Shown here: positions 1 to 64,000 of the stretch, in pieces | Layout: the number at the start of each line of letters is the position of its first letter | Position numbering within the stretch: the stretch's first letter is position 1 | From: a virus | Virus record (IMG/VR): IMGVR_UViG_3300030516_000004 | Length of the DNA: 64,000 nt | Strand: one strand, 5' to 3' | Made by a program: the position numbers and the translations under genes | Notes under the pieces: model-generated | Database searches by the model: none | The model's input: only the letters and a program-made list of their open reading frames with translations | What the model was told of the DNA's origin: nothing

Positions 1-128
1 CCATTTTCATCTGCTTTAGCCAAAGTTGTTGTGGCTAAGTTGGCTCCACGCTTTTCGGCAAGCTCGATAAGTTTCTCAATTACCAGCTTTGCTATAACTG
101 CTATATCTAAAGTTGAATTTTCCATCAC
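1..128 (-). CDS. 5' part of hypothetical early protein (full copy at 43034-43453)
   Basis: Matches the N-terminus of the 139-aa ORF 43034..43453. Confidence 0.75.
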   Translation of the reverse strand, partial: MMENSTLDIAVIAKLVIEKLIELAEKRGANLATTTLAKADEN

Positions 129-511
129 CCACCTCTCAACTCTGTAATTTTTTCTTCTCTCGCCAGTTCTTCTAAATACTCATTCAACTTTTGAATTTGA
201 GTAGAAGTAAGGGCAAAGGGCATACCTTCAATCGCATCGACATAATCAAAGTCATCGACATGTGGGCGGCTATTTGAATCAACTGTCATCATTGTGTAGG
301 GAACATCTTTCCAGTCTTGATAATCCAAGCCTTCGCCATATTCGAAAGTGTCATTTTTCTCAATCCCTTTGACACTTGCCGCGATGTAGATGTGTTCAGC
401 GTTTGAGATAGATAAAGAGAACTGAACAACGCCATCCTCAACACCTACATTCATCACTTCAAGGCTTGTGAAGACTGCTGCATCTAGTACAGGGGTAACG
501 AACATATTCAT
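125..511 (-). CDS. Hypothetical early-left protein
   Basis: 128-aa ORF overlapping its neighbours by 4 nt in the leftward operon. Confidence 0.8.
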   Translation of the reverse strand: MNMFVTPVLDAAVFTSLEVMNVGVEDGVVQFSLSISNAEHIYIAASVKGIEKNDTFEYGEGLDYQDWKDVPYTMMTVDSNSRPHVDDFDYVDAIEGMPFALTSTQIQKLNEYLEELAREEKITELRGG

Positions 512-1071
512 GAGTTGTTACCTCTCAGCTTGTCAGCGAATGCATTGCGTTCTTCGCGAGATTTGAACTCGTATGTGACTGCAAACACCAAAGCATTGTG
601 TTGAGTTTCTTTGTGTGGTTTAGGCAGCTCTGAATTAACCTTAATGGTGCGTGGAGCTACTCTGAATTTGAAGTTAGGGAACTTCTCTTGATTCAGAAAT
701 ACGCCAATATTGCAATTAAGAGCTGTATCCCAATGTTCTTCGCCACCATCACCTGAATACTGAACATTCTCACCAGCTAAAAGAGCTTTATGTGCCTCAG
801 CCCCGCTAATCAAGCCTTGGTCTTTTTTGATCTTGGGTGTTGCAAGTACACGAAGTTCAGCCAAAGTCAGTTCTTCACCTTCACACTTATAAAACTCTGT
901 TAAAGAAACCCCATAATAGATATCCTTTTCTTGAGTAAATAAATATGGAATAGACTCTCTTAAAAACTCACGTTTATTTGACCATTTCCAATGAAACCCA
1001 AGCTCAAAAAACAACTCCTGAGCCTCTTTGCTCTCAGCTTCATCTTTAACTTTGATTTTGTAGTTATCCAT
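508..1071 (-). CDS. Hypothetical early-left protein
   Basis: 187-aa ORF, upstream aaggag RBS. Confidence 0.8.
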   Translation of the reverse strand: MDNYKIKVKDEAESKEAQELFFELGFHWKWSNKREFLRESIPYLFTQEKDIYYGVSLTEFYKCEGEELTLAELRVLATPKIKKDQGLISGAEAHKALLAGENVQYSGDGGEEHWDTALNCNIGVFLNQEKFPNFKFRVAPRTIKVNSELPKPHKETQHNALVFAVTYEFKSREERNAFADKLRGNNS

Positions 1072-1082
1072 GAGAGGGCTCC

Positions 1083-1613
1083 TTAATGAAAATCTACTGC
1101 GCCATCGTCTGAAGCAAATTCAAATGCTGTCATCCAATCGCAATATGATTCATAAAAGTGGTAATCAAGTTCTTTAGCTTTCTCATCAAACTGTTTGAAA
1201 TCAGCCAAGAGTTTCTTGCTGTAAGTTGTGCCTATAACACCTTCACAATCACTAAAATTAATTAGTTCCCAGAAAGGCCCAGACTCTGCTTTCCAAGCGC
1301 CATTTGAGTGGTTATGTCTATTACCTTCACCTTCAAGTGCAGGGTATCCAGCAAGTTTTGCTAGTTGTTCTCTAAAGTTGTTGTATCCAGAGTAAGAGCC
1401 GGCTCTAAACCAATAAGAGTCCTCAAAGGTGTAGTAACCAGTGTCATTAATATCTTTTGCATGTTTTGGGAAGTGGCCATTCAAGTACGGTTGGAAGTAG
1501 TCATCCTCATGCACAACACGACCTGTTTCATCATTCGTTACAACATCATTAGTTTCGTTATAAGTGCCATCAAATTGGCTAAGCTTCTTATAAGCTGTGC
1601 AACTTAAGCCCAT
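1083..1613 (-). CDS. Phage hypothetical protein (FRAGSYSGYN / ELINFSDCEG motifs)
   Basis: 176-aa ORF, coupled to the upstream ORF. Confidence 0.8.
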   Translation of the reverse strand: MGLSCTAYKKLSQFDGTYNETNDVVTNDETGRVVHEDDYFQPYLNGHFPKHAKDINDTGYYTFEDSYWFRAGSYSGYNNFREQLAKLAGYPALEGEGNRHNHSNGAWKAESGPFWELINFSDCEGVIGTTYSKKLLADFKQFDEKAKELDYHFYESYCDWMTAFEFASDDGAVDFH

Positions 1614-1882
1614 TAGTTAGCCCCCTCAACCTGAACGCGGACATATTCGTCATGCTTCTGCACATCATCTGAAAGGTATTTGAAGTAACCAAATGCGCTG
1701 AATGCTAAAAGAACAAAAACACTCGCCATTACTAAGCCAGAATTAGAATGTCTAATCGCCTGCTTACGGTTCTGATTCTTGATCAGCTTTGCTATTAATT
1801 GCTTTTCTGTCATAATCTTCTCACTCATTGAGTAATCCCCGTCGCCTGCAAGTGTTGGGGATTTTTTTATTGGGTAAAACAA
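1613..1882 (-). CDS. Single-TM membrane protein, first gene of the leftward operon (true start probably 1828 or 1813)
   Basis: Hydrophobic segment GLVMASVFVLLAFSAFGYF. Confidence 0.7.
   Translation of the reverse strand: MFYPIKKSPTLAGDGDYSMSEKIMTEKQLIAKLIKNQNRKQAIRHSNSGLVMASVFVLLAFSAFGYFKYLSDDVQKHDEYVRVQVEGAN
1836..1868 (+). terminator. Intrinsic terminator antisense to the leftward operon
   Basis: aatcccc...ggggatt stem followed by a T run. Confidence 0.55.
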
Positions 1883-1949
1883 ACTGTGTTATCACAATAT
1901 AAAACAAAACGTTTTACAACGTCAAGAAAAATATAAAACAAAATGTGTT
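1876..1949 (-). promoter_or_regulatory. PL promoter (TTGACG-18-TATATT) with three 15-bp OL operators
   Basis: AAAACA-N3-TGTTTT-like palindromes at 1876-1890, 1901-1915 and 1935-1949; -35 at 1920-1925 and -10 at 1896-1901 on the minus strand. Confidence 0.75.
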
Positions 1950-1963
1950 ATTTTTTTGAGGCA

Positions 1964-1988
1964 CAAAAAAACCGCCTGAAGGCGGCAT
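1964..1988 (-). terminator. cI terminator
   Basis: gccgcc-ttca-ggcggt followed by T7 on the minus strand, just after the cI stop. Confidence 0.8.
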
Positions 1989-2002
1989 TTGCTTCTAGTT
2001 AA

Positions 2003-2698
2003 TTAGTCGTAGTGGATATCTTGCATAGGCAGAGTAGGGTAATCATTTACATGGCGACTAGGCGGAACTATATCAGTTACGGCCACAATAGCCTCAACAT
2101 CGTCCATTTCAAAAGTAGTTCTTTTCTCACCATTAACAGCTAACAAGTGAAGAACATCGTTTACAATGCCGATGAATTCCTTAACTGTACGACGCCCATC
2201 TTTAAGTTGAACTTCTACAAATTCTGTTGGGGTTGGGTCTGCATCTGGGTCGCATACAATGTACCAGCCATTGCGTATCGCAGGATACATTGAATCACCC
2301 GTACCTCTGACTGCATAAGCATTCACACCTGCTGTAAGTGATGGTACATAACCATCTCCGCCATTTCCACCATACCCCATTTCTGTATAGTAGCCATCAT
2401 ACCCCATCTTGCTATAAGACTTCACTGGCACCCATCCTCCGACTCTTCCTGAGAGGGAAATTTTATTTTCATTAAAGACCTTTTCTATTTTTGGACTACC
2501 AGTTCCAGAAAGTATCCAACCATAATCCAACCCTAATTTTTGTGAAACTTGTAATCCACCTTTTTTAGATATGCCTCGTTTATCCCAGTTGTACACAAGT
2601 TGGGAATCAACATTCAGTAGAGAGGCTAGCGAGTTGGCATTCAAACCTGTCTCATCATAAATGCGCTCCATGGTTGGGTGTAGCTCTTTATCACTCAT
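2003..2698 (-). CDS. cI: CI-like repressor, HTH plus S24 (LexA-type) autopeptidase
   Basis: N-terminal HTH; GDSMYP catalytic Ser and TVKEF Lys; divergent from cro. Confidence 0.92.
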   Translation of the reverse strand: MSDKELHPTMERIYDETGLNANSLASLLNVDSQLVYNWDKRGISKKGGLQVSQKLGLDYGWILSGTGSPKIEKVFNENKISLSGRVGGWVPVKSYSKMGYDGYYTEMGYGGNGGDGYVPSLTAGVNAYAVRGTGDSMYPAIRNGWYIVCDPDADPTPTEFVEVQLKDGRRTVKEFIGIVNDVLHLLAVNGEKRTTFEMDDVEAIVAVTDIVPPSRHVNDYPTLPMQDIHYD

Positions 2699-2740
2699 AA
2701 CAAAACAACCTAAAACAATTAATTAAATTTTCTCAAAAAA

Positions 2741-2813
2741 AACACAATCTGTGTCAAACAAAATGATTGACCGTTCAAACAAAACGTTTTATATTTATAA
2801 AACAAATTGTTTT
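2741..2813 (+). promoter_or_regulatory. PR promoter (TTGACC-17-TATATT) with four OR operators
   Basis: -35 at 2767-2772, -10 at 2790-2795; 15-bp palindromes at 2741, 2755, 2776 and 2799 (perfect AAAACAAATTGTTTT). Confidence 0.8.
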
Positions 2814-2827
2814 ATGCGGATTTACTT

Positions 2828-3019
2828 ATGGATTCAATCGATGCAGACCGCGCCCTGATTGAAGCAAATGGCGGAGCTTCAGCACTGGCGCGAAAACTCA
2901 AATATAGGACTCAACGCGTCCAAAACTGGACCGTTCGAGGCATACCGCCAAAAGAAAAACTTTTACATCCAGAGATTTTTATGAAAAAGAAATCTCGATC
3001 TAAAGCACTAGCTGCTTAG
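2828..3019 (+). CDS. cro: Cro-like HTH protein
   Basis: GGASALARKL..QRVQNWTVRGIP HTH; position; ATG 2828 preferred to the track's TTG at 2807. Confidence 0.85.
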   Translation: MDSIDADRALIEANGGASALARKLKYRTQRVQNWTVRGIPPKEKLLHPEIFMKKKSRSKALAA

Positions 3020-3029
3020 GAACTAAACC

Positions 3030-3392
3030 ATGAGCAAAGTATCAACCGAATTGAGTGCAAGTGCGAGAAATAGCATTACAAGGGTTTTACGCATACTTGC
3101 AAACAGCAATAACTCCCAAATTGCTGAAAAGTTGGGATTAGATCCAACTACATTTTCTAGATTTAAAAATGACAAGAAAAACAATGGCTTGTCAGATATT
3201 GAGAATGTTTGCGCAATGTTGGATTTGCTTGAATTAAAAATCGTACCGAAGAAATACAAGTTAATTCACAAGGAAAAGTTGGCAGCGCTTTTGAATCTTT
3301 CAAAGGCTTATATGGGACGCCTAGGTTCAGTCGATGATCTTTTTCAAGATGACATCGAAGACTTTGGGATTAATGAAGAACTCGGATATTAA
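3030..3392 (+). CDS. CII-like HTH regulator
   Basis: IAEKLGLDPTTFSRFK HTH directly after cro. Confidence 0.75.
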   Translation: MSKVSTELSASARNSITRVLRILANSNNSQIAEKLGLDPTTFSRFKNDKKNNGLSDIENVCAMLDLLELKIVPKKYKLIHKEKLAALLNLSKAYMGRLGSVDDLFQDDIEDFGINEELGY

Positions 3393-3426
3393 AAAACCGC
3401 TTCCTGCGCGAACAGGTTAGCGGTCG
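3391..3426 (-). terminator. Intrinsic terminator antisense to the rightward early operon
   Basis: accgct/cctg interrupted stem with T6 on the minus strand. Confidence 0.5.
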
Positions 3427-3450
3427 TATTCATCAATTAGGAACCAATGA

Positions 3451-3924
3451 ATGAAGACAAATTTAGCACAAGTAGCACATAAACAGCAAATAGAACCTAA
3501 GCACTCTATTTTTCACTGTGATTTATGCAAAAACGAAGTCAGCTTTGCCCCGAATGGGTTCAGCATTGACGATATTACGTTTTGCCTTGATTGCGCTAGA
3601 AGAATTGCTTTTGGATATCTTGAGCATATTGATTGTAGATATCAGGCTGATTATCAGCAATCACGTTTCAAAGCTGAAATGGAATATCAGGCAGCCATAA
3701 ATCCAAATCAGTACAAGAAGAAAAAGATTGGTCAATCTTTGCGTATGCAGGTTTATGAGCGGGATGGTTTTAAGTGCATTACTTGTGGAACTCAAAAGAA
3801 CTTGACGCTTGATCATATCAAGCCAGAGGTTCTAGGTGGAGAATCTACAATTGAAAACCTCCAAACGATGTGCAAGCCGTGCAACTCAAGAAAAGGAGCT
3901 AGATATGTCGAAGCTTCTAATTAA
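3451..3924 (+). CDS. HNH endonuclease
   Basis: CITC...DHIKP...GG...NLQTMCKPCN motif. Confidence 0.9.
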   Translation: MKTNLAQVAHKQQIEPKHSIFHCDLCKNEVSFAPNGFSIDDITFCLDCARRIAFGYLEHIDCRYQADYQQSRFKAEMEYQAAINPNQYKKKKIGQSLRMQVYERDGFKCITCGTQKNLTLDHIKPEVLGGESTIENLQTMCKPCNSRKGARYVEASN

Positions 3925-4783
3925 TGAGTCACCCTTGCAGGTACAGCCTTCTCTAGCAATGGCTATAGGCTTGAATGAAGCAATTTTCTTGCAACAGTTG
4001 CATTATTGGGTTGGCGCTTCGCGTTTTGTACGTGACGGCAAAAAGTGGGTTTATAACACCTATTCTGACTGGTTACTTCAACTTAAGTACATGTCACTGC
4101 CAACCTTAAAGCGCACTATTAAATCACTTAAAGACCAAAAATTGGTACAAGTTGAGCGCTTTGAAAAGCTTCGTTCAAACCAAGTTAATTTTTATGCAAT
4201 TGATTATGAAACTTTGGCAATTATTAGCGAAAACATTGCTCAAGCTATTGATTCTATTGATCAGCTCAAAATGAGCCAATCGATTAGCTCAAATTGCACC
4301 AATGCAGTAGCTCAAAATGAGCCAATCCATCAGCTCAAAATGAGCCAATCTCCATTAGCTCAAAATGAGCCAATGTATACAAGAGAATACCAAGAGACTA
4401 CTCAAGAGATTAACAATAAAAAGGGTAAACCAAAATTCACATTGGAAGACGCATGTTCAGTTGAATTGCCAGAAGGTGTTAATCGTGATCTTTGGGTTGG
4501 TTATATCGAAATGCGTTTTAGCATGAATAAAAAACCTACCCAAAAGGCAGTTGAGTTATCTCTTAAAAATCTTCAGAAATGGGGATCAGAGAAAGCAAAC
4601 CAATCTCTTGAAAACTCAATTACAAGCAACTGGACTGGATTATTTGAACCTAAGCAAGCGGTTCACACATACGTTAAAACCAAGACAGCTTTGGACAACA
4701 AAAACGTAAACCAAGCTTGGGAACAAACCCAAACTCATTACGAGCCTGTTGAACAAGTAGAGCTAGAGGAGTGGATGGTATGA
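3905..4783 (+). CDS. Replication initiator (O-like)
   Basis: N-terminal winged-helix-like region, internal iterons, precedes a DnaC-like ATPase; start ATG 3905. Confidence 0.85.
   Translation: MSKLLINESPLQVQPSLAMAIGLNEAIFLQQLHYWVGASRFVRDGKKWVYNTYSDWLLQLKYMSLPTLKRTIKSLKDQKLVQVERFEKLRSNQVNFYAIDYETLAIISENIAQAIDSIDQLKMSQSISSNCTNAVAQNEPIHQLKMSQSPLAQNEPMYTREYQETTQEINNKKGKPKFTLEDACSVELPEGVNRDLWVGYIEMRFSMNKKPTQKAVELSLKNLQKWGSEKANQSLENSITSNWTGLFEPKQAVHTYVKTKTALDNKNVNQAWEQTQTHYEPVEQVELEEWMV
4263..4374 (+). repeat. Replication origin iterons, 5 x 18 bp AGCTCAAAATGAGCCAAT
   Basis: Copies at 4263, 4286 (degenerate), 4309, 4332 and 4357; spacing 23, 23, 23, 25 bp. Confidence 0.9.
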
Positions 4784-5523
4784 ATGCAATGTTCAATACA
4801 GAAATTCTTCAAAGCAAAACTGTTTGCCCTGAACACAAGACTCAAATGATTGTGATGTTTGGTCGCGAGACTTGTCCAGCATGTGCAGTTGAGTATGTGA
4901 AATCTTCAAACAAAGAGCATGCAAAACAGGTAAACCAAGCTGTACGTGAAAAACACTTTGCAGGGGCAATGCTTCCAAAGCGTCATGAGAATTCAGGATT
5001 TAGAAATTACACCACTGAATTGCCAGGACAAAAGAACGCATTACTTCAAACAGCTAGTTATGCAAAGAAAATCGTAAATGGCGATGTAGTCAATCTTGTG
5101 ATGGTTGGAAGTACTGGAACAGGCAAAACACATTTGTCATGTGCTACGGCTCGCACGCTACTCGCAAAAGGCAAGTATGCACGCTACATCACGTCTGAAG
5201 ACATGGCTCAAAAGATTATGAAGGCTTGGGATAAGGATACCAAGGATCAATCTGAAGCATCAGTAATCTACGAGTTCACTCAATATGATTTGCTCATCTT
5301 GGACGAGTACGGATTGCATGACCGTGAGAAGCGCTTAGAGCTTGTTCATAAGGTTCTTTACTCACGTTATGACGATGCAAAGCCAACAATGCTTATTTCA
5401 AACATGACACTAGATCAACTCAAAGCAGATCTAGGGGATCGTCTATGGTCTCGTTTCCAACATGGCGGCTTAACTGTTGTTGAGTGCAATTGGAATGATG
5501 GGCGAGTAGGAGGTGCGGCATGA
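4780..5523 (+). CDS. DnaC/IstB-like helicase loader ATPase
   Basis: CPEH...CPAC Zn motif, Walker A GSTGTGKT, Walker B LLILDEYG. Confidence 0.92.
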   Translation: MNAMFNTEILQSKTVCPEHKTQMIVMFGRETCPACAVEYVKSSNKEHAKQVNQAVREKHFAGAMLPKRHENSGFRNYTTELPGQKNALLQTASYAKKIVNGDVVNLVMVGSTGTGKTHLSCATARTLLAKGKYARYITSEDMAQKIMKAWDKDTKDQSEASVIYEFTQYDLLILDEYGLHDREKRLELVHKVLYSRYDDAKPTMLISNMTLDQLKADLGDRLWSRFQHGGLTVVECNWNDGRVGGAA

Positions 5524-5930
5524 CTCTATCAGAAATCAGAGACCAATTAGCTGTAGTAGCTGAGCGTAATGGTCGTCCACCGTATGACGTATGTGTGCTT
5601 AAAGCAGTCCGCTTTGCTGTGGAGAGCGGTACAGAACATCCGCTTAAAGAGCATCTGAATATTAAGCAGCCTGTAGTGATTGCGAAAGTTGAAAAGAAAT
5701 CACCAGTGCCGAAAGCAGGGCCAAAAGTTCCACAGGCTTCAAAAGAAGAAATTAAAGAGCTTTGTGACTGGGTATCAGCGAAAGTTGGCAGACAAAATCA
5801 GCTTGCTGTTATGGCTGGTACTTCACATTCAATTATCTGGCGTGTGCGTAAGTCTAGAGCATGTACAAAGCGCTTATACGAGCAATTATTAAGAGCTAAA
5901 AATGAAATTATTGCAGGAGCTAGTGCATGA
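5520..5930 (+). CDS. Hypothetical protein with C-terminal HTH-like region
   Basis: 136 aa, ATGA coupling. Confidence 0.75.
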   Translation: MTLSEIRDQLAVVAERNGRPPYDVCVLKAVRFAVESGTEHPLKEHLNIKQPVVIAKVEKKSPVPKAGPKVPQASKEEIKELCDWVSAKVGRQNQLAVMAGTSHSIIWRVRKSRACTKRLYEQLLRAKNEIIAGASA

Positions 5931-6400
5931 GAAAACAACGCAAACCAAATAAAGCTCAGCACTACCAACTCTCTTGGAATGTATTCAATGCAGTTGAAAT
6001 CGTAGAGCAATACGAGAAGCAATCAGGTGATACGAGCGGTCAGTTGCCTTTACCGGTGCTTATGAAGATTTACCAAGGTTCATTACTCACAGCACTACAG
6101 TTTGGAACTATTCCGAATCATCAAACCTATGGCGTGACTTTCTTCGCAAAGATCAAGAAGGATTCAGGAGAGGAAGGGATTGTAGAACGTGGCTTTCGTA
6201 TCGATACGCCAATGAAGCTTTCAGAGTTCATCAACGGTTATTCAGATTGTTATGTGAACAAAGGGCAAGGACTTAAAACCAAAGGCTGGAAAGGCGCTAA
6301 GGAAGAATGGCTGTCAATGATGGATGAAGAGTTCAAAGGCGATACATGTCTTGACGCTTGGGCAGTGGCTAATTGTTTGTATAAGGGGAAAGCGGCATGA
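5927..6400 (+). CDS. Hypothetical phage protein
   Basis: 157 aa, ATGA coupling. Confidence 0.8.
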   Translation: MRKQRKPNKAQHYQLSWNVFNAVEIVEQYEKQSGDTSGQLPLPVLMKIYQGSLLTALQFGTIPNHQTYGVTFFAKIKKDSGEEGIVERGFRIDTPMKLSEFINGYSDCYVNKGQGLKTKGWKGAKEEWLSMMDEEFKGDTCLDAWAVANCLYKGKAA

Positions 6401-6681
6401 GCAGATTACAGGTAGGCGGTTTGGCTCTGAACTTGAATGATGGCGGTATAGTCACATTAGTTCAATTTATTGGTGAATGGCATGATCAAAAATATGGGCT
6501 TATCAAAGACTTATGGAAAGTAAAGTCTGATCAGTTCTGTGTGATGTCTAACAATGCATTAAGGATGGAGTTTGGTGTTCCAGCTAGTGAGTTGATTCCT
6601 CTAGGCGATGACAAAGGGATTGAACTCTACGGCTTTCGAGAAGAGATCATGACTAGACATGACAAGGAGTGCAGCCAATGA
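6397..6681 (+). CDS. Hypothetical phage protein
   Basis: 94 aa, ATGA coupling. Confidence 0.75.
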   Translation: MSRLQVGGLALNLNDGGIVTLVQFIGEWHDQKYGLIKDLWKVKSDQFCVMSNNALRMEFGVPASELIPLGDDKGIELYGFREEIMTRHDKECSQ

Positions 6682-7127
6682 AACCAGAACAGTTTATTCG
6701 TGAGTTTGGGGTGGAGAAGGCGAGAGAGGTGGTTGAGGGTGCGCCAGGATTCCCAGTTTTCGGCTATTGCACTTTGACGGGCAACTACATTTTTAAAAGA
6801 TCAAATGCTACTGCTTACTACCACAATGAAACTAATTCGTGGTCAGAAGATTACGCGATTGAGTTGATCTTATTGGAAGACCTCAAGCGCCTGGTGGAAT
6901 CTCTTGACATCATCAAAGATTTAGGTGGGATGGAAAAGCTTACCCCCTATTTCATCACAACAGATAAGCATCTTGGTTACACGCATGTTCGCATGGTTGG
7001 GAATGGGAGATTGAGTTTTCTTGATGATTTCTGCGACTTCATTCCAGATGTTTCCATTTCAATTAAGCGTGTGATGACTGCCATCCTTGACCACGAATCA
7101 ATATACGGAGGCGGTGAAAATGCATAA
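6678..7127 (+). CDS. Hypothetical phage protein (MKPEQFIREFG...)
   Basis: ATGA-coupled start 6678 with aaggag RBS. Confidence 0.75.
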   Translation: MKPEQFIREFGVEKAREVVEGAPGFPVFGYCTLTGNYIFKRSNATAYYHNETNSWSEDYAIELILLEDLKRLVESLDIIKDLGGMEKLTPYFITTDKHLGYTHVRMVGNGRLSFLDDFCDFIPDVSISIKRVMTAILDHESIYGGGENA

Positions 7128-7323
7128 ATGTAATCACTGTGAAGCTGAACAATTAGTGAATTCATATGGTGGTCTTGCAGAAGCTAAAGCCTATATGACC
7201 CGTTACTTCAAGTTAAATTGCTGGTTAAGAAAGAAATATCCGAAAGTTGGCAGATTAATAACTAGCAAGATGAATGAACTACAAAGCGCAATTGCAACTG
7301 TGGAAGGAGCCAGCCATGAGTGA
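7120..7323 (+). CDS. Hypothetical protein, N-terminal CxxC
   Basis: ggaggc RBS before ATG 7120. Confidence 0.7.
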   Translation: MHKCNHCEAEQLVNSYGGLAEAKAYMTRYFKLNCWLRKKYPKVGRLITSKMNELQSAIATVEGASHE

Positions 7324-7690
7324 GTTTAAAGAGTTTGAACGTGGTCTTTGGGTTGTTTTTGATACTTCACGGCCGTATTGCCGCTTGTTGCCACCTTGCT
7401 TGATGAAATTTATTGAAGAAGTCGATGGTGATGCAATGGTTGAAACCCAAGGGCAGTGGAGCTTAGTTAGTTTGGCAGCATTAAAAATCGCATCTGAGGA
7501 AGAAATAGCAGCAGGCCACCGCATTGATAAAGTAGTTCCAGTTTATGCAGACGTTAAGTTTCCATACAGCGTTTTAACTGGTGAGCAAGTTGGCGCTGTT
7601 ATGAATGTCACACATTTTGGCTGTGACCTCGGCGACGACTTCCCAATCGAAAACCACATTTCGCCAAACTGCAAAGTGAGAGGTGGGTGA
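7316..7690 (+). CDS. Hypothetical phage protein
   Basis: aaggag RBS before ATG 7316. Confidence 0.7.
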   Translation: MSEFKEFERGLWVVFDTSRPYCRLLPPCLMKFIEEVDGDAMVETQGQWSLVSLAALKIASEEEIAAGHRIDKVVPVYADVKFPYSVLTGEQVGAVMNVTHFGCDLGDDFPIENHISPNCKVRGG

Positions 7691-7692
7691 TT

Positions 7693-7797
7693 ATGTGTCC
7701 ATTTTGCGGTAGATCGAAAGGTGGATTGGTCTGTGGTTATTGCGGCTGGGTTCCAAAAGATAAGAAATTTAGTTTTATGGTGGTGAAGAATGGATAA
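7693..7797 (+). CDS. 34-aa zinc-ribbon microprotein (CPFC...CGYC)
   Basis: Hand-translated; gaggtg RBS; fills the gap and overlaps the next start by 8 nt. Confidence 0.7.
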   Translation: MCPFCGRSKGGLVCGYCGWVPKDKKFSFMVVKNG

Positions 7798-8098
7798 GTG
7801 TAGAGAAGAGTTTGAGAAATACATTCGTGATCAAAGCGGCTTCACAGCAGACTTTCAAATTGGATGTAATGGACAGTACAAATCCGACTTGATGCATTTC
7901 ATGTTTATTACATGGCAGCACCAGCAAGCGAAAGTGGAGGAGCTGCAAAAGCGGGTGGATGCTGCAATTTCAAATATTGAGAAATTTTTTGATGAGCAGA
8001 CACAGCAACCAACTCAGCGTGAATATGCAAACTTTATTGCTGATGTATTGCATGACTTGAAGTTAGAGCAAGCGCTCAAGGGGGAGGCAGATGTCTGA
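7790..8098 (+). CDS. Hypothetical phage protein
   Basis: 102-aa ORF in the operon. Confidence 0.75.
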   Translation: MDKCREEFEKYIRDQSGFTADFQIGCNGQYKSDLMHFMFITWQHQQAKVEELQKRVDAAISNIEKFFDEQTQQPTQREYANFIADVLHDLKLEQALKGEADV

Positions 8099-8315
8099 CT
8101 ACATGCATATGACTCTTGAGCAGCTTCAACAGGAACATGCTGAGCTGCTTGCGTTTAATGAAGAATTGGATCGTCGTTGCAACGCTCATAAAGCAGATGC
8201 GCAAAAATATCAAACAAAGTGCTGGCACATCACAACGCTTCTGATGAATCCAGTTGATCAAGACATGACTTTGAAAGCAATCAGAACAGTGATTGAAAGG
8301 GTTGGTGAAGGATGA
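8091..8315 (+). CDS. Hypothetical coiled-coil protein
   Basis: 74 aa, ggggagg RBS. Confidence 0.75.
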   Translation: MSDYMHMTLEQLQQEHAELLAFNEELDRRCNAHKADAQKYQTKCWHITTLLMNPVDQDMTLKAIRTVIERVGEG

Positions 8316-8398
8316 ATAGAGGAACAGATTGGCCTTTCTTAATGATGGTTTTAGCTGGTGTATGCATATTCATTCTTTTAGTGAGAGGTGACCAATGA
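8312..8398 (+). CDS. 28-aa single-TM microprotein
   Basis: MNRGTDWPFLMMVLAGVCIFILLVRGDQ; ATGA overlaps at both ends. Confidence 0.7.
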   Translation: MNRGTDWPFLMMVLAGVCIFILLVRGDQ

Positions 8399-8796
8399 CC
8401 ACATTCAAAGAGGCTCAAAGAATTAGATCAAAAAATGTGGCGCGTTCTCGCGTGCCACCTAAGTTTAAGAAGGCTGTCAGTAAAGGCGAGCAAATGCTTT
8501 GCAGCCAACTAGACCTCATGGAGATTAAATACGAGCAAGAGTTTCGTTTTAATCCGGATAGACGTTGGAAGGCTGACTTTCGAATTGAAGGTTATCAAAT
8601 CCTAGTCGAAGTAGAGGGTGGAGCATTTTGCAATGGTCGTCACACACGTGGTCAAGGCTACACGGATGATTGCGAGAAATACTCAACAGCAGCTGCAATG
8701 GGCTGGACTGTAATTCGTGGCACTACAAATCAAGTGAAAGAAGGTCTAGTGCTCAAGTGGATTGAACTAGCAATGGAAAGGGCGAAGGTGGCGTGA
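8395..8796 (+). CDS. PD-(D/E)xK endonuclease (DUF559/Vsr-like), probable junction resolvase
   Basis: RRWKADF..LVEVEGG..GRHTRG..DCEKY..AAAMGW motif. Confidence 0.8.
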   Translation: MTTFKEAQRIRSKNVARSRVPPKFKKAVSKGEQMLCSQLDLMEIKYEQEFRFNPDRRWKADFRIEGYQILVEVEGGAFCNGRHTRGQGYTDDCEKYSTAAAMGWTVIRGTTNQVKEGLVLKWIELAMERAKVA

Positions 8797-8933
8797 TGGA
8801 AATCTTTTTAGCAATTCTTTTAGTGATATTTACTGTGTTTTCAGCGCCAAAGGGAGCTTTCGCTTGTATTGGTCATGCACTAATTATCGTGGCTTTTCTT
8901 AGTGCAATCACAGTAATGCATATTTACGGTTAG
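8796..8933 (+). CDS. 45-aa two-TM microprotein
   Basis: Hand-translated; TGATG overlap with the upstream gene. Confidence 0.65.
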   Translation: MEIFLAILLVIFTVFSAPKGAFACIGHALIIVAFLSAITVMHIYG

Positions 8934-8943
8934 GGGTAAGGGT

Positions 8944-9381
8944 ATGAATGCGGCAGTAGTAACACCAGTAATGGATTGGAATAAATACACGATAGATGGA
9001 TGGTTAGAGCAGTTCGGCGCTTGGTGTGAAACTGTGCGCATGAAAGGAGGTGATTTACCAGATGGTTTGCATATTAATCAGATTTATTGGTTGATGCGTG
9101 AGGCGGGGAAAGAGATGCCAAAAGGAAAGTCTTACATCCGTTGTGAGATCAATGATTTTGAAGCGGATCAAGTGCAAGCGCTTTTGCGCAGTATCTTTAA
9201 GTCTGATTCAGTGGATTATCAAGCCAAGTATGCAGTGATGTGCTTAATCAAGCATAAGGTAGAGAATCGCTCTCTTAGTGCAGTGGCAGCGCTAACAAAT
9301 CAAAGTAAGCCAATTGCACACATGATGATTAATTGTGGTCGTTTCTTTATTCACTCTAGAGACAACCGGTTAAAGATTTGA
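8944..9381 (+). CDS. Late antiterminator Q-like protein
   Basis: Last early gene, C-terminal HTH-like region, followed directly by a pR'-like promoter and terminator. Confidence 0.75.
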   Translation: MNAAVVTPVMDWNKYTIDGWLEQFGAWCETVRMKGGDLPDGLHINQIYWLMREAGKEMPKGKSYIRCEINDFEADQVQALLRSIFKSDSVDYQAKYAVMCLIKHKVENRSLSAVAALTNQSKPIAHMMINCGRFFIHSRDNRLKI

Positions 9382-9387
9382 GGACTA

Positions 9388-9427
9388 TTGACTGGTATAC
9401 CGCGTAATGCTATATTTCTGGTATAGT
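9388..9427 (+). promoter_or_regulatory. Late promoter pR' (TTGACT-17-TATATT, extended -10) with a -10-like pause element TATAGT
   Basis: -35 at 9388-9393, TG at 9408-9409, -10 at 9411-9416, TATAGT at 9422-9427. Confidence 0.8.
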
Positions 9428-9456
9428 GCGCTTGAGTAGTCAGGTTCACTAGTATT

Positions 9457-9484
9457 AAAAGCTCATCATTCGATGGGCTTTTTT
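9457..9484 (+). terminator. tR'-like terminator
   Basis: AAAAGCTCATC-attc-GATGGGCTTTT then T run. Confidence 0.85.
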
Positions 9485-9511
9485 GTTGCCTATCGAAAAG
9501 TGAGAAGAAGA

Positions 9512-9838
9512 ATGGAAAACCAACATAAGCATATCAAGGGTTATCGCGAGTTAAGTAAAGAAGAAATTGACTTAATGAATCGAATTAAAGAAAAAGGCGC
9601 TGAACTGCTTATGTTGCAGAATGAATTAGCAAATCGTTTAAGCACCGACTTAGAAGTTAAGCAGGCAGCAGCGAAGCGTGCACAATTAGCGCCAAATGAT
9701 TTTGCAAGTCCTGAATGGCAAGAGTTTGAACGCTTCAAAGAAGCTGAACCTTTACGTTGGGCCGCAATTGGTCGCACTGATATCCAAACAGGCATTATGG
9801 CTTTAGTTCGTGCTGTAGGACAGCAAGCAACTTTATAG
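9512..9838 (+). CDS. acb2: Anti-CBASS Acb2-like cyclic-oligonucleotide sponge
   Basis: MENQHKHIKGYRELSKEEIDLMNRIKEKG and EPLRWAAIGRTDIQTGIMALVRA match Acb2 motifs as I recall them; start ATG 9512. Confidence 0.85.
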   Translation: MENQHKHIKGYRELSKEEIDLMNRIKEKGAELLMLQNELANRLSTDLEVKQAAAKRAQLAPNDFASPEWQEFERFKEAEPLRWAAIGRTDIQTGIMALVRAVGQQATL

Positions 9839-9857
9839 GTGTTGCTAAGGAGGTCAC

Positions 9858-9971
9858 ATGCTCCGAATCATCAAGCAAGTATTCTGTTGGCATTGTTGGG
9901 AACATGAATTGGATTACAACAAAGACCCAATCAAAGAATGCAGAAAGTGTGGAAAGGTTAAAAGTTTATAA
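9858..9971 (+). CDS. 37-aa Cys/His zinc-binding microprotein (DUF1660-like)
   Basis: MLRIIKQVFCWHCWEHELDYNKDPIKECRKCGKVKSL; aaggaggt RBS. Confidence 0.75.
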   Translation: MLRIIKQVFCWHCWEHELDYNKDPIKECRKCGKVKSL

Positions 9972-9980
9972 AGTTTGTAT

Positions 9981-10084
9981 TGCAATGTGCCAGAGAGGTT
10001 TAATGGTGACATATACAAGACGAGGTGTGTTTAGGTATATGCTGAAATACCACCCCGCCACAGGTTCAAATCCTGTCTTTGCAA
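9981..10084 (+). ncRNA. tRNA-like RNA / pseudo-tRNA (class II D-arm, perfect T-arm, aberrant anticodon region)
   Basis: Acceptor TGCAATG/CTTTGCA, D-arm CCAG-AGAGGTTTAA-TGG, T-arm ACAGG-TTCAAAT-CCTGT; 52-nt middle; no encoded CCA. Confidence 0.7.
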
Positions 10085-10095
10085 TACTTTTTTAT

Positions 10096-10126
10096 AGCCC
10101 CACCGATTGGTGGGGTTTTCTTTTTT
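10096..10126 (+). terminator. Intrinsic terminator after the tRNA-like element
   Basis: gccccacc-gatt-ggtggggt followed by a T-rich tract. Confidence 0.8.
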
Positions 10127-10139
10127 GGAGAATAAGAAA

Positions 10140-10343
10140 ATGCGAATGAGTCGAGTATTGTTAGCTACAGCATTAGGAATGGCAGTAGCAAGACCACAGT
10201 TTGGAACCTTAAGCGCATTATCTGCCATGGGTGGTGAAACTTCTCCATTTGCATTTAAGCCGAAGCCAAATAAAAGCAAACCCAATAAATTAAGCCAAAA
10301 GAAGAAACGCCTTATTGCTCGTCGGCTAAATAAACATAAGTGA
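10140..10343 (+). CDS. Small protein with very basic C-terminus
   Basis: ggag RBS; KPKPNKSKPNKLSQKKKRLIARRLNKHK tail. Confidence 0.65.
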   Translation: MRMSRVLLATALGMAVARPQFGTLSALSAMGGETSPFAFKPKPNKSKPNKLSQKKKRLIARRLNKHK

Positions 10344-10350
10344 GCTGCGT

Positions 10351-10521
10351 ATGGACACAATCGAAGCGAAGAAGAATTTAAATGCATTGTGCAATGAAAT
10401 AGAAAAGCTACAGAACCTTTCACGTGGTTTGATGACAGCAAAAGAAATGCTTGATATTGACGCGAAGATAAAGCGACACAAAGACCAAGTGAAGAACATT
10501 AGAAGCAATCTTCATGTGTGA
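10351..10521 (+). CDS. 56-aa coiled-coil hypothetical protein
   Basis: Hand-translated MDTIEAKKNL...RSNLHV; overlaps the next start by 8 nt. Confidence 0.65.
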   Translation: MDTIEAKKNLNALCNEIEKLQNLSRGLMTAKEMLDIDAKIKRHKDQVKNIRSNLHV

Positions 10522-10792
10522 TTCAAAGCGATTGAAGGCTATTCGGTTGTTGCCTTGTGTAGTTTGTGGAAGATCGCCAGTAGATGCAGCACATAGCAAC
10601 CAAGGCGCCCATAATAAGGGATTAGGCATCAAGGCAGATGATAGTTATACAATCCCATTATGTAGGCAACATCACATCGAATATGACCAACTGAAAACAA
10701 TGACAAGAGAACAAGCGGTAGAATGGTTTGATCGAATGTTAGAAAAGACAGACCGCATGCTTAATTTAAATAACAATGAAGAGGTTTTCTAA
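10514..10792 (+). CDS. DUF968-like His-Cys (HNH-like) putative nuclease
   Basis: PCVVCG...DAAH...TIPLCRQHH motif. Confidence 0.75.
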   Translation: MCDSKRLKAIRLLPCVVCGRSPVDAAHSNQGAHNKGLGIKADDSYTIPLCRQHHIEYDQLKTMTREQAVEWFDRMLEKTDRMLNLNNNEEVF

Positions 10793-11019
10793 TGGGAACT
10801 AAAGCAACAAAAGCTAAAATGATTGAACGAGCATTCGAGTTCGCAGAAAAGGTTATTGCTGAAAACCAGTGCATCATAAATCATACCAATATCCCAGAAG
10901 TTGGAGCACGTGCTTCTGATCTGGTTGAATTAGCTAAATCATTTAAGCTTTTACTTTCGGATACACATGAAGATTTAATTGAGCTTGAAAATTACGGCAA
11001 TGATGATTATCGTGGTTAA
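10792..11019 (+). CDS. Hypothetical protein
   Basis: 75 aa, TAATG coupling. Confidence 0.7.
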   Translation: MGTKATKAKMIERAFEFAEKVIAENQCIINHTNIPEVGARASDLVELAKSFKLLLSDTHEDLIELENYGNDDYRG

Positions 11020-11123
11020 ACACCACATCTCGAGACTAACGTGAAAGACATCTATCTGTAATTAGGGATAGAGCAGTCTTAAGTCCTGAAATGCAGAGCC
11101 CGTCAGAAATGACGGGCTTTTTT
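11020..11123 (+). ncRNA. Candidate ~100-nt structured small RNA
   Basis: Upstream TTGAAA-17-TATCGT (10985-11013), nested stems, strong terminator at 11097-11123. Confidence 0.4.
11097..11123 (+). terminator. Intrinsic terminator
   Basis: AGCCCGTCA-GAAA-TGACGGGCT followed by T run. Confidence 0.85.
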
Positions 11124-11137
11124 ATTGAGGTGTCAAA

Positions 11138-11620
11138 ATGGAATCAAGATTCACTATTAAGAACCATTGCGACATCAACTATGTGACGAATTATTTAAAC
11201 AAGAACCATTCGAAGGCAGCGACTGAGGGTAAGCCTTTAGTTGTTACTATTAAACCTGATGATAGAAATAGATCTAAAGCGCAAAACAGATTGTATTGGG
11301 ATTGGCTGACAGAGTGGGCAAAGTTCCAAGGCTCAGACAAAGATTATGAGCATCTTTTCTTTAAATACACGTTGCTATCAAGAATCTTCTATCGAGATGG
11401 TGTAGGCGATTATCGCAAGACTTTCGACACTGTTAGAGCGCTAAAAGCAGAGAAACACCCCTTATATAATCAAGTGCGTGATAGCGTAACTACCCTTACA
11501 AGCACAAGAGATGCATCTACAAAGCAAATGTCAGAATACCTAAACGACATACATGCATTTTGCCTGAAACAAGGGTGTTATTTGGAAACGCCTGATGACC
11601 TTAAATATGCGTTGGAGTGA
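11138..11620 (+). CDS. ninB: NinB/Orf-like recombination protein
   Basis: KPLVVTIK...RSKAQNRLYW motif. Confidence 0.75.
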   Translation: MESRFTIKNHCDINYVTNYLNKNHSKAATEGKPLVVTIKPDDRNRSKAQNRLYWDWLTEWAKFQGSDKDYEHLFFKYTLLSRIFYRDGVGDYRKTFDTVRALKAEKHPLYNQVRDSVTTLTSTRDASTKQMSEYLNDIHAFCLKQGCYLETPDDLKYALE

Positions 11621-11877
11621 TTATGATTCCACTATATCCATTTCCACTTAATGAAGTCTGGAACAACTTGAGGAACCAAAAAATGCAAAAAACAAATGAA
11701 TCGGTTTTAGAGTGTGGGGCTATCCCGAAAGGCACAAAAGTTAAAATAGATGGCTGCCCATTTGTGTTGCAAGACGATGTGAAAGTCGCAGCATCGCAAG
11801 AAATCGTAGACCTAGCAATTAAAAACCAAAACGATTTCGATAATGGAATCGGTGTTATTGGTGAAAAAAGTAAGTAG
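11617..11877 (+). CDS. Hypothetical protein (start may be the internal MQKTNE)
   Basis: ORF preceding terS. Confidence 0.6.
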   Translation: MIMIPLYPFPLNEVWNNLRNQKMQKTNESVLECGAIPKGTKVKIDGCPFVLQDDVKVAASQEIVDLAIKNQNDFDNGIGVIGEKSK

Positions 11878-11884
11878 GTGTTAA

Positions 11885-12436
11885 ATGGAAGAACAAATCA
11901 AAGGCGCAGAACCCTTAAAGAATTTACGCCATGAAGAGTTCTGCCACGAATATTTAAAAACGCTTAGTCCGCAAGAGGCTGGCAAAACAGTAGGCTTTAA
12001 AACCCGTCAACATGCTTGGGATGTCTTGCAGCGTGAAGAAGTTGAAGAGCGCATTGCTTATTTGAATGGGCAGCGCTTAAACCGCATTGATATCGATGCA
12101 GATTATGTCTTGCGTCGTTTGGTTGAAATTGACCAAATGGATGTCTTAGACATTATGGATGATAAATTTTGTCTAAAACCTATTAGCGAATGGCCTAAAG
12201 TTTGGCGTCAGTTCGTTTCGAATATCGAGAACAATGAAGAGTTTGAAGGCTATGGTGAAGACCGTGAACAAAGCGGCTGGCTAAAGAAAATCAAATGGCC
12301 TGACAAAGTTAAAAACCTTGAGCTATTAGGAAAACATATTGCTGTTGGGGCTTTCAAGGACAAAGTGGAACATTCAGGAACGATTGAAATTCAGACTTTA
12401 TCTGAGTTAATGGATGAATTAAGCGAGGGTGATTAA
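11885..12436 (+). CDS. terS: Terminase small subunit
   Basis: HEEFCHEYL HTH, IKWPDKVKNLELLGKH motif, position. Confidence 0.92.
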   Translation: MEEQIKGAEPLKNLRHEEFCHEYLKTLSPQEAGKTVGFKTRQHAWDVLQREEVEERIAYLNGQRLNRIDIDADYVLRRLVEIDQMDVLDIMDDKFCLKPISEWPKVWRQFVSNIENNEEFEGYGEDREQSGWLKKIKWPDKVKNLELLGKHIAVGAFKDKVEHSGTIEIQTLSELMDELSEGD

Positions 12437-12451
12437 TTTTAAGGAGTAGCC

Positions 12452-13945
12452 ATGCTGAAACCTGAGCATACAGCGAAACTTAAAGATCAGTTGTGGCGCT
12501 TAAATAACCTTTACTACATTACGAATAAAGAAGGTAAGCAAGTTAAATTCAAGATGACACTTGAACAGCTTGAATACTTCGAAAACGAATGGACGCGGAA
12601 CATCATCCTTAAGGCACGTCAGTTAGGTTTTACCACTGAGATGTGCATTATTCAACTAGATGCTGCGTTATTTAAGTCAGATAAATGTGCCTTGATTGCA
12701 CACACGTTGCATGATGCTAAACGTCTATTCCGTGAAAAGGTTAAGTATGCCTATGACCGATTACCGCATCTCATTAAAGCTGCAAATCCTTTAGAGATTC
12801 AAACTAAGGATGAGCTTGTATTCGGCAAAGGTGGATCGATCACAGTATCAACCTCTTTCCGTGGTGGAACATTAGATCGCTTACATGTATCTGAGTTCGG
12901 TAAAATCTGCGCGAAGTTCCCAGATAAAGCGCGAGAGATTGTTACAGGTGCATTTGAGGCTGTAAGTCTTAAAGGTCGCATCACTTTAGAGAGTACCGCA
13001 GAAGGTAAAAGTGGTTACTTCTATGAGTTCTGCCAATTAGCGGAAAAGTTATTTCTACTAAGCAAAAAGTTAAGTCCTCTAGATTGGAAATTCTTTTTCT
13101 TCTCCTGGTGGAAGAATGCTGATTATGAAATTGAGCCTACAGAAGAAATACCACAGCGACTACTTCAGTACTTTGAAGAACTAGAAGCCAAGCACAAGAT
13201 CAAAACAACTGCTAACCAAAGAGCTTGGTATCACTCGAAAGAGAAGACGCTTGGCGAAGATATGAAGCGGGAATATCCAAGTATCCCTAGTGAAGCATTC
13301 GCTCAGTCAGTTGAAGGTGCTTACTACAAGAACCAGTTCAAATTCTTGTACGCCAATAAGCGAATTGGTGCGCTGCCTTCGAATGACCACTTACCTGTGA
13401 TGACCTTCTGGGATTTGGGTGTTTCGGACTCGATGGTAATTTGGTTTGTTCGAAAGCTCTCAGACAATTATTACCAAGTTATCGATTACTACGAAAATTC
13501 TGGTGAAGGTATGCGCCATTACTTCAAAGTCTTAAAGGAAAAGGGCTACAAGTACAGCAAGCACTATGCACCACACGACATTAAGAACCGATCGATGATG
13601 AACGATGGTAAATCGCGTTTAGACATTGCTAAAGAAGGTTATGTCTTAGATGACGGTGAAAAATACTCTGTTTCATTTGAGGTAGTGCCAAACATATTAG
13701 TGATGGATGGAATTGAGCAAGTTCGCGAGATTCTGCCGTTATGTGAATTTGACGAATACAAATGTGCTGAAGGTATTACTCATCTTGAGAACTACCGCAA
13801 AGAATGGAACGACAAATTAGGCTGCTGGAAAGATAACCCACTTCATGACATGCATTCACACGGTGCTGATGGCTTCCGTATGTTTGCTGTGGCAATGGGT
13901 AAAAAAGTCGTAGCTAAAACACTAGATATAGGAATGGTTTTCTAA
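12452..13945 (+). CDS. terL: Terminase large subunit
   Basis: LKARQLGFTT Walker A, LHVSEFG Walker B, LEST coupling motif, WDLG...HGADGFR nuclease. Confidence 0.95.
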   Translation: MLKPEHTAKLKDQLWRLNNLYYITNKEGKQVKFKMTLEQLEYFENEWTRNIILKARQLGFTTEMCIIQLDAALFKSDKCALIAHTLHDAKRLFREKVKYAYDRLPHLIKAANPLEIQTKDELVFGKGGSITVSTSFRGGTLDRLHVSEFGKICAKFPDKAREIVTGAFEAVSLKGRITLESTAEGKSGYFYEFCQLAEKLFLLSKKLSPLDWKFFFFSWWKNADYEIEPTEEIPQRLLQYFEELEAKHKIKTTANQRAWYHSKEKTLGEDMKREYPSIPSEAFAQSVEGAYYKNQFKFLYANKRIGALPSNDHLPVMTFWDLGVSDSMVIWFVRKLSDNYYQVIDYYENSGEGMRHYFKVLKEKGYKYSKHYAPHDIKNRSMMNDGKSRLDIAKEGYVLDDGEKYSVSFEVVPNILVMDGIEQVREILPLCEFDEYKCAEGITHLENYRKEWNDKLGCWKDNPLHDMHSHGADGFRMFAVAMGKKVVAKTLDIGMVF

Positions 13946-15351
13946 TGCCAGTAAATACTGAACATCAAGCTTACGCGGACATGAAAGAGCGTTGGAAAAC
14001 TATCAACGATGTCTGTGAAGGCTCAACCAAAATTAAAAAACGTGGTGAGCATTACTTACCTAAACCAAATGTTACTGCTGATGCTACTCAAAATGACCAG
14101 TATTATTTAGCTTATTTAACACGAGCTGTGTTTTACGAGATTTCAAAAGACACACTAAATAAGATGGTGGGAGTAGTATTTGCCGAAGATCCAACATTCG
14201 AACCGGATGGAATGGATTTTCTTAAGTACGATGCAGATGGGACAGGTAAATCAATTTACCAAGTGGGGCAATCATGCCTTCAAGGTTTGTTAAAACATGC
14301 TCGTGGTGGTCTATTTGTTGATTATCCAACTACTGATGGCAATGTATCTGTCCAGCAAGCGGAAAACTTAGGCATTCGGCCAACAATCGTTTTCTATGAT
14401 GCTCTAAATATTATTAACTGGAGCGTTAAACGTGTTGGATCTGTTTATAAACCCGATTTAGTCGTTTTATATGAAAAATCTACAGTAAAAGATCCTGAAG
14501 ATGAGTTCGCTAAAAAAGAGGTAAATACTTACCGGGTATTACGTCTTGATGAGAACAATGAATATAACGTTCAAGTTTATTCGGATCAGTCAGGTGATTT
14601 ACAGGGTGGTGAAATTAACTACCCAACTAATTCATTAGGCCGAAGATGGAATGAAATTCCTTTTATTCCTTTGGGGGCTTTGGCTAATGATTGGAATATT
14701 GACTCTATCCCACTAGAACCAATCGTCACAATGAACTTGGCCCATTATCAAAATAGCGCGAGCTATGAAGAGATGGTGTTTATCTGTGGCCAGGCCCAAC
14801 CGGTTATTAATGAGCTTGATGAAGGTTGGCGTGACTGGTTGCAGAAAAATGGTGTCCGCTTAGGTTCTAAGAATCCTTTAATGCTTCCGAAAGGCTCATC
14901 GTTTGACTACAAACAAGTCACTGAAAGTACCTTAGCGAAACAGGCTATGGATGCTAAAGAAAAGTACATGCAGGCGATGGGGGCCAAGATTCTTGAGACT
15001 GAACAAGTCAATAAGACAGCTACCCAATCAAATAATGAAAAGCTTGCTCAGTACAGCGTACTTTCTTTGTGTGTAGCGAATACCAATGAGGCGATGGAAT
15101 ACGCGATTAAATGGTGTGCTGCATACTACGGAAGTGGCTCTAAAGCTAAGCTAACCATTAAGCAAGACTTCGCCAAAGGCAAGATTGATCTTGATACGCT
15201 TAAGTTCTATTGGGAAATGGTGCTTGCTAATCGCATGAGTATGGAAACCTTCCATGAGTTGCTAACAACTGGGAAAGTTCCAGAAATTAGCTATGAAAAA
15301 GAGCAGCTACGAATTGAAACCGAAAATACCAATAGGCCTATGGTGATTTAA
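13945..15351 (+). CDS. Portal protein (DUF4055-like)
   Basis: 468 aa directly after terL; YLPK..., RAVFY motifs. Confidence 0.9.
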   Translation: MPVNTEHQAYADMKERWKTINDVCEGSTKIKKRGEHYLPKPNVTADATQNDQYYLAYLTRAVFYEISKDTLNKMVGVVFAEDPTFEPDGMDFLKYDADGTGKSIYQVGQSCLQGLLKHARGGLFVDYPTTDGNVSVQQAENLGIRPTIVFYDALNIINWSVKRVGSVYKPDLVVLYEKSTVKDPEDEFAKKEVNTYRVLRLDENNEYNVQVYSDQSGDLQGGEINYPTNSLGRRWNEIPFIPLGALANDWNIDSIPLEPIVTMNLAHYQNSASYEEMVFICGQAQPVINELDEGWRDWLQKNGVRLGSKNPLMLPKGSSFDYKQVTESTLAKQAMDAKEKYMQAMGAKILETEQVNKTATQSNNEKLAQYSVLSLCVANTNEAMEYAIKWCAAYYGSGSKAKLTIKQDFAKGKIDLDTLKFYWEMVLANRMSMETFHELLTTGKVPEISYEKEQLRIETENTNRPMVI

Positions 15352-15367
15352 ATCGCAGGAGTGACAA

Positions 15368-16453
15368 ATGAACGTCCAGTTGTCACAACAAGCACTTCTT
15401 GATGCACTGGTATCACATCAGGCTTATCTTTATCGGCTGTCTTCAACTGAAATCAATAATCTCTTAAGTCAGTTTGATTCACTCTCTAGCGAGATGCTTT
15501 CAAAGTTAAGAGACTTACTAGATGATTTGAGTGATGCTGAAAAGACGGCTTTGATGGCAGGTCAATACACAACGCCAGCTTTAAAAGAAGTAAGGACTTT
15601 AGTTCAGACTTGGCAGGCAAGTGTTGCATCAGGTTTGCTTGATAGCTTCACGGTGAGCGCTACAGCTTTAGCGGTATACGAAGCCACATATCAGGCTAAA
15701 ACCATCGCTAATCGAAAAATAGAACCAAACGGCAAGACGCTATTTAACAAGGCAAAGAAAACGCCTTTAAGTGGTGGTGTGTTGCTTGATTCGATCTTTG
15801 CACGAATTGCAGACGATGCAAAAGCTCGAGTAGAGCAAACTATTCGAGACGGTTTATCTAAAGGTCAGACTAATCAGCAGATTGTTCAGCGAATTAAGGG
15901 AAAGAAAGCGCTTAATTACCAAGATGGCTTGCTGGATCAAAGTAGAAACCAGATTTCTACAATGGTTCGCACTGCTCGAAGTCATGTATCTAACATTGCC
16001 TTAAATGAAACATACACTGCCATTGGTGTTGAGTATGTGAAGTTCATAGCAACTCTTGATAGTCGAACTTCTAAAATCTGTATGGGATATTCGGACAAGG
16101 TTTATAAGAAAAATGAATCTCATCCTGTGCCACCGCTTCACCCTCATTGTCGTTCGATACTTATTCCAGTTTTCGATTCAACTGGTAAAACAATCGGCAT
16201 GCGGCCATTCAACAATAAAGTTAATGGAGATGGTGAAATCGGTGTGGTTGATTCAAATACAACATTTAAAGGTTGGTTTGATAAACAAGATGCAGCTTTC
16301 CAAAAGTCTTGGCTTGGTCCATCACGATACAAACTATTTAAAGATGGTAAATACTCACTAGATAAGTTTGTAGATCCATTAACTGGTCAGCCATTCACGC
16401 TTGCTGAACTCCAAAAGCTTGATGAAGAAATGTTTAAGAGGTTGGGATTATGA
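15368..16453 (+). CDS. Head morphogenesis / minor capsid protein (SPP1 gp7 / Mu F-like)
   Basis: ATLDSRTS.IC...PPLHPHCRS motif. Confidence 0.9.
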   Translation: MNVQLSQQALLDALVSHQAYLYRLSSTEINNLLSQFDSLSSEMLSKLRDLLDDLSDAEKTALMAGQYTTPALKEVRTLVQTWQASVASGLLDSFTVSATALAVYEATYQAKTIANRKIEPNGKTLFNKAKKTPLSGGVLLDSIFARIADDAKARVEQTIRDGLSKGQTNQQIVQRIKGKKALNYQDGLLDQSRNQISTMVRTARSHVSNIALNETYTAIGVEYVKFIATLDSRTSKICMGYSDKVYKKNESHPVPPLHPHCRSILIPVFDSTGKTIGMRPFNNKVNGDGEIGVVDSNTTFKGWFDKQDAAFQKSWLGPSRYKLFKDGKYSLDKFVDPLTGQPFTLAELQKLDEEMFKRLGL

Positions 16454-16560
16454 TCATTGATTTAACAGGCGAAGGCTCATTAGAGCTTTCAAGACTTTCA
16501 ACACGAAGTAAGTTCAGATTGCGCCGATGGCTTAGAAGAATTAACAAGCCTACCAAATAA
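16450..16560 (+). CDS. 36-aa basic microprotein
   Basis: MIIDLTGEGSLELSRLSTRSKFRLRRWLRRINKPTK; ATGA coupling; followed by a terminator. Confidence 0.6.
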   Translation: MIIDLTGEGSLELSRLSTRSKFRLRRWLRRINKPTK

Positions 16561-16570
16561 ATTAAACCTT

Positions 16571-16592
16571 AGCACCTTCGGGTGCTTTTCTT
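16571..16592 (+). terminator. Intrinsic terminator
   Basis: agcacc-ttcg-ggtgct-tttctt. Confidence 0.8.
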
Positions 16593-16607
16593 ATTGTGAG
16601 AAAAGAA

Positions 16608-16802
16608 ATGTTCGGAATACTTGAAAGTCTTACAAAAGCTACAGTATCAGCGGCTTCCACTGTTGTAACAGCTACTGTAGATACAGTGATGATTCCTGTT
16701 GATTCTGCAAATGGCAAGGATGTGTATGGACGAACTGCTAATGCAGTGAACAACACATTGAAGAACCTTGAAGATGCCAGCAAGCCAGTTTCTGAAAAGT
16801 AA
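16608..16802 (+). CDS. Small hypothetical protein between two terminators
   Basis: MFGILESLTKATVSAAS..., 64 aa. Confidence 0.7.
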   Translation: MFGILESLTKATVSAASTVVTATVDTVMIPVDSANGKDVYGRTANAVNNTLKNLEDASKPVSEK

Positions 16803-16886
16803 AACTTAATTCTATTTAGAGCAGTCGAAGGAGTGCTTTTTTATTGCCCGCAGTTTGTGACTGCAAAACCGCTCAGGGAGCAAAAC

Positions 16887-17612
16887 ATGAAATACAAACT
16901 CGATAGCCTAGAGGGCTTATCAGATGAAATGAAGGCACTTTACGAAGAAAAAGATGGTGCATTTTATTTAAAAGTTGAAGGTCTGCCGCAGCAAGATAAT
17001 TCAGAGCTTGATGGACTTAAACAGAAAGTTAATGAGCTTCTTGGTGAAAAGAAAACAGCTCAGCAAAAACAACGTGAAGCTGAAGAAGCAGCTCGAAAAG
17101 AAGCTGAAGAAGCGGCCCGTAAAAAAGGTGACGTTGCTGCAATTGAAGCATCATGGCAAGCCAAACTTGAACAAGCTGAAGCTAAACATGCAGAAGCAAC
17201 CAAAGCCTTGCAAGACCAAGTCTACAAATTAACTGTCGGGCAAACAGCACAATCATTAGCAAGTGAGCTTTCTATCAAAGGCTCGGAGGCAGTATTGCTT
17301 CCACATATTACAAACCGTCTTCAGGTTGAAACTGATGAAAACGGAGAGGTCAAAGTACGTGTACTAGATTCGCAGGGCAAACCTAGTGCTTTAAGTATTG
17401 ATGACCTCAAAAAAGAGTTCCGCGGCAATGTGGCATTCAAGCCATTAATTGTTGCTTCAAATGCGTCAGGAAGTGGGGCTTCTGGCGGTGGTTCAGGTGG
17501 TGGAGCTGCCAAGAAACCAAGTGAAATGACCACGCAAGAGCGATTGGAATTCCAAAAGAATGATCCTCAAGGGTTCCAAACAGCAATGGCGAATGGCGAA
17601 TTTAATAATTAA
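16887..17612 (+). CDS. Capsid scaffolding protein
   Basis: Charged coiled coil, Gly-rich linker near the C-terminus, precedes the major capsid gene; gggag RBS at ATG 16887. Confidence 0.85.
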   Translation: MKYKLDSLEGLSDEMKALYEEKDGAFYLKVEGLPQQDNSELDGLKQKVNELLGEKKTAQQKQREAEEAARKEAEEAARKKGDVAAIEASWQAKLEQAEAKHAEATKALQDQVYKLTVGQTAQSLASELSIKGSEAVLLPHITNRLQVETDENGEVKVRVLDSQGKPSALSIDDLKKEFRGNVAFKPLIVASNASGSGASGGGSGGGAAKKPSEMTTQERLEFQKNDPQGFQTAMANGEFNN

Positions 17613-17629
17613 TTATTGGGAGTAACTCC

Positions 17630-18646
17630 ATGCCTTCTTTAGTAGAAGTATTTAACCGTGACGTAGTTTTATCTTACCTACGTCCAAATCCTGTGGCAGT
17701 TTCGCCACTTGTGCAATCAGGAGCATTTGTTTCTGATGAATCTTTACGTCCATTGCTTACAAGTGGTTCTTCAACTTTTGTTGTTCCATACATTAACGGT
17801 GTAGATGGTAACGTTGAGCAGAATTATGGCAACACTATTCTGACTGATATTGCTATGCCGCGCTTTATTGATGCTGGCGAAATGCAGGGCCGTGTAGCTT
17901 TCATGAACGAGAGCTTTGTTGAGTCAGTTCTAGGACAGTACTTATCAAAAGTTAATTCACTAGAGCTGATTGGTGGAATGCTGAATAAGTATTGGCAGCA
18001 AGCTGCTGAAAACCGCGCTTTAGCAACAGTAATTGGCTTACGTAATTATGACCAAGCAAACAGCAAGCGATTAACTACTGATATCTCATTAGCAACAGCT
18101 ACAGATGCGTCACGTTGGTCAGTGGACGCATATATTGATGCTGAAAGCACAATGAACGCTGCATTACGTGGTCGTGGGGTGATGTTCGTTCACTCGCGAA
18201 TTGCTGCAAAAATGCGTAAGCAACAATTGCTTGAACAAGTGACCACAAGTGACAACTTGCCACCAATCACTGTTTACAACGGTCGAGCAGTCATTGAAAC
18301 AGATACCAATACACAAATTGGCACAGGCGCTAATGCTAAGTTTATTACCATTCTGGCTGGTCCACGTGCATTTGCTTACGACTCTGTGCCTGGTCGAAAA
18401 GACTTAGCTGTTGAAGAGACTCAAGCAACTGGTAATGGGGCAGGCCATGAAATCCTTTGGACGCGTCGCAATATGCTGATCCATCCACAAGGGTTTAGCT
18501 TCATTGCTCCGAAGGACACTTTAACTGGTGGTACTGCTCGTGAGTCATTAAGCGCATCTTGGGCTGACTTACAAAAAGCAGAAAACTGGAATCTTGTTTC
18601 ATCAGTTGAAGACACTTCAATCCGTTTCTTAATTACCAACCTTTAA
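17630..18646 (+). CDS. Major capsid protein
   Basis: 338 aa after the scaffold; HPQGFSF motif. Confidence 0.9.
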   Translation: MPSLVEVFNRDVVLSYLRPNPVAVSPLVQSGAFVSDESLRPLLTSGSSTFVVPYINGVDGNVEQNYGNTILTDIAMPRFIDAGEMQGRVAFMNESFVESVLGQYLSKVNSLELIGGMLNKYWQQAAENRALATVIGLRNYDQANSKRLTTDISLATATDASRWSVDAYIDAESTMNAALRGRGVMFVHSRIAAKMRKQQLLEQVTTSDNLPPITVYNGRAVIETDTNTQIGTGANAKFITILAGPRAFAYDSVPGRKDLAVEETQATGNGAGHEILWTRRNMLIHPQGFSFIAPKDTLTGGTARESLSASWADLQKAENWNLVSSVEDTSIRFLITNL

Positions 18647-18657
18647 GGAGAGCAGTC

Positions 18658-18843
18658 ATGGCTGAGAAGCAACCAGACTACAAATATCAATATCCAACTG
18701 ATCGCCGATATGCTGATGATGCAACTGACACATTAGCAGCAGGCACCATGTTTGACCCTGCCAAAACAGCGGGTGACTATGGCATTAAGGATTCTGAAGT
18801 AGCAGTTCCTGTGCCAGAAGCTCCTTTGAATGGTGGTGCATAA
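18658..18843 (+). CDS. Small virion-associated protein
   Basis: 61 aa, aaggag RBS directly after the capsid gene. Confidence 0.7.
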   Translation: MAEKQPDYKYQYPTDRRYADDATDTLAAGTMFDPAKTAGDYGIKDSEVAVPVPEAPLNGGA

Positions 18844-18846
18844 CTA

Positions 18847-18876
18847 AAGAAGGGCGGCTTTCGGGCCGTCCTTCTT
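18847..18876 (+). terminator. Long hairpin / terminator after the capsid genes
   Basis: AAGAAGGGCGGC-tttcgg-GCCGTCCTTCTT. Confidence 0.75.
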
Positions 18877-18899
18877 AATTAGATTTTTAGGATTAAGCT

Positions 18900-19286
18900 A
18901 TGAACTATGTAACAGTCGAAAGTGTGACTCAAAAGCTAGGGCCTGACTGGTGGGGAACTGGTGATCCGGTTAAAGCTGTAGTGCAGGCTAATGCGTGGCT
19001 TAATGCTAGAAATTTACCAGATTATCCAGAAGGCGAAGTGCCAGATTCAATTCTTACGGCTGGAGCTTATCTCGCAAAACTTGCCGCAGCAGGTCAGCTA
19101 TATACAACCAAAGAAGGTGTGGTTGCATCTAAGACCGTTTCCGCTCAATCAGGCACATCTGTAAGCAAGACTTATGTCGCAGGAAAAGAAGAGTCAGTCA
19201 GTGGTGATATGCAATTCATTCTTGATCTTCTTGAGCCATTCTTTAGCGAGAAGTACCACATCAACACTTATGTCATTACGGAGTAA
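18900..19286 (+). CDS. Head-tail adaptor protein
   Basis: 128 aa, position after the capsid genes. Confidence 0.75.
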   Translation: MNYVTVESVTQKLGPDWWGTGDPVKAVVQANAWLNARNLPDYPEGEVPDSILTAGAYLAKLAAAGQLYTTKEGVVASKTVSAQSGTSVSKTYVAGKEESVSGDMQFILDLLEPFFSEKYHINTYVITE

Positions 19287-19289
19287 GCC

Positions 19290-19682
19290 ATGGGAATGCG
19301 TGATGAGATTCAGCAAGAACTTGGCGATGCCTTTGATGCTGAGGATGAGCTTGCGGATGCTGTAGATTCCTTCACTTGTACTCGAAAGAAGCTAACGGGA
19401 TCTAATCCCGCTACTGGTGATGACACTTACACCGAATATGTCTATAGCGGCAGAGGCGTCTTATTTGGCTCATATTTAAAAGATTTAGTTAAGCCTATAG
19501 ATTACCGAGCAACAGACTCTAAAGCCGTGCTACTGCAAAATGAAGTGAAGGATTCAGCAGGTACTTTAGTTGAGCCAGATGTGAATGATATTTGGGTAAT
19601 TGAAGGTAGTATTTATCGAGTTATGAGTTGTGGTAATGACCCAGCAGATGCAACTTGGATTGCTCAGTTGAGGAAAGTATAA
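19290..19682 (+). CDS. Head closure / stopper protein
   Basis: 130 aa; YRV...DPADATWIAQLR C-terminus. Confidence 0.75.
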   Translation: MGMRDEIQQELGDAFDAEDELADAVDSFTCTRKKLTGSNPATGDDTYTEYVYSGRGVLFGSYLKDLVKPIDYRATDSKAVLLQNEVKDSAGTLVEPDVNDIWVIEGSIYRVMSCGNDPADATWIAQLRKV

Positions 19683-19686
19683 AGCT

Positions 19687-19714
19687 TTGCTTTCTAGATA
19701 ATATTTGATATAAG
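19687..19714 (+). promoter_or_regulatory. Moron promoter (TTGCTT-16-TATAAG, extended -10)
   Basis: TG at 19706-19707 before TATAAG at 19709-19714. Confidence 0.55.
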
Positions 19715-19737
19715 CCTCTTAATCAAACGGGGGACTT

Positions 19738-20406
19738 ATGAAAAGTAAAACATTAGAACAGAAGGTAAAATATTTAAAACTTAGTGCAATTTTTGGTTTC
19801 TTTGTTTACTTATTTGTTGGAGCGTTAATTAAAAGTGCACTCTTCTCCTCAGCGCCTCAAGTTTCGGATTTTTATGAGCTACTTCGAGATGGCTTAACAA
19901 TTACTGCATACTACTTAGCACCCGCCGCAGCACTATTATTGTTTAGTGATTGGCGTTTAGAGCACTTGGAAAAGAGTAGAGAAGAGCAAGGTAAGCTAAT
20001 AAACGATCTAATTAAAAAAATTGATTCAGATTTGAGTGAGATAGAAGATGAAATTAAATATCAGGAAACCATAAGTAGTGATCAAAAAGCTCATATAGAT
20101 GATCTTTTTAAAGAACTTATGGCAAATTTAAGTAAACTTCAGAATGCACTTAATGAGTTTGATTTCGATGATATAAAAGCAACAAAATTTCAAGAAAAAG
20201 TTAAAGATATCCGGTTTTACCTTTTAGAAAACATGTTTCTTCTTGAAAGAATGTTTAGTGGTTTAATAAAAAAATCTGATCCTATTAAATATATAGGTGC
20301 TTATAAAGGCGATGACATTACTACCTTTAAAAATGCTCAAGCAGACTTATTCCAAGAGTTTGAAGGTAATTATTTAGAAAATTTTGGAAAAAACATAAGT
20401 TATTAG
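19738..20406 (+). CDS. AT-rich moron: two N-terminal TM helices plus coiled coil
   Basis: Inserted between head-closure and tail genes with own promoter. Confidence 0.8.
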   Translation: MKSKTLEQKVKYLKLSAIFGFFVYLFVGALIKSALFSSAPQVSDFYELLRDGLTITAYYLAPAAALLLFSDWRLEHLEKSREEQGKLINDLIKKIDSDLSEIEDEIKYQETISSDQKAHIDDLFKELMANLSKLQNALNEFDFDDIKATKFQEKVKDIRFYLLENMFLLERMFSGLIKKSDPIKYIGAYKGDDITTFKNAQADLFQEFEGNYLENFGKNISY

Positions 20407-20484
20407 ATGAACTGAAGCCACTTTATAAGGATTTAAAGGTAAAAGCTGCAAGCCCTAATTAAGGGATTTTTTTATAGGTGAATT

Positions 20485-20907
20485 ATGGGATGGCAAACAA
20501 AACCAAGCGGATTTATCAAGACCGTTGAAGCAGACCTTACAAAAAAACAGAAAGATATTGTGATTGATGCTTTGCAAGGTGTAGTTCTTCAGAGCCCAGT
20601 TGATACCGGGGCTTTTAGAGCATCCCACAGAGTCAGCATCAACCAGACTGACCAATCATTTAATGAAGCCGAAAAAGACAAAGGCGGTGGGTCAACAATA
20701 AGCAAGGGTACAAGCGCTCTATCTCGTTTAGTTCCTTACTCAACTGTATACATCCAAACAAATGCGCCTTATGCAACCAAAATTGAATATGGTGACTTCA
20801 CTGACAAGCCAGAAACCCCAAAGACAACAGGCGGCTATTCAAGACAGGCGCCTCAAGGTGTCTACGGTTTAACCTTTAACTATATTGCTCAAAAATACGG
20901 TGGTTAA
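20485..20907 (+). CDS. HK97 gp10-like tail/neck component
   Basis: SPVDTGAFRAS..YATKIEYG..SRQAPQG motif. Confidence 0.9.
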   Translation: MGWQTKPSGFIKTVEADLTKKQKDIVIDALQGVVLQSPVDTGAFRASHRVSINQTDQSFNEAEKDKGGGSTISKGTSALSRLVPYSTVYIQTNAPYATKIEYGDFTDKPETPKTTGGYSRQAPQGVYGLTFNYIAQKYGG

Positions 20908-20909
20908 AA

Positions 20910-21305
20910 ATGGCAATGACTTTAGATCAAGCACGACAAGCCATTATCACTAGAGCCATGGCCTTTACTGGAATCGAACAGAACCGGATTAAATACCCCA
21001 ACAAAGATTTTACAGTTCCTACCGATGGTCTTTGGTGTGACATCAATGTGTTATGGGGTGGTTCGATCATTGCTGCAATTGGTGATGCACCTTGTACAAG
21101 GCGGACAGGGATAATCTCGATCAACTGCATGGCACGCTTAAATACTCATGAAGTAGCAATTACAAAACTTGCAGATGCTTGGCTAGCCCATTTTGAGTAC
21201 TTTAAGAGCGGTCAGTTAGAAGTCCTGCAAGGTCAAGCGCAGAACCTCGGCAGTAATGGGGATTTTATTCAATATAATATTACGATCGGATACAGAGTGA
21301 ATTGA
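20910..21305 (+). CDS. Tail terminator protein (DUF4128-like)
   Basis: Size and position before the tail tube gene. Confidence 0.75.
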   Translation: MAMTLDQARQAIITRAMAFTGIEQNRIKYPNKDFTVPTDGLWCDINVLWGGSIIAAIGDAPCTRRTGIISINCMARLNTHEVAITKLADAWLAHFEYFKSGQLEVLQGQAQNLGSNGDFIQYNITIGYRVN

Positions 21306-21306
21306 T

Positions 21307-21525
21307 ATGTCTTGCATGCTTACATTGGAAGAAATTGAAATTAAACGCCAAGAGCTTGAGCGTCACTTACACGACATGATGGGTGCTGAGCTTCAAAAAT
21401 GGCAAAGAGAAAATAAAGTTTGCGTATCTGATGTGAATATCCGCCTTGCAAGCATTCACAGTTTAGGCGGACCAAAGCAAAACATTGTCACCGGTGTTTC
21501 AGTAGATCTAAATTACAAGCCTTAA
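21307..21525 (+). CDS. Hypothetical protein
   Basis: 72-aa ORF in the tail operon. Confidence 0.7.
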   Translation: MSCMLTLEEIEIKRQELERHLHDMMGAELQKWQRENKVCVSDVNIRLASIHSLGGPKQNIVTGVSVDLNYKP

Positions 21526-21581
21526 TCACCTACTCACTATCTAGGGTGGCATTTGAAATGTGACCCTTAATCAAAACTATC

Positions 21582-21603
21582 GCCCTCAATTCGAGGGCTT
21601 TTT
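21582..21603 (+). terminator. Intrinsic terminator
   Basis: GCCCTC-aattc-GAGGGC-T5. Confidence 0.75.
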
Positions 21604-21629
21604 AATGCCCGAAAATTAAGGAGAAAACC

Positions 21630-22571
21630 ATGTCGAGTGGTGCAAAGATCCGTCTTTACTATGCTGAAGAGCAAACCCCTGAAGTATTACCAACCACACC
21701 AGTTTGGAAGACAGTCCGTCGTGTGACTGATGGTTTGACTGAAAACGTGACTACTGAAACATCAAATAGTGTTGCAGATACCCGCTTTCGACAAGGAAGT
21801 ACAGCTACTGAAGCAGAAATCACTGGCTCACTAGAAGTAGAGCTATCAATTGGTTTATTTGACGACTTTTGGTCAGCAGTTGCGCTAAATAACTGGGCCA
21901 ACGATGTACTAAACTTTGGTGGTGATGTACGTAAAACATTTACTTTCGTTAAAGTTTACTCAGATATTAATCAGGTATTTATTTATCGTGGTGTTCGAGT
22001 AAATGAAGCCTCAATGTCTATTGCGACTACAGGTAAAATTACAGCAACATTTGGGTTAGTAGGTACGCTATTTGAGCGAACTACCACTAGCCCTGTTGTA
22101 TCACCATTGCCAGTGCCAGAAGCAGTACTCGTTTCAGCATTGAATGTTGGAGATCTTAAAGTTAATGGGGAAACGGTAGTTGGTACTGCTTGTATGCAAA
22201 CGCTTGAGCTGACAATTAACAACAACATGGAAGCAATCCGTTGTATTGGATCTAAGAAGCTTACGGCAACAACTTATCTTGAAAAAATCGTCGATATTGC
22301 TGTAAACACCCAATACATGTTCTCAGCACAATCAGCAGGGTACATTGATTACATTAAAACCCGCGACACCATGCCTCTTGAATTCTCTATTGAAGATAGT
22401 AAAGGCAATGGCTACGCCTTTGAGTTCCCTAAACTTGAAGTTGCTGAAGCACCGCATCCAGATGGTGGCGGGGAAGACACAATCACAGTCGACATTAACT
22501 ACAACCACATTCGCGTTACACCAGTTATTACTCGTGTTATTGCACCTGTAACACCACCAGTTACACCTTAA
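21630..22571 (+). CDS. Major tail tube protein
   Basis: 313 aa, aaggag RBS, position, tube-like motifs. Confidence 0.9.
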   Translation: MSSGAKIRLYYAEEQTPEVLPTTPVWKTVRRVTDGLTENVTTETSNSVADTRFRQGSTATEAEITGSLEVELSIGLFDDFWSAVALNNWANDVLNFGGDVRKTFTFVKVYSDINQVFIYRGVRVNEASMSIATTGKITATFGLVGTLFERTTTSPVVSPLPVPEAVLVSALNVGDLKVNGETVVGTACMQTLELTINNNMEAIRCIGSKKLTATTYLEKIVDIAVNTQYMFSAQSAGYIDYIKTRDTMPLEFSIEDSKGNGYAFEFPKLEVAEAPHPDGGGEDTITVDINYNHIRVTPVITRVIAPVTPPVTP

Positions 22572-22618
22572 TACTGATTTGGCAGCTTAATTGCTGCCTT
22601 CTTTTTTGGAGATACAAC

Positions 22619-23143
22619 ATGGCTCTTGAAGTCAATATTCAAAGAAATAAAGACGTCAGTTTGTGGCGCGAATATAAAGACAAAGAAGGTAATGTGCTTG
22701 CAGAGTTCAAGATCCGTGGCATTGGATATAAACCTTATCAAGTGGCACTTGAACGAGCAAACAATCAAATTTCTTCTAAAGGTTTTGATGTAGCAAAGGC
22801 TACAGCAGAAGATAAGCTCTTTCATGAATTAGTATTGGAAGCAGTGGCTTCACATCTAATAGAAGACTGGAAAGGGGTGGTTTTTGTTGAGGAAGGTCCT
22901 GAAGGTGAGTTGTTAAGAACAGAACCAACGTTCAATGGAGAAAATGCATTTAAGTTGCTAAACATGGGCGATTTGGGTGTTTCTATCTGGTCATTTATCC
23001 GTACTGAATCTGAAAAGATCCAAGCTGAAGCAAATCAGTATCGAGATGATGTTGTGGGAAAGTCACAACCCTCTACAACTACGCGAACAAGTACGCGGGG
23101 CTCACGGACCACGAAAAAAAGCAAAGAGAAGCACTCGGCGTAA
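22619..23143 (+). CDS. Tail assembly chaperone (gpG-like)
   Basis: Between tube and tape measure; contains G GGA AAG at 23056-23062. Confidence 0.85.
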   Translation: MALEVNIQRNKDVSLWREYKDKEGNVLAEFKIRGIGYKPYQVALERANNQISSKGFDVAKATAEDKLFHELVLEAVASHLIEDWKGVVFVEEGPEGELLRTEPTFNGENAFKLLNMGDLGVSIWSFIRTESEKIQAEANQYRDDVVGKSQPSTTTRTSTRGSRTTKKSKEKHSA

Positions 23144-23382
23144 AGCTTCCTGATGCGCCTGACTATTCTTATGTAGCTAATGCGATTCTTTGTGCATATA
23201 ACACGATTGCACGATCTAGACGCTATGAACAAGGTGTTCCTCTAGCATTAGATATCTCGGCAATTAATGCTTATGTAGAGCAATACGACTTACCAGTTGA
23301 ACGATACATTTTTAATGACTGTATCTTCACACTCGACGATATGTTCTTGGATGAGGCACATAAGAAAGCGAGTAAAAAATAA
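23056..23382 (+). CDS. -1 frameshift extension (gpT-like part of the gpGT chaperone)
   Basis: Open -1 frame of 108 codons from the slippery site GGGAAAG to TAA 23382. Confidence 0.85.
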   Translation, partial: GKVTTLYNYANKYAGLTDHEKKQREALGVKLPDAPDYSYVANAILCAYNTIARSRRYEQGVPLALDISAINAYVEQYDLPVERYIFNDCIFTLDDMFLDEAHKKASKK

Positions 23383-23407
23383 CAGCCACTAGTTAAGGTG
23401 GTTTTTA

Positions 23408-23436
23408 TTGCGCCCTTCTTAACCAGTTGTTAAATT
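23408..23436 (+). promoter_or_regulatory. Moron promoter (TTGCGC-17-TAAATT, extended -10)
   Basis: Between the terminator at 23385-23406 and the lipoprotein gene. Confidence 0.6.
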
Positions 23437-23459
23437 ACCCTTAAACATAGGGGTATTTC

Positions 23460-23858
23460 ATGAAGAAGATTATTTTAATAATGTTGACCATAGTTGTAAC
23501 GGGCTGTGCAGCAACTGCTGATATGACAAACAATCAGTATATGGTAATAACCCCAACACCAACAGAGTTGAGCGGGTTTTGGACTGGTGTAAACGGTCCT
23601 TACACAGTTACATATGCTTTTAAAAAAGATGGTACTGGATTGATGTGTTCAAGCTGGGGAGGTAATGACTCTCTTGAAAAGCTAAAAATTAATGGCTCAG
23701 AAGTTATTCTTCAATCTGGTTTGAAACAAACAATCAAATCGAAGACTAATTCAAAGCTTGAGTTAAGAGCTAATTATTATGGTGGAGCAACCTATTCTTA
23801 TATTCCAGACCCATCTTTAAGTAATGCATCGCCATACTGCGAAAAAATCTTAAGATAA
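23460..23858 (+). CDS. Lipoprotein moron, candidate superinfection-exclusion factor
   Basis: Signal peptide with lipobox VTGC; own promoter and terminator. Confidence 0.8.
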   Translation: MKKIILIMLTIVVTGCAATADMTNNQYMVITPTPTELSGFWTGVNGPYTVTYAFKKDGTGLMCSSWGGNDSLEKLKINGSEVILQSGLKQTIKSKTNSKLELRANYYGGATYSYIPDPSLSNASPYCEKILR

Positions 23859-23872
23859 AACCAAATTAACTG

Positions 23873-23895
23873 AAACCCGCGAAAGCGGGTTTTTT
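23873..23895 (+). terminator. Intrinsic terminator
   Basis: AAACCCGC-GAAA-GCGGGTTT followed by T run. Confidence 0.85.
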
Positions 23896-23915
23896 ATTGC
23901 CTAGAGGAAAGTAAG

Positions 23916-26900
23916 ATGGCACAAGAATCACGTCTCGTCATTGTAATTGATGCCAAAAATGCAGAACGTAATGCGCGTAATCTAGGCAATGAATTGGATA
24001 GCATTGAGCGTAAAGGTGACTTTGCCACTAAATCAATGGATGGGTTATCAGTAGCGACACGTCAACTCGCTGGATATATGGCTGGATTGGTTACTGTAAG
24101 TGCTGCCATCTCTAAAATGGACACTTACACAGGTCTTCAAAACCGTCTTAAATTAGTAACTAACAGCCAGATTGATTTAAATAAAGCCACCGAAGATACT
24201 TTTCGAATCGCACAAAACACACGCTCCGCGTGGGATAGTGTTATTCAGGTCTACCAAAGATTCCAGGATAATTCTAAAGCACTTCACATCAGCATGGCAA
24301 AAACGGCTGAACTTACTGACACTGTATCTAAGGCAGTTGCCATTAGTGGAGCTAGTGCTGCTTCAGCAGATGCTGCGCTTGTTCAGTTTGGGCAAGCCTT
24401 GGCTTCTGGTGTTTTTAGAGGTGAAGAATTTAACTCAGTTGCTGAGCAAGCGCCCGGGCTCTTAAAGGCTATTGCTAATGGTCTAGGGGTGAACATTGGC
24501 GAACTTAGATCAATGGCTCAAGAAGGGAAAATCACAAGTGATGTTTTGGTGAAAGCCCTAACAAATGCCAAGGCTTCAGTAGACGAATTATTCTCCAAGA
24601 CCGACATTACAATTGGTCAGTCACTAACCGTATTAAACAACGAAATTACTAAATTTGTTGGCGAGGCTGGCAAAGGTACTGGCGCTGCACAGGTTTTGAC
24701 CGGTTCAATTCAAACTTTGGCAGGCAACTTAGATGTTTTAACATCCGCAATGATGGTTGGGGGCGCATATTGGCTTGGAACTTATATTCCTGCAATTTAT
24801 GCCTCAGGTGTCGCTGTAGCAGCAAAAACCAAAGAATTAGCAGCACAAACATTTGCACAATACACTGCCATTCAAGCAGATCGAGCTGCTGCTGCTCAAC
24901 AAGTAATTAGTACCCAAGCCGTAGTTACTAACACCCAAGCAACATTAGCTGCTATTGCTGCTGAGAAAGCCTTAGAAGTGCAGCGCCTAAAATCACAAAT
25001 CACGGAAAAGGGCAGAACAGCTACCATAACTCGAATGGCTGAACTTAAGAAGATTGAAGCCCAAGTCACAAGAGAATTGGCAGTAGCTGAAGAGGCTCTA
25101 GCAGTCGCTCAGTCAAGATCGGCTGCAGCGGGCGCTGCAACTGTCGGAATTGGCTCACGACTTTTAGGCTTGCTTGGTGGTCCGGTTGGCATTGGAATTA
25201 CAGTAGCAAGTTTGGCTGCTGGCTATCTTTTAATGCGCGACAATACTAATGAGGCCAATAAGAAACTAGAAGAGCAAGCAGCAGTTGCTAAAAAGGCAAA
25301 AGAAGAACTTCTTGCACTTAAAGGCCTTGAAAAAGATTCAGCTATTAATGACATGACAGCTTCATTTGAGCGTCAGAATCAGGCACTTGCTGAGTCTAGT
25401 AGTAAAATAAATATTCAATTGAATGCTATTGCTCAACTCTACAAAGGCAATAAAGAGATCGTTCAAGTAGTTAATGATGCTAGAGATGGCACTATGAGCA
25501 TGAACGATGCTGTTAAGCGTTTTAATGAGCTGCGTATTAGCAAGGATATTTATAACGCCCTAAAAGAGAACTCTTCAGAGTTTGAAAAGAATGCTAAAGA
25601 AGCCAAAAACACTAAAGAATCGTTGAAACTTTTCGGCATCGAAGTTGAGCTTTCAGGCCGTAAAGCTCAAACGGCAGTGGCTGGCATTGACGAGAATTCT
25701 AAGGCGCTAATCGGAAACGAAAGTGCAGCACAAAAGGCAACTAAAGCGCAAAAAGGATACTTTGAAAGCCTCCAAACTGAGGTTCTTAACTCTAATGAAG
25801 AACTTGCACTTTTAAATCTTGGATATAGTGAAGAAACTATTAAAAAGATTATTGAATTGCAGAAAGCAAAACAGGCTGTCGCTGCACCGGGGACAACTGC
25901 GATTGTCACGAATGAGGAAATAGAACAGATTGTCCGTGCCCAAAAAGCTCTCGATAATCTTAAAGACAAGAAAGATGCTATTACTGCTGCTGAACGCAAA
26001 CATACCAGTGAGCTTGAAAAGCAGCAGAAGGTTCTTTCTGTTAATTCTAAGATTCAAGCAAATGCTGCTAAATATGGATTTGCAGGGATTGAAGCAAAGT
26101 ACAACCTTCCAGCAGGCACATTGTCCGCAATTCATGCAATTGAAACTGGAAATACCGGACGAACTGATCAAGTAAATAAAAGTACTGGGGCAACTGGTGG
26201 CTTTCAATTCCTTGAGGGTACTGCTAAGCAATATGGGGTAAAAAACCGTAAGGATTTAGCACAATCTGCCGAAGGTGCTGGTAAGTACATGTCATATCTC
26301 TTAAAGCTCTTTAAAGGAGATTTAGAGAAGGCTGTACGCGCCTATCATGCTGGTGAAGGTAATGTACAAAAGGGTAAAGGTATTGGTAAATACAACAACC
26401 AATACTGGAAAGACTTTCAGGGGTATGTCGCTGGTGCAAATGGCTATGCGGCGGGGGATATTTCTTCAAAAGACTTTGATAAGTTAATTCAAGACACTAC
26501 CAAGATGGCTCAGGACCAAGCGAAGTTGCGCCTTCAATTGGAAAACGATGTAGCCAATGAAGTTACCAAGATCAGAAATGATCTTGCTAAGAAGTTGGAA
26601 GATGTTGATAAAGCCAACTTCACACCAGAACGTAAAGCTGAAATTAAAGCAGAACTTCAATCACGAGCTGATAATGATGTTGCCATAGCTCAACAAGCCC
26701 TTAGAACTAAGCTTGATGACTATAAACAGTTCAATATGACTGAAGAGCAATTACTTAAGGAGAGTTTTGACCGCAAGAAGTTTAATGCGGCTCATGATAT
26801 TGAATTAAGTAAAGACCAGCGTGATGAGGCTATTAAATATCTTGATCAGCAATATCAACATGAGTTGGAATTAATCAATCTCACAAAGGCTGCACGCCAG

Positions 26901-27884
26901 ACTGCATACAATCAGGCTAATCTAAAAGCATTGCAGGAGCTAAAACAGCAAAGAGATCTTCTAGCTGCCCCATTTGAACAGCGAGCAGGACTTTCTTTGC
27001 AATTTGGTGAAAGAAATGCTTACGCTGAAAATGATACAAACCTGATTAATCAGAGAGATGAGTTAAAGATCCAACTTGAGCAAAAGTTGATAACAACACT
27101 TGAATACAACAAACGGATTGAAGATGCTGTTTTGCTTCATGAGCAAAACAAATACAAGATTCAAGAGGAGTATTCAGAAAAATATAGTGACTTGCAGTTT
27201 AATCAGAATCAAAGCCAATTAAATATGTACTCGTCCATGATCTCGGCAGCTCAGGGAACATGGGGAACCATGACAAGCATTATTAAGGATGCTCAAGGGG
27301 AACAATCAAGTGCCTACAAGGCTATGTATCTTGTTCAACAAACAATGGCAGCAGCTCAGGCAGTTATCTACGGCAATCTAGCTTCTGCTGCGGCTCTTGC
27401 ACCGCCTCCAATTGGTTTGGGACCTGTGGCAGGTTTGCCATTGTCAACCTTAATGAAGACAACAGGGTATGTTAATGCTGCTTTAATTATGGCCCAAGGG
27501 GTTGCTGGATTATCTGGCTACTCATCTGGTGGATACACAGGCGACATGGGTCGTGGTGATGTTGCTGGTGTAGTTCATGGTCAGGAATATGTTTTAAATG
27601 CCGCAGCAACTAAGCGAGTTGGCGTTGATACATTGAATGCCATTAACTCGGGTCAGTCTTTTGGTAGTTCTGGTGCAACTGTCATAGAACCAATCGTGAA
27701 TGTCTATGTTCTAGAAGGCCAAACGGCTGACGTGACTAGAAATGATGATGGTTCATTAGATGTACGCATTAGACAGATTGCTGGCGAAGTTGCAGAGCAG
27801 ACCTTTATTGCGAGTGTTACCCGACCAAACAGTCCTATGAATAAGGCGCTTAAACAAAACTTTAATGTCGCTCCTAAGCGCTAA
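23916..27884 (+). CDS. Tape measure protein with internal lytic transglycosylase domain
   Basis: N-terminal tape-measure domain; AIHAIETG...GGFQF...RAYHAGEG SLT motifs. Confidence 0.95.
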   Translation: MAQESRLVIVIDAKNAERNARNLGNELDSIERKGDFATKSMDGLSVATRQLAGYMAGLVTVSAAISKMDTYTGLQNRLKLVTNSQIDLNKATEDTFRIAQNTRSAWDSVIQVYQRFQDNSKALHISMAKTAELTDTVSKAVAISGASAASADAALVQFGQALASGVFRGEEFNSVAEQAPGLLKAIANGLGVNIGELRSMAQEGKITSDVLVKALTNAKASVDELFSKTDITIGQSLTVLNNEITKFVGEAGKGTGAAQVLTGSIQTLAGNLDVLTSAMMVGGAYWLGTYIPAIYASGVAVAAKTKELAAQTFAQYTAIQADRAAAAQQVISTQAVVTNTQATLAAIAAEKALEVQRLKSQITEKGRTATITRMAELKKIEAQVTRELAVAEEALAVAQSRSAAAGAATVGIGSRLLGLLGGPVGIGITVASLAAGYLLMRDNTNEANKKLEEQAAVAKKAKEELLALKGLEKDSAINDMTASFERQNQALAESSSKINIQLNAIAQLYKGNKEIVQVVNDARDGTMSMNDAVKRFNELRISKDIYNALKENSSEFEKNAKEAKNTKESLKLFGIEVELSGRKAQTAVAGIDENSKALIGNESAAQKATKAQKGYFESLQTEVLNSNEELALLNLGYSEETIKKIIELQKAKQAVAAPGTTAIVTNEEIEQIVRAQKALDNLKDKKDAITAAERKHTSELEKQQKVLSVNSKIQANAAKYGFAGIEAKYNLPAGTLSAIHAIETGNTGRTDQVNKSTGATGGFQFLEGTAKQYGVKNRKDLAQSAEGAGKYMSYLLKLFKGDLEKAVRAYHAGEGNVQKGKGIGKYNNQYWKDFQGYVAGANGYAAGDISSKDFDKLIQDTTKMAQDQAKLRLQLENDVANEVTKIRNDLAKKLEDVDKANFTPERKAEIKAELQSRADNDVAIAQQALRTKLDDYKQFNMTEEQLLKESFDRKKFNAAHDIELSKDQRDEAIKYLDQQYQHELELINLTKAARQTAYNQANLKALQELKQQRDLLAAPFEQRAGLSLQFGERNAYAENDTNLINQRDELKIQLEQKLITTLEYNKRIEDAVLLHEQNKYKIQEEYSEKYSDLQFNQNQSQLNMYSSMISAAQGTWGTMTSIIKDAQGEQSSAYKAMYLVQQTMAAAQAVIYGNLASAAALAPPPIGLGPVAGLPLSTLMKTTGYVNAALIMAQGVAGLSGYSSGGYTGDMGRGDVAGVVHGQEYVLNAAATKRVGVDTLNAINSGQSFGSSGATVIEPIVNVYVLEGQTADVTRNDDGSLDVRIRQIAGEVAEQTFIASVTRPNSPMNKALKQNFNVAPKR

Positions 27885-27895
27885 AAGAGGCAATT

Positions 27896-28372
27896 ATGAA
27901 CACATTAAAATACTGCTCAACGCAAGAAGGCTATTCTGTTGCTTACCGCAGCGGGGTAGCCTCTCAAGAGTTGGATGGTGGAGCACCACGCAATAGACGT
28001 CTGAGTAAAAATAGTTTTCACACTGTTAATGTTCAATGGAAAGTACTAGAAGGTGGTTTTCAGTATCTTGATGCGTTCTATAACGTTTGGTGTGAAACAC
28101 CAGGTGAGAAGTTTAATGCTTCACTTCGGGTGAATGGTCCAGAGTTCAAGCCTTATAAATGCTTATTTGTTCCAGATAGCTTTCAACTCACTAGCATGCA
28201 AGGTCCAGTCTATACAGTAACAGCTCAGTTGCGAGTTAAGCCAATTGTAGACTCTGAACTTAACAAGATCATTGTTGAGACTGGTAATGGTGGGCAAGAT
28301 TTAGCGGAATTGGTAAACCCATTGGAAGAACTGGTAAATGAAGATTTACCTGCTGCGATGGAGGGTATTTAG
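27896..28372 (+). CDS. Distal tail protein (gpM-like)
   Basis: 158 aa directly after the tape measure gene. Confidence 0.75.
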   Translation: MNTLKYCSTQEGYSVAYRSGVASQELDGGAPRNRRLSKNSFHTVNVQWKVLEGGFQYLDAFYNVWCETPGEKFNASLRVNGPEFKPYKCLFVPDSFQLTSMQGPVYTVTAQLRVKPIVDSELNKIIVETGNGGQDLAELVNPLEELVNEDLPAAMEGI

Positions 28373-28879
28373 ATGCCTGACTATACATCATTCTTTCTAA
28401 ATTCAAGCAGTGGTGTAGTTCCATTGGAATGTGTTGAGATAACACATCCAGACTTTACAGCGCCATTCCGATTCGTAAAAAACGATACAGATGGAGTGAC
28501 AGTTAAGCATGAAACAACAGGGCCAGATATTTCTTATGAATATCAACCTATGTCGATTCAACGTTCTACTGTCACCAATGACCTTGATCAGAAACTAAAC
28601 CTAACAATTGCCGACGTAGACGATGGGTTAATTAAATCGGTTGTGTCTGCACGCTTAGGTACTAACTGGAAAGTCCGACCTTCTGTTAGATGGCGTTTGT
28701 ATCGAGACGATGACTTAACAGCTCCAATGGTCTCATTACAGACTTTAGAGATTGCCACCCTATCAAAGGACAATTCGGGTAATTGCACCTTTGATGCTCA
28801 GGCACCAGAACTTAACAGTGTCAAGACTGGGGAAATCTATTCTTTAGAGCGCTTTCCATTGTTGCGGGGCATGATATGA
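28373..28879 (+). CDS. Minor tail protein (DUF1833/gpL-like)
   Basis: ECVEITHPDF...FPLLRG pattern, position. Confidence 0.8.
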   Translation: MPDYTSFFLNSSSGVVPLECVEITHPDFTAPFRFVKNDTDGVTVKHETTGPDISYEYQPMSIQRSTVTNDLDQKLNLTIADVDDGLIKSVVSARLGTNWKVRPSVRWRLYRDDDLTAPMVSLQTLEIATLSKDNSGNCTFDAQAPELNSVKTGEIYSLERFPLLRGMI

Positions 28880-29196
28880 ACCTTGACCATCTCCATAATC
28901 GCGTCTGGACCAAAGACTACACATGCAATGAGTTCTTATGTGAAGCATGGAAAGATGTTACTGGTCGTGATCTTAAAAAACGTCTAGAACGATTTTTAAA
29001 TGGGAAGGGCAGCTTTAAGAAACTTCAGGAACCTATTTCCCCCTGTATTGTCTTTTTTACTAATGGCAAAAAAAGCTCAACACATGTTGGGTTTTTTTAT
29101 TGCGACAAGGTTTTGCACTTAACAGGCCGTGGTGTCCAGTTCATACCACTTGAGATTATTTCTATGAATTTTCGGGAAACGAGGTTTTATAAATGA
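28876..29196 (+). CDS. NlpC/P60-like tail assembly protein (gpK-like)
   Basis: YTCNEF Cys, THVGFF His, VLHL His. Confidence 0.75.
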   Translation: MNLDHLHNRVWTKDYTCNEFLCEAWKDVTGRDLKKRLERFLNGKGSFKKLQEPISPCIVFFTNGKKSSTHVGFFYCDKVLHLTGRGVQFIPLEIISMNFRETRFYK

Positions 29197-32015
29197 GTTT
29201 GAAAAAAGTCATCATCGTTCCTGATGTTTATGATCGATCTACATGGTCAGAAGCAGAAGTTGAAGATGTTCTATCTTATATCTACCAACAGTTTGATGTA
29301 TGGCCTGAGAATGCAAAAATCTATCATGATCAAATTGCTGAAACTTGTGATGTAACTCCAAACCATCCAAAGAAAATTAATGCCCAACTTGAGCACATCC
29401 AAACTTTGGAAGGCACATTCTATGTAGTTATTGAGCCTGCTTGGTTGCAAGTTCTTTATTATGCAATTGTGGCAATTATGGCGGCATACAGTATTTATAC
29501 TGTCTTAACTATGCCTAAACCACAGTCGCCTACAGTTGGTTCATCTAACAACGAACTAGCACAACGCTCAAACCAAGCTAGATTAAATGGCCGCATACCA
29601 GACCTTTTTGGTAGAGCGCGTTCATACCCTGATTTAATTGCAGAAGCTTACACCATCTATAAAGATGGTATTGAAATTGAAGAATGCATGATGTGTATTG
29701 GTCGTGGCTATTACCAAATATTCGACATGCGAGATGGTGATACTGATGTAGCGAATATTGCTGGCACATCTGTTTCAGTTTATGACCCATTTACTTCGAT
29801 TGTTGGAACTCCGCTTTATCAAGTTGGCGATACCTTCACTGAATTGCCAAAGTATGTTCGAAAATCAGATTCTATCAATGGTCAGACTATCGAAATGCCT
29901 AATAGTGCAGTGCTCGAGTCGAGTAATGTGTGGTTTCAAAGCCCTAACTTAATTAAATCAGCAGGTTTAGATTTTACACAGTACTTTGCTGCTACCGACC
30001 GTATTGCTTTAAGTGGTGCTGTGTATGGTGTTCAAGATGTGAACCTTTCGGGCTCAATAATGGTAAATGAAGACAAGATGGTTATCATCGAGTCGTCAAC
30101 CAATATTGATAATCCGAACTTGTTTAAAGGTTTGCAGCTCACTGGTGCATTAGTGGATATCGAGACCACTACAGGAACCCCGCCAGTAACAGAGACAAAC
30201 ACTCGTGATTTATCTGGTCAATATGTGGTTTCAGGTGTGACTAAGACAGTTATTGCAGGTGGTTTTCATTACGAGATTACCTTGTCAAATCCTGAAAAAG
30301 TTAACGCTAACTGGCAGTATGTTAATAACAGCTACACCATTACGGCAGGTGCTGTTCTAAACCGAAATTCAAACTCAATAACTCTTGATGATACCTACAC
30401 AATCAATAGCGTTACAGCCGATACGATTGCGTTAGTCAATCCATCAGCCATTAACAGTGATTGGGATAAGTTGCTGACACTTCCAAATCAAAGTACGCAA
30501 GGACAAGAAGTTCTAGTCCGTTTTGATGCGGTAAGTTCTAAGTATGTCGGTTGGTTTAACTTCGATATGCCAGAAGCTACCCAAGCTGTGTTTAACTTCT
30601 TCTTTCCTAATGGCCTGTTTTATCAAGACAGTAAAGGCGGTGTGTGGGAGGAGAAAATCACAGTAATTATTGAGTTGCAGGCGATTGATAGTAATGGTGA
30701 TCCAGTCGGATCTATTACTACCATTAATCAAGAGATTCGAGCTAATAACAAGTCACAGTTTGGTAAAACGATTTACATTGATCTGCCTACGGCTGGCTCG
30801 TTCCGCTTCCGGTTAAGCCGTACAACAGCAACTCAAGCGGGTAAGACACAAGATACTTGTAAAATTAAGTCTGTGTATGGCATGGCTGATTCAACGATAA
30901 GCCAATATGGCAACGTCACAGTACTACGCTCTCGCACAGTAGCCACTGATGGCGCCTTATCCATCAAAGAACGTAAGTTGAACTGCTTAGTAAATCGCAA
31001 GCTTCCACTTGATGGCACAGGCCCTTTGCAAGTCACACGCTCAGCAGGGCAAGCACTTATTAATTTGGCTTTAGATGAACACATTGGCCGCCGAACCAGT
31101 GCAGAGGTGGACATTGCACAAATCAATGCTGAGATTGACAAAGTAAATGCATATTTTGGATCGGTCCTTATGTCTGAGTTTAATTACACGATTGATGATG
31201 ACAATCTAAGCTTTGAAGAAATTGCAGGGATGGTAGCAAGTTCGGCTTTCTGTGAGCCGTACCGGTTCGGAAGTCTAACCCGTCTCAAGTTTGAGCAACC
31301 GCAAGAAAATGCAGTCTTGCTTTTTAATCATCGAAACAAAGTGCCATTAACTGAAAAAAGGTCTTATACATTCGGTGTGCAGAAAGACTATGACGGGGTA
31401 GAGCTTGAATATACTTCTGATGTCGACGATGCACGTGTGAAGTACATCATTCCAGAAGATATTACGCCTAAGAATCCCTTGAAGATTACTACTACAGGTA
31501 TTCGAAATGAAGCCCAAGCGAAAGTAAGGGCGTGGCGTGAGTGGAATAAGCTTCGCTACAAGTACATGTCTTGTGAGGTTGAAGTTCTAGATGAGTCTGA
31601 ATTACTGATTCGCAATGACCGTATTTTGATTGCTGACAACACAGTTGTAGATACTCAAGACGGGGAAGTTGAAGCAGTAGATGGATTGATTATGCAAACC
31701 TCTCAGCCATGCACATTTGATGTAGGTAGGGATTACTTCATTCACTTGCAGATATCAAATGCAACTGTAGATGTAGTGCCATGCACAGGAGGTACTGATA
31801 AATATCATGTAGTGCTTAGCCGTCCACCTGTGCAGCCACTCGTTGTAAGCGACGATCGATACGTTAAAACACTCTACACATTAGTTCGTGCTGATCAAAC
31901 AGAAACACAGGCATTCATGCTTGAAGAACTTACCCCTCAAACTCAAATGACCAACACGCTGAAAGCATCTAACTACGATGCTCGATTCTATGAGCGTGAC
32001 CATGACTTTATTTAA
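29193..32015 (+). CDS. Tail tip / host-specificity protein (gpJ-like)
   Basis: 940 aa; NQARLNGRIPDLFG..YPDL motif; position. Confidence 0.88.
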   Translation: MSLKKVIIVPDVYDRSTWSEAEVEDVLSYIYQQFDVWPENAKIYHDQIAETCDVTPNHPKKINAQLEHIQTLEGTFYVVIEPAWLQVLYYAIVAIMAAYSIYTVLTMPKPQSPTVGSSNNELAQRSNQARLNGRIPDLFGRARSYPDLIAEAYTIYKDGIEIEECMMCIGRGYYQIFDMRDGDTDVANIAGTSVSVYDPFTSIVGTPLYQVGDTFTELPKYVRKSDSINGQTIEMPNSAVLESSNVWFQSPNLIKSAGLDFTQYFAATDRIALSGAVYGVQDVNLSGSIMVNEDKMVIIESSTNIDNPNLFKGLQLTGALVDIETTTGTPPVTETNTRDLSGQYVVSGVTKTVIAGGFHYEITLSNPEKVNANWQYVNNSYTITAGAVLNRNSNSITLDDTYTINSVTADTIALVNPSAINSDWDKLLTLPNQSTQGQEVLVRFDAVSSKYVGWFNFDMPEATQAVFNFFFPNGLFYQDSKGGVWEEKITVIIELQAIDSNGDPVGSITTINQEIRANNKSQFGKTIYIDLPTAGSFRFRLSRTTATQAGKTQDTCKIKSVYGMADSTISQYGNVTVLRSRTVATDGALSIKERKLNCLVNRKLPLDGTGPLQVTRSAGQALINLALDEHIGRRTSAEVDIAQINAEIDKVNAYFGSVLMSEFNYTIDDDNLSFEEIAGMVASSAFCEPYRFGSLTRLKFEQPQENAVLLFNHRNKVPLTEKRSYTFGVQKDYDGVELEYTSDVDDARVKYIIPEDITPKNPLKITTTGIRNEAQAKVRAWREWNKLRYKYMSCEVEVLDESELLIRNDRILIADNTVVDTQDGEVEAVDGLIMQTSQPCTFDVGRDYFIHLQISNATVDVVPCTGGTDKYHVVLSRPPVQPLVVSDDRYVKTLYTLVRADQTETQAFMLEELTPQTQMTNTLKASNYDARFYERDHDFI

Positions 32016-32032
32016 TTAATTAACAGAAATCC

Positions 32033-32057
32033 AAGCCCCTTTATCGGGGCTTTTTTT
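32033..32057 (+). terminator. Intrinsic terminator
   Basis: AAGCCCC-tttatc-GGGGCTT-T5. Confidence 0.8.
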
Positions 32058-32074
32058 ATGCCTGGAGAAAAGTA

Positions 32075-33850
32075 ATGGCTGAAGAAATCATTACTCGCGA
32101 AGAGCTCGTAGATGCAAAGGTTGATGCAAAAGACTTAGGGGAGTGTGTCAATGGTAATGAAGCTGGTGTAGTAACACCACGTTATGGTGATGCATATCCG
32201 ACTTTGCCAAAAGCTATTGAAAAATTAGAGAATACAGGTGGCTACATTACCGTAAGTTCACTTGCTAAACTCAATACCATTACGCCGCAATATAGTTATC
32301 AAGTGGCGCGCACAGACGATACGGGAGATGAGTATCGCTGGAATCCTACTGCAACCCCAACTCCAAAATGGGAGCCAACTGGTCGTAATTTCACTAAAGA
32401 AACAAAAGATTATGTAGATCAGGTTTCAGGAACAATCTCCGAGAAAAAAGTTTCCGAGTTTATAGTTAAAACACCTTCAAAAATTCTCCATGCGCTTTGT
32501 GATGCTAATGGAGATGTATATGCTTTTTTCGATGAAGATGGGCACTTATATACAACAGACCTACCTGACACTGTACAGAATGAAATATTAAGCTTGAAGG
32601 AAAAAACAAATTTAGTTCTGACAAAGGTGGAAACTGACCTTTATCATCTACTCGATAAAGATGGAAACTTAGTCTCAAAAATTGATAAAGACGGGCTTTT
32701 ATATTTAACAGGTATTGATAGCTCAGTGCAGGAGTATCTCCTAAACATCAATACAAGCACTGGTTCATTATCAACTCCGAAGTCATATAAAACTAAATCT
32801 GACTTATATACACCTGAAGTTATAAGCGCTTTACAATCAAATGAGATGAAAGCCCCAATTGGCCGCGGATTACTTCAACAACAATATTATTTAGGTAGCG
32901 ATTGGTTAAAGAATCTATCTGCGCCTGTGTCTTCAAATCGTATTGTGGTAGGTGCTTACAACGATAAAGGCGATAAGTCTAATTGGGTTGCTGATTCTGG
33001 GGTTGTGCACCCAAATGTTATTAAATTTGATGAGCCAGTATGTGGGTATAAATACTGGATGGGTATTAATCCATACACAAACACCAATGAAGATTATGAA
33101 TTGCCATACATCTATGGTTCTAATTCCGATAACTTGGACAATTGGACTTTAATCCCAGACTTTCCACAACCGTTTGATGTCGATCCACCTGACACTGGCG
33201 GTGTTTTAAGTGGTCATCTTTCAGATTCGTTCTTTACATATGACCCTGTTAATGCAGAGCTTTGGTTTTGCTGGCGTCAAACACGATATTATTCAGCTGA
33301 TCGCAATCGCGCTAATGCGACAAATACTTTCGTGGGTCGAAAAACTAAAGATGGAACTGTTTGGTCATCTGACATTATTACTATTTATCCAACCTATACA
33401 ATTAATAATGATTCGAAGCTTAGCCCATCAATTTTATATAACGCAAATGACGGCTTATTTTATCTTTATTACATCAACCTAAATGGCTCAATGTCATGTG
33501 AAGTAACTGAAGATTTAAATCATCCAAACTGGCGAAAATTTGGTGACTTTCAGTTGCCATTCACAGCGTGGCATCTAGAAATGAAATGGCTCGGTAGTTC
33601 GCTTGTTGCTCTTATACATAGCGACACAATTGATCAGTTGTTTGTTGGGGTTTCTACGGACATGAAGAATTTTAAATGGAGTCAAGGGATCTTCAATGCT
33701 GCTACCAATTTGTATAAGTCATCATTCATTCCTATTTTTAATGACAATAACCAAGTCTCATTAAAAATTGTATATACAACCGATCAAAACAGCACCCCGA
33801 AATGGCAACTCCACACTACACAAACAAATTTTTCAAGCATTGAGGCATAA
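32075..33850 (+). CDS. Tail spike / receptor-binding protein, C-terminal propeller-like glycosidase region
   Basis: N-terminal tail anchor (DAKVDAKDL..VNG..TPRYG..YPTL); VHPNV...YWMGINPY...ELPYIYGS motif. Confidence 0.75.
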   Translation: MAEEIITREELVDAKVDAKDLGECVNGNEAGVVTPRYGDAYPTLPKAIEKLENTGGYITVSSLAKLNTITPQYSYQVARTDDTGDEYRWNPTATPTPKWEPTGRNFTKETKDYVDQVSGTISEKKVSEFIVKTPSKILHALCDANGDVYAFFDEDGHLYTTDLPDTVQNEILSLKEKTNLVLTKVETDLYHLLDKDGNLVSKIDKDGLLYLTGIDSSVQEYLLNINTSTGSLSTPKSYKTKSDLYTPEVISALQSNEMKAPIGRGLLQQQYYLGSDWLKNLSAPVSSNRIVVGAYNDKGDKSNWVADSGVVHPNVIKFDEPVCGYKYWMGINPYTNTNEDYELPYIYGSNSDNLDNWTLIPDFPQPFDVDPPDTGGVLSGHLSDSFFTYDPVNAELWFCWRQTRYYSADRNRANATNTFVGRKTKDGTVWSSDIITIYPTYTINNDSKLSPSILYNANDGLFYLYYINLNGSMSCEVTEDLNHPNWRKFGDFQLPFTAWHLEMKWLGSSLVALIHSDTIDQLFVGVSTDMKNFKWSQGIFNAATNLYKSSFIPIFNDNNQVSLKIVYTTDQNSTPKWQLHTTQTNFSSIEA

Positions 33851-33853
33851 AAT

Positions 33854-34918
33854 ATGGCTACAGTAATTAAATCAAATTCTGTCGCGAGTCGATATATTGC
33901 AAGTGGATTGCAGCTCTCAGCACCAATCGATTTCAAGTCAAAACTGGATTTTTCATCCGAGAAATATATTCTTAATGGAGTAGAAACTGTACTTGCTCAA
34001 GTAGTCACAACTATCCGCGCAAGTGTGGGTGGATACCTTGACAATGATGGCGCATATATGACTGCTGCTGCGAATACACCGCGCATTCATAATGACCCTG
34101 TAGCTGGAAAAGGTTTACTATGTGAAAGTGCTGCTACAAATGTACTTGCGAATCCTTCTGCTCCAGCAACTCAGACTGTTTCAATTTCACCAACTGTTGG
34201 TAACTATGTTGTTCTTCAAGTGTGGGGTTCTGGTTCTGCTTCACTTAACCTGGGAGGAGTGGAAAAGGGTGTGGCTAACCAATCTGCACCTTTAGTTATT
34301 GTGCCAACCGCCTCAGGTGCAACTAATGCAATTGTGACTGTAACAGGAACACTAACGCACTTCCAATTATTCATATCCAACTCAGCACAAGTAAGACAAA
34401 CAAAAATCTTAACCACAAGCTCTGATGATGTTCATACATTTAGACCAAGTTTGCCTAATCCTAAACGCGGCACATTATTATTGAAGCGCTCTGAAATTGA
34501 GTGGAAGAATCCTTCAACAACAGTTGGAGCTCGTGTTTTTAATATTGTCCAGCTTCTCAATACAACATCCGGTCTTTTCAGTCTTGGGACTCAAAAGGGT
34601 ATTGCATCACCCAAAAAGGCATATTACACACGTATCACTAATGACAATACTGGTGTTGTTCCGATTAGCTTTGGCACTGCATTAGCGAAAGAAGTGATTG
34701 CAATTTGCTATGACATAGATGCAAAAACGTTAAAGATTCTAGAAAACGGGATTATTAATAATTTCACACTGCCGAACTATACTGATACAGCTGGATTTGA
34801 GCGCTATATTCTAGGTACTACGGCAGCGCAATATTGGAGTAATTACAATCAAATTATACAAGAGCTTTATGTGTATGACCGCATTCTAACTGACACAGAA
34901 TTACTTCAAATCATCTAG
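33854..34918 (+). CDS. Second receptor-binding/fibre protein, probable C-terminal ConA/LamG-like domain
   Basis: RASVGGY..NTPR..GLLCE...TN motif; IQELYVYDRILTDTEL end. Confidence 0.65.
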   Translation: MATVIKSNSVASRYIASGLQLSAPIDFKSKLDFSSEKYILNGVETVLAQVVTTIRASVGGYLDNDGAYMTAAANTPRIHNDPVAGKGLLCESAATNVLANPSAPATQTVSISPTVGNYVVLQVWGSGSASLNLGGVEKGVANQSAPLVIVPTASGATNAIVTVTGTLTHFQLFISNSAQVRQTKILTTSSDDVHTFRPSLPNPKRGTLLLKRSEIEWKNPSTTVGARVFNIVQLLNTTSGLFSLGTQKGIASPKKAYYTRITNDNTGVVPISFGTALAKEVIAICYDIDAKTLKILENGIINNFTLPNYTDTAGFERYILGTTAAQYWSNYNQIIQELYVYDRILTDTELLQII

Positions 34919-34945
34919 TATTTTTATATAATATGAGTGTTGTTT

Positions 34946-34973
34946 TTGAATAAGTTCGGATCTGTTATAGAAT
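34946..34973 (+). promoter_or_regulatory. Candidate promoter of the acetyltransferase cassette (TTGAAT-16-TAGAAT)
   Basis: In the 86-bp AT-rich gap before 35005. Confidence 0.5.
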
Positions 34974-35004
34974 CTTGGCTAACAAATAACAACACCTTAT
35001 TTTC

Positions 35005-36957
35005 ATGAAATACAGAACAGAAATAGATGGGTTGCGAGCAATCGCAGTTTTATTAGTTATATTCAATCACTTAGGTATTACCTTTTTTAGTGGTGGATAT
35101 GTAGGCGTTGACGTTTTCTTTGTTATTTCTGGATTTTTAATTACTTCAATTATTAGTAAGGAAATAACTGAGAAAACATTTGCATTTAAAAACTTCTATA
35201 AAAAACGGATATTAAGATTAGCTCCTGCATATTTTCTAGTGATTTTATGCTGTTTCCTTTTCTCATATTTTTTATTAGCTCCAATGGAGTTAGTATCTTT
35301 TTATAAAAGCGTGATGTATTCGCTAGTTTTCGCATCTAACTTTTTTATGTGGAAAGAAGTTGGTGGCTATTTCTCTGCAAATGCGGAATACATTCCACTT
35401 CTGCATTTGTGGTCATTGGGTGTAGAAGAGCAGTTCTACATTATATGGCCAACAGTTTTGATGATCATGCTTGCATGGTTTAAACGTTGGACTGGTTTAT
35501 TGATTGCTTTAGGTGTAATCCTAGGTTGTGTTTTAGCACATCTACTCTCGATCAAAGCGCCAGCAATGTCTTACTTTTTATTGCCGGCTCGTGCATTTGA
35601 GTTGATGATTGGCGCTGCAATCGTATTTATTAAGCCCAACAACTTTAAGTCTAGTAATGCAAATCTCTTTGCTGCATTTGGCTTGATCATGATTGTTTTT
35701 TCTAGTTTCTATCTGACTTCTGAAAGCATTTTCCCAGGTCTTTATGCTTTACTTCCGTGTGTTGGTACAGCTCTTATTATCTACAGTTTAAAAGGCCATG
35801 ATGGGATTATTAAGAAATTCCTTTCACTAAATATTATGTCATTCTTCGGGAAAATTTCTTACCCGCTTTACTTGTGGCACTGGCCTCTGATCGTATTTTA
35901 TAAGATCAGATTTGGCGAGCTTTCTTATCTAAGCATGGCAGGTTTGATGATTGCCATGACTTTGCTGTCATATCTAACCTATGAGTACGTCGAAAGAAAG
36001 ATTCAAAACAAGTTTAAGGCTTCAAATCCTGCGCGCATTGTTTTGAAAGGTTATTTAATACCTGTATTGGCATTTGCTGCCTTTAGCGGCTTTGTTGTAT
36101 ATGAAGATGGGTTAAAGCAACGTTTTAACAGCAATGTGCCAGAAATAGAAAATAGTATTAATGCAGCTTCGCATAAGATACGTGGGAAGTGTTTATATGC
36201 GCCAGCAGGCGAGTTGCCGCCTAAAGATGCATGTTCCCTAGGTGTTGATAATGCAGAAACAGAAGTTCTGCTTGTAGGCGACTCTCATGCAAATCATTAC
36301 TCAAATATGATAAATGTGATGCTAAAAGATGCTCATAAGAGGGGTTATGAGATTGATCAAAACTCAACTTTCTTTATGCCAGATGTTGAGCGTTATGTCC
36401 TTAAAGACGGAACAAAGAAGTTAGCACCTGAATTTAAAACACGTAATGATTTAATCAAGCATCATCTGACTGAGCATAAGTACAAGTATGTTATTTTGGC
36501 TGGCTCTTATGCTGATAACTTTATTGTCAGTCATTTTGAAGATGGAACAGGCCGAAGTAGTGCTGATGTAATGGAATCTGGTTTAGATCGAGCTATAGAT
36601 CTTGTTGAGAATACTGGTGCCAAAGCATTAATTATCAAGGGTATGCCGAAAGTTCAAGAGCTTGATCAGAATTGCCCACTTCGTAAAGAAATGTTTGGTG
36701 ATATTGATTGCGGCTTTGATAGAAAGATTCACGATGAGCATTTTAGGGAATGGAATGAAATGCTAAATCGACTTAAAGCTAAGCACAAAAATCTTGAAGT
36801 GATAGATATTGAGCCTTATTTCTGTGACGCAGAAAAATGCTACCTAGATCGTAATGGAACGCCTCTTTACATCGACCAAAAGCACATCAATTATGTTGCA
36901 TCAGGTGAGATTGGGAATTGGTATATTAAGACAAACAGAAATCATTTTAAGGAGTAG
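35005..36957 (+). CDS. Acyltransferase-3 plus SGNH O-acetyltransferase (OafA-like)
   Basis: IDGLRAIAV, GVDVFFVISGFLIT, HLWSLGVEEQFY, GDSHA Ser, DQKH DxxH. Confidence 0.95.
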   Translation: MKYRTEIDGLRAIAVLLVIFNHLGITFFSGGYVGVDVFFVISGFLITSIISKEITEKTFAFKNFYKKRILRLAPAYFLVILCCFLFSYFLLAPMELVSFYKSVMYSLVFASNFFMWKEVGGYFSANAEYIPLLHLWSLGVEEQFYIIWPTVLMIMLAWFKRWTGLLIALGVILGCVLAHLLSIKAPAMSYFLLPARAFELMIGAAIVFIKPNNFKSSNANLFAAFGLIMIVFSSFYLTSESIFPGLYALLPCVGTALIIYSLKGHDGIIKKFLSLNIMSFFGKISYPLYLWHWPLIVFYKIRFGELSYLSMAGLMIAMTLLSYLTYEYVERKIQNKFKASNPARIVLKGYLIPVLAFAAFSGFVVYEDGLKQRFNSNVPEIENSINAASHKIRGKCLYAPAGELPPKDACSLGVDNAETEVLLVGDSHANHYSNMINVMLKDAHKRGYEIDQNSTFFMPDVERYVLKDGTKKLAPEFKTRNDLIKHHLTEHKYKYVILAGSYADNFIVSHFEDGTGRSSADVMESGLDRAIDLVENTGAKALIIKGMPKVQELDQNCPLRKEMFGDIDCGFDRKIHDEHFREWNEMLNRLKAKHKNLEVIDIEPYFCDAEKCYLDRNGTPLYIDQKHINYVASGEIGNWYIKTNRNHFKE

Positions 36958-36959
36958 TA

Positions 36960-37139
36960 ATGCAACAGACTTTGCTAACTTTATTCGTGGTTCTACTAAT
37001 TCTCATTGCTGTAATGTGTTTAGGGATAGGTATTTACCAATTAGATTATTTTTTCATATTTATAGGGATATGCTTAATTGCAGCGAGCTACCTATTAAAA
37101 CGTGAATTTAAGCTCTATTTTTTCTTTTGGAAGGAATAA
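36960..37139 (+). CDS. 59-aa two-TM membrane peptide, co-transcribed with the acetyltransferase
   Basis: Hand-translated MQQTLLTLFVVLLILIAVMCLGIGIYQLDYFFIFIGICLIAASYLLKREFKLYFFFWKE; AAGGAG 5 nt before ATG; ends before the terminator. Confidence 0.75.
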   Translation: MQQTLLTLFVVLLILIAVMCLGIGIYQLDYFFIFIGICLIAASYLLKREFKLYFFFWKE

Positions 37140-37154
37140 AGCCAAAACCATACA

Positions 37155-37178
37155 GGCCCCTCTACAGGGGCTTTTTTA
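37155..37178 (+). terminator. Terminator closing the acetyltransferase cassette
   Basis: GGCCCCT-ctac-AGGGGCT-T run. Confidence 0.8.
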
Positions 37179-37201
37179 TTGCCGAAATTAGGGGGAACCT
37201 C

Positions 37202-37480
37202 ATGCAAGAGCATGAAAAAACACTTATGACATTGTTAATTGTTGGAGGGCTTATTGGTATGGGTCGTCTATTAGTTTCAAATGAGCCTCTGTCATGGCGC
37301 ATGATCATTGGTCGAACGATTTTAGGCTCTGCCACATCAACAGTTGCAGGCTTAATTCTAATTCAATTCCCTGATATTTCACCGGTTGCCTTAGTCGGTA
37401 TTGCATGTGCTTTAGGTATTTTAGGAAGTACTTACATTGAGGAATACCTTAAAAAGAATATTAATAAGTGGGGTAAGTGA
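37202..37480 (+). CDS. Holin
   Basis: Three hydrophobic segments, basic C-terminus, overlaps the endolysin start; ATG 37202 with ggggg RBS. Confidence 0.85.
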   Translation: MQEHEKTLMTLLIVGGLIGMGRLLVSNEPLSWRMIIGRTILGSATSTVAGLILIQFPDISPVALVGIACALGILGSTYIEEYLKKNINKWGK

Positions 37481-37923
37481 TGAAGACAAGTAATATGGGA
37501 TTAAACCTCATCAAAGGCTTTGAGGGTAAGCGCCTTTCCGCATACGATGATGGTGTGGGCATTTGGACTATTGGTTTTGGCACCATTAAATATCCAAATG
37601 GTATCCGAGTTAAAAAAGGTGATACTTGCACTGAACAACAAGCAGAAAATTATCTAAGAAATGACTTAGCCAAGTTTGAAACAGCTATCAATAAACTTGT
37701 TAAAGTCCCACTTGCTCAGAATCAATTTGATGCTCTAGCGTCTTTTACATATAACCTTGGTGAAACTAATTTAGCTAATTCAACCTTATTGAGGAAACTT
37801 AATAAAGGTGACTATCAAGGCGCTGCTGACCAATTCCTTGTGTGGAATAAGGCGGGCAGCAAAGTTATGAAAGGTCTAGTTCGTCGCCGAGAAGCAGAAC
37901 GTGCACTCTTTTTAAAGAAGTAA
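37477..37923 (+). CDS. Endolysin, GH24 lysozyme
   Basis: E-x8-D-x5-T triad (EGKRLSAYDDGVGIWTIG), GLVRRREAE. Confidence 0.95.
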   Translation: MMKTSNMGLNLIKGFEGKRLSAYDDGVGIWTIGFGTIKYPNGIRVKKGDTCTEQQAENYLRNDLAKFETAINKLVKVPLAQNQFDALASFTYNLGETNLANSTLLRKLNKGDYQGAADQFLVWNKAGSKVMKGLVRRREAERALFLKK

Positions 37924-37928
37924 CTTAT

Positions 37929-38048
37929 ATGTGTAAGCGTACTAAAGTTGCATCGATCATCACATTGCTGTGCTTAATCTTCTCAGGTTGCACAGCTCAC
38001 ACTATTAGTACCTCTGTAAATGTTGGGATATGCGTAAAGGCTTTATAG
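37929..38048 (+). CDS. 39-aa lipoprotein in the spanin position
   Basis: MCKRTKVASIITLLCLIFSGCTAHTISTSVNVGICVKAL; FSGC lipobox. Confidence 0.75.
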   Translation: MCKRTKVASIITLLCLIFSGCTAHTISTSVNVGICVKAL

Positions 38049-38050
38049 GC

Positions 38051-39343
38051 TTATTTATTAATTTTGGGCAAGCCTTCCCAGCTAAAATAATTCTGCGTTA
38101 GTTTGTCTCGAGTCATTGCCCAACCTCTATTGGGCAGCCTACAACTACCTACCGCAATTTTGTGTTTCCCAAACTTCTCGACTACTTGTTCTATGGTAGT
38201 CATTAAATTCTCATCCTTTTCGACCTTATTCCAGTCTGTTAGCAGATCGTAGTTAAAGGTATCTTTAGGCTCCAAGCCTGTCAAAATCACCCCGCATTTT
38301 TTATATTCAATTCCTCTCGCATATAGATGTCTCATTAAAAAAGTGGCTATCTGCACCATCTTCAAAACATTGTCAGTTGGCACACTAACCGGAAGAGACT
38401 GTGATCTATTAAAGAAAGGCCTGTGCTTGTCGAATGGATTTGATTGGGCAAAAACGATAATACAGCCGCACAGCAATCTATCTTTTCTTAACCGGACCAC
38501 GGCATTTTGCATGTAGAGTGAAACAGCTTCTTGTAGGTCGATGAGCTCAGTAACTTTCTGACCGAATGATTTAGAGGAAATGATCTGCTTTTTGCTTGGC
38601 GGTGTATGTTCAATCTCAATGCATGAAATGCCTTGCAGTTCGTAGACTGTACGGGCCATCACAATAGAAAAGTGCTTCTGCATTTCTCTAGGCTCAGTGC
38701 AAGCTAGATCTAGTACAGTATGAATGCCCATGCCATTTAACTTTTTAGTATGCTGCCTTCCAACACCCCAAACCTCTGATACATCTATAGAGGATAGATA
38801 GGACTCTTTATTACAAGGATCCATAGCAACTAAATTACATACACCATCAAATGCTTTATTCTTCTTTGCAATGTGGTTTGCTATTTTTGCCTCAGTCTTT
38901 GATCTGCCTATTCCAATGCAAACTGGAAGGCCAATCCATTGCCATATACGGGCCTTCATATGTTGGCAGTAAGCGGTTAGATCATAATTATTAAAATAGG
39001 CTGTTAGATCTAGAAAGCATTCATCAATAGAGTAGACCTCTTGCTCGCCCTCGGCTACATAGTGCCTTAGAATATTCATAAATCTGCGGCTCATCTCAGC
39101 ATAGACACTATAGTTGCTCGAGAGTACTACTACATTATGTCTTTCTACAATGTCGCGAATCTGAAAGAGGGGAACACCCATCTTGATGCCAAGATCTTTA
39201 GCTTCTTGTGATCTGGCAACTGCACAGCCGTCGTTATTGCTGAGGACAATGACGGGCCGGTTGTTCAGTTCAGGCTGAAAGAATCTCTCACAACTGACAT
39301 AACAGTTGTTGACATCCACTAATGCAAAAATTCGCTCTCTCAT
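38051..39343 (-). CDS. umuC: Y-family translesion polymerase, Pol V UmuC-like
   Basis: ALVDVNNCYVSCE, VVLSNNDGC, YSIDECFLD, UmuC-type C-terminus. Confidence 0.95.
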   Translation of the reverse strand: MRERIFALVDVNNCYVSCERFFQPELNNRPVIVLSNNDGCAVARSQEAKDLGIKMGVPLFQIRDIVERHNVVVLSSNYSVYAEMSRRFMNILRHYVAEGEQEVYSIDECFLDLTAYFNNYDLTAYCQHMKARIWQWIGLPVCIGIGRSKTEAKIANHIAKKNKAFDGVCNLVAMDPCNKESYLSSIDVSEVWGVGRQHTKKLNGMGIHTVLDLACTEPREMQKHFSIVMARTVYELQGISCIEIEHTPPSKKQIISSKSFGQKVTELIDLQEAVSLYMQNAVVRLRKDRLLCGCIIVFAQSNPFDKHRPFFNRSQSLPVSVPTDNVLKMVQIATFLMRHLYARGIEYKKCGVILTGLEPKDTFNYDLLTDWNKVEKDENLMTTIEQVVEKFGKHKIAVGSCRLPNRGWAMTRDKLTQNYFSWEGLPKINK

Positions 39344-39350
39344 GGCTATC

Positions 39351-39405
39351 TTGAAAACGTTACAAATTCAAAATAAATGGTAGAGCTGAGCCTGAATAAA
39401 TTCAA
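39351..39405 (-). promoter_or_regulatory. umuC promoter (TTGAAT-17-TACCAT) with UmuDAb-type SOS box
   Basis: Box TTGAATTTGTAACGTTTTCAA (39351-39371, minus); -10 at 39377-39382; -35 at 39400-39405. Confidence 0.8.
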
Positions 39406-39416
39406 ATTTAAAAAAC

Positions 39417-39425
39417 TGTGGATAA
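39417..39425 (-). promoter_or_regulatory. Perfect DnaA box TTATCCACA
   Basis: Consensus 9-mer within a 16-bp repeat AAAACTGTGGATAAAT. Confidence 0.65.
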
Positions 39426-39545
39426 ATAAGCACTAGTCGTAACTTGTCGCAGGCGATAGTGCATTTGGTCGGAAAATGTACTCAAGAAAAATCTAATCCA
39501 ATTTTTTATTTAGTGATGAGTAAAACAATTTTTGTTGTTGAAAAC

Positions 39546-39554
39546 TGTGGATAA
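39546..39554 (-). promoter_or_regulatory. Perfect DnaA box TTATCCACA
   Basis: Second copy of the same 16-bp repeat. Confidence 0.65.
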
Positions 39555-39562
39555 ATGGCGCA

Positions 39563-39789
39563 TTACGCCAAATCTACGCCAAAATATAGATAAGCTATTG
39601 ATTTTATAAAATGAATTGGTGCGCCCGGCGGGCACTTGACTATAAATAACAACTTCCTAGGTTTTTCTATCTTTTCTTATTATTTCATATAAAACAAACA
39701 AATGCCAAATTGGCTATTAATCTGTACTTCTATTATTTCGTATTTTTTCCTATTATTTCAATTACCACAATTACGCCAGACTTACGCCA
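39563..39789. other. attP: core 39617-39632 (tRNA 3' end CCCGCCGGGCGCACCA, minus strand), arm sites, IHF site
   Basis: TACGCCA tandem arms at 39563/39574 and 39771/39782; IHF consensus AATCAATAGCTTA at 39591-39603; next to int. Confidence 0.8.
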
Positions 39790-39797
39790 GAAAAATT

Positions 39798-40784
39798 ATG
39801 GCTTCTTTTAGACAACGAAACGATACATGGCGAGCCGAGATAAGTGTAAACGGAATTCGCGAAAGTGCAACCTTTGATACAAAAGCGCAGGCTAGGGCTT
39901 GGGCATCCAAACGCGAGACACAATTACGTGAACAATCGCATGGTAAGCTTCCTGACCATTCTTTTTTAGAAGCAATTGAACGCTATCTAAGTGAAGTGAG
40001 TGTTAAAAAGAAAACTCATGAGAATGAAGTTAAGAGAATGGCCTTCTTTAAACGTGAGTATAAAAAGCTTTGTCAAAAGCCATTAGCCAAAGTTACAACG
40101 GACGATTTAGTACAATGGCGTGACTCACGATTGAAAGAAGTGCAGGGCGCTACCGTTAGACGTGAAGCTAATATATTGGCGTCTTTATTTACCGTCGCTC
40201 GAAAAGAATGGAAGTGGATAAGGGAGTCGCCTATGGCAGATTTAACTTTGCCACCTCCTTCTAAGCACCGGGATAGACGAATTGCGCAAGATGAAATTGA
40301 TAGATTATGTCTTGCAGCCAATTGGGATAATAATGTTCCGGTAAACTCAACTCAGCAAATTATTGTTGCTTTCTTATTTGCTATTGAAACTGCAATGCGT
40401 GCAGGAGAGATTGTTGGCTTAACTTGGGATCGAGTCTATTTAAAAGATAGATATCTTGTTTTGACTGAAACAAAGAATGGTACTAAGCGAAATGTACCGT
40501 TATCCAAGCGTGCAGTTGAGTTGCTAACTTTATTAAAAGGTCTGGATAGAAAACGAGTCTTCACTTGTAACACTCAAAGTTTTGATACGCTGTGGCGTAA
40601 GATAAGGGATAGATGCCAAATCACTGATTTACACTTTCATGATACTCGCCATGAAGCATGTACACGCCTTGCAAGGAAATTAGAAGTATTAGACTTGGCT
40701 CGGATGATTGGGCATAAAGATTTAAGAAGTTTAATGATTTACTACAACGCTACTGCAAGCGAAATTGCAACGAGGCTAGATTAG
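39798..40784 (+). CDS. int: Tyrosine integrase
   Basis: TAMRAGE Arg, TKNG Lys, HDTRH, GHKD, IYY Tyr; start ATG 39798. Confidence 0.95.
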   Translation: MASFRQRNDTWRAEISVNGIRESATFDTKAQARAWASKRETQLREQSHGKLPDHSFLEAIERYLSEVSVKKKTHENEVKRMAFFKREYKKLCQKPLAKVTTDDLVQWRDSRLKEVQGATVRREANILASLFTVARKEWKWIRESPMADLTLPPPSKHRDRRIAQDEIDRLCLAANWDNNVPVNSTQQIIVAFLFAIETAMRAGEIVGLTWDRVYLKDRYLVLTETKNGTKRNVPLSKRAVELLTLLKGLDRKRVFTCNTQSFDTLWRKIRDRCQITDLHFHDTRHEACTRLARKLEVLDLARMIGHKDLRSLMIYYNATASEIATRLD

Positions 40785-41050
40785 CCCCGTTTGCGTGGTC
40801 GTCCTCTTTTTGGCTCATCATCAGACTGTTCTCTTAACCAGTTCGATATTTCTGCCAAGTTCCAGCGTCTTCCTTGACCGCACTTAATGACATAGCGCGG
40901 TTTCGGGAAGGTTGGAAGGCAGCAGACTGCCGCCTTGAAGTGAACATCTTTATAGCCTAAAAACTCTGCTGCTTGTAAGTCATTAAGCCATATTTCTGAA
41001 GGTGGTAGTGCTACTACAAAGTTACTACCGATATTTGCAATTGCTGTCAT
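40781..41050 (-). CDS. xis: Excisionase/AlpA-like protein
   Basis: WLNDLQAAEFLG...FPKP...RRWNLAEI winged HTH, convergent on int. Confidence 0.75.
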   Translation of the reverse strand: MTAIANIGSNFVVALPPSEIWLNDLQAAEFLGYKDVHFKAAVCCLPTFPKPRYVIKCGQGRRWNLAEISNWLREQSDDEPKRGRPRKRG

Positions 41051-41051
41051 T

Positions 41052-41402
41052 TCACCCCTCCTTACTTTCCGCTTCTCTTTTTTCAACCTCACGTAAAGCA
41101 CATTTGTGTGCCTGCTCAATCTTAGTTAGATTCATCTTTACCGACACGCCATCGTGATAAATATTAAACAATGGTTGATCAAAGTCTTCATCATGATCAC
41201 ATTCAATTGCCACATGATCAGAATATTGGATTGACTTGCCATCAAACATTACTCGCACACCATTTGGGCAAGCCAATTCATCGTATAGGCCAGCTTGAGC
41301 AATGATTGAAATATTGTTTACGAAAGAATCAATATCTAATGGTGTTGCTGATTGCTGAAAACGATCTATCTCAGCAAGAATTAATTTTGATACTTCACTC
41401 AT
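41052..41402 (-). CDS. Hypothetical protein
   Basis: 116-aa ORF in the leftward operon. Confidence 0.75.
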   Translation of the reverse strand: MSEVSKLILAEIDRFQQSATPLDIDSFVNNISIIAQAGLYDELACPNGVRVMFDGKSIQYSDHVAIECDHDEDFDQPLFNIYHDGVSVKMNLTKIEQAHKCALREVEKREAESKEG

Positions 41403-41701
41403 CCCTCAGCTCCCGATTCGCTTGCTTCAATCATTGCCTTATACCCAGTTTTACTCAGTGTTGACATTGGTGCGACTGAAGAACGTTCGTAAGCTTGGAA
41501 CATTCTTTCCGTAGGCACTTTCGGTACTAAACAGTAACCCTCTGGCACCGCCTGAGCTTTGGATTTTTCTTGTTCTGCATGCAACAGCCAGCCAATGAAC
41601 ATAAAGTACTCACCAGTGGTTTTAAAATCCTTAACATCAAGACCAAATGTATTGAATTCTGTTTGTGCAAAAGCCTCTCTTTCCTTATTCAAATCTTTCA
41701 T
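41399..41701 (-). CDS. Hypothetical protein (VPEGY.LVP..PT..M motif common in phage early genes)
   Basis: 100 aa, ATGA coupling. Confidence 0.75.
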   Translation of the reverse strand: MKDLNKEREAFAQTEFNTFGLDVKDFKTTGEYFMFIGWLLHAEQEKSKAQAVPEGYCLVPKVPTERMFQAYERSSVAPMSTLSKTGYKAMIEASESGAEG

Positions 41702-42309
41702 GCTGCTGCTCCCAAAATCACTTGTTTACGCTTGTCCAGTTCTTCTAAGAATTGATCAACACGGTTATTAATTTCTGTTATTACTTTTTCGTCTCGGTAT
41801 AGGCGCTTTACAAATAACGGCATTGAAGGGCAATAGCTAATGAAATCAATCCATTCACGTTCTGCTGCTGAAATACCGCCCATACATTGGTAGTAATGCT
41901 CTGGTGGTAAAACACCTTCATAAAGGATCTGCGCTTGTAGCTTTGGTAACTTCGATTTAACTTCCGTCAAACCATTTGCACCCACTAAGCCGTCAGGGCT
42001 ATAGCCGAACTTATCACCAATAATGAATCCGCATTTACCAACTTCATTACCCGTCTGCATTTCATAAAGTTCAATAGCCATTGGCTCATGAACATGTCCG
42101 CGCTCTGTATGAAATCCTGAAAAGCTCTCTTTGGGTTCGCCAGTGATCTGCTCGCCAATCAACTCATACATATAAGTGATTGCACCTTTGCCGAATTTCT
42201 CACTACCTTTGCCTTTAGAGAAAACCGCCTCAAGCTCTGAGCAGGTGATTAAACCAGCTCTAGCTTGCAACCAATCAGGCGAACCTTGCTCACAATCAAG
42301 TATTAGCAT
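41698..42309 (-). CDS. YqaJ/lambda-exonuclease family nuclease
   Basis: QGSPDWLQARAG.ITCS, RGH..EP, YSPDGLV..EVK, YYQC motifs. Confidence 0.92.
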   Translation of the reverse strand: MLILDCEQGSPDWLQARAGLITCSELEAVFSKGKGSEKFGKGAITYMYELIGEQITGEPKESFSGFHTERGHVHEPMAIELYEMQTGNEVGKCGFIIGDKFGYSPDGLVGANGLTEVKSKLPKLQAQILYEGVLPPEHYYQCMGGISAAEREWIDFISYCPSMPLFVKRLYRDEKVITEINNRVDQFLEELDKRKQVILGAAA

Positions 42310-43024
42310 TGCCATTTCCTTGTTTGATCAACTTATTCAATGCAGATTGAGCTTTGGTAAATAGAGATTTATTAATGTTCTCAATTGTCCCGAATTGCTC
42401 GAAGAATAGTTGTTGTTGGAACTGGTCAAGACGATCATGCAAGCCTGTTAGCATTTGAATTTGCTCAGGTGTCATTGGGCAGAAAGGCTTCGCTGCAAAG
42501 CCGTTGTCGTCTTCTTTTGCTGTAGTAATATTTAAGATGGCACAAAGGGTGTAGCGCTTACCGTATGTGACACTTGAGCCTAAAGCTTGAACTGCATTTT
42601 TAGATCCTGAGGTATCAGCATTTAATTCCATGCTTGTACTTTCACGATGTCCGTCTTTGTGCATCAAGACACATGTAACCTTTACCTTTGTTGGTTCCGG
42701 ATGCTCAACACGATAAGAAGTAGCAAAACCAAACTTAGAAAGGATAGGGCGCACTACTGCATCAATAGTTTCAAGTGCGGCATATGTAATGTTGTGGCCG
42801 TTTGAAGTCTCTGCAATTACTGGAATTTCAGGAGCCATCATTGCGAAGTCACGGTCAAAAGCCATTTCAGCTTGCTTAGCCATAACACGCTCTTGCATGT
42901 CTAGCATCTTTTCAATGATTGCCATGTCAGGTGTAGAGCTACTTAACACACGCTCAATTAAACCAAAGAGTTGATTATTTTGATCTTGAACCATTGGAAC
43001 TTGTGTATTTACTGGCGCATTCAT
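42296..43024 (-). CDS. erf: ERF-family single-strand annealing protein
   Basis: YAALE.I...VRPIL, QALGSSVTYGKRYTL motif. Confidence 0.9.
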   Translation of the reverse strand: MNAPVNTQVPMVQDQNNQLFGLIERVLSSSTPDMAIIEKMLDMQERVMAKQAEMAFDRDFAMMAPEIPVIAETSNGHNITYAALETIDAVVRPILSKFGFATSYRVEHPEPTKVKVTCVLMHKDGHRESTSMELNADTSGSKNAVQALGSSVTYGKRYTLCAILNITTAKEDDNGFAAKPFCPMTPEQIQMLTGLHDRLDQFQQQLFFEQFGTIENINKSLFTKAQSALNKLIKQGNGNANT

Positions 43025-43033
43025 AATCTTCTC

Positions 43034-43453
43034 CTAATTCTTTTCTACTGGGCGTTTGCGTAATGAGGCTTTCCAGTCGCCTGTATAACCAAAGGTTGGA
43101 GCTGCATCTATTAATCTGCCAAAATCCCAATATCTACCAGTTTTATTCAGCTCTGGCTCAATCTCCCACCAGTCTGCGCGTCCCTCATCTTCATCTTTGG
43201 TCCAGTAATTGGCGTTTTCTGGCGCTTGTGACCAATCAGGTTGAAACTCTAGTAGTTGAACGTTTTGTAATTCCTGCAATGTAAAACTAACTGCTTGTTG
43301 AAGATTTAGATGGCAGATCAAATTGCCATTTTCATCTGCTTTAGCCAAAGTTGTTGTGGCTAAGTTGGCTCCACGCTTTTCGGCAAGCTCGATAAGTTTC
43401 TCAATTACCAGCTTTGCTATAACTGCTATATCTAAAGTTGAATTTTCCATCAC
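43034..43453 (-). CDS. Hypothetical early protein
   Basis: 139 aa; spans the unit junction at 43325/43326 without a break. Confidence 0.8.
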   Translation of the reverse strand: MMENSTLDIAVIAKLVIEKLIELAEKRGANLATTTLAKADENGNLICHLNLQQAVSFTLQELQNVQLLEFQPDWSQAPENANYWTKDEDEGRADWWEIEPELNKTGRYWDFGRLIDAAPTFGYTGDWKASLRKRPVEKN

Positions 43454-43836
43454 CCACCTCTCAACTCTGTAATTTTTTCTTCTCTCGCCAGTTCTTCTAA
43501 ATACTCATTCAACTTTTGAATTTGAGTAGAAGTAAGGGCAAAGGGCATACCTTCAATCGCATCGACATAATCAAAGTCATCGACATGTGGGCGGCTATTT
43601 GAATCAACTGTCATCATTGTGTAGGGAACATCTTTCCAGTCTTGATAATCCAAGCCTTCGCCATATTCGAAAGTGTCATTTTTCTCAATCCCTTTGACAC
43701 TTGCCGCGATGTAGATGTGTTCAGCGTTTGAGATAGATAAAGAGAACTGAACAACGCCATCCTCAACACCTACATTCATCACTTCAAGGCTTGTGAAGAC
43801 TGCTGCATCTAGTACAGGGGTAACGAACATATTCAT
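43450..43836 (-). CDS. Hypothetical protein (copy 2)
   Basis: Copy of 125-511. Confidence 0.8.
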   Translation of the reverse strand: MNMFVTPVLDAAVFTSLEVMNVGVEDGVVQFSLSISNAEHIYIAASVKGIEKNDTFEYGEGLDYQDWKDVPYTMMTVDSNSRPHVDDFDYVDAIEGMPFALTSTQIQKLNEYLEELAREEKITELRGG

Positions 43837-44396
43837 GAGTTGTTACCTCTCAGCTTGTCAGCGAATGCATTGCGTTCTTCGCGAGATTTGAACTCGTATG
43901 TGACTGCAAACACCAAAGCATTGTGTTGAGTTTCTTTGTGTGGTTTAGGCAGCTCTGAATTAACCTTAATGGTGCGTGGAGCTACTCTGAATTTGAAGTT
44001 AGGGAACTTCTCTTGATTCAGAAATACGCCAATATTGCAATTAAGAGCTGTATCCCAATGTTCTTCGCCACCATCACCTGAATACTGAACATTCTCACCA
44101 GCTAAAAGAGCTTTATGTGCCTCAGCCCCGCTAATCAAGCCTTGGTCTTTTTTGATCTTGGGTGTTGCAAGTACACGAAGTTCAGCCAAAGTCAGTTCTT
44201 CACCTTCACACTTATAAAACTCTGTTAAAGAAACCCCATAATAGATATCCTTTTCTTGAGTAAATAAATATGGAATAGACTCTCTTAAAAACTCACGTTT
44301 ATTTGACCATTTCCAATGAAACCCAAGCTCAAAAAACAACTCCTGAGCCTCTTTGCTCTCAGCTTCATCTTTAACTTTGATTTTGTAGTTATCCAT
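43833..44396 (-). CDS. Hypothetical protein (copy 2)
   Basis: Copy of 508-1071. Confidence 0.8.
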   Translation of the reverse strand: MDNYKIKVKDEAESKEAQELFFELGFHWKWSNKREFLRESIPYLFTQEKDIYYGVSLTEFYKCEGEELTLAELRVLATPKIKKDQGLISGAEAHKALLAGENVQYSGDGGEEHWDTALNCNIGVFLNQEKFPNFKFRVAPRTIKVNSELPKPHKETQHNALVFAVTYEFKSREERNAFADKLRGNNS

Positions 44397-44407
44397 GAGA
44401 GGGCTCC

Positions 44408-44938
44408 TTAATGAAAATCTACTGCGCCATCGTCTGAAGCAAATTCAAATGCTGTCATCCAATCGCAATATGATTCATAAAAGTGGTAATCAAGTTCTTT
44501 AGCTTTCTCATCAAACTGTTTGAAATCAGCCAAGAGTTTCTTGCTGTAAGTTGTGCCTATAACACCTTCACAATCACTAAAATTAATTAGTTCCCAGAAA
44601 GGCCCAGACTCTGCTTTCCAAGCGCCATTTGAGTGGTTATGTCTATTACCTTCACCTTCAAGTGCAGGGTATCCAGCAAGTTTTGCTAGTTGTTCTCTAA
44701 AGTTGTTGTATCCAGAGTAAGAGCCGGCTCTAAACCAATAAGAGTCCTCAAAGGTGTAGTAACCAGTGTCATTAATATCTTTTGCATGTTTTGGGAAGTG
44801 GCCATTCAAGTACGGTTGGAAGTAGTCATCCTCATGCACAACACGACCTGTTTCATCATTCGTTACAACATCATTAGTTTCGTTATAAGTGCCATCAAAT
44901 TGGCTAAGCTTCTTATAAGCTGTGCAACTTAAGCCCAT
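44408..44938 (-). CDS. Hypothetical protein (copy 2)
   Basis: Copy of 1083-1613. Confidence 0.8.
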   Translation of the reverse strand: MGLSCTAYKKLSQFDGTYNETNDVVTNDETGRVVHEDDYFQPYLNGHFPKHAKDINDTGYYTFEDSYWFRAGSYSGYNNFREQLAKLAGYPALEGEGNRHNHSNGAWKAESGPFWELINFSDCEGVIGTTYSKKLLADFKQFDEKAKELDYHFYESYCDWMTAFEFASDDGAVDFH

Positions 44939-45207
44939 TAGTTAGCCCCCTCAACCTGAACGCGGACATATTCGTCATGCTTCTGCACATCATCTGAAAG
45001 GTATTTGAAGTAACCAAATGCGCTGAATGCTAAAAGAACAAAAACACTCGCCATTACTAAGCCAGAATTAGAATGTCTAATCGCCTGCTTACGGTTCTGA
45101 TTCTTGATCAGCTTTGCTATTAATTGCTTTTCTGTCATAATCTTCTCACTCATTGAGTAATCCCCGTCGCCTGCAAGTGTTGGGGATTTTTTTATTGGGT
45201 AAAACAA
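44938..45207 (-). CDS. Single-TM protein (copy 2)
   Basis: Copy of 1613-1882. Confidence 0.7.
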   Translation of the reverse strand: MFYPIKKSPTLAGDGDYSMSEKIMTEKQLIAKLIKNQNRKQAIRHSNSGLVMASVFVLLAFSAFGYFKYLSDDVQKHDEYVRVQVEGAN

Positions 45208-45327
45208 ACTGTGTTATCACAATATAAAACAAAACGTTTTACAACGTCAAGAAAAATATAAAACAAAATGTGTTATTTTTTTGAGGCACAAAAAAACCGC
45301 CTGAAGGCGGCATTTGCTTCTAGTTAA

Positions 45328-46023
45328 TTAGTCGTAGTGGATATCTTGCATAGGCAGAGTAGGGTAATCATTTACATGGCGACTAGGCGGAACTATATCA
45401 GTTACGGCCACAATAGCCTCAACATCGTCCATTTCAAAAGTAGTTCTTTTCTCACCATTAACAGCTAACAAGTGAAGAACATCGTTTACAATGCCGATGA
45501 ATTCCTTAACTGTACGACGCCCATCTTTAAGTTGAACTTCTACAAATTCTGTTGGGGTTGGGTCTGCATCTGGGTCGCATACAATGTACCAGCCATTGCG
45601 TATCGCAGGATACATTGAATCACCCGTACCTCTGACTGCATAAGCATTCACACCTGCTGTAAGTGATGGTACATAACCATCTCCGCCATTTCCACCATAC
45701 CCCATTTCTGTATAGTAGCCATCATACCCCATCTTGCTATAAGACTTCACTGGCACCCATCCTCCGACTCTTCCTGAGAGGGAAATTTTATTTTCATTAA
45801 AGACCTTTTCTATTTTTGGACTACCAGTTCCAGAAAGTATCCAACCATAATCCAACCCTAATTTTTGTGAAACTTGTAATCCACCTTTTTTAGATATGCC
45901 TCGTTTATCCCAGTTGTACACAAGTTGGGAATCAACATTCAGTAGAGAGGCTAGCGAGTTGGCATTCAAACCTGTCTCATCATAAATGCGCTCCATGGTT
46001 GGGTGTAGCTCTTTATCACTCAT
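45328..46023 (-). CDS. cI: CI-like repressor (copy 2)
   Basis: Copy of 2003-2698. Confidence 0.92.
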   Translation of the reverse strand: MSDKELHPTMERIYDETGLNANSLASLLNVDSQLVYNWDKRGISKKGGLQVSQKLGLDYGWILSGTGSPKIEKVFNENKISLSGRVGGWVPVKSYSKMGYDGYYTEMGYGGNGGDGYVPSLTAGVNAYAVRGTGDSMYPAIRNGWYIVCDPDADPTPTEFVEVQLKDGRRTVKEFIGIVNDVLHLLAVNGEKRTTFEMDDVEAIVAVTDIVPPSRHVNDYPTLPMQDIHYD

Positions 46024-46152
46024 AACAAAACAACCTAAAACAATTAATTAAATTTTCTCAAAAAAAACACAATCTGTGTCAAACAAAATGATTGACCGTT
46101 CAAACAAAACGTTTTATATTTATAAAACAAATTGTTTTATGCGGATTTACTT

Positions 46153-46344
46153 ATGGATTCAATCGATGCAGACCGCGCCCTGATTGAAGCAAATGGCGGA
46201 GCTTCAGCACTGGCGCGAAAACTCAAATATAGGACTCAACGCGTCCAAAACTGGACCGTTCGAGGCATACCGCCAAAAGAAAAACTTTTACATCCAGAGA
46301 TTTTTATGAAAAAGAAATCTCGATCTAAAGCACTAGCTGCTTAG
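46153..46344 (+). CDS. cro: Cro-like protein (copy 2)
   Basis: Copy of 2828-3019. Confidence 0.85.
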   Translation: MDSIDADRALIEANGGASALARKLKYRTQRVQNWTVRGIPPKEKLLHPEIFMKKKSRSKALAA

Positions 46345-46354
46345 GAACTAAACC

Positions 46355-46717
46355 ATGAGCAAAGTATCAACCGAATTGAGTGCAAGTGCGAGAAATAGCA
46401 TTACAAGGGTTTTACGCATACTTGCAAACAGCAATAACTCCCAAATTGCTGAAAAGTTGGGATTAGATCCAACTACATTTTCTAGATTTAAAAATGACAA
46501 GAAAAACAATGGCTTGTCAGATATTGAGAATGTTTGCGCAATGTTGGATTTGCTTGAATTAAAAATCGTACCGAAGAAATACAAGTTAATTCACAAGGAA
46601 AAGTTGGCAGCGCTTTTGAATCTTTCAAAGGCTTATATGGGACGCCTAGGTTCAGTCGATGATCTTTTTCAAGATGACATCGAAGACTTTGGGATTAATG
46701 AAGAACTCGGATATTAA
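46355..46717 (+). CDS. CII-like regulator (copy 2)
   Basis: Copy of 3030-3392. Confidence 0.75.
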   Translation: MSKVSTELSASARNSITRVLRILANSNNSQIAEKLGLDPTTFSRFKNDKKNNGLSDIENVCAMLDLLELKIVPKKYKLIHKEKLAALLNLSKAYMGRLGSVDDLFQDDIEDFGINEELGY

Positions 46718-46775
46718 AAAACCGCTTCCTGCGCGAACAGGTTAGCGGTCGTATTCATCAATTAGGAACCAATGA

Positions 46776-47249
46776 ATGAAGACAAATTTAGCACAAGTAG
46801 CACATAAACAGCAAATAGAACCTAAGCACTCTATTTTTCACTGTGATTTATGCAAAAACGAAGTCAGCTTTGCCCCGAATGGGTTCAGCATTGACGATAT
46901 TACGTTTTGCCTTGATTGCGCTAGAAGAATTGCTTTTGGATATCTTGAGCATATTGATTGTAGATATCAGGCTGATTATCAGCAATCACGTTTCAAAGCT
47001 GAAATGGAATATCAGGCAGCCATAAATCCAAATCAGTACAAGAAGAAAAAGATTGGTCAATCTTTGCGTATGCAGGTTTATGAGCGGGATGGTTTTAAGT
47101 GCATTACTTGTGGAACTCAAAAGAACTTGACGCTTGATCATATCAAGCCAGAGGTTCTAGGTGGAGAATCTACAATTGAAAACCTCCAAACGATGTGCAA
47201 GCCGTGCAACTCAAGAAAAGGAGCTAGATATGTCGAAGCTTCTAATTAA
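46776..47249 (+). CDS. HNH endonuclease (copy 2)
   Basis: Copy of 3451-3924. Confidence 0.9.
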   Translation: MKTNLAQVAHKQQIEPKHSIFHCDLCKNEVSFAPNGFSIDDITFCLDCARRIAFGYLEHIDCRYQADYQQSRFKAEMEYQAAINPNQYKKKKIGQSLRMQVYERDGFKCITCGTQKNLTLDHIKPEVLGGESTIENLQTMCKPCNSRKGARYVEASN

Positions 47250-48108
47250 TGAGTCACCCTTGCAGGTACAGCCTTCTCTAGCAATGGCTATAGGCTTGAA
47301 TGAAGCAATTTTCTTGCAACAGTTGCATTATTGGGTTGGCGCTTCGCGTTTTGTACGTGACGGCAAAAAGTGGGTTTATAACACCTATTCTGACTGGTTA
47401 CTTCAACTTAAGTACATGTCACTGCCAACCTTAAAGCGCACTATTAAATCACTTAAAGACCAAAAATTGGTACAAGTTGAGCGCTTTGAAAAGCTTCGTT
47501 CAAACCAAGTTAATTTTTATGCAATTGATTATGAAACTTTGGCAATTATTAGCGAAAACATTGCTCAAGCTATTGATTCTATTGATCAGCTCAAAATGAG
47601 CCAATCGATTAGCTCAAATTGCACCAATGCAGTAGCTCAAAATGAGCCAATCCATCAGCTCAAAATGAGCCAATCTCCATTAGCTCAAAATGAGCCAATG
47701 TATACAAGAGAATACCAAGAGACTACTCAAGAGATTAACAATAAAAAGGGTAAACCAAAATTCACATTGGAAGACGCATGTTCAGTTGAATTGCCAGAAG
47801 GTGTTAATCGTGATCTTTGGGTTGGTTATATCGAAATGCGTTTTAGCATGAATAAAAAACCTACCCAAAAGGCAGTTGAGTTATCTCTTAAAAATCTTCA
47901 GAAATGGGGATCAGAGAAAGCAAACCAATCTCTTGAAAACTCAATTACAAGCAACTGGACTGGATTATTTGAACCTAAGCAAGCGGTTCACACATACGTT
48001 AAAACCAAGACAGCTTTGGACAACAAAAACGTAAACCAAGCTTGGGAACAAACCCAAACTCATTACGAGCCTGTTGAACAAGTAGAGCTAGAGGAGTGGA
48101 TGGTATGA
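47230..48108 (+). CDS. Replication initiator (copy 2; iterons at 47588-47699)
   Basis: Copy of 3905-4783. Confidence 0.85.
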   Translation: MSKLLINESPLQVQPSLAMAIGLNEAIFLQQLHYWVGASRFVRDGKKWVYNTYSDWLLQLKYMSLPTLKRTIKSLKDQKLVQVERFEKLRSNQVNFYAIDYETLAIISENIAQAIDSIDQLKMSQSISSNCTNAVAQNEPIHQLKMSQSPLAQNEPMYTREYQETTQEINNKKGKPKFTLEDACSVELPEGVNRDLWVGYIEMRFSMNKKPTQKAVELSLKNLQKWGSEKANQSLENSITSNWTGLFEPKQAVHTYVKTKTALDNKNVNQAWEQTQTHYEPVEQVELEEWMV

Positions 48109-48848
48109 ATGCAATGTTCAATACAGAAATTCTTCAAAGCAAAACTGTTTGCCCTGAACACAAGACTCAAATGATTGTGATGTTTGGTCGCGAGACTTGT
48201 CCAGCATGTGCAGTTGAGTATGTGAAATCTTCAAACAAAGAGCATGCAAAACAGGTAAACCAAGCTGTACGTGAAAAACACTTTGCAGGGGCAATGCTTC
48301 CAAAGCGTCATGAGAATTCAGGATTTAGAAATTACACCACTGAATTGCCAGGACAAAAGAACGCATTACTTCAAACAGCTAGTTATGCAAAGAAAATCGT
48401 AAATGGCGATGTAGTCAATCTTGTGATGGTTGGAAGTACTGGAACAGGCAAAACACATTTGTCATGTGCTACGGCTCGCACGCTACTCGCAAAAGGCAAG
48501 TATGCACGCTACATCACGTCTGAAGACATGGCTCAAAAGATTATGAAGGCTTGGGATAAGGATACCAAGGATCAATCTGAAGCATCAGTAATCTACGAGT
48601 TCACTCAATATGATTTGCTCATCTTGGACGAGTACGGATTGCATGACCGTGAGAAGCGCTTAGAGCTTGTTCATAAGGTTCTTTACTCACGTTATGACGA
48701 TGCAAAGCCAACAATGCTTATTTCAAACATGACACTAGATCAACTCAAAGCAGATCTAGGGGATCGTCTATGGTCTCGTTTCCAACATGGCGGCTTAACT
48801 GTTGTTGAGTGCAATTGGAATGATGGGCGAGTAGGAGGTGCGGCATGA
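48105..48848 (+). CDS. DnaC-like helicase loader (copy 2)
   Basis: Copy of 4780-5523. Confidence 0.92.
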   Translation: MNAMFNTEILQSKTVCPEHKTQMIVMFGRETCPACAVEYVKSSNKEHAKQVNQAVREKHFAGAMLPKRHENSGFRNYTTELPGQKNALLQTASYAKKIVNGDVVNLVMVGSTGTGKTHLSCATARTLLAKGKYARYITSEDMAQKIMKAWDKDTKDQSEASVIYEFTQYDLLILDEYGLHDREKRLELVHKVLYSRYDDAKPTMLISNMTLDQLKADLGDRLWSRFQHGGLTVVECNWNDGRVGGAA

Positions 48849-49255
48849 CTCTATCAGAAATCAGAGACCAATTAGCTGTAGTAGCTGAGCGTAATGGTCG
48901 TCCACCGTATGACGTATGTGTGCTTAAAGCAGTCCGCTTTGCTGTGGAGAGCGGTACAGAACATCCGCTTAAAGAGCATCTGAATATTAAGCAGCCTGTA
49001 GTGATTGCGAAAGTTGAAAAGAAATCACCAGTGCCGAAAGCAGGGCCAAAAGTTCCACAGGCTTCAAAAGAAGAAATTAAAGAGCTTTGTGACTGGGTAT
49101 CAGCGAAAGTTGGCAGACAAAATCAGCTTGCTGTTATGGCTGGTACTTCACATTCAATTATCTGGCGTGTGCGTAAGTCTAGAGCATGTACAAAGCGCTT
49201 ATACGAGCAATTATTAAGAGCTAAAAATGAAATTATTGCAGGAGCTAGTGCATGA
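48845..49255 (+). CDS. Hypothetical protein (copy 2)
   Basis: Copy of 5520-5930. Confidence 0.75.
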   Translation: MTLSEIRDQLAVVAERNGRPPYDVCVLKAVRFAVESGTEHPLKEHLNIKQPVVIAKVEKKSPVPKAGPKVPQASKEEIKELCDWVSAKVGRQNQLAVMAGTSHSIIWRVRKSRACTKRLYEQLLRAKNEIIAGASA

Positions 49256-49725
49256 GAAAACAACGCAAACCAAATAAAGCTCAGCACTACCAACTCTCTT
49301 GGAATGTATTCAATGCAGTTGAAATCGTAGAGCAATACGAGAAGCAATCAGGTGATACGAGCGGTCAGTTGCCTTTACCGGTGCTTATGAAGATTTACCA
49401 AGGTTCATTACTCACAGCACTACAGTTTGGAACTATTCCGAATCATCAAACCTATGGCGTGACTTTCTTCGCAAAGATCAAGAAGGATTCAGGAGAGGAA
49501 GGGATTGTAGAACGTGGCTTTCGTATCGATACGCCAATGAAGCTTTCAGAGTTCATCAACGGTTATTCAGATTGTTATGTGAACAAAGGGCAAGGACTTA
49601 AAACCAAAGGCTGGAAAGGCGCTAAGGAAGAATGGCTGTCAATGATGGATGAAGAGTTCAAAGGCGATACATGTCTTGACGCTTGGGCAGTGGCTAATTG
49701 TTTGTATAAGGGGAAAGCGGCATGA
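49252..49725 (+). CDS. Hypothetical protein (copy 2)
   Basis: Copy of 5927-6400. Confidence 0.8.
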   Translation: MRKQRKPNKAQHYQLSWNVFNAVEIVEQYEKQSGDTSGQLPLPVLMKIYQGSLLTALQFGTIPNHQTYGVTFFAKIKKDSGEEGIVERGFRIDTPMKLSEFINGYSDCYVNKGQGLKTKGWKGAKEEWLSMMDEEFKGDTCLDAWAVANCLYKGKAA

Positions 49726-50006
49726 GCAGATTACAGGTAGGCGGTTTGGCTCTGAACTTGAATGATGGCGGTATAGTCACATTAGTTCAATTTATTGGTG
49801 AATGGCATGATCAAAAATATGGGCTTATCAAAGACTTATGGAAAGTAAAGTCTGATCAGTTCTGTGTGATGTCTAACAATGCATTAAGGATGGAGTTTGG
49901 TGTTCCAGCTAGTGAGTTGATTCCTCTAGGCGATGACAAAGGGATTGAACTCTACGGCTTTCGAGAAGAGATCATGACTAGACATGACAAGGAGTGCAGC
50001 CAATGA
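49722..50006 (+). CDS. Hypothetical protein (copy 2)
   Basis: Copy of 6397-6681. Confidence 0.75.
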   Translation: MSRLQVGGLALNLNDGGIVTLVQFIGEWHDQKYGLIKDLWKVKSDQFCVMSNNALRMEFGVPASELIPLGDDKGIELYGFREEIMTRHDKECSQ

Positions 50007-50452
50007 AACCAGAACAGTTTATTCGTGAGTTTGGGGTGGAGAAGGCGAGAGAGGTGGTTGAGGGTGCGCCAGGATTCCCAGTTTTCGGCTATTGCACTTT
50101 GACGGGCAACTACATTTTTAAAAGATCAAATGCTACTGCTTACTACCACAATGAAACTAATTCGTGGTCAGAAGATTACGCGATTGAGTTGATCTTATTG
50201 GAAGACCTCAAGCGCCTGGTGGAATCTCTTGACATCATCAAAGATTTAGGTGGGATGGAAAAGCTTACCCCCTATTTCATCACAACAGATAAGCATCTTG
50301 GTTACACGCATGTTCGCATGGTTGGGAATGGGAGATTGAGTTTTCTTGATGATTTCTGCGACTTCATTCCAGATGTTTCCATTTCAATTAAGCGTGTGAT
50401 GACTGCCATCCTTGACCACGAATCAATATACGGAGGCGGTGAAAATGCATAA
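50003..50452 (+). CDS. Hypothetical protein (copy 2)
   Basis: Copy of 6678-7127. Confidence 0.75.
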   Translation: MKPEQFIREFGVEKAREVVEGAPGFPVFGYCTLTGNYIFKRSNATAYYHNETNSWSEDYAIELILLEDLKRLVESLDIIKDLGGMEKLTPYFITTDKHLGYTHVRMVGNGRLSFLDDFCDFIPDVSISIKRVMTAILDHESIYGGGENA

Positions 50453-50648
50453 ATGTAATCACTGTGAAGCTGAACAATTAGTGAATTCATATGGTGGTCT
50501 TGCAGAAGCTAAAGCCTATATGACCCGTTACTTCAAGTTAAATTGCTGGTTAAGAAAGAAATATCCGAAAGTTGGCAGATTAATAACTAGCAAGATGAAT
50601 GAACTACAAAGCGCAATTGCAACTGTGGAAGGAGCCAGCCATGAGTGA
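50445..50648 (+). CDS. Hypothetical protein (copy 2)
   Basis: Copy of 7120-7323. Confidence 0.7.
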   Translation: MHKCNHCEAEQLVNSYGGLAEAKAYMTRYFKLNCWLRKKYPKVGRLITSKMNELQSAIATVEGASHE

Positions 50649-51015
50649 GTTTAAAGAGTTTGAACGTGGTCTTTGGGTTGTTTTTGATACTTCACGGCCG
50701 TATTGCCGCTTGTTGCCACCTTGCTTGATGAAATTTATTGAAGAAGTCGATGGTGATGCAATGGTTGAAACCCAAGGGCAGTGGAGCTTAGTTAGTTTGG
50801 CAGCATTAAAAATCGCATCTGAGGAAGAAATAGCAGCAGGCCACCGCATTGATAAAGTAGTTCCAGTTTATGCAGACGTTAAGTTTCCATACAGCGTTTT
50901 AACTGGTGAGCAAGTTGGCGCTGTTATGAATGTCACACATTTTGGCTGTGACCTCGGCGACGACTTCCCAATCGAAAACCACATTTCGCCAAACTGCAAA
51001 GTGAGAGGTGGGTGA
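50641..51015 (+). CDS. Hypothetical protein (copy 2)
   Basis: Copy of 7316-7690. Confidence 0.7.
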   Translation: MSEFKEFERGLWVVFDTSRPYCRLLPPCLMKFIEEVDGDAMVETQGQWSLVSLAALKIASEEEIAAGHRIDKVVPVYADVKFPYSVLTGEQVGAVMNVTHFGCDLGDDFPIENHISPNCKVRGG

Positions 51016-51114
51016 TTATGTGTCCATTTTGCGGTAGATCGAAAGGTGGATTGGTCTGTGGTTATTGCGGCTGGGTTCCAAAAGATAAGAAATTTAGTTT
51101 TATGGTGGTGAAGA

Positions 51115-51423
51115 ATGGATAAGTGTAGAGAAGAGTTTGAGAAATACATTCGTGATCAAAGCGGCTTCACAGCAGACTTTCAAATTGGATGTAATGGACA
51201 GTACAAATCCGACTTGATGCATTTCATGTTTATTACATGGCAGCACCAGCAAGCGAAAGTGGAGGAGCTGCAAAAGCGGGTGGATGCTGCAATTTCAAAT
51301 ATTGAGAAATTTTTTGATGAGCAGACACAGCAACCAACTCAGCGTGAATATGCAAACTTTATTGCTGATGTATTGCATGACTTGAAGTTAGAGCAAGCGC
51401 TCAAGGGGGAGGCAGATGTCTGA
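51115..51423 (+). CDS. Hypothetical protein (copy 2)
   Basis: Copy of 7790-8098. Confidence 0.75.
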   Translation: MDKCREEFEKYIRDQSGFTADFQIGCNGQYKSDLMHFMFITWQHQQAKVEELQKRVDAAISNIEKFFDEQTQQPTQREYANFIADVLHDLKLEQALKGEADV

Positions 51424-51640
51424 CTACATGCATATGACTCTTGAGCAGCTTCAACAGGAACATGCTGAGCTGCTTGCGTTTAATGAAGAATTGGATCGTC
51501 GTTGCAACGCTCATAAAGCAGATGCGCAAAAATATCAAACAAAGTGCTGGCACATCACAACGCTTCTGATGAATCCAGTTGATCAAGACATGACTTTGAA
51601 AGCAATCAGAACAGTGATTGAAAGGGTTGGTGAAGGATGA
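51416..51640 (+). CDS. Hypothetical protein (copy 2)
   Basis: Copy of 8091-8315. Confidence 0.75.
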   Translation: MSDYMHMTLEQLQQEHAELLAFNEELDRRCNAHKADAQKYQTKCWHITTLLMNPVDQDMTLKAIRTVIERVGEG

Positions 51641-51719
51641 ATAGAGGAACAGATTGGCCTTTCTTAATGATGGTTTTAGCTGGTGTATGCATATTCATTC
51701 TTTTAGTGAGAGGTGACCA

Positions 51720-52121
51720 ATGACCACATTCAAAGAGGCTCAAAGAATTAGATCAAAAAATGTGGCGCGTTCTCGCGTGCCACCTAAGTTTAAGAAGGCT
51801 GTCAGTAAAGGCGAGCAAATGCTTTGCAGCCAACTAGACCTCATGGAGATTAAATACGAGCAAGAGTTTCGTTTTAATCCGGATAGACGTTGGAAGGCTG
51901 ACTTTCGAATTGAAGGTTATCAAATCCTAGTCGAAGTAGAGGGTGGAGCATTTTGCAATGGTCGTCACACACGTGGTCAAGGCTACACGGATGATTGCGA
52001 GAAATACTCAACAGCAGCTGCAATGGGCTGGACTGTAATTCGTGGCACTACAAATCAAGTGAAAGAAGGTCTAGTGCTCAAGTGGATTGAACTAGCAATG
52101 GAAAGGGCGAAGGTGGCGTGA
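51720..52121 (+). CDS. PD-(D/E)xK endonuclease (copy 2)
   Basis: Copy of 8395-8796. Confidence 0.8.
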   Translation: MTTFKEAQRIRSKNVARSRVPPKFKKAVSKGEQMLCSQLDLMEIKYEQEFRFNPDRRWKADFRIEGYQILVEVEGGAFCNGRHTRGQGYTDDCEKYSTAAAMGWTVIRGTTNQVKEGLVLKWIELAMERAKVA

Positions 52122-52268
52122 TGGAAATCTTTTTAGCAATTCTTTTAGTGATATTTACTGTGTTTTCAGCGCCAAAGGGAGCTTTCGCTTGTATTGGTCA
52201 TGCACTAATTATCGTGGCTTTTCTTAGTGCAATCACAGTAATGCATATTTACGGTTAGGGGTAAGGGT

Positions 52269-52706
52269 ATGAATGCGGCAGTAGTAACACCAGTAATGGA
52301 TTGGAATAAATACACGATAGATGGATGGTTAGAGCAGTTCGGCGCTTGGTGTGAAACTGTGCGCATGAAAGGAGGTGATTTACCAGATGGTTTGCATATT
52401 AATCAGATTTATTGGTTGATGCGTGAGGCGGGGAAAGAGATGCCAAAAGGAAAGTCTTACATCCGTTGTGAGATCAATGATTTTGAAGCGGATCAAGTGC
52501 AAGCGCTTTTGCGCAGTATCTTTAAGTCTGATTCAGTGGATTATCAAGCCAAGTATGCAGTGATGTGCTTAATCAAGCATAAGGTAGAGAATCGCTCTCT
52601 TAGTGCAGTGGCAGCGCTAACAAATCAAAGTAAGCCAATTGCACACATGATGATTAATTGTGGTCGTTTCTTTATTCACTCTAGAGACAACCGGTTAAAG
52701 ATTTGA
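52269..52706 (+). CDS. Q-like antiterminator (copy 2)
   Basis: Copy of 8944-9381. Confidence 0.75.
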   Translation: MNAAVVTPVMDWNKYTIDGWLEQFGAWCETVRMKGGDLPDGLHINQIYWLMREAGKEMPKGKSYIRCEINDFEADQVQALLRSIFKSDSVDYQAKYAVMCLIKHKVENRSLSAVAALTNQSKPIAHMMINCGRFFIHSRDNRLKI

Positions 52707-52836
52707 GGACTATTGACTGGTATACCGCGTAATGCTATATTTCTGGTATAGTGCGCTTGAGTAGTCAGGTTCACTAGTATTAAAAGCTCATCATTCGATG
52801 GGCTTTTTTGTTGCCTATCGAAAAGTGAGAAGAAGA

Positions 52837-53163
52837 ATGGAAAACCAACATAAGCATATCAAGGGTTATCGCGAGTTAAGTAAAGAAGAAATTGACTTAA
52901 TGAATCGAATTAAAGAAAAAGGCGCTGAACTGCTTATGTTGCAGAATGAATTAGCAAATCGTTTAAGCACCGACTTAGAAGTTAAGCAGGCAGCAGCGAA
53001 GCGTGCACAATTAGCGCCAAATGATTTTGCAAGTCCTGAATGGCAAGAGTTTGAACGCTTCAAAGAAGCTGAACCTTTACGTTGGGCCGCAATTGGTCGC
53101 ACTGATATCCAAACAGGCATTATGGCTTTAGTTCGTGCTGTAGGACAGCAAGCAACTTTATAG
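52837..53163 (+). CDS. acb2: Acb2-like anti-CBASS protein (copy 2)
   Basis: Copy of 9512-9838. Confidence 0.85.
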   Translation: MENQHKHIKGYRELSKEEIDLMNRIKEKGAELLMLQNELANRLSTDLEVKQAAAKRAQLAPNDFASPEWQEFERFKEAEPLRWAAIGRTDIQTGIMALVRAVGQQATL

Positions 53164-53182
53164 GTGTTGCTAAGGAGGTCAC

Positions 53183-53296
53183 ATGCTCCGAATCATCAAG
53201 CAAGTATTCTGTTGGCATTGTTGGGAACATGAATTGGATTACAACAAAGACCCAATCAAAGAATGCAGAAAGTGTGGAAAGGTTAAAAGTTTATAA
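53183..53296 (+). CDS. 37-aa Zn-binding microprotein (copy 2)
   Basis: Copy of 9858-9971. Confidence 0.7.
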   Translation: MLRIIKQVFCWHCWEHELDYNKDPIKECRKCGKVKSL

Positions 53297-53305
53297 AGTT
53301 TGTAT

Positions 53306-53409
53306 TGCAATGTGCCAGAGAGGTTTAATGGTGACATATACAAGACGAGGTGTGTTTAGGTATATGCTGAAATACCACCCCGCCACAGGTTCAAATCCTG
53401 TCTTTGCAA
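53306..53409 (+). ncRNA. tRNA-like RNA (copy 2)
   Basis: Copy of 9981-10084. Confidence 0.7.
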
Positions 53410-53464
53410 TACTTTTTTATAGCCCCACCGATTGGTGGGGTTTTCTTTTTTGGAGAATAAGAAA

Positions 53465-53668
53465 ATGCGAATGAGTCGAGTATTGTTAGCTACAGCATTA
53501 GGAATGGCAGTAGCAAGACCACAGTTTGGAACCTTAAGCGCATTATCTGCCATGGGTGGTGAAACTTCTCCATTTGCATTTAAGCCGAAGCCAAATAAAA
53601 GCAAACCCAATAAATTAAGCCAAAAGAAGAAACGCCTTATTGCTCGTCGGCTAAATAAACATAAGTGA
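53465..53668 (+). CDS. Small basic protein (copy 2)
   Basis: Copy of 10140-10343. Confidence 0.65.
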   Translation: MRMSRVLLATALGMAVARPQFGTLSALSAMGGETSPFAFKPKPNKSKPNKLSQKKKRLIARRLNKHK

Positions 53669-53675
53669 GCTGCGT

Positions 53676-53846
53676 ATGGACACAATCGAAGCGAAGAAGA
53701 ATTTAAATGCATTGTGCAATGAAATAGAAAAGCTACAGAACCTTTCACGTGGTTTGATGACAGCAAAAGAAATGCTTGATATTGACGCGAAGATAAAGCG
53801 ACACAAAGACCAAGTGAAGAACATTAGAAGCAATCTTCATGTGTGA
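53676..53846 (+). CDS. 56-aa hypothetical protein (copy 2)
   Basis: Copy of 10351-10521. Confidence 0.65.
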   Translation: MDTIEAKKNLNALCNEIEKLQNLSRGLMTAKEMLDIDAKIKRHKDQVKNIRSNLHV

Positions 53847-54117
53847 TTCAAAGCGATTGAAGGCTATTCGGTTGTTGCCTTGTGTAGTTTGTGGAAGATC
53901 GCCAGTAGATGCAGCACATAGCAACCAAGGCGCCCATAATAAGGGATTAGGCATCAAGGCAGATGATAGTTATACAATCCCATTATGTAGGCAACATCAC
54001 ATCGAATATGACCAACTGAAAACAATGACAAGAGAACAAGCGGTAGAATGGTTTGATCGAATGTTAGAAAAGACAGACCGCATGCTTAATTTAAATAACA
54101 ATGAAGAGGTTTTCTAA
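53839..54117 (+). CDS. DUF968-like protein (copy 2)
   Basis: Copy of 10514-10792. Confidence 0.75.
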   Translation: MCDSKRLKAIRLLPCVVCGRSPVDAAHSNQGAHNKGLGIKADDSYTIPLCRQHHIEYDQLKTMTREQAVEWFDRMLEKTDRMLNLNNNEEVF

Positions 54118-54344
54118 TGGGAACTAAAGCAACAAAAGCTAAAATGATTGAACGAGCATTCGAGTTCGCAGAAAAGGTTATTGCTGAAAACCAGTGCATC
54201 ATAAATCATACCAATATCCCAGAAGTTGGAGCACGTGCTTCTGATCTGGTTGAATTAGCTAAATCATTTAAGCTTTTACTTTCGGATACACATGAAGATT
54301 TAATTGAGCTTGAAAATTACGGCAATGATGATTATCGTGGTTAA
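54117..54344 (+). CDS. Hypothetical protein (copy 2)
   Basis: Copy of 10792-11019. Confidence 0.7.
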   Translation: MGTKATKAKMIERAFEFAEKVIAENQCIINHTNIPEVGARASDLVELAKSFKLLLSDTHEDLIELENYGNDDYRG

Positions 54345-54462
54345 ACACCACATCTCGAGACTAACGTGAAAGACATCTATCTGTAATTAGGGATAGAGCA
54401 GTCTTAAGTCCTGAAATGCAGAGCCCGTCAGAAATGACGGGCTTTTTTATTGAGGTGTCAAA

Positions 54463-54945
54463 ATGGAATCAAGATTCACTATTAAGAACCATTGCGACAT
54501 CAACTATGTGACGAATTATTTAAACAAGAACCATTCGAAGGCAGCGACTGAGGGTAAGCCTTTAGTTGTTACTATTAAACCTGATGATAGAAATAGATCT
54601 AAAGCGCAAAACAGATTGTATTGGGATTGGCTGACAGAGTGGGCAAAGTTCCAAGGCTCAGACAAAGATTATGAGCATCTTTTCTTTAAATACACGTTGC
54701 TATCAAGAATCTTCTATCGAGATGGTGTAGGCGATTATCGCAAGACTTTCGACACTGTTAGAGCGCTAAAAGCAGAGAAACACCCCTTATATAATCAAGT
54801 GCGTGATAGCGTAACTACCCTTACAAGCACAAGAGATGCATCTACAAAGCAAATGTCAGAATACCTAAACGACATACATGCATTTTGCCTGAAACAAGGG
54901 TGTTATTTGGAAACGCCTGATGACCTTAAATATGCGTTGGAGTGA
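54463..54945 (+). CDS. ninB: NinB-like protein (copy 2)
   Basis: Copy of 11138-11620. Confidence 0.75.
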   Translation: MESRFTIKNHCDINYVTNYLNKNHSKAATEGKPLVVTIKPDDRNRSKAQNRLYWDWLTEWAKFQGSDKDYEHLFFKYTLLSRIFYRDGVGDYRKTFDTVRALKAEKHPLYNQVRDSVTTLTSTRDASTKQMSEYLNDIHAFCLKQGCYLETPDDLKYALE

Positions 54946-55202
54946 TTATGATTCCACTATATCCATTTCCACTTAATGAAGTCTGGAACAACTTGAGGAA
55001 CCAAAAAATGCAAAAAACAAATGAATCGGTTTTAGAGTGTGGGGCTATCCCGAAAGGCACAAAAGTTAAAATAGATGGCTGCCCATTTGTGTTGCAAGAC
55101 GATGTGAAAGTCGCAGCATCGCAAGAAATCGTAGACCTAGCAATTAAAAACCAAAACGATTTCGATAATGGAATCGGTGTTATTGGTGAAAAAAGTAAGT
55201 AG
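54942..55202 (+). CDS. Hypothetical protein (copy 2)
   Basis: Copy of 11617-11877. Confidence 0.6.
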   Translation: MIMIPLYPFPLNEVWNNLRNQKMQKTNESVLECGAIPKGTKVKIDGCPFVLQDDVKVAASQEIVDLAIKNQNDFDNGIGVIGEKSK

Positions 55203-55209
55203 GTGTTAA

Positions 55210-55761
55210 ATGGAAGAACAAATCAAAGGCGCAGAACCCTTAAAGAATTTACGCCATGAAGAGTTCTGCCACGAATATTTAAAAACGCTTAGTCCGCAAG
55301 AGGCTGGCAAAACAGTAGGCTTTAAAACCCGTCAACATGCTTGGGATGTCTTGCAGCGTGAAGAAGTTGAAGAGCGCATTGCTTATTTGAATGGGCAGCG
55401 CTTAAACCGCATTGATATCGATGCAGATTATGTCTTGCGTCGTTTGGTTGAAATTGACCAAATGGATGTCTTAGACATTATGGATGATAAATTTTGTCTA
55501 AAACCTATTAGCGAATGGCCTAAAGTTTGGCGTCAGTTCGTTTCGAATATCGAGAACAATGAAGAGTTTGAAGGCTATGGTGAAGACCGTGAACAAAGCG
55601 GCTGGCTAAAGAAAATCAAATGGCCTGACAAAGTTAAAAACCTTGAGCTATTAGGAAAACATATTGCTGTTGGGGCTTTCAAGGACAAAGTGGAACATTC
55701 AGGAACGATTGAAATTCAGACTTTATCTGAGTTAATGGATGAATTAAGCGAGGGTGATTAA
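55210..55761 (+). CDS. terS: Terminase small subunit (copy 2)
   Basis: Copy of 11885-12436. Confidence 0.92.
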   Translation: MEEQIKGAEPLKNLRHEEFCHEYLKTLSPQEAGKTVGFKTRQHAWDVLQREEVEERIAYLNGQRLNRIDIDADYVLRRLVEIDQMDVLDIMDDKFCLKPISEWPKVWRQFVSNIENNEEFEGYGEDREQSGWLKKIKWPDKVKNLELLGKHIAVGAFKDKVEHSGTIEIQTLSELMDELSEGD

Positions 55762-55776
55762 TTTTAAGGAGTAGCC

Positions 55777-57270
55777 ATGCTGAAACCTGAGCATACAGCG
55801 AAACTTAAAGATCAGTTGTGGCGCTTAAATAACCTTTACTACATTACGAATAAAGAAGGTAAGCAAGTTAAATTCAAGATGACACTTGAACAGCTTGAAT
55901 ACTTCGAAAACGAATGGACGCGGAACATCATCCTTAAGGCACGTCAGTTAGGTTTTACCACTGAGATGTGCATTATTCAACTAGATGCTGCGTTATTTAA
56001 GTCAGATAAATGTGCCTTGATTGCACACACGTTGCATGATGCTAAACGTCTATTCCGTGAAAAGGTTAAGTATGCCTATGACCGATTACCGCATCTCATT
56101 AAAGCTGCAAATCCTTTAGAGATTCAAACTAAGGATGAGCTTGTATTCGGCAAAGGTGGATCGATCACAGTATCAACCTCTTTCCGTGGTGGAACATTAG
56201 ATCGCTTACATGTATCTGAGTTCGGTAAAATCTGCGCGAAGTTCCCAGATAAAGCGCGAGAGATTGTTACAGGTGCATTTGAGGCTGTAAGTCTTAAAGG
56301 TCGCATCACTTTAGAGAGTACCGCAGAAGGTAAAAGTGGTTACTTCTATGAGTTCTGCCAATTAGCGGAAAAGTTATTTCTACTAAGCAAAAAGTTAAGT
56401 CCTCTAGATTGGAAATTCTTTTTCTTCTCCTGGTGGAAGAATGCTGATTATGAAATTGAGCCTACAGAAGAAATACCACAGCGACTACTTCAGTACTTTG
56501 AAGAACTAGAAGCCAAGCACAAGATCAAAACAACTGCTAACCAAAGAGCTTGGTATCACTCGAAAGAGAAGACGCTTGGCGAAGATATGAAGCGGGAATA
56601 TCCAAGTATCCCTAGTGAAGCATTCGCTCAGTCAGTTGAAGGTGCTTACTACAAGAACCAGTTCAAATTCTTGTACGCCAATAAGCGAATTGGTGCGCTG
56701 CCTTCGAATGACCACTTACCTGTGATGACCTTCTGGGATTTGGGTGTTTCGGACTCGATGGTAATTTGGTTTGTTCGAAAGCTCTCAGACAATTATTACC
56801 AAGTTATCGATTACTACGAAAATTCTGGTGAAGGTATGCGCCATTACTTCAAAGTCTTAAAGGAAAAGGGCTACAAGTACAGCAAGCACTATGCACCACA
56901 CGACATTAAGAACCGATCGATGATGAACGATGGTAAATCGCGTTTAGACATTGCTAAAGAAGGTTATGTCTTAGATGACGGTGAAAAATACTCTGTTTCA
57001 TTTGAGGTAGTGCCAAACATATTAGTGATGGATGGAATTGAGCAAGTTCGCGAGATTCTGCCGTTATGTGAATTTGACGAATACAAATGTGCTGAAGGTA
57101 TTACTCATCTTGAGAACTACCGCAAAGAATGGAACGACAAATTAGGCTGCTGGAAAGATAACCCACTTCATGACATGCATTCACACGGTGCTGATGGCTT
57201 CCGTATGTTTGCTGTGGCAATGGGTAAAAAAGTCGTAGCTAAAACACTAGATATAGGAATGGTTTTCTAA
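55777..57270 (+). CDS. terL: Terminase large subunit (copy 2)
   Basis: Copy of 12452-13945. Confidence 0.95.
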   Translation: MLKPEHTAKLKDQLWRLNNLYYITNKEGKQVKFKMTLEQLEYFENEWTRNIILKARQLGFTTEMCIIQLDAALFKSDKCALIAHTLHDAKRLFREKVKYAYDRLPHLIKAANPLEIQTKDELVFGKGGSITVSTSFRGGTLDRLHVSEFGKICAKFPDKAREIVTGAFEAVSLKGRITLESTAEGKSGYFYEFCQLAEKLFLLSKKLSPLDWKFFFFSWWKNADYEIEPTEEIPQRLLQYFEELEAKHKIKTTANQRAWYHSKEKTLGEDMKREYPSIPSEAFAQSVEGAYYKNQFKFLYANKRIGALPSNDHLPVMTFWDLGVSDSMVIWFVRKLSDNYYQVIDYYENSGEGMRHYFKVLKEKGYKYSKHYAPHDIKNRSMMNDGKSRLDIAKEGYVLDDGEKYSVSFEVVPNILVMDGIEQVREILPLCEFDEYKCAEGITHLENYRKEWNDKLGCWKDNPLHDMHSHGADGFRMFAVAMGKKVVAKTLDIGMVF

Positions 57271-58676
57271 TGCCAGTAAATACTGAACATCAAGCTTACG
57301 CGGACATGAAAGAGCGTTGGAAAACTATCAACGATGTCTGTGAAGGCTCAACCAAAATTAAAAAACGTGGTGAGCATTACTTACCTAAACCAAATGTTAC
57401 TGCTGATGCTACTCAAAATGACCAGTATTATTTAGCTTATTTAACACGAGCTGTGTTTTACGAGATTTCAAAAGACACACTAAATAAGATGGTGGGAGTA
57501 GTATTTGCCGAAGATCCAACATTCGAACCGGATGGAATGGATTTTCTTAAGTACGATGCAGATGGGACAGGTAAATCAATTTACCAAGTGGGGCAATCAT
57601 GCCTTCAAGGTTTGTTAAAACATGCTCGTGGTGGTCTATTTGTTGATTATCCAACTACTGATGGCAATGTATCTGTCCAGCAAGCGGAAAACTTAGGCAT
57701 TCGGCCAACAATCGTTTTCTATGATGCTCTAAATATTATTAACTGGAGCGTTAAACGTGTTGGATCTGTTTATAAACCCGATTTAGTCGTTTTATATGAA
57801 AAATCTACAGTAAAAGATCCTGAAGATGAGTTCGCTAAAAAAGAGGTAAATACTTACCGGGTATTACGTCTTGATGAGAACAATGAATATAACGTTCAAG
57901 TTTATTCGGATCAGTCAGGTGATTTACAGGGTGGTGAAATTAACTACCCAACTAATTCATTAGGCCGAAGATGGAATGAAATTCCTTTTATTCCTTTGGG
58001 GGCTTTGGCTAATGATTGGAATATTGACTCTATCCCACTAGAACCAATCGTCACAATGAACTTGGCCCATTATCAAAATAGCGCGAGCTATGAAGAGATG
58101 GTGTTTATCTGTGGCCAGGCCCAACCGGTTATTAATGAGCTTGATGAAGGTTGGCGTGACTGGTTGCAGAAAAATGGTGTCCGCTTAGGTTCTAAGAATC
58201 CTTTAATGCTTCCGAAAGGCTCATCGTTTGACTACAAACAAGTCACTGAAAGTACCTTAGCGAAACAGGCTATGGATGCTAAAGAAAAGTACATGCAGGC
58301 GATGGGGGCCAAGATTCTTGAGACTGAACAAGTCAATAAGACAGCTACCCAATCAAATAATGAAAAGCTTGCTCAGTACAGCGTACTTTCTTTGTGTGTA
58401 GCGAATACCAATGAGGCGATGGAATACGCGATTAAATGGTGTGCTGCATACTACGGAAGTGGCTCTAAAGCTAAGCTAACCATTAAGCAAGACTTCGCCA
58501 AAGGCAAGATTGATCTTGATACGCTTAAGTTCTATTGGGAAATGGTGCTTGCTAATCGCATGAGTATGGAAACCTTCCATGAGTTGCTAACAACTGGGAA
58601 AGTTCCAGAAATTAGCTATGAAAAAGAGCAGCTACGAATTGAAACCGAAAATACCAATAGGCCTATGGTGATTTAA
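57270..58676 (+). CDS. Portal protein (copy 2)
   Basis: Copy of 13945-15351. Confidence 0.9.
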   Translation: MPVNTEHQAYADMKERWKTINDVCEGSTKIKKRGEHYLPKPNVTADATQNDQYYLAYLTRAVFYEISKDTLNKMVGVVFAEDPTFEPDGMDFLKYDADGTGKSIYQVGQSCLQGLLKHARGGLFVDYPTTDGNVSVQQAENLGIRPTIVFYDALNIINWSVKRVGSVYKPDLVVLYEKSTVKDPEDEFAKKEVNTYRVLRLDENNEYNVQVYSDQSGDLQGGEINYPTNSLGRRWNEIPFIPLGALANDWNIDSIPLEPIVTMNLAHYQNSASYEEMVFICGQAQPVINELDEGWRDWLQKNGVRLGSKNPLMLPKGSSFDYKQVTESTLAKQAMDAKEKYMQAMGAKILETEQVNKTATQSNNEKLAQYSVLSLCVANTNEAMEYAIKWCAAYYGSGSKAKLTIKQDFAKGKIDLDTLKFYWEMVLANRMSMETFHELLTTGKVPEISYEKEQLRIETENTNRPMVI

Positions 58677-58692
58677 ATCGCAGGAGTGACAA

Positions 58693-59778
58693 ATGAACGT
58701 CCAGTTGTCACAACAAGCACTTCTTGATGCACTGGTATCACATCAGGCTTATCTTTATCGGCTGTCTTCAACTGAAATCAATAATCTCTTAAGTCAGTTT
58801 GATTCACTCTCTAGCGAGATGCTTTCAAAGTTAAGAGACTTACTAGATGATTTGAGTGATGCTGAAAAGACGGCTTTGATGGCAGGTCAATACACAACGC
58901 CAGCTTTAAAAGAAGTAAGGACTTTAGTTCAGACTTGGCAGGCAAGTGTTGCATCAGGTTTGCTTGATAGCTTCACGGTGAGCGCTACAGCTTTAGCGGT
59001 ATACGAAGCCACATATCAGGCTAAAACCATCGCTAATCGAAAAATAGAACCAAACGGCAAGACGCTATTTAACAAGGCAAAGAAAACGCCTTTAAGTGGT
59101 GGTGTGTTGCTTGATTCGATCTTTGCACGAATTGCAGACGATGCAAAAGCTCGAGTAGAGCAAACTATTCGAGACGGTTTATCTAAAGGTCAGACTAATC
59201 AGCAGATTGTTCAGCGAATTAAGGGAAAGAAAGCGCTTAATTACCAAGATGGCTTGCTGGATCAAAGTAGAAACCAGATTTCTACAATGGTTCGCACTGC
59301 TCGAAGTCATGTATCTAACATTGCCTTAAATGAAACATACACTGCCATTGGTGTTGAGTATGTGAAGTTCATAGCAACTCTTGATAGTCGAACTTCTAAA
59401 ATCTGTATGGGATATTCGGACAAGGTTTATAAGAAAAATGAATCTCATCCTGTGCCACCGCTTCACCCTCATTGTCGTTCGATACTTATTCCAGTTTTCG
59501 ATTCAACTGGTAAAACAATCGGCATGCGGCCATTCAACAATAAAGTTAATGGAGATGGTGAAATCGGTGTGGTTGATTCAAATACAACATTTAAAGGTTG
59601 GTTTGATAAACAAGATGCAGCTTTCCAAAAGTCTTGGCTTGGTCCATCACGATACAAACTATTTAAAGATGGTAAATACTCACTAGATAAGTTTGTAGAT
59701 CCATTAACTGGTCAGCCATTCACGCTTGCTGAACTCCAAAAGCTTGATGAAGAAATGTTTAAGAGGTTGGGATTATGA
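58693..59778 (+). CDS. Head morphogenesis protein (copy 2)
   Basis: Copy of 15368-16453. Confidence 0.9.
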   Translation: MNVQLSQQALLDALVSHQAYLYRLSSTEINNLLSQFDSLSSEMLSKLRDLLDDLSDAEKTALMAGQYTTPALKEVRTLVQTWQASVASGLLDSFTVSATALAVYEATYQAKTIANRKIEPNGKTLFNKAKKTPLSGGVLLDSIFARIADDAKARVEQTIRDGLSKGQTNQQIVQRIKGKKALNYQDGLLDQSRNQISTMVRTARSHVSNIALNETYTAIGVEYVKFIATLDSRTSKICMGYSDKVYKKNESHPVPPLHPHCRSILIPVFDSTGKTIGMRPFNNKVNGDGEIGVVDSNTTFKGWFDKQDAAFQKSWLGPSRYKLFKDGKYSLDKFVDPLTGQPFTLAELQKLDEEMFKRLGL

Positions 59779-59932
59779 TCATTGATTTAACAGGCGAAGG
59801 CTCATTAGAGCTTTCAAGACTTTCAACACGAAGTAAGTTCAGATTGCGCCGATGGCTTAGAAGAATTAACAAGCCTACCAAATAAATTAAACCTTAGCAC
59901 CTTCGGGTGCTTTTCTTATTGTGAGAAAAGAA

Positions 59933-60127
59933 ATGTTCGGAATACTTGAAAGTCTTACAAAAGCTACAGTATCAGCGGCTTCCACTGTTGTAACAGCTAC
60001 TGTAGATACAGTGATGATTCCTGTTGATTCTGCAAATGGCAAGGATGTGTATGGACGAACTGCTAATGCAGTGAACAACACATTGAAGAACCTTGAAGAT
60101 GCCAGCAAGCCAGTTTCTGAAAAGTAA
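59933..60127 (+). CDS. Small hypothetical protein (copy 2)
   Basis: Copy of 16608-16802. Confidence 0.7.
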   Translation: MFGILESLTKATVSAASTVVTATVDTVMIPVDSANGKDVYGRTANAVNNTLKNLEDASKPVSEK

Positions 60128-60211
60128 AACTTAATTCTATTTAGAGCAGTCGAAGGAGTGCTTTTTTATTGCCCGCAGTTTGTGACTGCAAAACCGCTCA
60201 GGGAGCAAAAC

Positions 60212-60937
60212 ATGAAATACAAACTCGATAGCCTAGAGGGCTTATCAGATGAAATGAAGGCACTTTACGAAGAAAAAGATGGTGCATTTTATTTAAAAGT
60301 TGAAGGTCTGCCGCAGCAAGATAATTCAGAGCTTGATGGACTTAAACAGAAAGTTAATGAGCTTCTTGGTGAAAAGAAAACAGCTCAGCAAAAACAACGT
60401 GAAGCTGAAGAAGCAGCTCGAAAAGAAGCTGAAGAAGCGGCCCGTAAAAAAGGTGACGTTGCTGCAATTGAAGCATCATGGCAAGCCAAACTTGAACAAG
60501 CTGAAGCTAAACATGCAGAAGCAACCAAAGCCTTGCAAGACCAAGTCTACAAATTAACTGTCGGGCAAACAGCACAATCATTAGCAAGTGAGCTTTCTAT
60601 CAAAGGCTCGGAGGCAGTATTGCTTCCACATATTACAAACCGTCTTCAGGTTGAAACTGATGAAAACGGAGAGGTCAAAGTACGTGTACTAGATTCGCAG
60701 GGCAAACCTAGTGCTTTAAGTATTGATGACCTCAAAAAAGAGTTCCGCGGCAATGTGGCATTCAAGCCATTAATTGTTGCTTCAAATGCGTCAGGAAGTG
60801 GGGCTTCTGGCGGTGGTTCAGGTGGTGGAGCTGCCAAGAAACCAAGTGAAATGACCACGCAAGAGCGATTGGAATTCCAAAAGAATGATCCTCAAGGGTT
60901 CCAAACAGCAATGGCGAATGGCGAATTTAATAATTAA
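60212..60937 (+). CDS. Scaffolding protein (copy 2)
   Basis: Copy of 16887-17612. Confidence 0.85.
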   Translation: MKYKLDSLEGLSDEMKALYEEKDGAFYLKVEGLPQQDNSELDGLKQKVNELLGEKKTAQQKQREAEEAARKEAEEAARKKGDVAAIEASWQAKLEQAEAKHAEATKALQDQVYKLTVGQTAQSLASELSIKGSEAVLLPHITNRLQVETDENGEVKVRVLDSQGKPSALSIDDLKKEFRGNVAFKPLIVASNASGSGASGGGSGGGAAKKPSEMTTQERLEFQKNDPQGFQTAMANGEFNN

Positions 60938-60954
60938 TTATTGGGAGTAACTCC

Positions 60955-61971
60955 ATGCCTTCTTTAGTAGAAGTATTTAACCGTGACGTAGTTTTATCTT
61001 ACCTACGTCCAAATCCTGTGGCAGTTTCGCCACTTGTGCAATCAGGAGCATTTGTTTCTGATGAATCTTTACGTCCATTGCTTACAAGTGGTTCTTCAAC
61101 TTTTGTTGTTCCATACATTAACGGTGTAGATGGTAACGTTGAGCAGAATTATGGCAACACTATTCTGACTGATATTGCTATGCCGCGCTTTATTGATGCT
61201 GGCGAAATGCAGGGCCGTGTAGCTTTCATGAACGAGAGCTTTGTTGAGTCAGTTCTAGGACAGTACTTATCAAAAGTTAATTCACTAGAGCTGATTGGTG
61301 GAATGCTGAATAAGTATTGGCAGCAAGCTGCTGAAAACCGCGCTTTAGCAACAGTAATTGGCTTACGTAATTATGACCAAGCAAACAGCAAGCGATTAAC
61401 TACTGATATCTCATTAGCAACAGCTACAGATGCGTCACGTTGGTCAGTGGACGCATATATTGATGCTGAAAGCACAATGAACGCTGCATTACGTGGTCGT
61501 GGGGTGATGTTCGTTCACTCGCGAATTGCTGCAAAAATGCGTAAGCAACAATTGCTTGAACAAGTGACCACAAGTGACAACTTGCCACCAATCACTGTTT
61601 ACAACGGTCGAGCAGTCATTGAAACAGATACCAATACACAAATTGGCACAGGCGCTAATGCTAAGTTTATTACCATTCTGGCTGGTCCACGTGCATTTGC
61701 TTACGACTCTGTGCCTGGTCGAAAAGACTTAGCTGTTGAAGAGACTCAAGCAACTGGTAATGGGGCAGGCCATGAAATCCTTTGGACGCGTCGCAATATG
61801 CTGATCCATCCACAAGGGTTTAGCTTCATTGCTCCGAAGGACACTTTAACTGGTGGTACTGCTCGTGAGTCATTAAGCGCATCTTGGGCTGACTTACAAA
61901 AAGCAGAAAACTGGAATCTTGTTTCATCAGTTGAAGACACTTCAATCCGTTTCTTAATTACCAACCTTTAA
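60955..61971 (+). CDS. Major capsid protein (copy 2)
   Basis: Copy of 17630-18646. Confidence 0.9.
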   Translation: MPSLVEVFNRDVVLSYLRPNPVAVSPLVQSGAFVSDESLRPLLTSGSSTFVVPYINGVDGNVEQNYGNTILTDIAMPRFIDAGEMQGRVAFMNESFVESVLGQYLSKVNSLELIGGMLNKYWQQAAENRALATVIGLRNYDQANSKRLTTDISLATATDASRWSVDAYIDAESTMNAALRGRGVMFVHSRIAAKMRKQQLLEQVTTSDNLPPITVYNGRAVIETDTNTQIGTGANAKFITILAGPRAFAYDSVPGRKDLAVEETQATGNGAGHEILWTRRNMLIHPQGFSFIAPKDTLTGGTARESLSASWADLQKAENWNLVSSVEDTSIRFLITNL

Positions 61972-61982
61972 GGAGAGCAGTC

Positions 61983-62168
61983 ATGGCTGAGAAGCAACCA
62001 GACTACAAATATCAATATCCAACTGATCGCCGATATGCTGATGATGCAACTGACACATTAGCAGCAGGCACCATGTTTGACCCTGCCAAAACAGCGGGTG
62101 ACTATGGCATTAAGGATTCTGAAGTAGCAGTTCCTGTGCCAGAAGCTCCTTTGAATGGTGGTGCATAA
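61983..62168 (+). CDS. Small virion protein (copy 2)
   Basis: Copy of 18658-18843. Confidence 0.7.
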   Translation: MAEKQPDYKYQYPTDRRYADDATDTLAAGTMFDPAKTAGDYGIKDSEVAVPVPEAPLNGGA

Positions 62169-62224
62169 CTAAAGAAGGGCGGCTTTCGGGCCGTCCTTCT
62201 TAATTAGATTTTTAGGATTAAGCT

Positions 62225-62611
62225 ATGAACTATGTAACAGTCGAAAGTGTGACTCAAAAGCTAGGGCCTGACTGGTGGGGAACTGGTGATCCGGTTAAAG
62301 CTGTAGTGCAGGCTAATGCGTGGCTTAATGCTAGAAATTTACCAGATTATCCAGAAGGCGAAGTGCCAGATTCAATTCTTACGGCTGGAGCTTATCTCGC
62401 AAAACTTGCCGCAGCAGGTCAGCTATATACAACCAAAGAAGGTGTGGTTGCATCTAAGACCGTTTCCGCTCAATCAGGCACATCTGTAAGCAAGACTTAT
62501 GTCGCAGGAAAAGAAGAGTCAGTCAGTGGTGATATGCAATTCATTCTTGATCTTCTTGAGCCATTCTTTAGCGAGAAGTACCACATCAACACTTATGTCA
62601 TTACGGAGTAA
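62225..62611 (+). CDS. Head-tail adaptor (copy 2)
   Basis: Copy of 18900-19286. Confidence 0.75.
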   Translation: MNYVTVESVTQKLGPDWWGTGDPVKAVVQANAWLNARNLPDYPEGEVPDSILTAGAYLAKLAAAGQLYTTKEGVVASKTVSAQSGTSVSKTYVAGKEESVSGDMQFILDLLEPFFSEKYHINTYVITE

Positions 62612-62614
62612 GCC

Positions 62615-63007
62615 ATGGGAATGCGTGATGAGATTCAGCAAGAACTTGGCGATGCCTTTGATGCTGAGGATGAGCTTGCGGATGCTGTAGATTCCTTCAC
62701 TTGTACTCGAAAGAAGCTAACGGGATCTAATCCCGCTACTGGTGATGACACTTACACCGAATATGTCTATAGCGGCAGAGGCGTCTTATTTGGCTCATAT
62801 TTAAAAGATTTAGTTAAGCCTATAGATTACCGAGCAACAGACTCTAAAGCCGTGCTACTGCAAAATGAAGTGAAGGATTCAGCAGGTACTTTAGTTGAGC
62901 CAGATGTGAATGATATTTGGGTAATTGAAGGTAGTATTTATCGAGTTATGAGTTGTGGTAATGACCCAGCAGATGCAACTTGGATTGCTCAGTTGAGGAA
63001 AGTATAA
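62615..63007 (+). CDS. Head closure protein (copy 2)
   Basis: Copy of 19290-19682. Confidence 0.75.
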   Translation: MGMRDEIQQELGDAFDAEDELADAVDSFTCTRKKLTGSNPATGDDTYTEYVYSGRGVLFGSYLKDLVKPIDYRATDSKAVLLQNEVKDSAGTLVEPDVNDIWVIEGSIYRVMSCGNDPADATWIAQLRKV

Positions 63008-63062
63008 AGCTTTGCTTTCTAGATAATATTTGATATAAGCCTCTTAATCAAACGGGGGACTT

Positions 63063-63731
63063 ATGAAAAGTAAAACATTAGAACAGAAGGTAAAATATTT
63101 AAAACTTAGTGCAATTTTTGGTTTCTTTGTTTACTTATTTGTTGGAGCGTTAATTAAAAGTGCACTCTTCTCCTCAGCGCCTCAAGTTTCGGATTTTTAT
63201 GAGCTACTTCGAGATGGCTTAACAATTACTGCATACTACTTAGCACCCGCCGCAGCACTATTATTGTTTAGTGATTGGCGTTTAGAGCACTTGGAAAAGA
63301 GTAGAGAAGAGCAAGGTAAGCTAATAAACGATCTAATTAAAAAAATTGATTCAGATTTGAGTGAGATAGAAGATGAAATTAAATATCAGGAAACCATAAG
63401 TAGTGATCAAAAAGCTCATATAGATGATCTTTTTAAAGAACTTATGGCAAATTTAAGTAAACTTCAGAATGCACTTAATGAGTTTGATTTCGATGATATA
63501 AAAGCAACAAAATTTCAAGAAAAAGTTAAAGATATCCGGTTTTACCTTTTAGAAAACATGTTTCTTCTTGAAAGAATGTTTAGTGGTTTAATAAAAAAAT
63601 CTGATCCTATTAAATATATAGGTGCTTATAAAGGCGATGACATTACTACCTTTAAAAATGCTCAAGCAGACTTATTCCAAGAGTTTGAAGGTAATTATTT
63701 AGAAAATTTTGGAAAAAACATAAGTTATTAG
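63063..63731 (+). CDS. AT-rich membrane moron (copy 2)
   Basis: Copy of 19738-20406. Confidence 0.8.
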   Translation: MKSKTLEQKVKYLKLSAIFGFFVYLFVGALIKSALFSSAPQVSDFYELLRDGLTITAYYLAPAAALLLFSDWRLEHLEKSREEQGKLINDLIKKIDSDLSEIEDEIKYQETISSDQKAHIDDLFKELMANLSKLQNALNEFDFDDIKATKFQEKVKDIRFYLLENMFLLERMFSGLIKKSDPIKYIGAYKGDDITTFKNAQADLFQEFEGNYLENFGKNISY

Positions 63732-63809
63732 ATGAACTGAAGCCACTTTATAAGGATTTAAAGGTAAAAGCTGCAAGCCCTAATTAAGGGATTTTTTTAT
63801 AGGTGAATT

Positions 63810-64000
63810 ATGGGATGGCAAACAAAACCAAGCGGATTTATCAAGACCGTTGAAGCAGACCTTACAAAAAAACAGAAAGATATTGTGATTGATGCTTTGC
63901 AAGGTGTAGTTCTTCAGAGCCCAGTTGATACCGGGGCTTTTAGAGCATCCCACAGAGTCAGCATCAACCAGACTGACCAATCATTTAATGAAGCCGAAAA
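63810..64000 (+). CDS. HK97 gp10-like protein (copy 2, truncated by the window end)
   Basis: Copy of the start of 20485-20907. Confidence 0.85.
   Translation, partial: MGWQTKPSGFIKTVEADLTKKQKDIVIDALQGVVLQSPVDTGAFRASHRVSINQTDQSFNEAE

Follow-up and report, generated by a model that had tools for sequence, protein, structure and literature searches.

The locus and its genomic setting

The stretch of DNA analysed here (the window; 64,000 nucleotides of the IMG/VR record IMGVR_UViG_3300030516_000004) originates from a plant metagenome and belongs to a temperate siphophage of Acinetobacter with affinity to Vieuvirus. Since positions 1-20675 are identical to 43326-64000, the window consists of a 43,325-bp record that runs past its end into its own beginning, and the two copies of the tRNA-like element described below represent one and the same locus (Table 1).

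The element begins 5 nt after the stop codon of a conserved Cys-rich 37-aa ORF, which itself lies downstream of an Acb2/Tad1-like ORF. Further upstream we found a Q-like antiterminator gene and, 7 nt 3' of it, a pR'-like σ70 promoter. This is the sole promoter-like site in the interval 8800-10400 and probably the start of the transcript that carries the element. On the other side, 8 nt 3' of the element, there is an intrinsic terminator that is common to sister phages lacking the element. The genes downstream code for an HNH protein, NinB and the small and large terminase subunits, while a tail tube gene is found elsewhere in the genome. A first-pass annotation of this DNA, made from the sequence alone, had likened the position of the element to that of tRNAs located just past pR' in lambdoid phages and had named acb2 as its neighbor. 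Both points hold: the region contains the pR'-like promoter, a sister phage carries real tRNA genes in the matching region (see below), and the neighboring ORF matches the Acb2_Tad1_hairpin profile well above its cutoff. We also considered if the element might be the attP site of the phage overlapping a tRNA gene; this was ruled out, as the integrase gene lies ~13 kb away and the element is a complete tRNA-like unit rather than part of one.

Table 1. Features of the locus, with positions in the window
Feature	Position	Strand	Description
Q-like antiterminator gene	8944-9381		phrog_79
pR'-like σ70 promoter	9388-9416	+	TTGACT-17-TATATT with TG-extended -10; 10/12 consensus matches
Acb2/Tad1-like ORF	9473-9838		Pfam PF24729 (Acb2_Tad1_hairpin), 59.2 bits (cutoff 27)
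Conserved 37-aa Cys-rich ORF	9858-9971		phrog_4188
tRNA-mimic element	9977-10087	+	Includes 4-nt flanks; tRNA-like unit proper ~104 nt
Stem extension, 5' strand (GTAT)	9977-9980	+	Pairs with ATAC 10084-10087, by which position 73 is paired
Acceptor stem, 5' strand (positions 1-7)	9981-9987	+	Pairs with 10077-10083; U6.U67 mismatch
U8 and G9	9988-9989	+	
D arm, class II (Ser/Leu/Tyr type)	9990-10006	+	C10-G25, C11-G24, A12-U23, G13.A22; A14, G15, G18G19, A21
UGA junction 3' of D stem	10007-10009	+	
Pseudoknot strand a (CATATAC)	10010-10016	+	Partner is the hairpin loop 10035-10041
A-rich connector (AAGA)	10017-10020	+	Joins strand a to the hairpin; family consensus A-A-R-A
Long hairpin, 5' strand, in variable-arm position	10021-10034	+	Top stem TTAG 10031-10034 pairs with CTGA 10042-10045
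Apical loop, pseudoknot strand a' (GTATATG)	10035-10041	+	7 nt
Long hairpin, 3' strand	10042-10057	+	Includes the AATAC motif, common in the family
CC (C48, partner of G15) and T arm	10058-10076	+	T arm 10060-10076: ACAGG/TTCAAAT/CCTGT, 5-bp stem
Acceptor 3' strand (66-72), A73 and extension 3' strand	10077-10087	+	No CCA
Intrinsic terminator	10096-10127	+	9-bp stem with 6 G-C pairs, then T tract
Integrase gene	39702-40784		~13 kb from the element on the 43.3-kb circle
Second copy of the element	53302-53412	+	Wrap-around copy, not independent

The presence of the element is variable among related phages. In 44 Acinetobacter phage loci retrieved via the downstream 67-aa protein, which is 39-99% identical in them, neither BLAST nor the covariance model described below detected a copy. 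In one of these (L118), where the 67-aa protein is 99% identical, the 37-aa ORF directly meets the shared terminator, indicating that the element is a discrete insertion of ~115 nt. Conversely, in one of the two close IMG/VR contigs that do carry it (L002; the other is L001), the element and terminator form a module behind different upstream genes. As judged from these comparisons, the element is optional and apparently dispensable in related phages. The sister contig L123 presents yet another state: its matching pR'-proximal region has a pair of real class-II tRNA genes, one for Ser-GCU (56.8 bits) and one resembling Ser-UGA (37.2 bits), and both of them encode the CCA. The D arms of these genes differ from that of the element, and the element is therefore not derived from them.

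A tRNA body with a pseudoknotted middle domain

The first-pass annotation had recognized an acceptor with one mismatch, T8-G9, a class-II D arm and a T arm, together with the lack of an encoded CCA, flanks that extend the stem and a terminator on the 3' side, and had concluded that this is a tRNA-shaped RNA with a canonical elbow and without a canonical anticodon arm. Our analysis bears out this description in every part. The core acceptor has 7 bp with its single mismatch and grows to an 11-bp helix when the flanks are included; A73 is followed by TAC in place of an encoded CCA. The D-arm pattern is identical to that of genuine phage tRNA-Ser genes, and the elbow and core are complete, with U8, A14, G15, G18G19, C48, T54, T55, C56 and A58 in place and with the partners U8-A14, G15-C48 and G18G19/T loop. 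When searched locally, the Rfam tRNA model RF00005 recovered positions 9981-10084 with 30.3 bits (gathering threshold 29, E=1.5e-4) in an alignment that skips 35 nt at the place where a 17-nt anticodon arm belongs; the score exceeds the cutoff because the acceptor, the class-II D arm and the T arm are canonical, and for no other reason. The local search gave no match to a riboswitch or any other non-tRNA family, and a search of the whole window at the Rfam gathering thresholds returned no match. ARAGORN at default settings called neither a tRNA nor a tmRNA in the window, and called none of 24 family members (0/24). Hence, with standard tRNA finders and Rfam annotation failing to flag it, the family is invisible in current phage annotation.

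Separate folding of the middle domains from the window copy and from eight relatives yielded a common architecture in most cases: the D stem is followed by UGA, a strand a of 4-8 nt, the A-rich connector and a long hairpin whose loop is complementary to strand a. In the window copy this complementarity extends over all 7 positions (CATATAC/GTATATG), and the resulting 7-bp helix encloses 18 nt. The hairpin spans ~37 nt (10021-10057) and, following the family pattern, its base lies 2-3 nt 5' of the T stem; the register of its lower part is ambiguous in the window copy, where GGTG may pair with CACC or TACC and CG with CG, since GGTGTGT and ACCACC permit several pairings. By these predictions the middle domain consists of a linker followed by a hairpin at the site of the variable arm, the two being joined by a loop-linker pseudoknot, and a free anticodon-like loop is absent. 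The minimum-free-energy fold of the full-length element has a z-score of -1.67, a value that is uninformative.

Comparisons with the two close contigs help to distinguish between the folds proposed for this domain. The first-pass annotation had entertained two, namely CATATAC/GTATATG and a GGTAT/ATACC stem around a loop containing GCT. The former withstands the comparison, with three compensatory double changes relative to L001 and L002; the latter is not kept in either contig, and a GCT-presenting stem was accordingly ruled out. Outside the middle domain only 3/112 positions differ between the window and L001, as against 19/48 within it, and pairing is kept. In L001 the strand a/loop pair reads TATTAAC/GTTAATA, which accounts for the three double compensatory changes just mentioned, and the top stem changes from TTAG/CTGA to GAAG/CTTC, which by eye amounts to two more. 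The knotted domain thus behaves as a cassette. A kink-turn reading of UGA...CUGA was discarded as it is missing in L001 (by eye), and a cross-talk between terminator and knotted domain (CCACCCC with GGTGGGG) has the wrong sense of complementarity and, again by eye, does not occur in L001 or L002.

Over the element, contigs from four other sequencing runs share 90-99% identity with the window, and they differ from it at five sites within the element or just 3' of it. These comprise A5>U, which introduces a second U.U mismatch into the acceptor and is carried by two lineages; a D-loop change; 10046 A>G, found in three runs, where a possible U.G pair is retained; 10061 C>T (C50>U), giving a U.G pair in the T stem; and an A>G in the terminator. 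In this comparison, which rests on DNA contigs, near-identical copies from independent samples differ only by structure-neutral changes, with the exception of A5>U. None of the listed sequencing runs containing the element is recorded as RNA, and two wastewater runs labeled 'RNA?' contain only 0.23 of the words of a wider 701-nt stretch.

A family with covarying helices

Searches of IMG/VR and metagenomes recovered a family of ~25 distinct sequences of 101-166 nt on contigs with a G+C content of 37-68%. The metagenome scan used a pattern of D arm and T loop with enlarged spacing, in which the UGA was not included, and found 7 members; the IMG/VR scan relied solely on the D arm followed by GGTGA. 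From the matches to these patterns, ordinary class-II tRNAs and archaeal tRNAs with introns were set aside. The GGTGA motif is unchanged in 25/25 distinct members, a count that includes members found with the IMG/VR pattern in which the motif is fixed; likewise, the invariance of the D arm, and in the metagenome scan also that of the T loop, is given by the construction of the patterns. Conservation outside all search patterns is seen in the connector, where A occupies alignment column 46 in 23/25 members and column 48 in 20/25, and at C48, where column 163 is C in 24/25.

RNAalifold on 15 members recovered an 8-bp acceptor, the D stem, the top of the hairpin with its 7-nt loop and the T stem. 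In a covariance-model alignment of 25 distinct members, which was fitted to the nested structure, 93.8% of the cells are paired as against 61.4% after shuffling; the covariation score is 0.747 versus 0.169 for shuffled alignments (0/500), and controls with slid strands show 35-47% pairing. All 8 acceptor pairs have changes on both sides across the family, the top stem of the hairpin (helix 3) is 88% paired with 4/4 pairs covarying, and the T stem is 100% paired with covariation in 4/5 pairs. The extension of the acceptor helix is likewise a family trait: -1:73 is paired in 18/23 members (P<2e-4) and -2:74 in 17/23 (P=0.011), the extension column pair 4/189 covaries, and a CCA is encoded in a single member (L193). 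Covariation throughout the nested helices indicates that the fold is under selection. The first-pass annotation had named random decay among homologues as the observation that would speak against a tRNA mimic; the homologues instead covary, and that reading stands.

The loop-linker helix was evaluated separately. Taking the best match of the 9 nt after GGTG against the remainder of the middle, the summed complementarity is 137 as compared to 111.4±4.5 for shuffled targets (0/1000). In most members strand a' occupies a near-constant place inside the hairpin loop, and the pairing is kept with differing sequences. In fixed alignment columns, where some rows have register slips, 61.9% of the loop-linker positions are paired versus 31-49% when slid (0/2000 shuffles).

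The covariance model built from the family gives the window 101.3 bits, though the window is itself a seed sequence. It also gives real tRNA-Ser genes 45-62 bits; thus, the model alone does not delimit the family, and its boundary with class-II tRNAs is soft. A BLAST search with the element and two relatives against 50,697 phage records found no homologue in a cultured phage, the sole match being 33 nt of a tRNA-Glu, and a pattern scan of 185,579 species genomes returned only ordinary class-II and intron-bearing archaeal tRNAs, with no copy from Acinetobacter. The family is a rare one that is spread over phage contigs of very different G+C content.

The neighborhoods of the members are diverse. 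In 6/22 member loci the element is embedded among the same-strand tRNA genes of a cluster, and two of these members come within 7-8 nt of a real tRNA. Elsewhere it adjoins a Q-like gene (L107), head/neck genes (L208), ant (L168), a helicase gene (L105) or a nuclease gene (L195). We found no protein neighbor that is conserved across the member loci, and hence no partner can be named. The terminator was similarly ruled out as a feature of the family, being present on the 3' side of only 5/23 members.

By shape, the closest relatives of the element are the phage class-II tRNA-Ser genes. As compared with phage copies and RF00005, it shares with them the 7-bp acceptor, U8, G9, the 3-bp D stem with G13.A22, G18G19, C48, the 5-bp T stem with a TTCRAAT loop, the long hairpin just 5' of the T stem and the placement in tRNA clusters or hot spots. 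It differs from them in having no 5-bp/7-nt anticodon arm, in the size of its hairpin (~37 nt), the loop of which is locked to the strand following the D stem, and in its paired position 73, missing CCA and failure to be detected by ARAGORN.

The use of a tRNA shape in non-decoding roles, with adjoining pseudoknots and recognition by tRNA enzymes, is well known from tmRNA, the tRNA-like structures (TLS) of plant viruses and mascRNA. Of these, tmRNA is an alanine-charged RNA that contains an ORF and has no D stem, while in the plant TLS the acceptor itself is built by a pseudoknot at the 3' end of the RNA; the element differs from both in that its pseudoknot takes the place of the anticodon arm. 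Identity with tmRNA was ruled out by the tmRNA search included in ARAGORN. The T4 RNAs rnaC (species 1) and rnaD (species 2) are also small RNAs of no assigned function in a phage tRNA cluster, and rnaC terminates with a T arm and an acceptor strand resembling those of tRNA; unlike the element, both lack the class-II D arm and the GGUGA junction. Kinship with them was rejected: rnaC attains 29.3 bits with the family model through its T arm only, which is below the score of real tRNAs, and rnaD has no match.

Another comparable group is that of the YrlA Y RNAs, which are non-decoding RNAs with a domain that mimics the D arm, T arm and acceptor of tRNA; some of them are cut by RNase P and receive a CCA, they occur in phages too, and their genes, which include a Ro-binding stem, adjoin Ro60/rsr (Chen et al., 2014; PMC4201824). 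The element shares the tRNA-mimicking, non-decoding character of these RNAs and differs by its normal order of tRNA arms and its pseudoknot domain. It was not identified as a Y RNA, since none of the ten large ORFs tested with Pfam matched TROVE/Ro60 and there was no Rfam Y RNA match at E<=10. The allo-tRNAs (Mukai et al., 2016; PMC5389517) are reported to have serine-type class-II bodies with 8/4 or 9/3 acceptor/T stems and resemble the element in this body and in the lengthened acceptor helix. They keep a normal anticodon arm and decode, whereas the element has a 5-bp T stem and no anticodon arm. In a search of full texts that covered few subscription journals, no account turned up of a phage class-II tRNA mimic that is pseudoknotted and lacks the anticodon. 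Non-decoding tRNA mimics are thus already known, and the pseudoknotted class-II family would appear, as far as searched, to be undescribed.

Functional interpretation and its alternatives

Phage tRNA genes have come to be seen as weapons against defences that deplete tRNAs, and in every case known to us they still decode. The present family keeps those parts of a class-II tRNA that are read by their shape, be it by proteins or by RNase P, and locks away the decoding end, a combination that points to a purpose other than translation. As the best joint explanation we propose, with a probability of about one half, that the element is a non-decoding class-II (serine-type) tRNA mimic, transcribed from pR', which occupies a host or defence protein that binds class-II tRNAs. 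Under this proposal the element would be transcribed from pR' together with the Acb2-like gene, and its recognition would rely on tRNA shape, that is, on factors which read the elbow and the class-II body and not the anticodon. Candidate readers would include RNase P, RNase Z, the CCA enzyme and T-loop modifiers, or else a defence enzyme with a preference for long-arm tRNAs. Excision of the element would probably fall to RNase P and RNase Z, and the excised RNA might persist as a stable mimic that occupies the protein in question. This step is nevertheless uncertain, since bacterial RNase P acts poorly on closed acceptor helices of 9-11 bp that lack the CCA. The divergence of the knotted domain, taken together with the tRNA-Ser genes of the sister contig, would fit a conflict over serine-type tRNAs. 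Such an RNA would be a natural probe for a bacterial factor that recognizes the tRNA elbow along with the long-arm body, and it would exemplify in nature the tRNA scaffolds that RNA engineers employ. The element is a clean presence/absence cassette beside a gene of a known anti-CBASS type, and since the phage is a temperate one of Acinetobacter, it lends itself readily to deletion and host-range tests.

A possible, if rather unlikely, alternative is that the element acts in cis, its tRNA shape being an RNase P/Z handle or a stable 3' structure that would set or shield the 3' end of the acb2-like/37-aa mRNA or keep this mRNA apart from late transcripts produced by read-through. Its location at the far end of a short pR' unit, with a stop codon on one side and a terminator on the other, is what one would expect on this account, as is the closure of the acceptor helix by the flanks, which befits a structure embedded in a longer RNA. 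tRNA-like punctuation is moreover established for mitochondrial t-elements and mascRNA and provides a precedent. However, such a handle needs only the acceptor and T arms, whereas the element also keeps the D arm, the core tertiary pairs and a covarying pseudoknot; furthermore, the members in tRNA clusters have no mRNA to punctuate, and few members have the 3' terminator.

It is more doubtful that the tRNA body is a carrier providing stability and processing for the pseudoknot domain as cargo, for instance as an aptamer for a small molecule or protein, with the two Acinetobacter alleles representing two specificities. The concentration of divergence in the knotted domain while its structure is kept would agree with this, and so would the conserved A-rich connector, a feature of ligand-binding H-type pseudoknots. 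Set against it is the composition of the domain, in which nearly all nucleotides belong to freely covarying helices with few conserved unpaired bases left for a pocket, as well as the lack of a match to any riboswitch or other family in the Rfam search.

We accord a similarly low likelihood to an elaboration of the mimic proposal, in which the element would be the RNA half of a pR' counter-defence unit along with the Acb2/Tad1-like nucleotide sponge. As a class-II decoy it would titrate a body-reading immune enzyme, which may be a nucleotidyltransferase of the MenT/AbiEii type or a Schlafen-like tRNase; one would see in the knotted domain a rapidly evolving cassette for specificity or escape, and spare tRNA-Ser genes would serve sister phages to the same end. 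A joint anti-defence block of acb2 and RNA had been suggested in the first-pass annotation as well, and it does not generalize: the linkage is not conserved, the upstream genes differ in L002, and other members reside in tRNA clusters, by head genes or by ant.

That the element is a decaying, functionless pseudogene of a phage tRNA-Ser is improbable. The absence of an ARAGORN call, the lack of the element in most sister phages, the one or two U.U mismatches in the acceptor and the real tRNA-Ser genes in the corresponding region of a sister phage could all be accommodated by decay. It would not account for an architecture retained over the full G+C range of the family with compensatory changes in every helix including the pseudoknot, or for near-identical independent copies that differ almost only by structure-neutral changes; the tRNA-Ser genes of the sister contig are, by their D arms, also not its source. 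Still less probable is the decoy for anticodon nucleases that had been proposed at first, be the target PrrC, RloC, a colicin-like nuclease, PARIS AriB or a retron tRNase. Phage tRNAs do counter tRNA-cleaving host defences, and the element lies near an Acb2/Tad1-like counter-defence gene, a proximity that is not conserved in the family; but these nucleases read the anticodon stem-loop, and the sole apical loop of the element is fully paired in the pseudoknot, so that no anticodon-like loop would be exposed to them.

The least tenable option is that of a genuine tRNA which decodes, has a short intron or an unusual, enlarged anticodon arm and may be charged with serine: although SerRS reads the class-II body largely independently of the anticodon, a GCT triplet is present in the middle and ARAGORN, if introns are allowed, forces a tRNA-Pro(AGG) with a 17-nt intron, this call needs a 4-bp stem and U37 in contradiction to the covarying 7-bp helix, the GCT-presenting stem is absent in both close contigs, position 73 is paired with no CCA encoded, we know of no bacterial splicing system for short introns, and the freely covarying acceptor pairs imply that a conserved aminoacylation identity set is not kept. 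With a canonical 5-bp/7-nt anticodon arm also absent, the element is, to judge from its predicted structure, almost certainly unable to read codons. Across the family, the intron-allowed ARAGORN calls give unrelated anticodons (Pro, Ala, Gly, Gln, Asp, Met, Ile, Leu and Tyr) and inconsistent, non-canonical intron positions ranging from 32 to 41, by which an intron-bearing tRNA was ruled out.

Protein-coding genes after the pR'-like promoter

The first gene downstream of the pR'-like promoter encodes a 121-residue protein that matches both the Acb2/Tad1 hairpin domain (Pfam PF24729, 59.2 bits against a cutoff of 27) and phrog_717, the latter in the C-terminal part of that phrog. The second ORF of the table specifies a Cys-rich protein of 37 residues (phrog_4188) with two CxxC motifs. 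This small ORF is retained in L001, L003 and L005, as well as in the sister Acinetobacter phage loci L118 and L123; in all of these it lies immediately 5' of either a terminator or the tRNA-like element.

Features of the window and of related contigs
Location	Feature	Coordinates	Strand
Window	121-aa ORF	9473-9838	+
Window	37-aa ORF	9858-9971	+
Window	Accessory gene by the integrase	35005-36957	+
Window	Accessory gene by the integrase	38051-39343	-
Window	Integrase (PF00589)	39702-40784	+
L123	Class-II tRNA gene	2646-2735	+
L123	Class-II tRNA gene	2741-2833	+
L097	tRNA-like array	155-699, 1328-1418	-
L101	tRNA-like array	565-988	-
L229	tRNA with 4-nt anticodon	10533-10607	+
L002	RF03046 match	2408-2581	-
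L001	Promoter-like site, short region	1356-1443	-
L003	Promoter-like site, short region	1310-1495	

tRNA genes and tRNA-like arrays in relatives

In L123, the interval that separates the tR'-like terminator from the 37-aa ORF contains two class-II tRNA genes in tandem, both of which encode the CCA. One is a Ser-GCU tRNA (56.8 bits with Rfam), while the other is Ser-UGA-like with an odd D arm, scores 37.2 bits and is not called by ARAGORN. Tandem class-II tRNA-like arrays are also found on two metagenome contigs: L097 has six matches to the covariance model of the element family, and the two units of L101 have the acceptor, variable arm and T arm in common, with anticodon loops that are enlarged to 24-34 nt and differ from each other. 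On L229, ARAGORN calls a tRNA with the anticodon gtgg in a phage tRNA cluster, with a family member 60 nt downstream.

Other RNA-like signals near the locus

In L002, a contig with the element, a full-length match to the Pseudomonadales-1 RNA (Rfam RF03046, 98.1 bits, cutoff 68) lies on the same strand as the element, about 470 nt upstream of it. The window contains no match to this RNA. In the sister phages L001 and L003, directly 3' of the gene preceding the 37-aa ORF, a promoter-like site precedes a short region, which spans about 120 nt and has a terminator at its end. The region resembles a short transcript of the 6S/tR' type and matches Rfam AbsR28 at 27 bits, which is below the cutoff. 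This promoter-to-terminator stretch is absent from the window.

Integrase neighborhood and record layout

Of the accessory genes adjoining the integrase, one codes for an O-antigen acetylase-type acyltransferase-3/SGNH protein and the other for a UmuC/ImpB-family polymerase. Positions 1-20675 are identical (100%) to 43326-64000, at an offset of 43,325; hence, the window consists of a record of 43,325 bp that wraps around onto its own start, and all features of its first 20.7 kb are seen twice.

Follow-up and report, generated by a model that had tools for sequence, protein, structure and literature searches.

Why would a temperate phage carry a gene for a predicted sugar acetylase immediately behind the genes with which it recognizes its host, and do these genes belong together as a unit? 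The question is raised by a 64,000-nucleotide stretch of viral DNA (the window), which runs 1.48 times round a circle of 43,325 bp. Its source is a temperate, TRS1-like siphophage of Acinetobacter (the host being assigned at the level of the genus only), with an integrase gene at positions 39702-40784 of the same genome, and the locus is taken to be the end of its late operon that serves host range and lysogenic conversion. By analogy with phages of the Sf6, D3, CUS-3 and BTP1 type, and with Atr29/30 in Acinetobacter, a glycan-modifying gene beside the receptor-binding protein (RBP) genes of a temperate phage is the textbook serotype-conversion pairing.

Layout of the variable region

Two similar hairpin terminators enclose the genes for the RBP and for a tandem lectin-like protein, followed by a low-GC cassette that has been inserted. 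The features of the region and its flanks are as follows.

29193..32015, + strand: gpJ-like tail tip/central fibre protein, 940 aa (PF24801 FNIII-A_GpJ; phrog_469, 5e-261)
32033..32052, + strand: hairpin and T-run terminator 3' of gpJ (-12.4 kcal/mol, z -3.0)
32075..33850, + strand: predicted RBP ORF591, 591 aa (AF2 model and 6n1a match)
33854..34918, + strand: predicted second tail-fibre protein ORF354, 354 aa, two ConA-like/LamG beta-sandwiches (AF2 model)
34919..35004, + strand: AT-rich intergenic gap, 86 nt, 25.6% GC, with two candidate sigma70-like consensus matches
35005..36957, + strand: AT3-SGNH O-acyltransferase, 650 aa (PF01757, PF19040, phrog_6705)
36960..37139, + strand: hydrophobic membrane ORF of 59 aa, the cassette's second gene (AAGGAG RBS)
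37154..37173, + strand: hairpin and T-run terminator at the 3' end of both the cassette and the variable region, just 5' of the holin (-12.7 kcal/mol)
37203..37923, + strand: holin (37203-37480) and endolysin (37477-37923), the conserved 3' neighbour of the module (PF04550, PF00959)

Two genes for proteins with folds of the tail/RBP type follow the tail tip and, as the first-pass annotation had stated, are directly linked to the acetylase, with the 86-nt gap alone intervening after the lectin gene. The gpJ-like protein, on which the 591-aa RBP presumably docks, is 72% identical in amino acid sequence to gp20 of the phages fLi-Aba02/03. The terminator at 32033-32052 bounds the variable RBP region on its 5' side, and fLi-Aba02 has a matching hairpin and RBS context after its gpJ. 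In fLi-Aba02/03 and fEg-Aba01, the same slot after the 72%-identical gpJ holds an anchor-fused carbohydrate-modifying enzyme and a lectin with flanking hairpins (PMC11058221), but there the enzyme (gp21) is an SGNH esterase, the lectin (gp22) is ConA-like, and the holin comes right after the lectin with no acetyltransferase cassette. Neither megablast with the segment 32075-37178 nor tblastn with ORF591 or ORF354 yielded a match in a set of 50,697 phage records.

The predicted receptor-binding pair

ORF591 comprises an N-terminal anchor (residues 1 to about 125), two short repeats (about 137-211) and a C-terminal five-bladed beta-propeller (about 281-591), of which the AF2 model (pLDDT 82) displays about five blades. 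The anchor is common to Acinetobacter proteins with other C-terminal enzymes, including sister RBPs bearing SGNH or SASA esterase domains. The closest structural match of the propeller is 6n1a (Z 29.5, rmsd 2.8 Å over 290 aa, 21% identity), which stands 8 Z units above the GH62/GH43/GH130 propellers, the next-best folds at Z ~21. The same affinity emerges from Foldseek, which matches ORF591 to the FpGalNAcDeAc-type deacetylase (E 1.6e-13), and from a profile search of PDB sequences, which retrieves the Flavonifractor plautii GalNAc de-N-acetylase (E 6e-11) well ahead of GH43/xylanase-type chains (E 0.001-0.013). Residues H312, E342, D384 and H500 are invariant in all 34 sequences aligned, H381 is kept in 30 of the 34, and these five align respectively to H54, E84, D120, H272 and H117 of 6n1a. 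We take the catalytic residues of FpGalNAcDeAc to be E64, H97, D100 and H252, which, with a 20-residue tag in 6n1a numbering, would be among the residues so aligned.

The word "spike" in the first-pass annotation is thus unsuited to this protein, for its fold is a five-bladed, deacetylase-like propeller, and a beta-helix depolymerase was rejected on that ground. NCBI names two of its relatives (P0146 and P0395) sialidase; sialidases match it more weakly in Foldseek (E about 1e-7, TM about 0.3), and no Pfam BNR match was found in ORF591. Sialidase or GH43 glycosidase was likewise rejected as the preferred interpretation of the propeller, the deacetylase scoring 8 Z units higher and alone giving a strong match at the sequence level. 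On the strength of these models, ORF591 looks like a deacetylase-like propeller RBP and a candidate enzyme. It shares with FpGalNAcDeAc (PDB 6N1A/6N1B) the five-bladed propeller and the aligned H/E/D/H/H residues, but the latter is a secreted gut-bacterial enzyme with a CBM, whereas ORF591 is a predicted virion protein.

The AF2 model of ORF354 (pLDDT 90) has two beta-sandwiches, and the protein matches CBM40 and LamG (E about 1e-5) as well as viral ConA-like lectin and tail fibre proteins (E about 1e-11). A ConA-like lectin gene follows the propeller RBP in all eight IMG/VR loci, and ORF354 is a predicted lectin-like tail-fibre protein.

The acetylase and its cassette

The 650-aa protein combines an AT3 domain (PF01757, residues 6-326, 108.7 bits against a cut-off of 31) with an SGNH domain (PF19040, residues 396-635, 113.2 bits against a cut-off of 27), and matches the 'O-antigen acetylase' family phrog_6705 at 2e-154. 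Its AT3 domain has R11-X10-H22 and R68-I-L-R71, of the R/K-X10-H and RxxR motifs that are essential in this superfamily (PMC9558356), and its SGNH domain has GDSH at residues 425-428 (S427) and the DxxH motif D624-Q-K-H627. All four motifs are invariant in 25 relatives, in keeping with the original description of an intact AT3-SGNH acetyltransferase with GDSH and DxxH motifs. In a crude hydropathy scan we counted about 9-11 peaks, one of them (345-363) just ahead of the SGNH domain; the family type is ten transmembrane helices plus an 11th by which the SGNH domain comes to lie in the periplasm. From these domains we predict that the enzyme probably acetylates host surface sugars.

Its closest named relative is an acyltransferase of A. 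junii (90% identity), and members of its clade come from A. junii, A. lactucae and A. baumannii as well as from metagenomes. Among the 30 tblastn matches listed for the acetylase in the 50,697 phage records, all below 60% identity, there was no Acinetobacter record; two scans of genome contigs, one run with the acetylase and the other with the RBP alignment, yielded no confirmed locus; a metagenome scan with the acetylase alignment, whose motifs are generic, recovered only relatives at 42% identity or less; and searches of PDB sequences with the single sequence and with a profile found no match.

The position of the gene just upstream of the holin and endolysin could point to a target other than capsule or lipooligosaccharide (LOS). 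The peptidoglycan O-acetylases OatA/Adr are themselves AT3-SGNH proteins (PMC9558356), and an enzyme acting on peptidoglycan in the manner of OatA could modulate lysis or lysozyme sensitivity. We regard this as highly improbable: the phage-borne relatives are annotated as O-antigen acetylases and are known as such in D3 and Salmonella phages, the Gram-negative peptidoglycan O-acetylation detailed in review (that of Neisseria) uses PatA/PatB (PMC9558356), and a terminator separates the acetylase from the holin.

The 59-aa ORF begins with an ATG 2 nt past the acetylase stop, and a 58-aa homologue occupies the equivalent place in L001, the sole relative available. This small membrane ORF had been overlooked in the first-pass annotation. 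No family in PHROGs or NCBIfam matched it. Such an ORF was also considered as a general partner of AT3-SGNH enzymes and rejected, a hydrophobic ORF being present at that place in 6 of 123 loci and a homologue in L001 only.

The acetylase and the 59-aa ORF are an inserted accessory cassette (moron). Their insertion is evident from the empty slot in fLi-Aba02, where lectin, hairpin and holin follow each other with nothing inserted, from the eight IMG/VR propeller-RBP loci, all of which are without an acetylase, and from the low GC content of the acetylase (36.5%), the small ORF (30.6%) and the gap (25.6%) as against 40.4% for the genome. In L001, the cassette lies in another context, upstream of NlpC/P60 and J-like tail genes.

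The first-pass annotation had further described the cassette as separately promoted and terminator-bounded. On its 3' side the latter stands: the terminator at 37154-37173 is kept in position in L001 with a different stem sequence and compensatory stem changes, and a similar hairpin lies 5' of the holin in fLi-Aba02. On the 5' side it fails, since there is no terminator between the lectin gene and the acetylase, and the nearest one, at 32033-32052, precedes the RBP genes; the cassette is therefore bounded on its 3' side only. As to separate promotion, the gap holds two sigma70-like matches to 9-10 of 12 consensus positions (34905-34932 and 34946-34973), neither of them conserved in L001, and promoter-like sites are rarer in the region than expected (13 against 21.1 in shuffles). 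With the consensus match as the sole backing for a promoter, expression of the acetylase in the lysogen is an assumption of the account given below.

Co-transfer, receptor masking and their alternatives

On about 16 contigs, a member of the acetylase clade (at least 73% identity) occurs together with a propeller RBP; on most of them the co-location is deduced from the equal sizes of each protein's source contig rather than read from DNA. RBP-lectin pairs served as a positive control for this matching and consecutive GenBank accessions as extra evidence; in three GenBank genomes, the accessions of the acetylase and the propeller RBP are two apart, with exactly one gene between them. On several contigs the RBP anchor (residues 1-120) is only 13-25% identical, with the propeller above 80% and the acetylase at least 90%. 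This retention of propeller and acetylase behind a swapped anchor is the pattern expected from the exchange of a block of distal RBP, lectin and acetylase between phage backbones. Distances of the propeller domain and the acetylase are correlated across 11 related and hence non-independent contigs (Mantel r 0.54, p about 0.02), but two groups are discordant: the A. junii contigs, which combine acetylases at 86-90% with propellers at 45-47%, and contig 5106, with the propeller at 80-86% and the acetylase at 73%. Accordingly, of the proposal that spike, lectin and acetylase are exchanged as one matched module, physical linkage and co-transfer are upheld, whereas the co-variation of alleles that it foresaw is partial and strict matching is not seen. 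Propeller RBP and lectin pairs are moreover commonly found without an acetylase, in a large A. baumannii cluster as in the IMG/VR loci noted above.

These exceptions bring up the possibility that the cassette is a hitchhiker, conferring a general benefit on the lysogen (for example resistance to unrelated phages, antibodies or complement) with no specific tie to the phage's own RBP, and that it sits in a tolerated slot at the end of the late operon and co-travels owing to breakpoints in the RBP anchor and at the lysis genes. Many unrelated viral contigs do have AT3-SGNH genes in the vicinity of tail-fibre, lysin, umuC or integrase genes, so that position alone may reflect an insertion hot spot; the discordant alleles, the frequency of propeller RBPs lacking an acetylase and the different setting in L001 all agree with this. 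Yet every resolved contig of the acetylase clade has a propeller-type RBP, and no acetylase contig was matched by any of the representatives (to which this comparison is confined) that have the same anchor but a C-terminus of the SGNH, sialidase or another type. Further, L067, an independent phage contig of 64.5% GC, has the same four-gene order of J, propeller RBP, lectin and AT3-SGNH. Ancient common descent of the L067 module with that of the window was rejected, the L067 acetylase being no closer than other AT3-SGNH proteins. The linkage is explained equally well by hitchhiking between recombination hot spots and by functional matching; taking all the evidence together, we view hitchhiking as possible but somewhat unlikely.

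The reading we favour, with a probability of roughly 0.55, is a host-range and lysogenic-conversion module in which the acetylase masks the receptor in the lysogen and whose genes often move together. In the lysogen, acetyl groups would cross the inner membrane by way of the AT3 domain and be transferred by the periplasmic SGNH domain to a glycan of the cell surface, namely the K-unit of the capsule or else the lipooligosaccharide. This O-acetylation could then hinder binding or catalysis by the propeller/lectin pair, such that lysogens and cell debris would no longer adsorb this phage or phages sharing its RBP. One breakpoint would fall near RBP residue 120, with the terminator 5' of the holin as the other edge. 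The distal RBP, lectin and acetylase lie between these points and would hence often co-move, though not as an obligate unit.

Such masking by the lysogen is plausible by analogy with better-studied phages. CUS-3 pairs NeuO with an endosialidase tailspike, so that the prophage acetylates the capsule which its own tailspike recognizes. The D3 conversion unit includes a small membrane peptide, the polymerase inhibitor Iap, alongside its partner wzy. Pseudomonas D3 (iap, wzy-beta, oac) and the tailspike/acetylase pairs of the YA3/Ab31 group have AT3-SGNH 'O-antigen acetylases' about 29-37% identical to that of the window, but differ in gene order and RBP type, and the window's cassette, which alone was inspected in this regard, has no wzy. 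In CUS-3, a prophage of E. coli K1, NeuO is a polysialic acid O-acetyltransferase (PMC3046976), but one that is soluble, phase-variable and of the left-handed beta-helix type rather than AT3-SGNH. Sf6, likewise a temperate phage with an acyltransferase-3 enzyme, offers the mechanism proposed here: O-antigen acetylation by Oac (OacA) sterically hinders its own endorhamnosidase tailspike, resulting in superinfection immunity (PMC9558356). There, however, an AT3-only enzyme (Oac) acts on the rhamnose of the O-antigen and the RBP belongs to the beta-helix glycosidases, as opposed to AT3-SGNH, a propeller with a lectin, and a capsule/LOS host in the present case. Within Acinetobacter, the prophage enzymes Atr29/Atr30 acetylate the K46 and K5 capsules of A. 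baumannii (PMC6586298), and these together with Atr44 (K58), carried by prophages of which some are TRS1-like, O-acetylate capsule sugars, with 4-O-acetylation of Pse/Leg (PMC6586298, PMC13228068). Like the window's predicted acetylase they are encoded by phages of Acinetobacter, but atr29 has 1047 bp (about 348 aa), too short for a fused SGNH domain, whereas the 650-aa AT3-SGNH protein is of another clade.

The relationship of the RBP to a deacetylase also allows the converse of masking, wherein the propeller enzyme removes or needs an acetyl group and the acetylase supplies the acetylated glycan that such RBPs recognize, for instance making lysogens recognizable to kin or tuning the capsule. 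Besides the esterase domains of sister RBPs on the same anchor, there are RBP esterases that require O-acetyl groups, namely Aristophanes gp41 (PMC8471582) and G7C gp63.1 (as cited in PMC13123978). Nevertheless, FpGalNAcDeAc is an N-deacetylase whereas the products of AT3-SGNH enzymes are O-esters; neither reaction thus reverses the other, and virions would be wasted if immune lysogens adsorbed more phage. We consider such receptor-making quite improbable. We know of no precedent for an acetylase/RBP pairing of that kind.

The receptor-masking principle itself is textbook and already known. A sugar-deacetylase-like recognition protein in such an arrangement is unusual, and the RBP enzyme is possibly novel. 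Taken jointly, the observations allow a more specific scenario, which we put forward as speculative and rather doubtful: ORF591 might be the first representative of the FpGalNAcDeAc family to be borne on a virion, an RBP enzyme that leaves the polymer of the Acinetobacter capsule uncut and de-N-acetylates one of its amino sugars, and the AT3-SGNH enzyme might O-acetylate the same or a neighbouring residue as a block. Propeller, lectin and acetylase would then constitute an 'acetyl-code' lock-and-key module, block-swapped behind different anchors in Acinetobacter prophages and independently assembled in the phage of a high-GC host.

The capsule type determines which phages, depolymerases and antibodies act on Acinetobacter, and prophage genes outside the K locus can alter it unnoticed. 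The module described here would extend the few known capsule modifiers of Acinetobacter prophages by a clade of AT3-SGNH acetylases. It further draws attention to a class of prophage RBPs, the deacetylase-like propeller with its lectin, that is now annotated as 'hypothetical' or 'sialidase'. If the propeller enzyme and the acetylase share a sugar, they would provide a compact system for studies of receptor masking and modular host-range exchange.

The receptor-binding region and its phage

Window bases i and i+43,325 agree at every one of the 20,675 positions where they overlap, which makes the window a phage genome of 43.3 kb, circular or wrapped, that is read 1.48 times. With this repetition of the 43,325-bp unit, all features at positions up to 20,675 occur in the window twice. 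The phage is a temperate Acinetobacter siphophage, its host being placed to genus: its head and tail genes share ~86% DNA identity with Acinetobacter phage vB_AbaS_TRS1, it carries an integrase gene, and the nearest named relatives of its acetylase (a 650-aa AT3-SGNH O-acyltransferase) are from A. junii, A. lactucae and A. baumannii. The tape-measure gene is followed by three small tail genes and the gpJ-like gene, beyond which two genes of the tail receptor-binding protein (RBP) type and that of the acetylase are read in order on the same strand, as the first-pass annotation had it.

Features of the receptor-binding region and its surroundings (window coordinates)
29193-32015, + strand, gpJ-like gene (PF24801; phrog_469, 5e-261)
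32033-32052, + strand, hairpin terminator 3' of the gpJ-like gene
32075-33850, + strand, ORF591, 591-aa RBP
33854-34918, + strand, ORF354, 354-aa lectin-like protein
86-nt gap, + strand, between ORF354 and the acetylase gene, 25.6% GC
35005-36957, + strand, AT3-SGNH acyltransferase, 650 aa
36960-37139, + strand, 59-aa hydrophobic ORF directly 3' of the acetylase gene, AAGGAG ribosome-binding site
37154-37173, + strand, hairpin terminator, -12.7 kcal/mol
37203 (true start) onward, + strand, holin, then endolysin
38051-39343, - strand, orphan umuC (Y-family polymerase), between the lysis genes and the integrase
39702-40784, integrase

No terminator was found between the lectin and acetylase genes, and the one directly 3' of gpJ implies that transcription of the RBP genes depends on read-through or antitermination. 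Homologues of umuC also adjoin AT3-SGNH genes in the viral loci L010/L011, L020 and L022.

The gpJ proteins of phages fLi-Aba02, fLi-Aba03 and fEg-Aba01 are 72-75% identical to that of the window. After gpJ, fLi-Aba02 has a hairpin and two genes, gp21 (SGNH esterase-like) and gp22 (ConA-like lectin), then a further hairpin and directly the holin (PMC11058221). No cassette stands there, unlike in the window, where the cassette of acetylase gene and 59-aa ORF lies inside the hairpin-bounded region, after the lectin stop and before the pre-holin hairpin. Both in the window (32033-32052 and 37154-37173) and in fLi-Aba02 (11877-11897 and 14566-14587), the RBP genes have on either side similar hairpins of the form GCCCC...GGGGC, each with a T-run; thus the variable RBP region is hairpin-bounded in both phages, and these hairpins may act as recombination boundaries besides being terminators. 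The placement of the ~2.2-kb cassette and its low GC content (36.5% in the acetylase gene and 30.6% in the 59-aa ORF, versus 40.4% for the genome) are the anatomy of a moron.

A deacetylase-like propeller on an exchangeable anchor

Searches of Pfam and NCBIfam gave no match for ORF591. Among 5.8 billion proteins searched, its first ~120 residues (an anchor of residues 1-125, window 32075-32449) are common to many Acinetobacter proteins at 50-70% identity, with C-termini that vary among BNR sialidase, SGNH/GDSL esterase, sialate O-acetylesterase, pyocin knob and M14 peptidase. This is the pattern of an anchor that docks on the tail and is joined to receptor-binding enzymes that can be swapped, and it points to one docking domain serving a large exchangeable RBP repertoire.

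In the AlphaFold model (34 homologues, pLDDT 82), residues 281-591 form a five-bladed beta-propeller, whose closest structure is the N-acetylgalactosamine deacetylase of Flavonifractor plautii (6N1A/6N1B; Foldseek E 1.6e-13; VIA-align Z 29.5, rmsd 2.8 A over 290 residues, 21% identity), ahead of the GH62/GH43/GH130 propellers at Z about 21. The family profile retrieves the same deacetylase from sequence alone (E 6e-11). Residues H312, E342, D384 and H500 are invariant in 34/34 family members and H381 is kept in 30/34; in the profile alignment, these five in that order align with H, E, D, H and H of the deacetylase, whose active-site residues we take to be E64, H97, D100 and H252, a numbering that fits a 20-residue tag. 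Given this fold and match, the spike is not a beta-helix depolymerase; on the model it is most likely a propeller that either modifies capsule (deacetylase-like) or binds it. The name "sialidase family", given to relatives by NCBI, does not come out as the best-supported reading, the deacetylase match being stronger. In the literature searched, we found no description of a phage RBP homologous to a carbohydrate de-N-acetylase.

The model of ORF354 (pLDDT 90) consists of two ConA-like/LamG sandwiches, similar to CBM40 sialic-acid-binding modules and to viral "ConA-like lectin / tail fibre" proteins, which makes "lectin" a fair label for the predicted fold.

The acetylase cassette

The 650-aa protein matches PF01757 (108.7 bits), PF19040 (113.2 bits) and phrog_6705 "O-antigen acetylase" (2e-154). 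The R/K-X10-H (R11, H22) and RxxR (R68, R71) motifs, described as essential in a review of AT3 proteins (PMC9558356), are present together with GDSH (425-428) and DxxH (624-627), and all four are unchanged across 25 relatives, bearing out the annotation of an intact AT3-SGNH acetyltransferase. The description of the cassette as separately promoted and terminator-bounded was confirmed for its 3' end only. The terminator at 37154-37173 keeps its position in L001, a 4.7-kb IMG/VR contig with a 73% identical acetylase, and its stem there differs by compensatory changes. The promoter amounts to two consensus matches in the upstream gap, each 9-10/12, which are not conserved in L001, the sole relative with readable upstream DNA; promoter-like matches are rarer in the region than in shuffled sequence (13 versus 21.1).

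For the 59-aa ORF, family searches gave no match; a 58-aa homologue occupies the same place after the acetylase in L001 (2061-2237). As a general partner of AT3-SGNH genes it was rejected, a hydrophobic ORF standing at that place in only 6/123 loci. In L061, another viral locus (9977-12035 of a ~40% GC contig), an AT3-SGNH gene of 33.8% GC is followed by a 63-aa ORF of 29% GC, the two being downstream of a lysin and of a propeller-bearing tail protein of 972 aa.

Linkage to the propeller RBP and its meaning

We inferred co-location where relatives of the RBP, lectin and acetylase report longest contigs of equal size, by which the contigs are named; RBP-lectin pairs served as the positive control (86886, 35195, 34950, and 60413 with adjacent locus tags A1Z38_RS14745/14740). 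The acetylase clade (at least 73% identity) is co-located with propeller RBPs on 183769, 171141, 67056, 35195, 34950, 9370, 14867 and 5106, and also on 9967, 161424, 3392646, 14040, 5639, 132204 and 18328, the window's own being 86886. In three GenBank genomes, the acetylase and RBP accessions are two apart (QUY35614/QUY35616 and RSE33371/RSE33373 in A. junii; MDC5466621/MDC5466619 in A. baumannii), so that one gene, presumably the lectin, lies between them. Among cluster representatives, no acetylase contig was matched by anchor-sharing RBPs with other C-termini, which is weak evidence because the comparison was limited to such representatives.

Six longer acetylase contigs had no matched RBP counterpart, and the association is not reciprocal, propeller RBPs occurring without the acetylase: at IMG/VR loci with a 30-49% identical propeller RBP, the lectin adjoins the RBP in 8/8 and an AT3 gene is present in 0/8, and a large A. 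baumannii propeller-RBP cluster (one member on 188 contigs) matched no acetylase contig. Among 80 viral AT3-SGNH loci, many have a gpJ, lysin, umuC or integrase gene within a few kb, with any RBP type, and genes land generally at this end of the genome in temperate phages. In L001 the acetylase, small ORF and terminator precede an NlpC/P60 minor tail protein and a J-like tail protein (2286-4663) rather than lysis genes, which gives the cassette at least two genomic contexts. In L061 and L081, a propeller-bearing tail protein and a lysin precede the AT3-SGNH gene. The IMG/VR locus L067 (64.5% GC), from a phage clearly of another host, repeats the window's gene order with an acetylase whose similarity to the window's does not exceed that of other viral AT3-SGNH proteins.

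Gene order in L067 (its own coordinates)
3659-6988, J-like protein
7069-8823, propeller RBP, 27% identity
8832-9941, lectin
9995-11953, AT3-SGNH protein

The first-pass annotation suggested that spike, lectin and acetylase may be exchanged as one matched module; spike and acetylase alleles co-vary in part. The identity matrices of propeller domain and acetylase correlate (Mantel r 0.54, p about 0.02, 11 RBP-acetylase pairs), a statistic that is only indicative because the contigs are related and few; for the anchor, r is 0.21 and not significant (11 pairs). Anchor identity (residues 1-120) to the window's is 3-23% in contigs 35195 and 5106 and 27-43% in 9370, while identity beyond residue 240 is 63-100%, mostly at least 80%. 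Hence, a breakpoint near residue 120 would let the distal RBP, lectin and acetylase move onto other tails. Against tight matching stand two clear discordances: A. junii contigs combine an 86-90% acetylase with a 45-47% propeller, and contig 5106 a 73% acetylase with an 80-86% propeller.

The analysis shows the gene content, the intact motifs, the insertion and the recurrent linkage. AT3-SGNH enzymes pass acetyl groups through the inner membrane for periplasmic transfer to a surface glycan, and Sf6 Oac offers an analogue for receptor masking (PMC9558356), as the Acinetobacter prophage enzymes Atr29/30/44 do for glycan modification (PMC6586298, PMC13228068). Likewise, the acetylase would carry acetyl across the inner membrane and place it on a surface glycan in the periplasm, which, by analogy with Sf6 Oac, D3 and Atr29/30/44, would make that glycan less recognisable to the two RBPs that the phage itself encodes. 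We give this mechanism a probability of roughly 0.55. The main rival explanation, possible but less likely, is that the acetylase is a generally useful moron merely hitchhiking with RBP genes; as minor alternatives, it may help to make the receptor or may act on something other than capsule. That the deacetylase-like propeller and the acetylase form a real "acetyl-code" lock-and-key module is improbable.

A conversion acetyltransferase paired with RBP genes is a textbook arrangement. In prophages of Klebsiella and Acinetobacter, such pairing is a subject of active discussion (PMC13123978, PMC13228068). What is new here is an AT3-SGNH clade with no Acinetobacter record among the 30 tblastn matches listed from the phage collection, all below 60% identity, the consistent association of this clade with a propeller and lectin RBP pair, and the finding that the RBP propeller is homologous to a carbohydrate de-N-acetylase.

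What the first reader, a model, noticed from the sequence alone, without database searches (positions are those of the whole stretch)
37929..38048. Minimal lipoprotein in the spanin slot: candidate new outer-membrane disruption factor
Seen: after holin and endolysin comes a 39-aa ORF with a signal peptide and FSGC lipobox. Processing leaves a 19-residue lipopeptide, CTAHTISTSVNVGICVKAL, with alternating hydrophobic residues and Thr at +2. I found no i-spanin/o-spanin pair. Established: Gram-negative lysis needs an outer-membrane step. Inference: this is too short to span the periplasm, so it may act as an oligomerising beta-strand lipopeptide.
Basis: partly seen in the sequence, partly recalled or inferred. 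Interest (0 to 1): 0.65.

Follow-up and report, generated by a model that had tools for sequence, protein, structure and literature searches.

The report
Tiny lipopeptide ending Acinetobacter phage lysis cassettes
A real, strongly conserved but almost never annotated gene for a 19-residue outer-membrane lipopeptide follows the cell-wall-degrading enzyme in many Acinetobacter phages that lack the usual outer-membrane-breaking "spanin" genes, so it is a testable candidate for how these phages burst their host.

Summary
Window 37929-38048 (+) is a 39-codon ORF with a lipoprotein signal peptide (lipobox IFSG|C) and a 19-residue mature part. It lies 5 nt after the GH24 endolysin stop.

It is a gene, not chance. 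The same ORF occurs in at least 79 Acinetobacter phage records, mostly un-annotated. It also occurs in at least 120 IMG/VR contigs and in 46 of 151 Acinetobacter species genomes. Silent sites are saturated, signal peptides diverge freely, and the mature core C-T-A-H-[TS]-I…V.V.[IV]-C-V and its length (19-21 aa in 119 of 122 IMG/VR copies) are kept.

In about 90% of sites it directly follows a peptidoglycan hydrolase from at least five unrelated families. It occurs in sipho-, podo- and virulent myoviruses reported as spanin-less. The six Acinetobacter cassettes I found with canonical spanins hold no intact copy.

It matches no Pfam, PHROG or NCBIfam family. It weakly resembles the membrane-proximal stub of Rz1 o-spanins (lipid Cys…Cys-Val-Lys).

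A stand-alone outer-membrane lysis role is plausible (about 0.5) but untested. The β-strand oligomer idea got no support. The scan earlier noted analogous orphan lipoproteins, whose relation to this family was not tested, in E. coli prophages.

The parts
37154..37183 (+). Intrinsic-terminator-like hairpin plus T-run. It closes the upstream acyltransferase/59-aa ORF unit and marks the left edge of the lysis cassette.
   Evidence: 8-bp stem, 5 GC pairs, T-tail; sequence.
37202..37480 (+). Holin, 92 aa
   Evidence: PF04550 Phage_holin_3_2, E 1.6e-28; phrog_175 holin, E 8.7e-35.
37477..37923 (+). Endolysin, GH24 lysozyme, 148 aa; its start overlaps the holin stop.
   Evidence: PF00959 Phage_lysozyme, E 1.4e-49.
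37914..37920 (+). Purine-rich AAAGAAG, a weak Shine-Dalgarno-like site 8 nt before the ATG. The endolysin stop (37921-37923) lies between them, so translational coupling is likely.
   Evidence: Read from the sequence. Invariant in the four-phage DNA alignment. Its function is inferred.
37929..37988 (+). Signal peptide of the lipoprotein precursor (residues 1-20, MCKRTKVASIITLLCLIFSG); lipobox F-S-G before Cys21.
   Evidence: In the family the h-region and the G-C junction are kept while the sequence diverges. pN is 0.44 against pS 0.64.
37989..38045 (+). Mature 19-residue lipopeptide CTAHTISTSVNVGICVKAL. The lipid-modified Cys21 codon is 37989-37991 and the second, invariant Cys35 codon is 38031-38033.
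   Evidence: Invariant columns G20 C21 T22 A23 H24 I26 V32 C35 V36. Every four-fold codon is used at Thr, Ala and Val positions. Length is 19-21 aa in 119 of 122 IMG/VR copies.
38046..38048 (+). Stop codon TAG. DNA homology with TRS1, TCUAN1 and Piluca ends exactly here.
   Evidence: alignment.
37967..37996 (+). Inverted repeat GCTGTGC…GCACAGC. It spans the signal-peptide Cys15 codon and the Cys21-Thr-Ala codons. It is not followed by a T-run, and in relatives it coincides with recombination junctions.
   Evidence: Present in about 28 of 50 unique family sequences and absent in Obolenskvirus and others. Annotated as a 'terminator' in TRS1. Junctions GGC|TGCACAGC are seen. The whole region does not fold better than shuffles (z -0.61).
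38051..39343 (-). Convergent umuC-like gene (Y-family polymerase). It is cargo inserted directly behind the lipopeptide stop and marks the right edge of the cassette.
   Evidence: PF00817/PF11799. TRS1 has a different gene and attP here.

Best explanation
The ORF encodes the precursor of a phage lipoprotein.

Shown:
- It is a conserved gene family restricted to Acinetobacter phages and prophages.
- It has a divergent but always lipoprotein-type signal peptide and a nearly fixed 19-21-residue mature peptide with a second invariant cysteine.
- It is usually the last gene of the lysis cassette. It starts within a few bases of, or overlaps, the stop of whichever endolysin the phage carries.

Inferred:
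- It is made late, together with the endolysin.
- There it may pair through Cys35 into disulfide-linked dimers, as Rz1 does through Cys29.
- It weakens or permeabilises the outer membrane, so that the cell bursts once the endolysin has removed the wall.

On this reading it does alone, from the outer-membrane side, the job that i-/o-spanin pairs do in other phages. In mode of action it would be closer to colicin lysis lipoproteins (mature 28 aa, which activate outer-membrane phospholipase A) than to a periplasm-spanning fusion machine. It may descend from the membrane-proximal stub of an Rz1-type o-spanin.
For: 1. It is a real gene under protein-level selection.
- Silent sites are saturated (pS 0.63-0.76) while the core residues are fixed, and the signal peptide drifts.
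- The mature length is held at 19-21 aa in 119 of 122 IMG/VR copies.
- A profile search of 1.84 billion proteins finds only this family. The longer hits look like stop-loss read-through.

2. It is linked to lysis.
- At 154 of 167 sites a same-strand ORF ends within 200 nt upstream.
- These upstream ORFs fall into GH24, GH108+PG_binding_3, Amidase_3, GH19 and PF11860 muramidase groups.

3. It spans lifestyles.
- It occurs in temperate siphoviruses (the window; TRS1, a viable prophage, PMC5064099), the epsilon15-like podovirus Piluca, and virulent Obolenskvirus myoviruses.

4. These phages are reported to lack spanins.
- Piluca: 'no spanins were identified' (PMC9022569).
- Obolenskvirus: none predicted (PMC10888812).
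- 134 Acinetobacter phages: none (PMC8878043).
- YMC-13-01-C62 is listed as spanin-less (PMC6139136), yet it carries the ORF.

5. Slot equivalence and exclusivity.
- A 52%-identical endolysin is followed by Rz with embedded Rz1 in L179.
- None of six spanin-bearing Acinetobacter cassettes (L178, L179, L180, L186, L190, L192) has an intact copy. Four carry only a relic without a signal peptide.

6. P2-like Acinetobacter prophages have no lysA/B/C between the endolysin and gpR, and carry the lipopeptide gene after ogr.

7. In the window no sigma-70-like promoter lies between the upstream terminator and the ORF. This fits co-transcription with the lysis genes.

8. It has Rz1-like features.
- hhalign aligns the lipid Cys, Thr+2 and Cys-Val-Lys with lambda Rz1 Cys20…Cys29-Val-Lys (probability 40%).
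- It also aligns with an Acinetobacter Rz1 (probability 60%).
- A shuffle test gives p about 0.007-0.01.
Against: - There is no functional data of any kind, and no expression data could be obtained.
- Five related cassettes (L183, L187, L188, L189, L191) have neither spanins nor an intact copy. Friunaviruses such as Petty have no lipoprotein at all (PMC6139136). Acinetobacter phages may therefore manage without any dedicated outer-membrane factor.
- Divergent members sit after gpD or ogr rather than the endolysin. One copy has non-phage-looking neighbours (L052).
- The end of a late operon next to att is also where cargo genes collect. The window has an acyltransferase and umuC on either side.
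- The peptide is near neutral and not obviously membrane-lytic.
- The exclusivity sample is small, and four of the six spanin cassettes belong to one prophage lineage.
- Invariance at ten core positions is partly imposed by my search pattern. The pattern-free HMM hits show only a few substitutions there.
Confidence: 0.5

Rival explanations
1. It is the outer-membrane half of a two-component device whose other half is unrecognised. The partner would be a host or phage protein that reaches across the periplasm and is caught by the lipopeptide, in effect a minimal o-spanin.
For: It shows Rz1-like anchor-to-Cys-Val-Lys likeness. It has an invariant periplasmic cysteine, which Kongari et al. describe as a near-universal spanin feature (PMC6139136). 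That paper also notes that other topologies could serve as i-spanins.
Against: No membrane protein is shared by the cassettes. Holins and endolysins differ in family. The extra TM protein of Obolenskvirus (P0008) has 2-3 TM segments and no periplasmic domain, and its relatives co-occur with true spanins. Nineteen residues reach at most about 6.5 nm.
Confidence: 0.15
2. It is a cargo (moron-type) envelope lipopeptide unrelated to lysis, for example a superinfection-exclusion or host-surface-modifying factor that merely rides at the end of the late operon.
For: Its position next to att/int is where cargo such as umuC(D), an acyltransferase and small ORFs come and go. In P2-like prophages it lies after ogr. 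L052 has chromosomal-looking neighbours. Genomes often hold several copies.
Against: It has no promoter of its own and abuts or overlaps the endolysin stop. It is present in strictly virulent Obolenskvirus phages. It is associated with five unrelated endolysin families rather than with a receptor-binding module. Late expression is the wrong time for exclusion. One near-invariant peptide is unlikely to mask the many different receptors of these phages.
Confidence: 0.15
3. It is a regulator or helper of lysis rather than the outer-membrane breaker. It could be a timing factor acting on the holin or endolysin from the periplasmic side, or a factor that loosens outer-membrane-to-wall tethers.
For: It shares the cassette linkage described for the best explanation. 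Its small size and single conserved His and Cys would suit binding rather than membrane damage. Cassettes without it exist.
Against: It is paired with unrelated holins and endolysins, so a specific protein target inside the cassette is unlikely. An outer-membrane anchor with Thr+2 places it far from the holin.
Confidence: 0.12
4. It is not a functional protein. It would be a decaying o-spanin remnant, or a DNA/RNA element (hairpin, terminator, recombination hotspot) that happens to be open.
For: TRS1's authors annotated a terminator inside it. A hairpin spans the lipobox codons in about half the family. Relics without a signal peptide persist, and junctions fall at GGC|TGCACAGC. The last codons often form a terminator-like stem with downstream sequence.
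Against: Silent sites are saturated while amino acids are kept. The hairpin is absent in many members that keep the peptide, such as Obolenskvirus. No T-run follows the hairpin. Fold stability equals that of shuffles. Signal peptides of unrelated sequence all keep lipoprotein features. The stop position is fixed.
Confidence: 0.05

Closest known systems
o-spanins of two-component spanins (lambda Rz1 and the embedded Rz1 of Acinetobacter prophages L178/L179)
   Same: Outer-membrane lipoprotein encoded at the end of a lysis cassette. Thr at +2. A periplasmic cysteine followed by Val-Lys that aligns with Rz1 Cys29-Val-Lys. It occupies the same slot after homologous endolysins.
   Different: No i-spanin gene. 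The mature part is 19 aa against 40 in lambda Rz1, and stops where Rz1's proline-rich, Rz-binding part begins. It cannot span the periplasm. Similarity is not significant on its own (hhalign probability 40-60%).
Colicin lysis proteins / bacteriocin release proteins (Pfam PF02402 Lysis_col)
   Same: Very small stand-alone lipoproteins (47-aa precursor, 28-aa mature) sorted to the outer membrane. They permeabilise the envelope without a partner by activating phospholipase A (PMC2896534). A colicin E1 lysis-protein cluster is among the nearest language-model neighbours (score 0.85, a lead only).
   Different: No Pfam match. Encoded by phages after an endolysin, not in SOS-controlled colicin operons. 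Shorter still, with a different sequence and a conserved second cysteine.
Entericidin A/B (Pfam PF08085), small bacteriolytic lipoprotein pair of enterobacteria
   Same: Precursors of about 40-48 aa giving mature lipopeptides of about 21-27 aa, one of them bacteriolytic (from my own knowledge, not checked here).
   Different: No Pfam match. Entericidins are chromosomal, stationary-phase regulated and predicted amphipathic helices. This peptide is rich in beta-branched residues.
Disruptin gp28 of coliphage phiKT
   Same: A single small phage peptide that replaces spanins for outer-membrane disruption (bioRxiv 10.1101/515445).
   Different: gp28 is a cationic antimicrobial-peptide-like protein without a lipid anchor. 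The present peptide has a lipoprotein signal and is about neutral (one Lys, one His).
Unimolecular spanins (T1 gp11)
   Same: One gene, N-terminal lipoprotein signal, in lysis cassettes.
   Different: u-spanins have a C-terminal transmembrane domain and a periplasm-spanning body. Here there are only 19 residues and no TMD.
Orphan 60-residue lipoprotein in the spanin slot of E. coli prophages
   Same: Small conserved lipoprotein after the endolysin, no inner-membrane partner, spanins absent.
   Different: Different host, and a longer mature part (about 30 aa). Homology was not tested here because I did not have that sequence. Those notes are themselves unverified.

Membership tests
o-spanin (two-component spanin, outer-membrane subunit) | N-terminal lipoprotein signal with lipobox and outer-membrane sorting residue at +2 | tested here: met
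   Lipobox F-S-G|C and Thr+2. G-C is invariant across the family. Lipidation itself was not assayed.
o-spanin (two-component spanin, outer-membrane subunit) | Partner i-spanin gene (type-II inner-membrane protein), embedded, overlapping or adjacent | tested here: not met
   None in the window genome. The ORF directly follows the endolysin at about 90% of 167 sites.
o-spanin (two-component spanin, outer-membrane subunit) | Periplasmic domain long enough, with the partner, to bridge the periplasm (at least 62 residues combined in the catalogue) | tested here: not met
   Mature length is 19-21 aa in 119 of 122 IMG/VR copies. The catalogue range is in PMC6139136.
o-spanin (two-component spanin, outer-membrane subunit) | Periplasmic cysteine available for intermolecular disulfide | tested here: met
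   Cys35 is invariant and aligns with Rz1 Cys29. The disulfide itself is not testable here.
o-spanin (two-component spanin, outer-membrane subunit) | Sequence homology to a known o-spanin family | tested here: inconclusive
   PHROG Rz-like spanin families only at E 0.3. hhalign probability is 60% and 40%. Shuffle test p is about 0.01.
Unimolecular spanin | C-terminal transmembrane domain in addition to the lipobox | tested here: not met
   Only 19 residues follow the lipid Cys, and the hydrophobic tail is about 10 residues.
Colicin lysis protein / BRP (PF02402) | Match to the Lysis_col profile | tested here: not met
   No Pfam hit at E up to 1 other than a chance one. The Atlas neighbour at 0.85 is only a lead.
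Colicin lysis protein / BRP (PF02402) | Acts alone; activates outer-membrane phospholipase A and causes quasi-lysis | not testable with these tools
   Needs expression in wild-type and pldA-mutant Acinetobacter.
Entericidin (PF08085) | Match to the entericidin profile | tested here: not met
   No hit.
Disruptin (phiKT gp28-like) | Cationic amphipathic peptide without signal peptide or lipid anchor | tested here: not met
   The sequence has a lipoprotein signal. The mature part has one Lys, one His and a free C-terminus.

The most novel reading that the evidence does not exclude
A fourth kind of phage outer-membrane-breaching device. It would be a stand-alone, triacylated 19-residue lipopeptide, possibly a disulfide-linked dimer, that opens the outer membrane from its inner leaflet without any periplasm-spanning partner. 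It would have evolved from the anchor-proximal stub of an Rz1-type o-spanin. This would explain how the many 'spanin-less' Acinetobacter phages complete lysis.
Probability: 0.4. Interest if true: 0.85.

Novelty: new variant of a known kind. Interest (0 to 1): 0.7.

Why it matters
Three independent papers state that Acinetobacter phages have no recognisable spanins, and they leave open how these phages breach the outer membrane (PMC6139136, PMC8878043, PMC10888812). This gene is present in many of those very phages. It is missed by most annotations: only 7 of the 58 annotated records among the 60 listed mark a CDS there. It also belongs to no curated family.

If it is the missing factor, it would add a minimal lipopeptide mechanism to the known spanin and disruptin routes. 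It would improve annotation of therapeutic A. baumannii phages. It would also offer a very small, genus-conserved agent acting on the Acinetobacter outer membrane from within.

If it is not, its strict conservation still marks an unknown envelope function of phages of a priority pathogen. Either way it can be tested with one point mutant in a cultivable phage.

Tried and rejected
- **Multimer modelling.** Four copies of the mature peptide with alignment A3 gave no answer (score 0.02, partner pLDDT under 50). This counts neither for nor against.
- **AlphaFold2 of the precursor.** Mean pLDDT was 58.7, with a helix for the signal peptide and an unreliable remainder. I did not run a fold search on it.
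- **Family libraries.** Pfam, PHROGs and NCBIfam gave only chance-level signal-peptide matches. A PDB profile search found nothing.
- **Word-indexed protein search.** It needs 40 aa. With one extra upstream residue it returned 5 small hits, because such ORFs are rarely called.
- **RNA-element reading.** The region folds no better than shuffles and no T-run follows the hairpin.
- **Truncated-remnant reading.** No longer homologues exist. The long hits P0017-P0021 are AT-rich read-through.
- **Alternative spanin candidates in the window.** The 222-aa protein (19738-20406) has two hydrophobic segments and a probably cytoplasmic acidic helical domain. The 132-aa lipoprotein (23460-23858) is a globular tail-module cargo protein, phrog_4487.
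- **The 59-aa two-TM ORF (36960-37139).** It is upstream of a terminator and goes with the acyltransferase.
- **The Obolenskvirus TM protein** proposed as a spanin in PMC10888812. It has a multi-TM, holin-like topology, and its relatives co-occur with true spanins.
- **Zinc-site idea.** A His4/His11/Cys15/Cys18 site exists only in the ...VCVQCVN subtype, not in the window's peptide.

Full report
**1. The observation.**

The window is a 43,325-bp phage genome written about 1.5 times; the 20,675-base overlap has zero mismatches. The relevant gene order is:
- an AT3-SGNH acyltransferase at 35005-36957;
- a 59-aa two-TM ORF;
- a terminator at 37154-37183;
- a holin at 37202-37480 (PF04550);
- a GH24 endolysin at 37477-37923;
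- five bases later, the ATG ORF at 37929-38048;
- two bases after its stop, the end of a convergent umuC-like gene (38051-39343);
- an integrase.

The ORF reads MCKRTKVASIITLLCLIFSG|CTAHTISTSVNVGICVKAL. It has a basic n-region, a 12-residue hydrophobic core, the lipobox F-S-G|C and Thr at +2.

A six-frame scan of the whole genome finds only one other lipoprotein, of 132 aa, in the tail module (phrog_4487). The only membrane protein of i-spanin size has two hydrophobic segments and lies among head-tail genes. Neither looks like a spanin.

**2. It is a gene, and a family.**

*Distribution.*
- tblastn finds the ORF in 83 phage records, 79 of them Acinetobacter phages. Among the 60 listed, two carry no annotation at all and only 7 of the other 58 mark a CDS there.
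- In TRS1 the authors placed a 'terminator' on it. In Piluca there is only an RBS of the next gene.
- A degenerate pattern for the mature core hits 45 loci in species-representative genomes. Of these, 43 are in Acinetobacter, spread over some 20 species. The two others are in probable contaminant contigs.
- The same pattern hits at least 120 IMG/VR contigs.
- A pattern-free profile (A3) hits 46 of 151 Acinetobacter species genomes, often several times per genome.
- In 1.84 billion representative proteins the profile finds only 21 clusters, all of this family.

*Selection.*
- Codon usage shows protein-level selection. All four codons are used at Thr2, Ala3 and Val12, and all three at Ile6.
- Silent sites are saturated (pS 0.63-0.76).
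- The eight codons my pattern left free have pN 0.36, and the signal peptide has pN 0.44.
- Invariance of the ten core codons is partly imposed by the pattern. The HMM hits, however, deviate at only a few of them (for example CAANTIN…, CNAHNIN…).

*Sequence features.*
- Signal peptides are of quite different sequence but always hydrophobic and always end in G-C.
- In the IMG/VR copies the mature length is 19 (91 copies), 20 (12), 21 (16), 23 (2) or 16 (1). There are no long forms.
- There are two C-terminal types, …VNVGICVKAL and …VHVTVCVQCVN. The second is the form in virulent Obolenskvirus phages such as Cato and YMC-13-01-C62.

**3. Context.**

*Position after the endolysin.* Of 167 sites, 154 have a same-strand ORF ending within 200 nt upstream. 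The 134 distinct upstream proteins cluster as follows:

| Upstream protein group | Members |
|---|---|
| GH108+PG_binding_3 together with Amidase_3 | 55 |
| GH24 | 51 |
| GH19 | 12 |
| DUF6527 | 5 |
| Unknown | 5 |
| PF11860 muramidase | 2 |
| Singletons | 4 |

At least five unrelated peptidoglycan-hydrolase families therefore share this one small downstream gene. That is the pattern expected of a lysis-cassette component and not of a passenger of one endolysin.

*Morphotypes.* The phages include siphoviruses (the window; TRS1, described as a viable prophage in PMC5064099), an epsilon15-like podovirus (Piluca) and virulent myoviruses (Obolenskvirus).

*Exceptions.*
- In P2-like prophages the gene follows gpD or ogr.
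- L052 has non-phage-looking neighbours.
- A few sites lie between unknown genes.

**4. Relation to spanins.**

The literature says these phages lack spanins:
- Kongari et al. list six Acinetobacter phages, among them YMC-13-01-C62, as spanin-less. They mention 31 genomes with an orphan lipoprotein (PMC6139136).
- Oliveira et al. found no spanins in 134 Acinetobacter phages and suggested an alternative mechanism (PMC8878043).
- Evseev et al. found none in Obolenskvirus (PMC10888812).
- The Piluca announcement says none were identified (PMC9022569).

Canonical spanins are nevertheless possible in this host:
- PF03245 hits 2 of 151 genomes. L178 and L179 show holin-endolysin-Rz with an embedded Rz1.
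- The L179 endolysin is 52% identical to the window's.
- A second, overlapped i/o pair that PF03245 does not detect occurs in L180, L186, L190 and L192.

None of these six cassettes has an intact lipopeptide gene. Four carry only the mature-coding part without a signal peptide, joined at GGC|TGCACAGC.

P2-like Acinetobacter prophages lack lysA/B/C; the endolysin stop overlaps the gpR start. They carry the lipopeptide at the end of the late region.

This mutual exclusivity favours functional equivalence. The sample is small, though, and not phylogenetically independent. In addition, five relic-bearing cassettes have neither device.

**5. Likeness to Rz1.**

- hhalign of the family profile against an Acinetobacter Rz1 (mature CATHSNLSNVQMCPQLP…) gives probability 60%.
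- Against lambda Rz1 it gives 40%. That alignment matches the lipid Cys, Thr+2 and Cys35-Val-Lys to Rz1 Cys29-Val-Lys. The lipopeptide ends where the proline-rich region of Rz1 begins.
- An ungapped shuffle test of the mature N-termini gives p about 0.007-0.01 for the Rz1 type. It gives no signal for the other o-spanin type.

This is suggestive only. I noticed it post hoc and the sequences are short.

**6. Mechanism.**

Shown: gene, family, context and exclusivity.

Inferred from established lipoprotein biology: Lgt/Lsp/Lnt processing, and Lol sorting to the outer membrane with a non-Asp +2 residue. Sorting rules in Acinetobacter were not checked.

Inferred from position and the lack of a promoter: late co-expression with the endolysin.

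Speculative: a disulfide dimer through Cys35, and insertion of the hydrophobic C-terminal decapeptide (V.V.IC V.AL). Outer-membrane destabilisation could be direct or through phospholipase A, as for colicin lysis proteins (28 aa mature; PMC2896534).

No computation tested these ideas: the structure-prediction attempts are listed under things tried that gave no answer. A language-model neighbour search lists a colicin E1 lysis-protein cluster at 0.85, which is only a lead.

**7. Rivals.**

- An unrecognised periplasm-spanning partner. No shared candidate exists.
- A cargo or exclusion lipopeptide. This fits the operon-end position and the P2-like sites. It does not fit the coupling to endolysins, the virulent phages or late timing.
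- A lysis regulator.
- A non-coding element. This is contradicted by saturated silent sites, by the hairpin's absence in many members and by unremarkable folding.

**8. Novelty and verdict.**

The family matches no curated model. To my searches of the open literature it is undescribed. It answers to a question three papers pose explicitly. As a lysis-cassette lipoprotein it is a variant of a known kind (o-spanin-like or BRP-like). If it works alone it would be a new class of outer-membrane disruptor.

The scan has earlier noted analogous orphan 60-residue lipoproteins in the spanin slot of E. coli prophages. Those notes are unverified, and I did not test homology.

My odds are:
- about 0.9 that it is a real lipoprotein gene;
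- about 0.5 that it acts alone on the outer membrane in lysis;
- about 0.65 that it acts in outer-membrane disruption in any form, counting the unrecognised-partner variant.

Noticed in passing
window 1-64000: The window is one 43,325-bp temperate Acinetobacter-type phage genome repeated. Positions 43326-64000 equal 1-20675 with no mismatch. No full-length match exists in the phage collection, and the nearest relative over the lysis/integrase region is TRS1 at 88%.
   Followed up: partly
window 23460-23858 (+): A second lipoprotein of 132 aa (lipobox VTG|C, phrog_4487, unknown function) lies between the tail assembly chaperone and the tape-measure gene. It is probably cargo in the tail module and not a spanin.
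   Followed up: partly
window 19738-20406 (+): A 222-aa protein with two N-terminal hydrophobic segments and an acidic helical C-terminal domain (phrog_7125, unknown) is inserted among head-tail connector genes. It could be an exclusion or abortive-infection type of cargo.
   Followed up: no
window 35005-37183 (+): An AT3+SGNH acyltransferase (650 aa) and a 59-aa two-TM ORF are closed by their own terminator, between the tail genes and the lysis cassette. This looks like a surface-polysaccharide O-acetylation conversion module.
   Followed up: no
L180 5650-8420; L183, L186-L192: In at least nine Acinetobacter species genomes a umuDC module sits between the lysis genes and a copy of the lipopeptide's mature-coding part that lacks a signal peptide. 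The junction is always …LVKTLSQS|CTAH (DNA GAGC|TGCACAGC). In the window a lone umuC sits instead just after the intact gene. The conserved lipobox-coding DNA seems to be a recombination hotspot for cargo and cassette exchange.
   Followed up: partly
L093 (minus strand), two matches 83 nt apart: An intact lipopeptide gene is followed, after a hairpin GCCCTC-TAAGT-GAGGGC, by a second mature-only copy joined at GGC|TGCACAGC. In L192 an o-spanin ends …IVKAL*, with the same hairpin and then the relic. The 'KAL-stop-hairpin' end is shared between the two gene types.
   Followed up: partly
L178 1477-2788; L179 1381-3201; L180 7917-9596: Acinetobacter prophages with canonical spanins exist. One type is Rz with embedded Rz1. 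The other is an overlapped 124-aa i-spanin / 96-aa o-spanin pair that PF03245 does not detect. The published statement that Acinetobacter phages lack spanins therefore does not hold for all prophages.
   Followed up: partly
L185 208-2175: A P2-like Acinetobacter prophage has two holins and a PG_binding_1+muramidase endolysin whose stop overlaps the gpR start. The lysA/lysB/lysC block of P2 is missing.
   Followed up: yes
L017 (Clostridium sp. MAG contig) and L026 (Leifsonia sp. contig): Both contigs carry Acinetobacter-phage-type endolysin plus lipopeptide sequences nearly identical to Acinetobacter ones. This is probably assembly or binning contamination rather than a wider host range.
   Followed up: no
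L003/L007 (Alcaligenes phage Piluca): A phage isolated on Alcaligenes faecalis carries an Acinetobacter-type lysis cassette end that is almost identical in DNA to TRS1. Either its host range crosses classes or the propagation host deserves a second look.
   Followed up: no
L001 3063-3260; several loci; P0003: In a subset, a 65-72-aa soluble ORF (TRS1_33-like) starts at the lipopeptide's stop (TGATG overlap). One metagenomic protein (P0003) is a natural in-frame fusion of the lipopeptide's first 29 residues to that ORF.
   Followed up: no
L018, L028, L033, L051, L042, L043: One subfamily has CAC (His) where the others have the ATG start (…YHCRRS… against …YMCKRT…). It is left with only a GTG start, giving a signal peptide with no basic residue, or with no canonical start at all. 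How it is translated is unclear.
   Followed up: no
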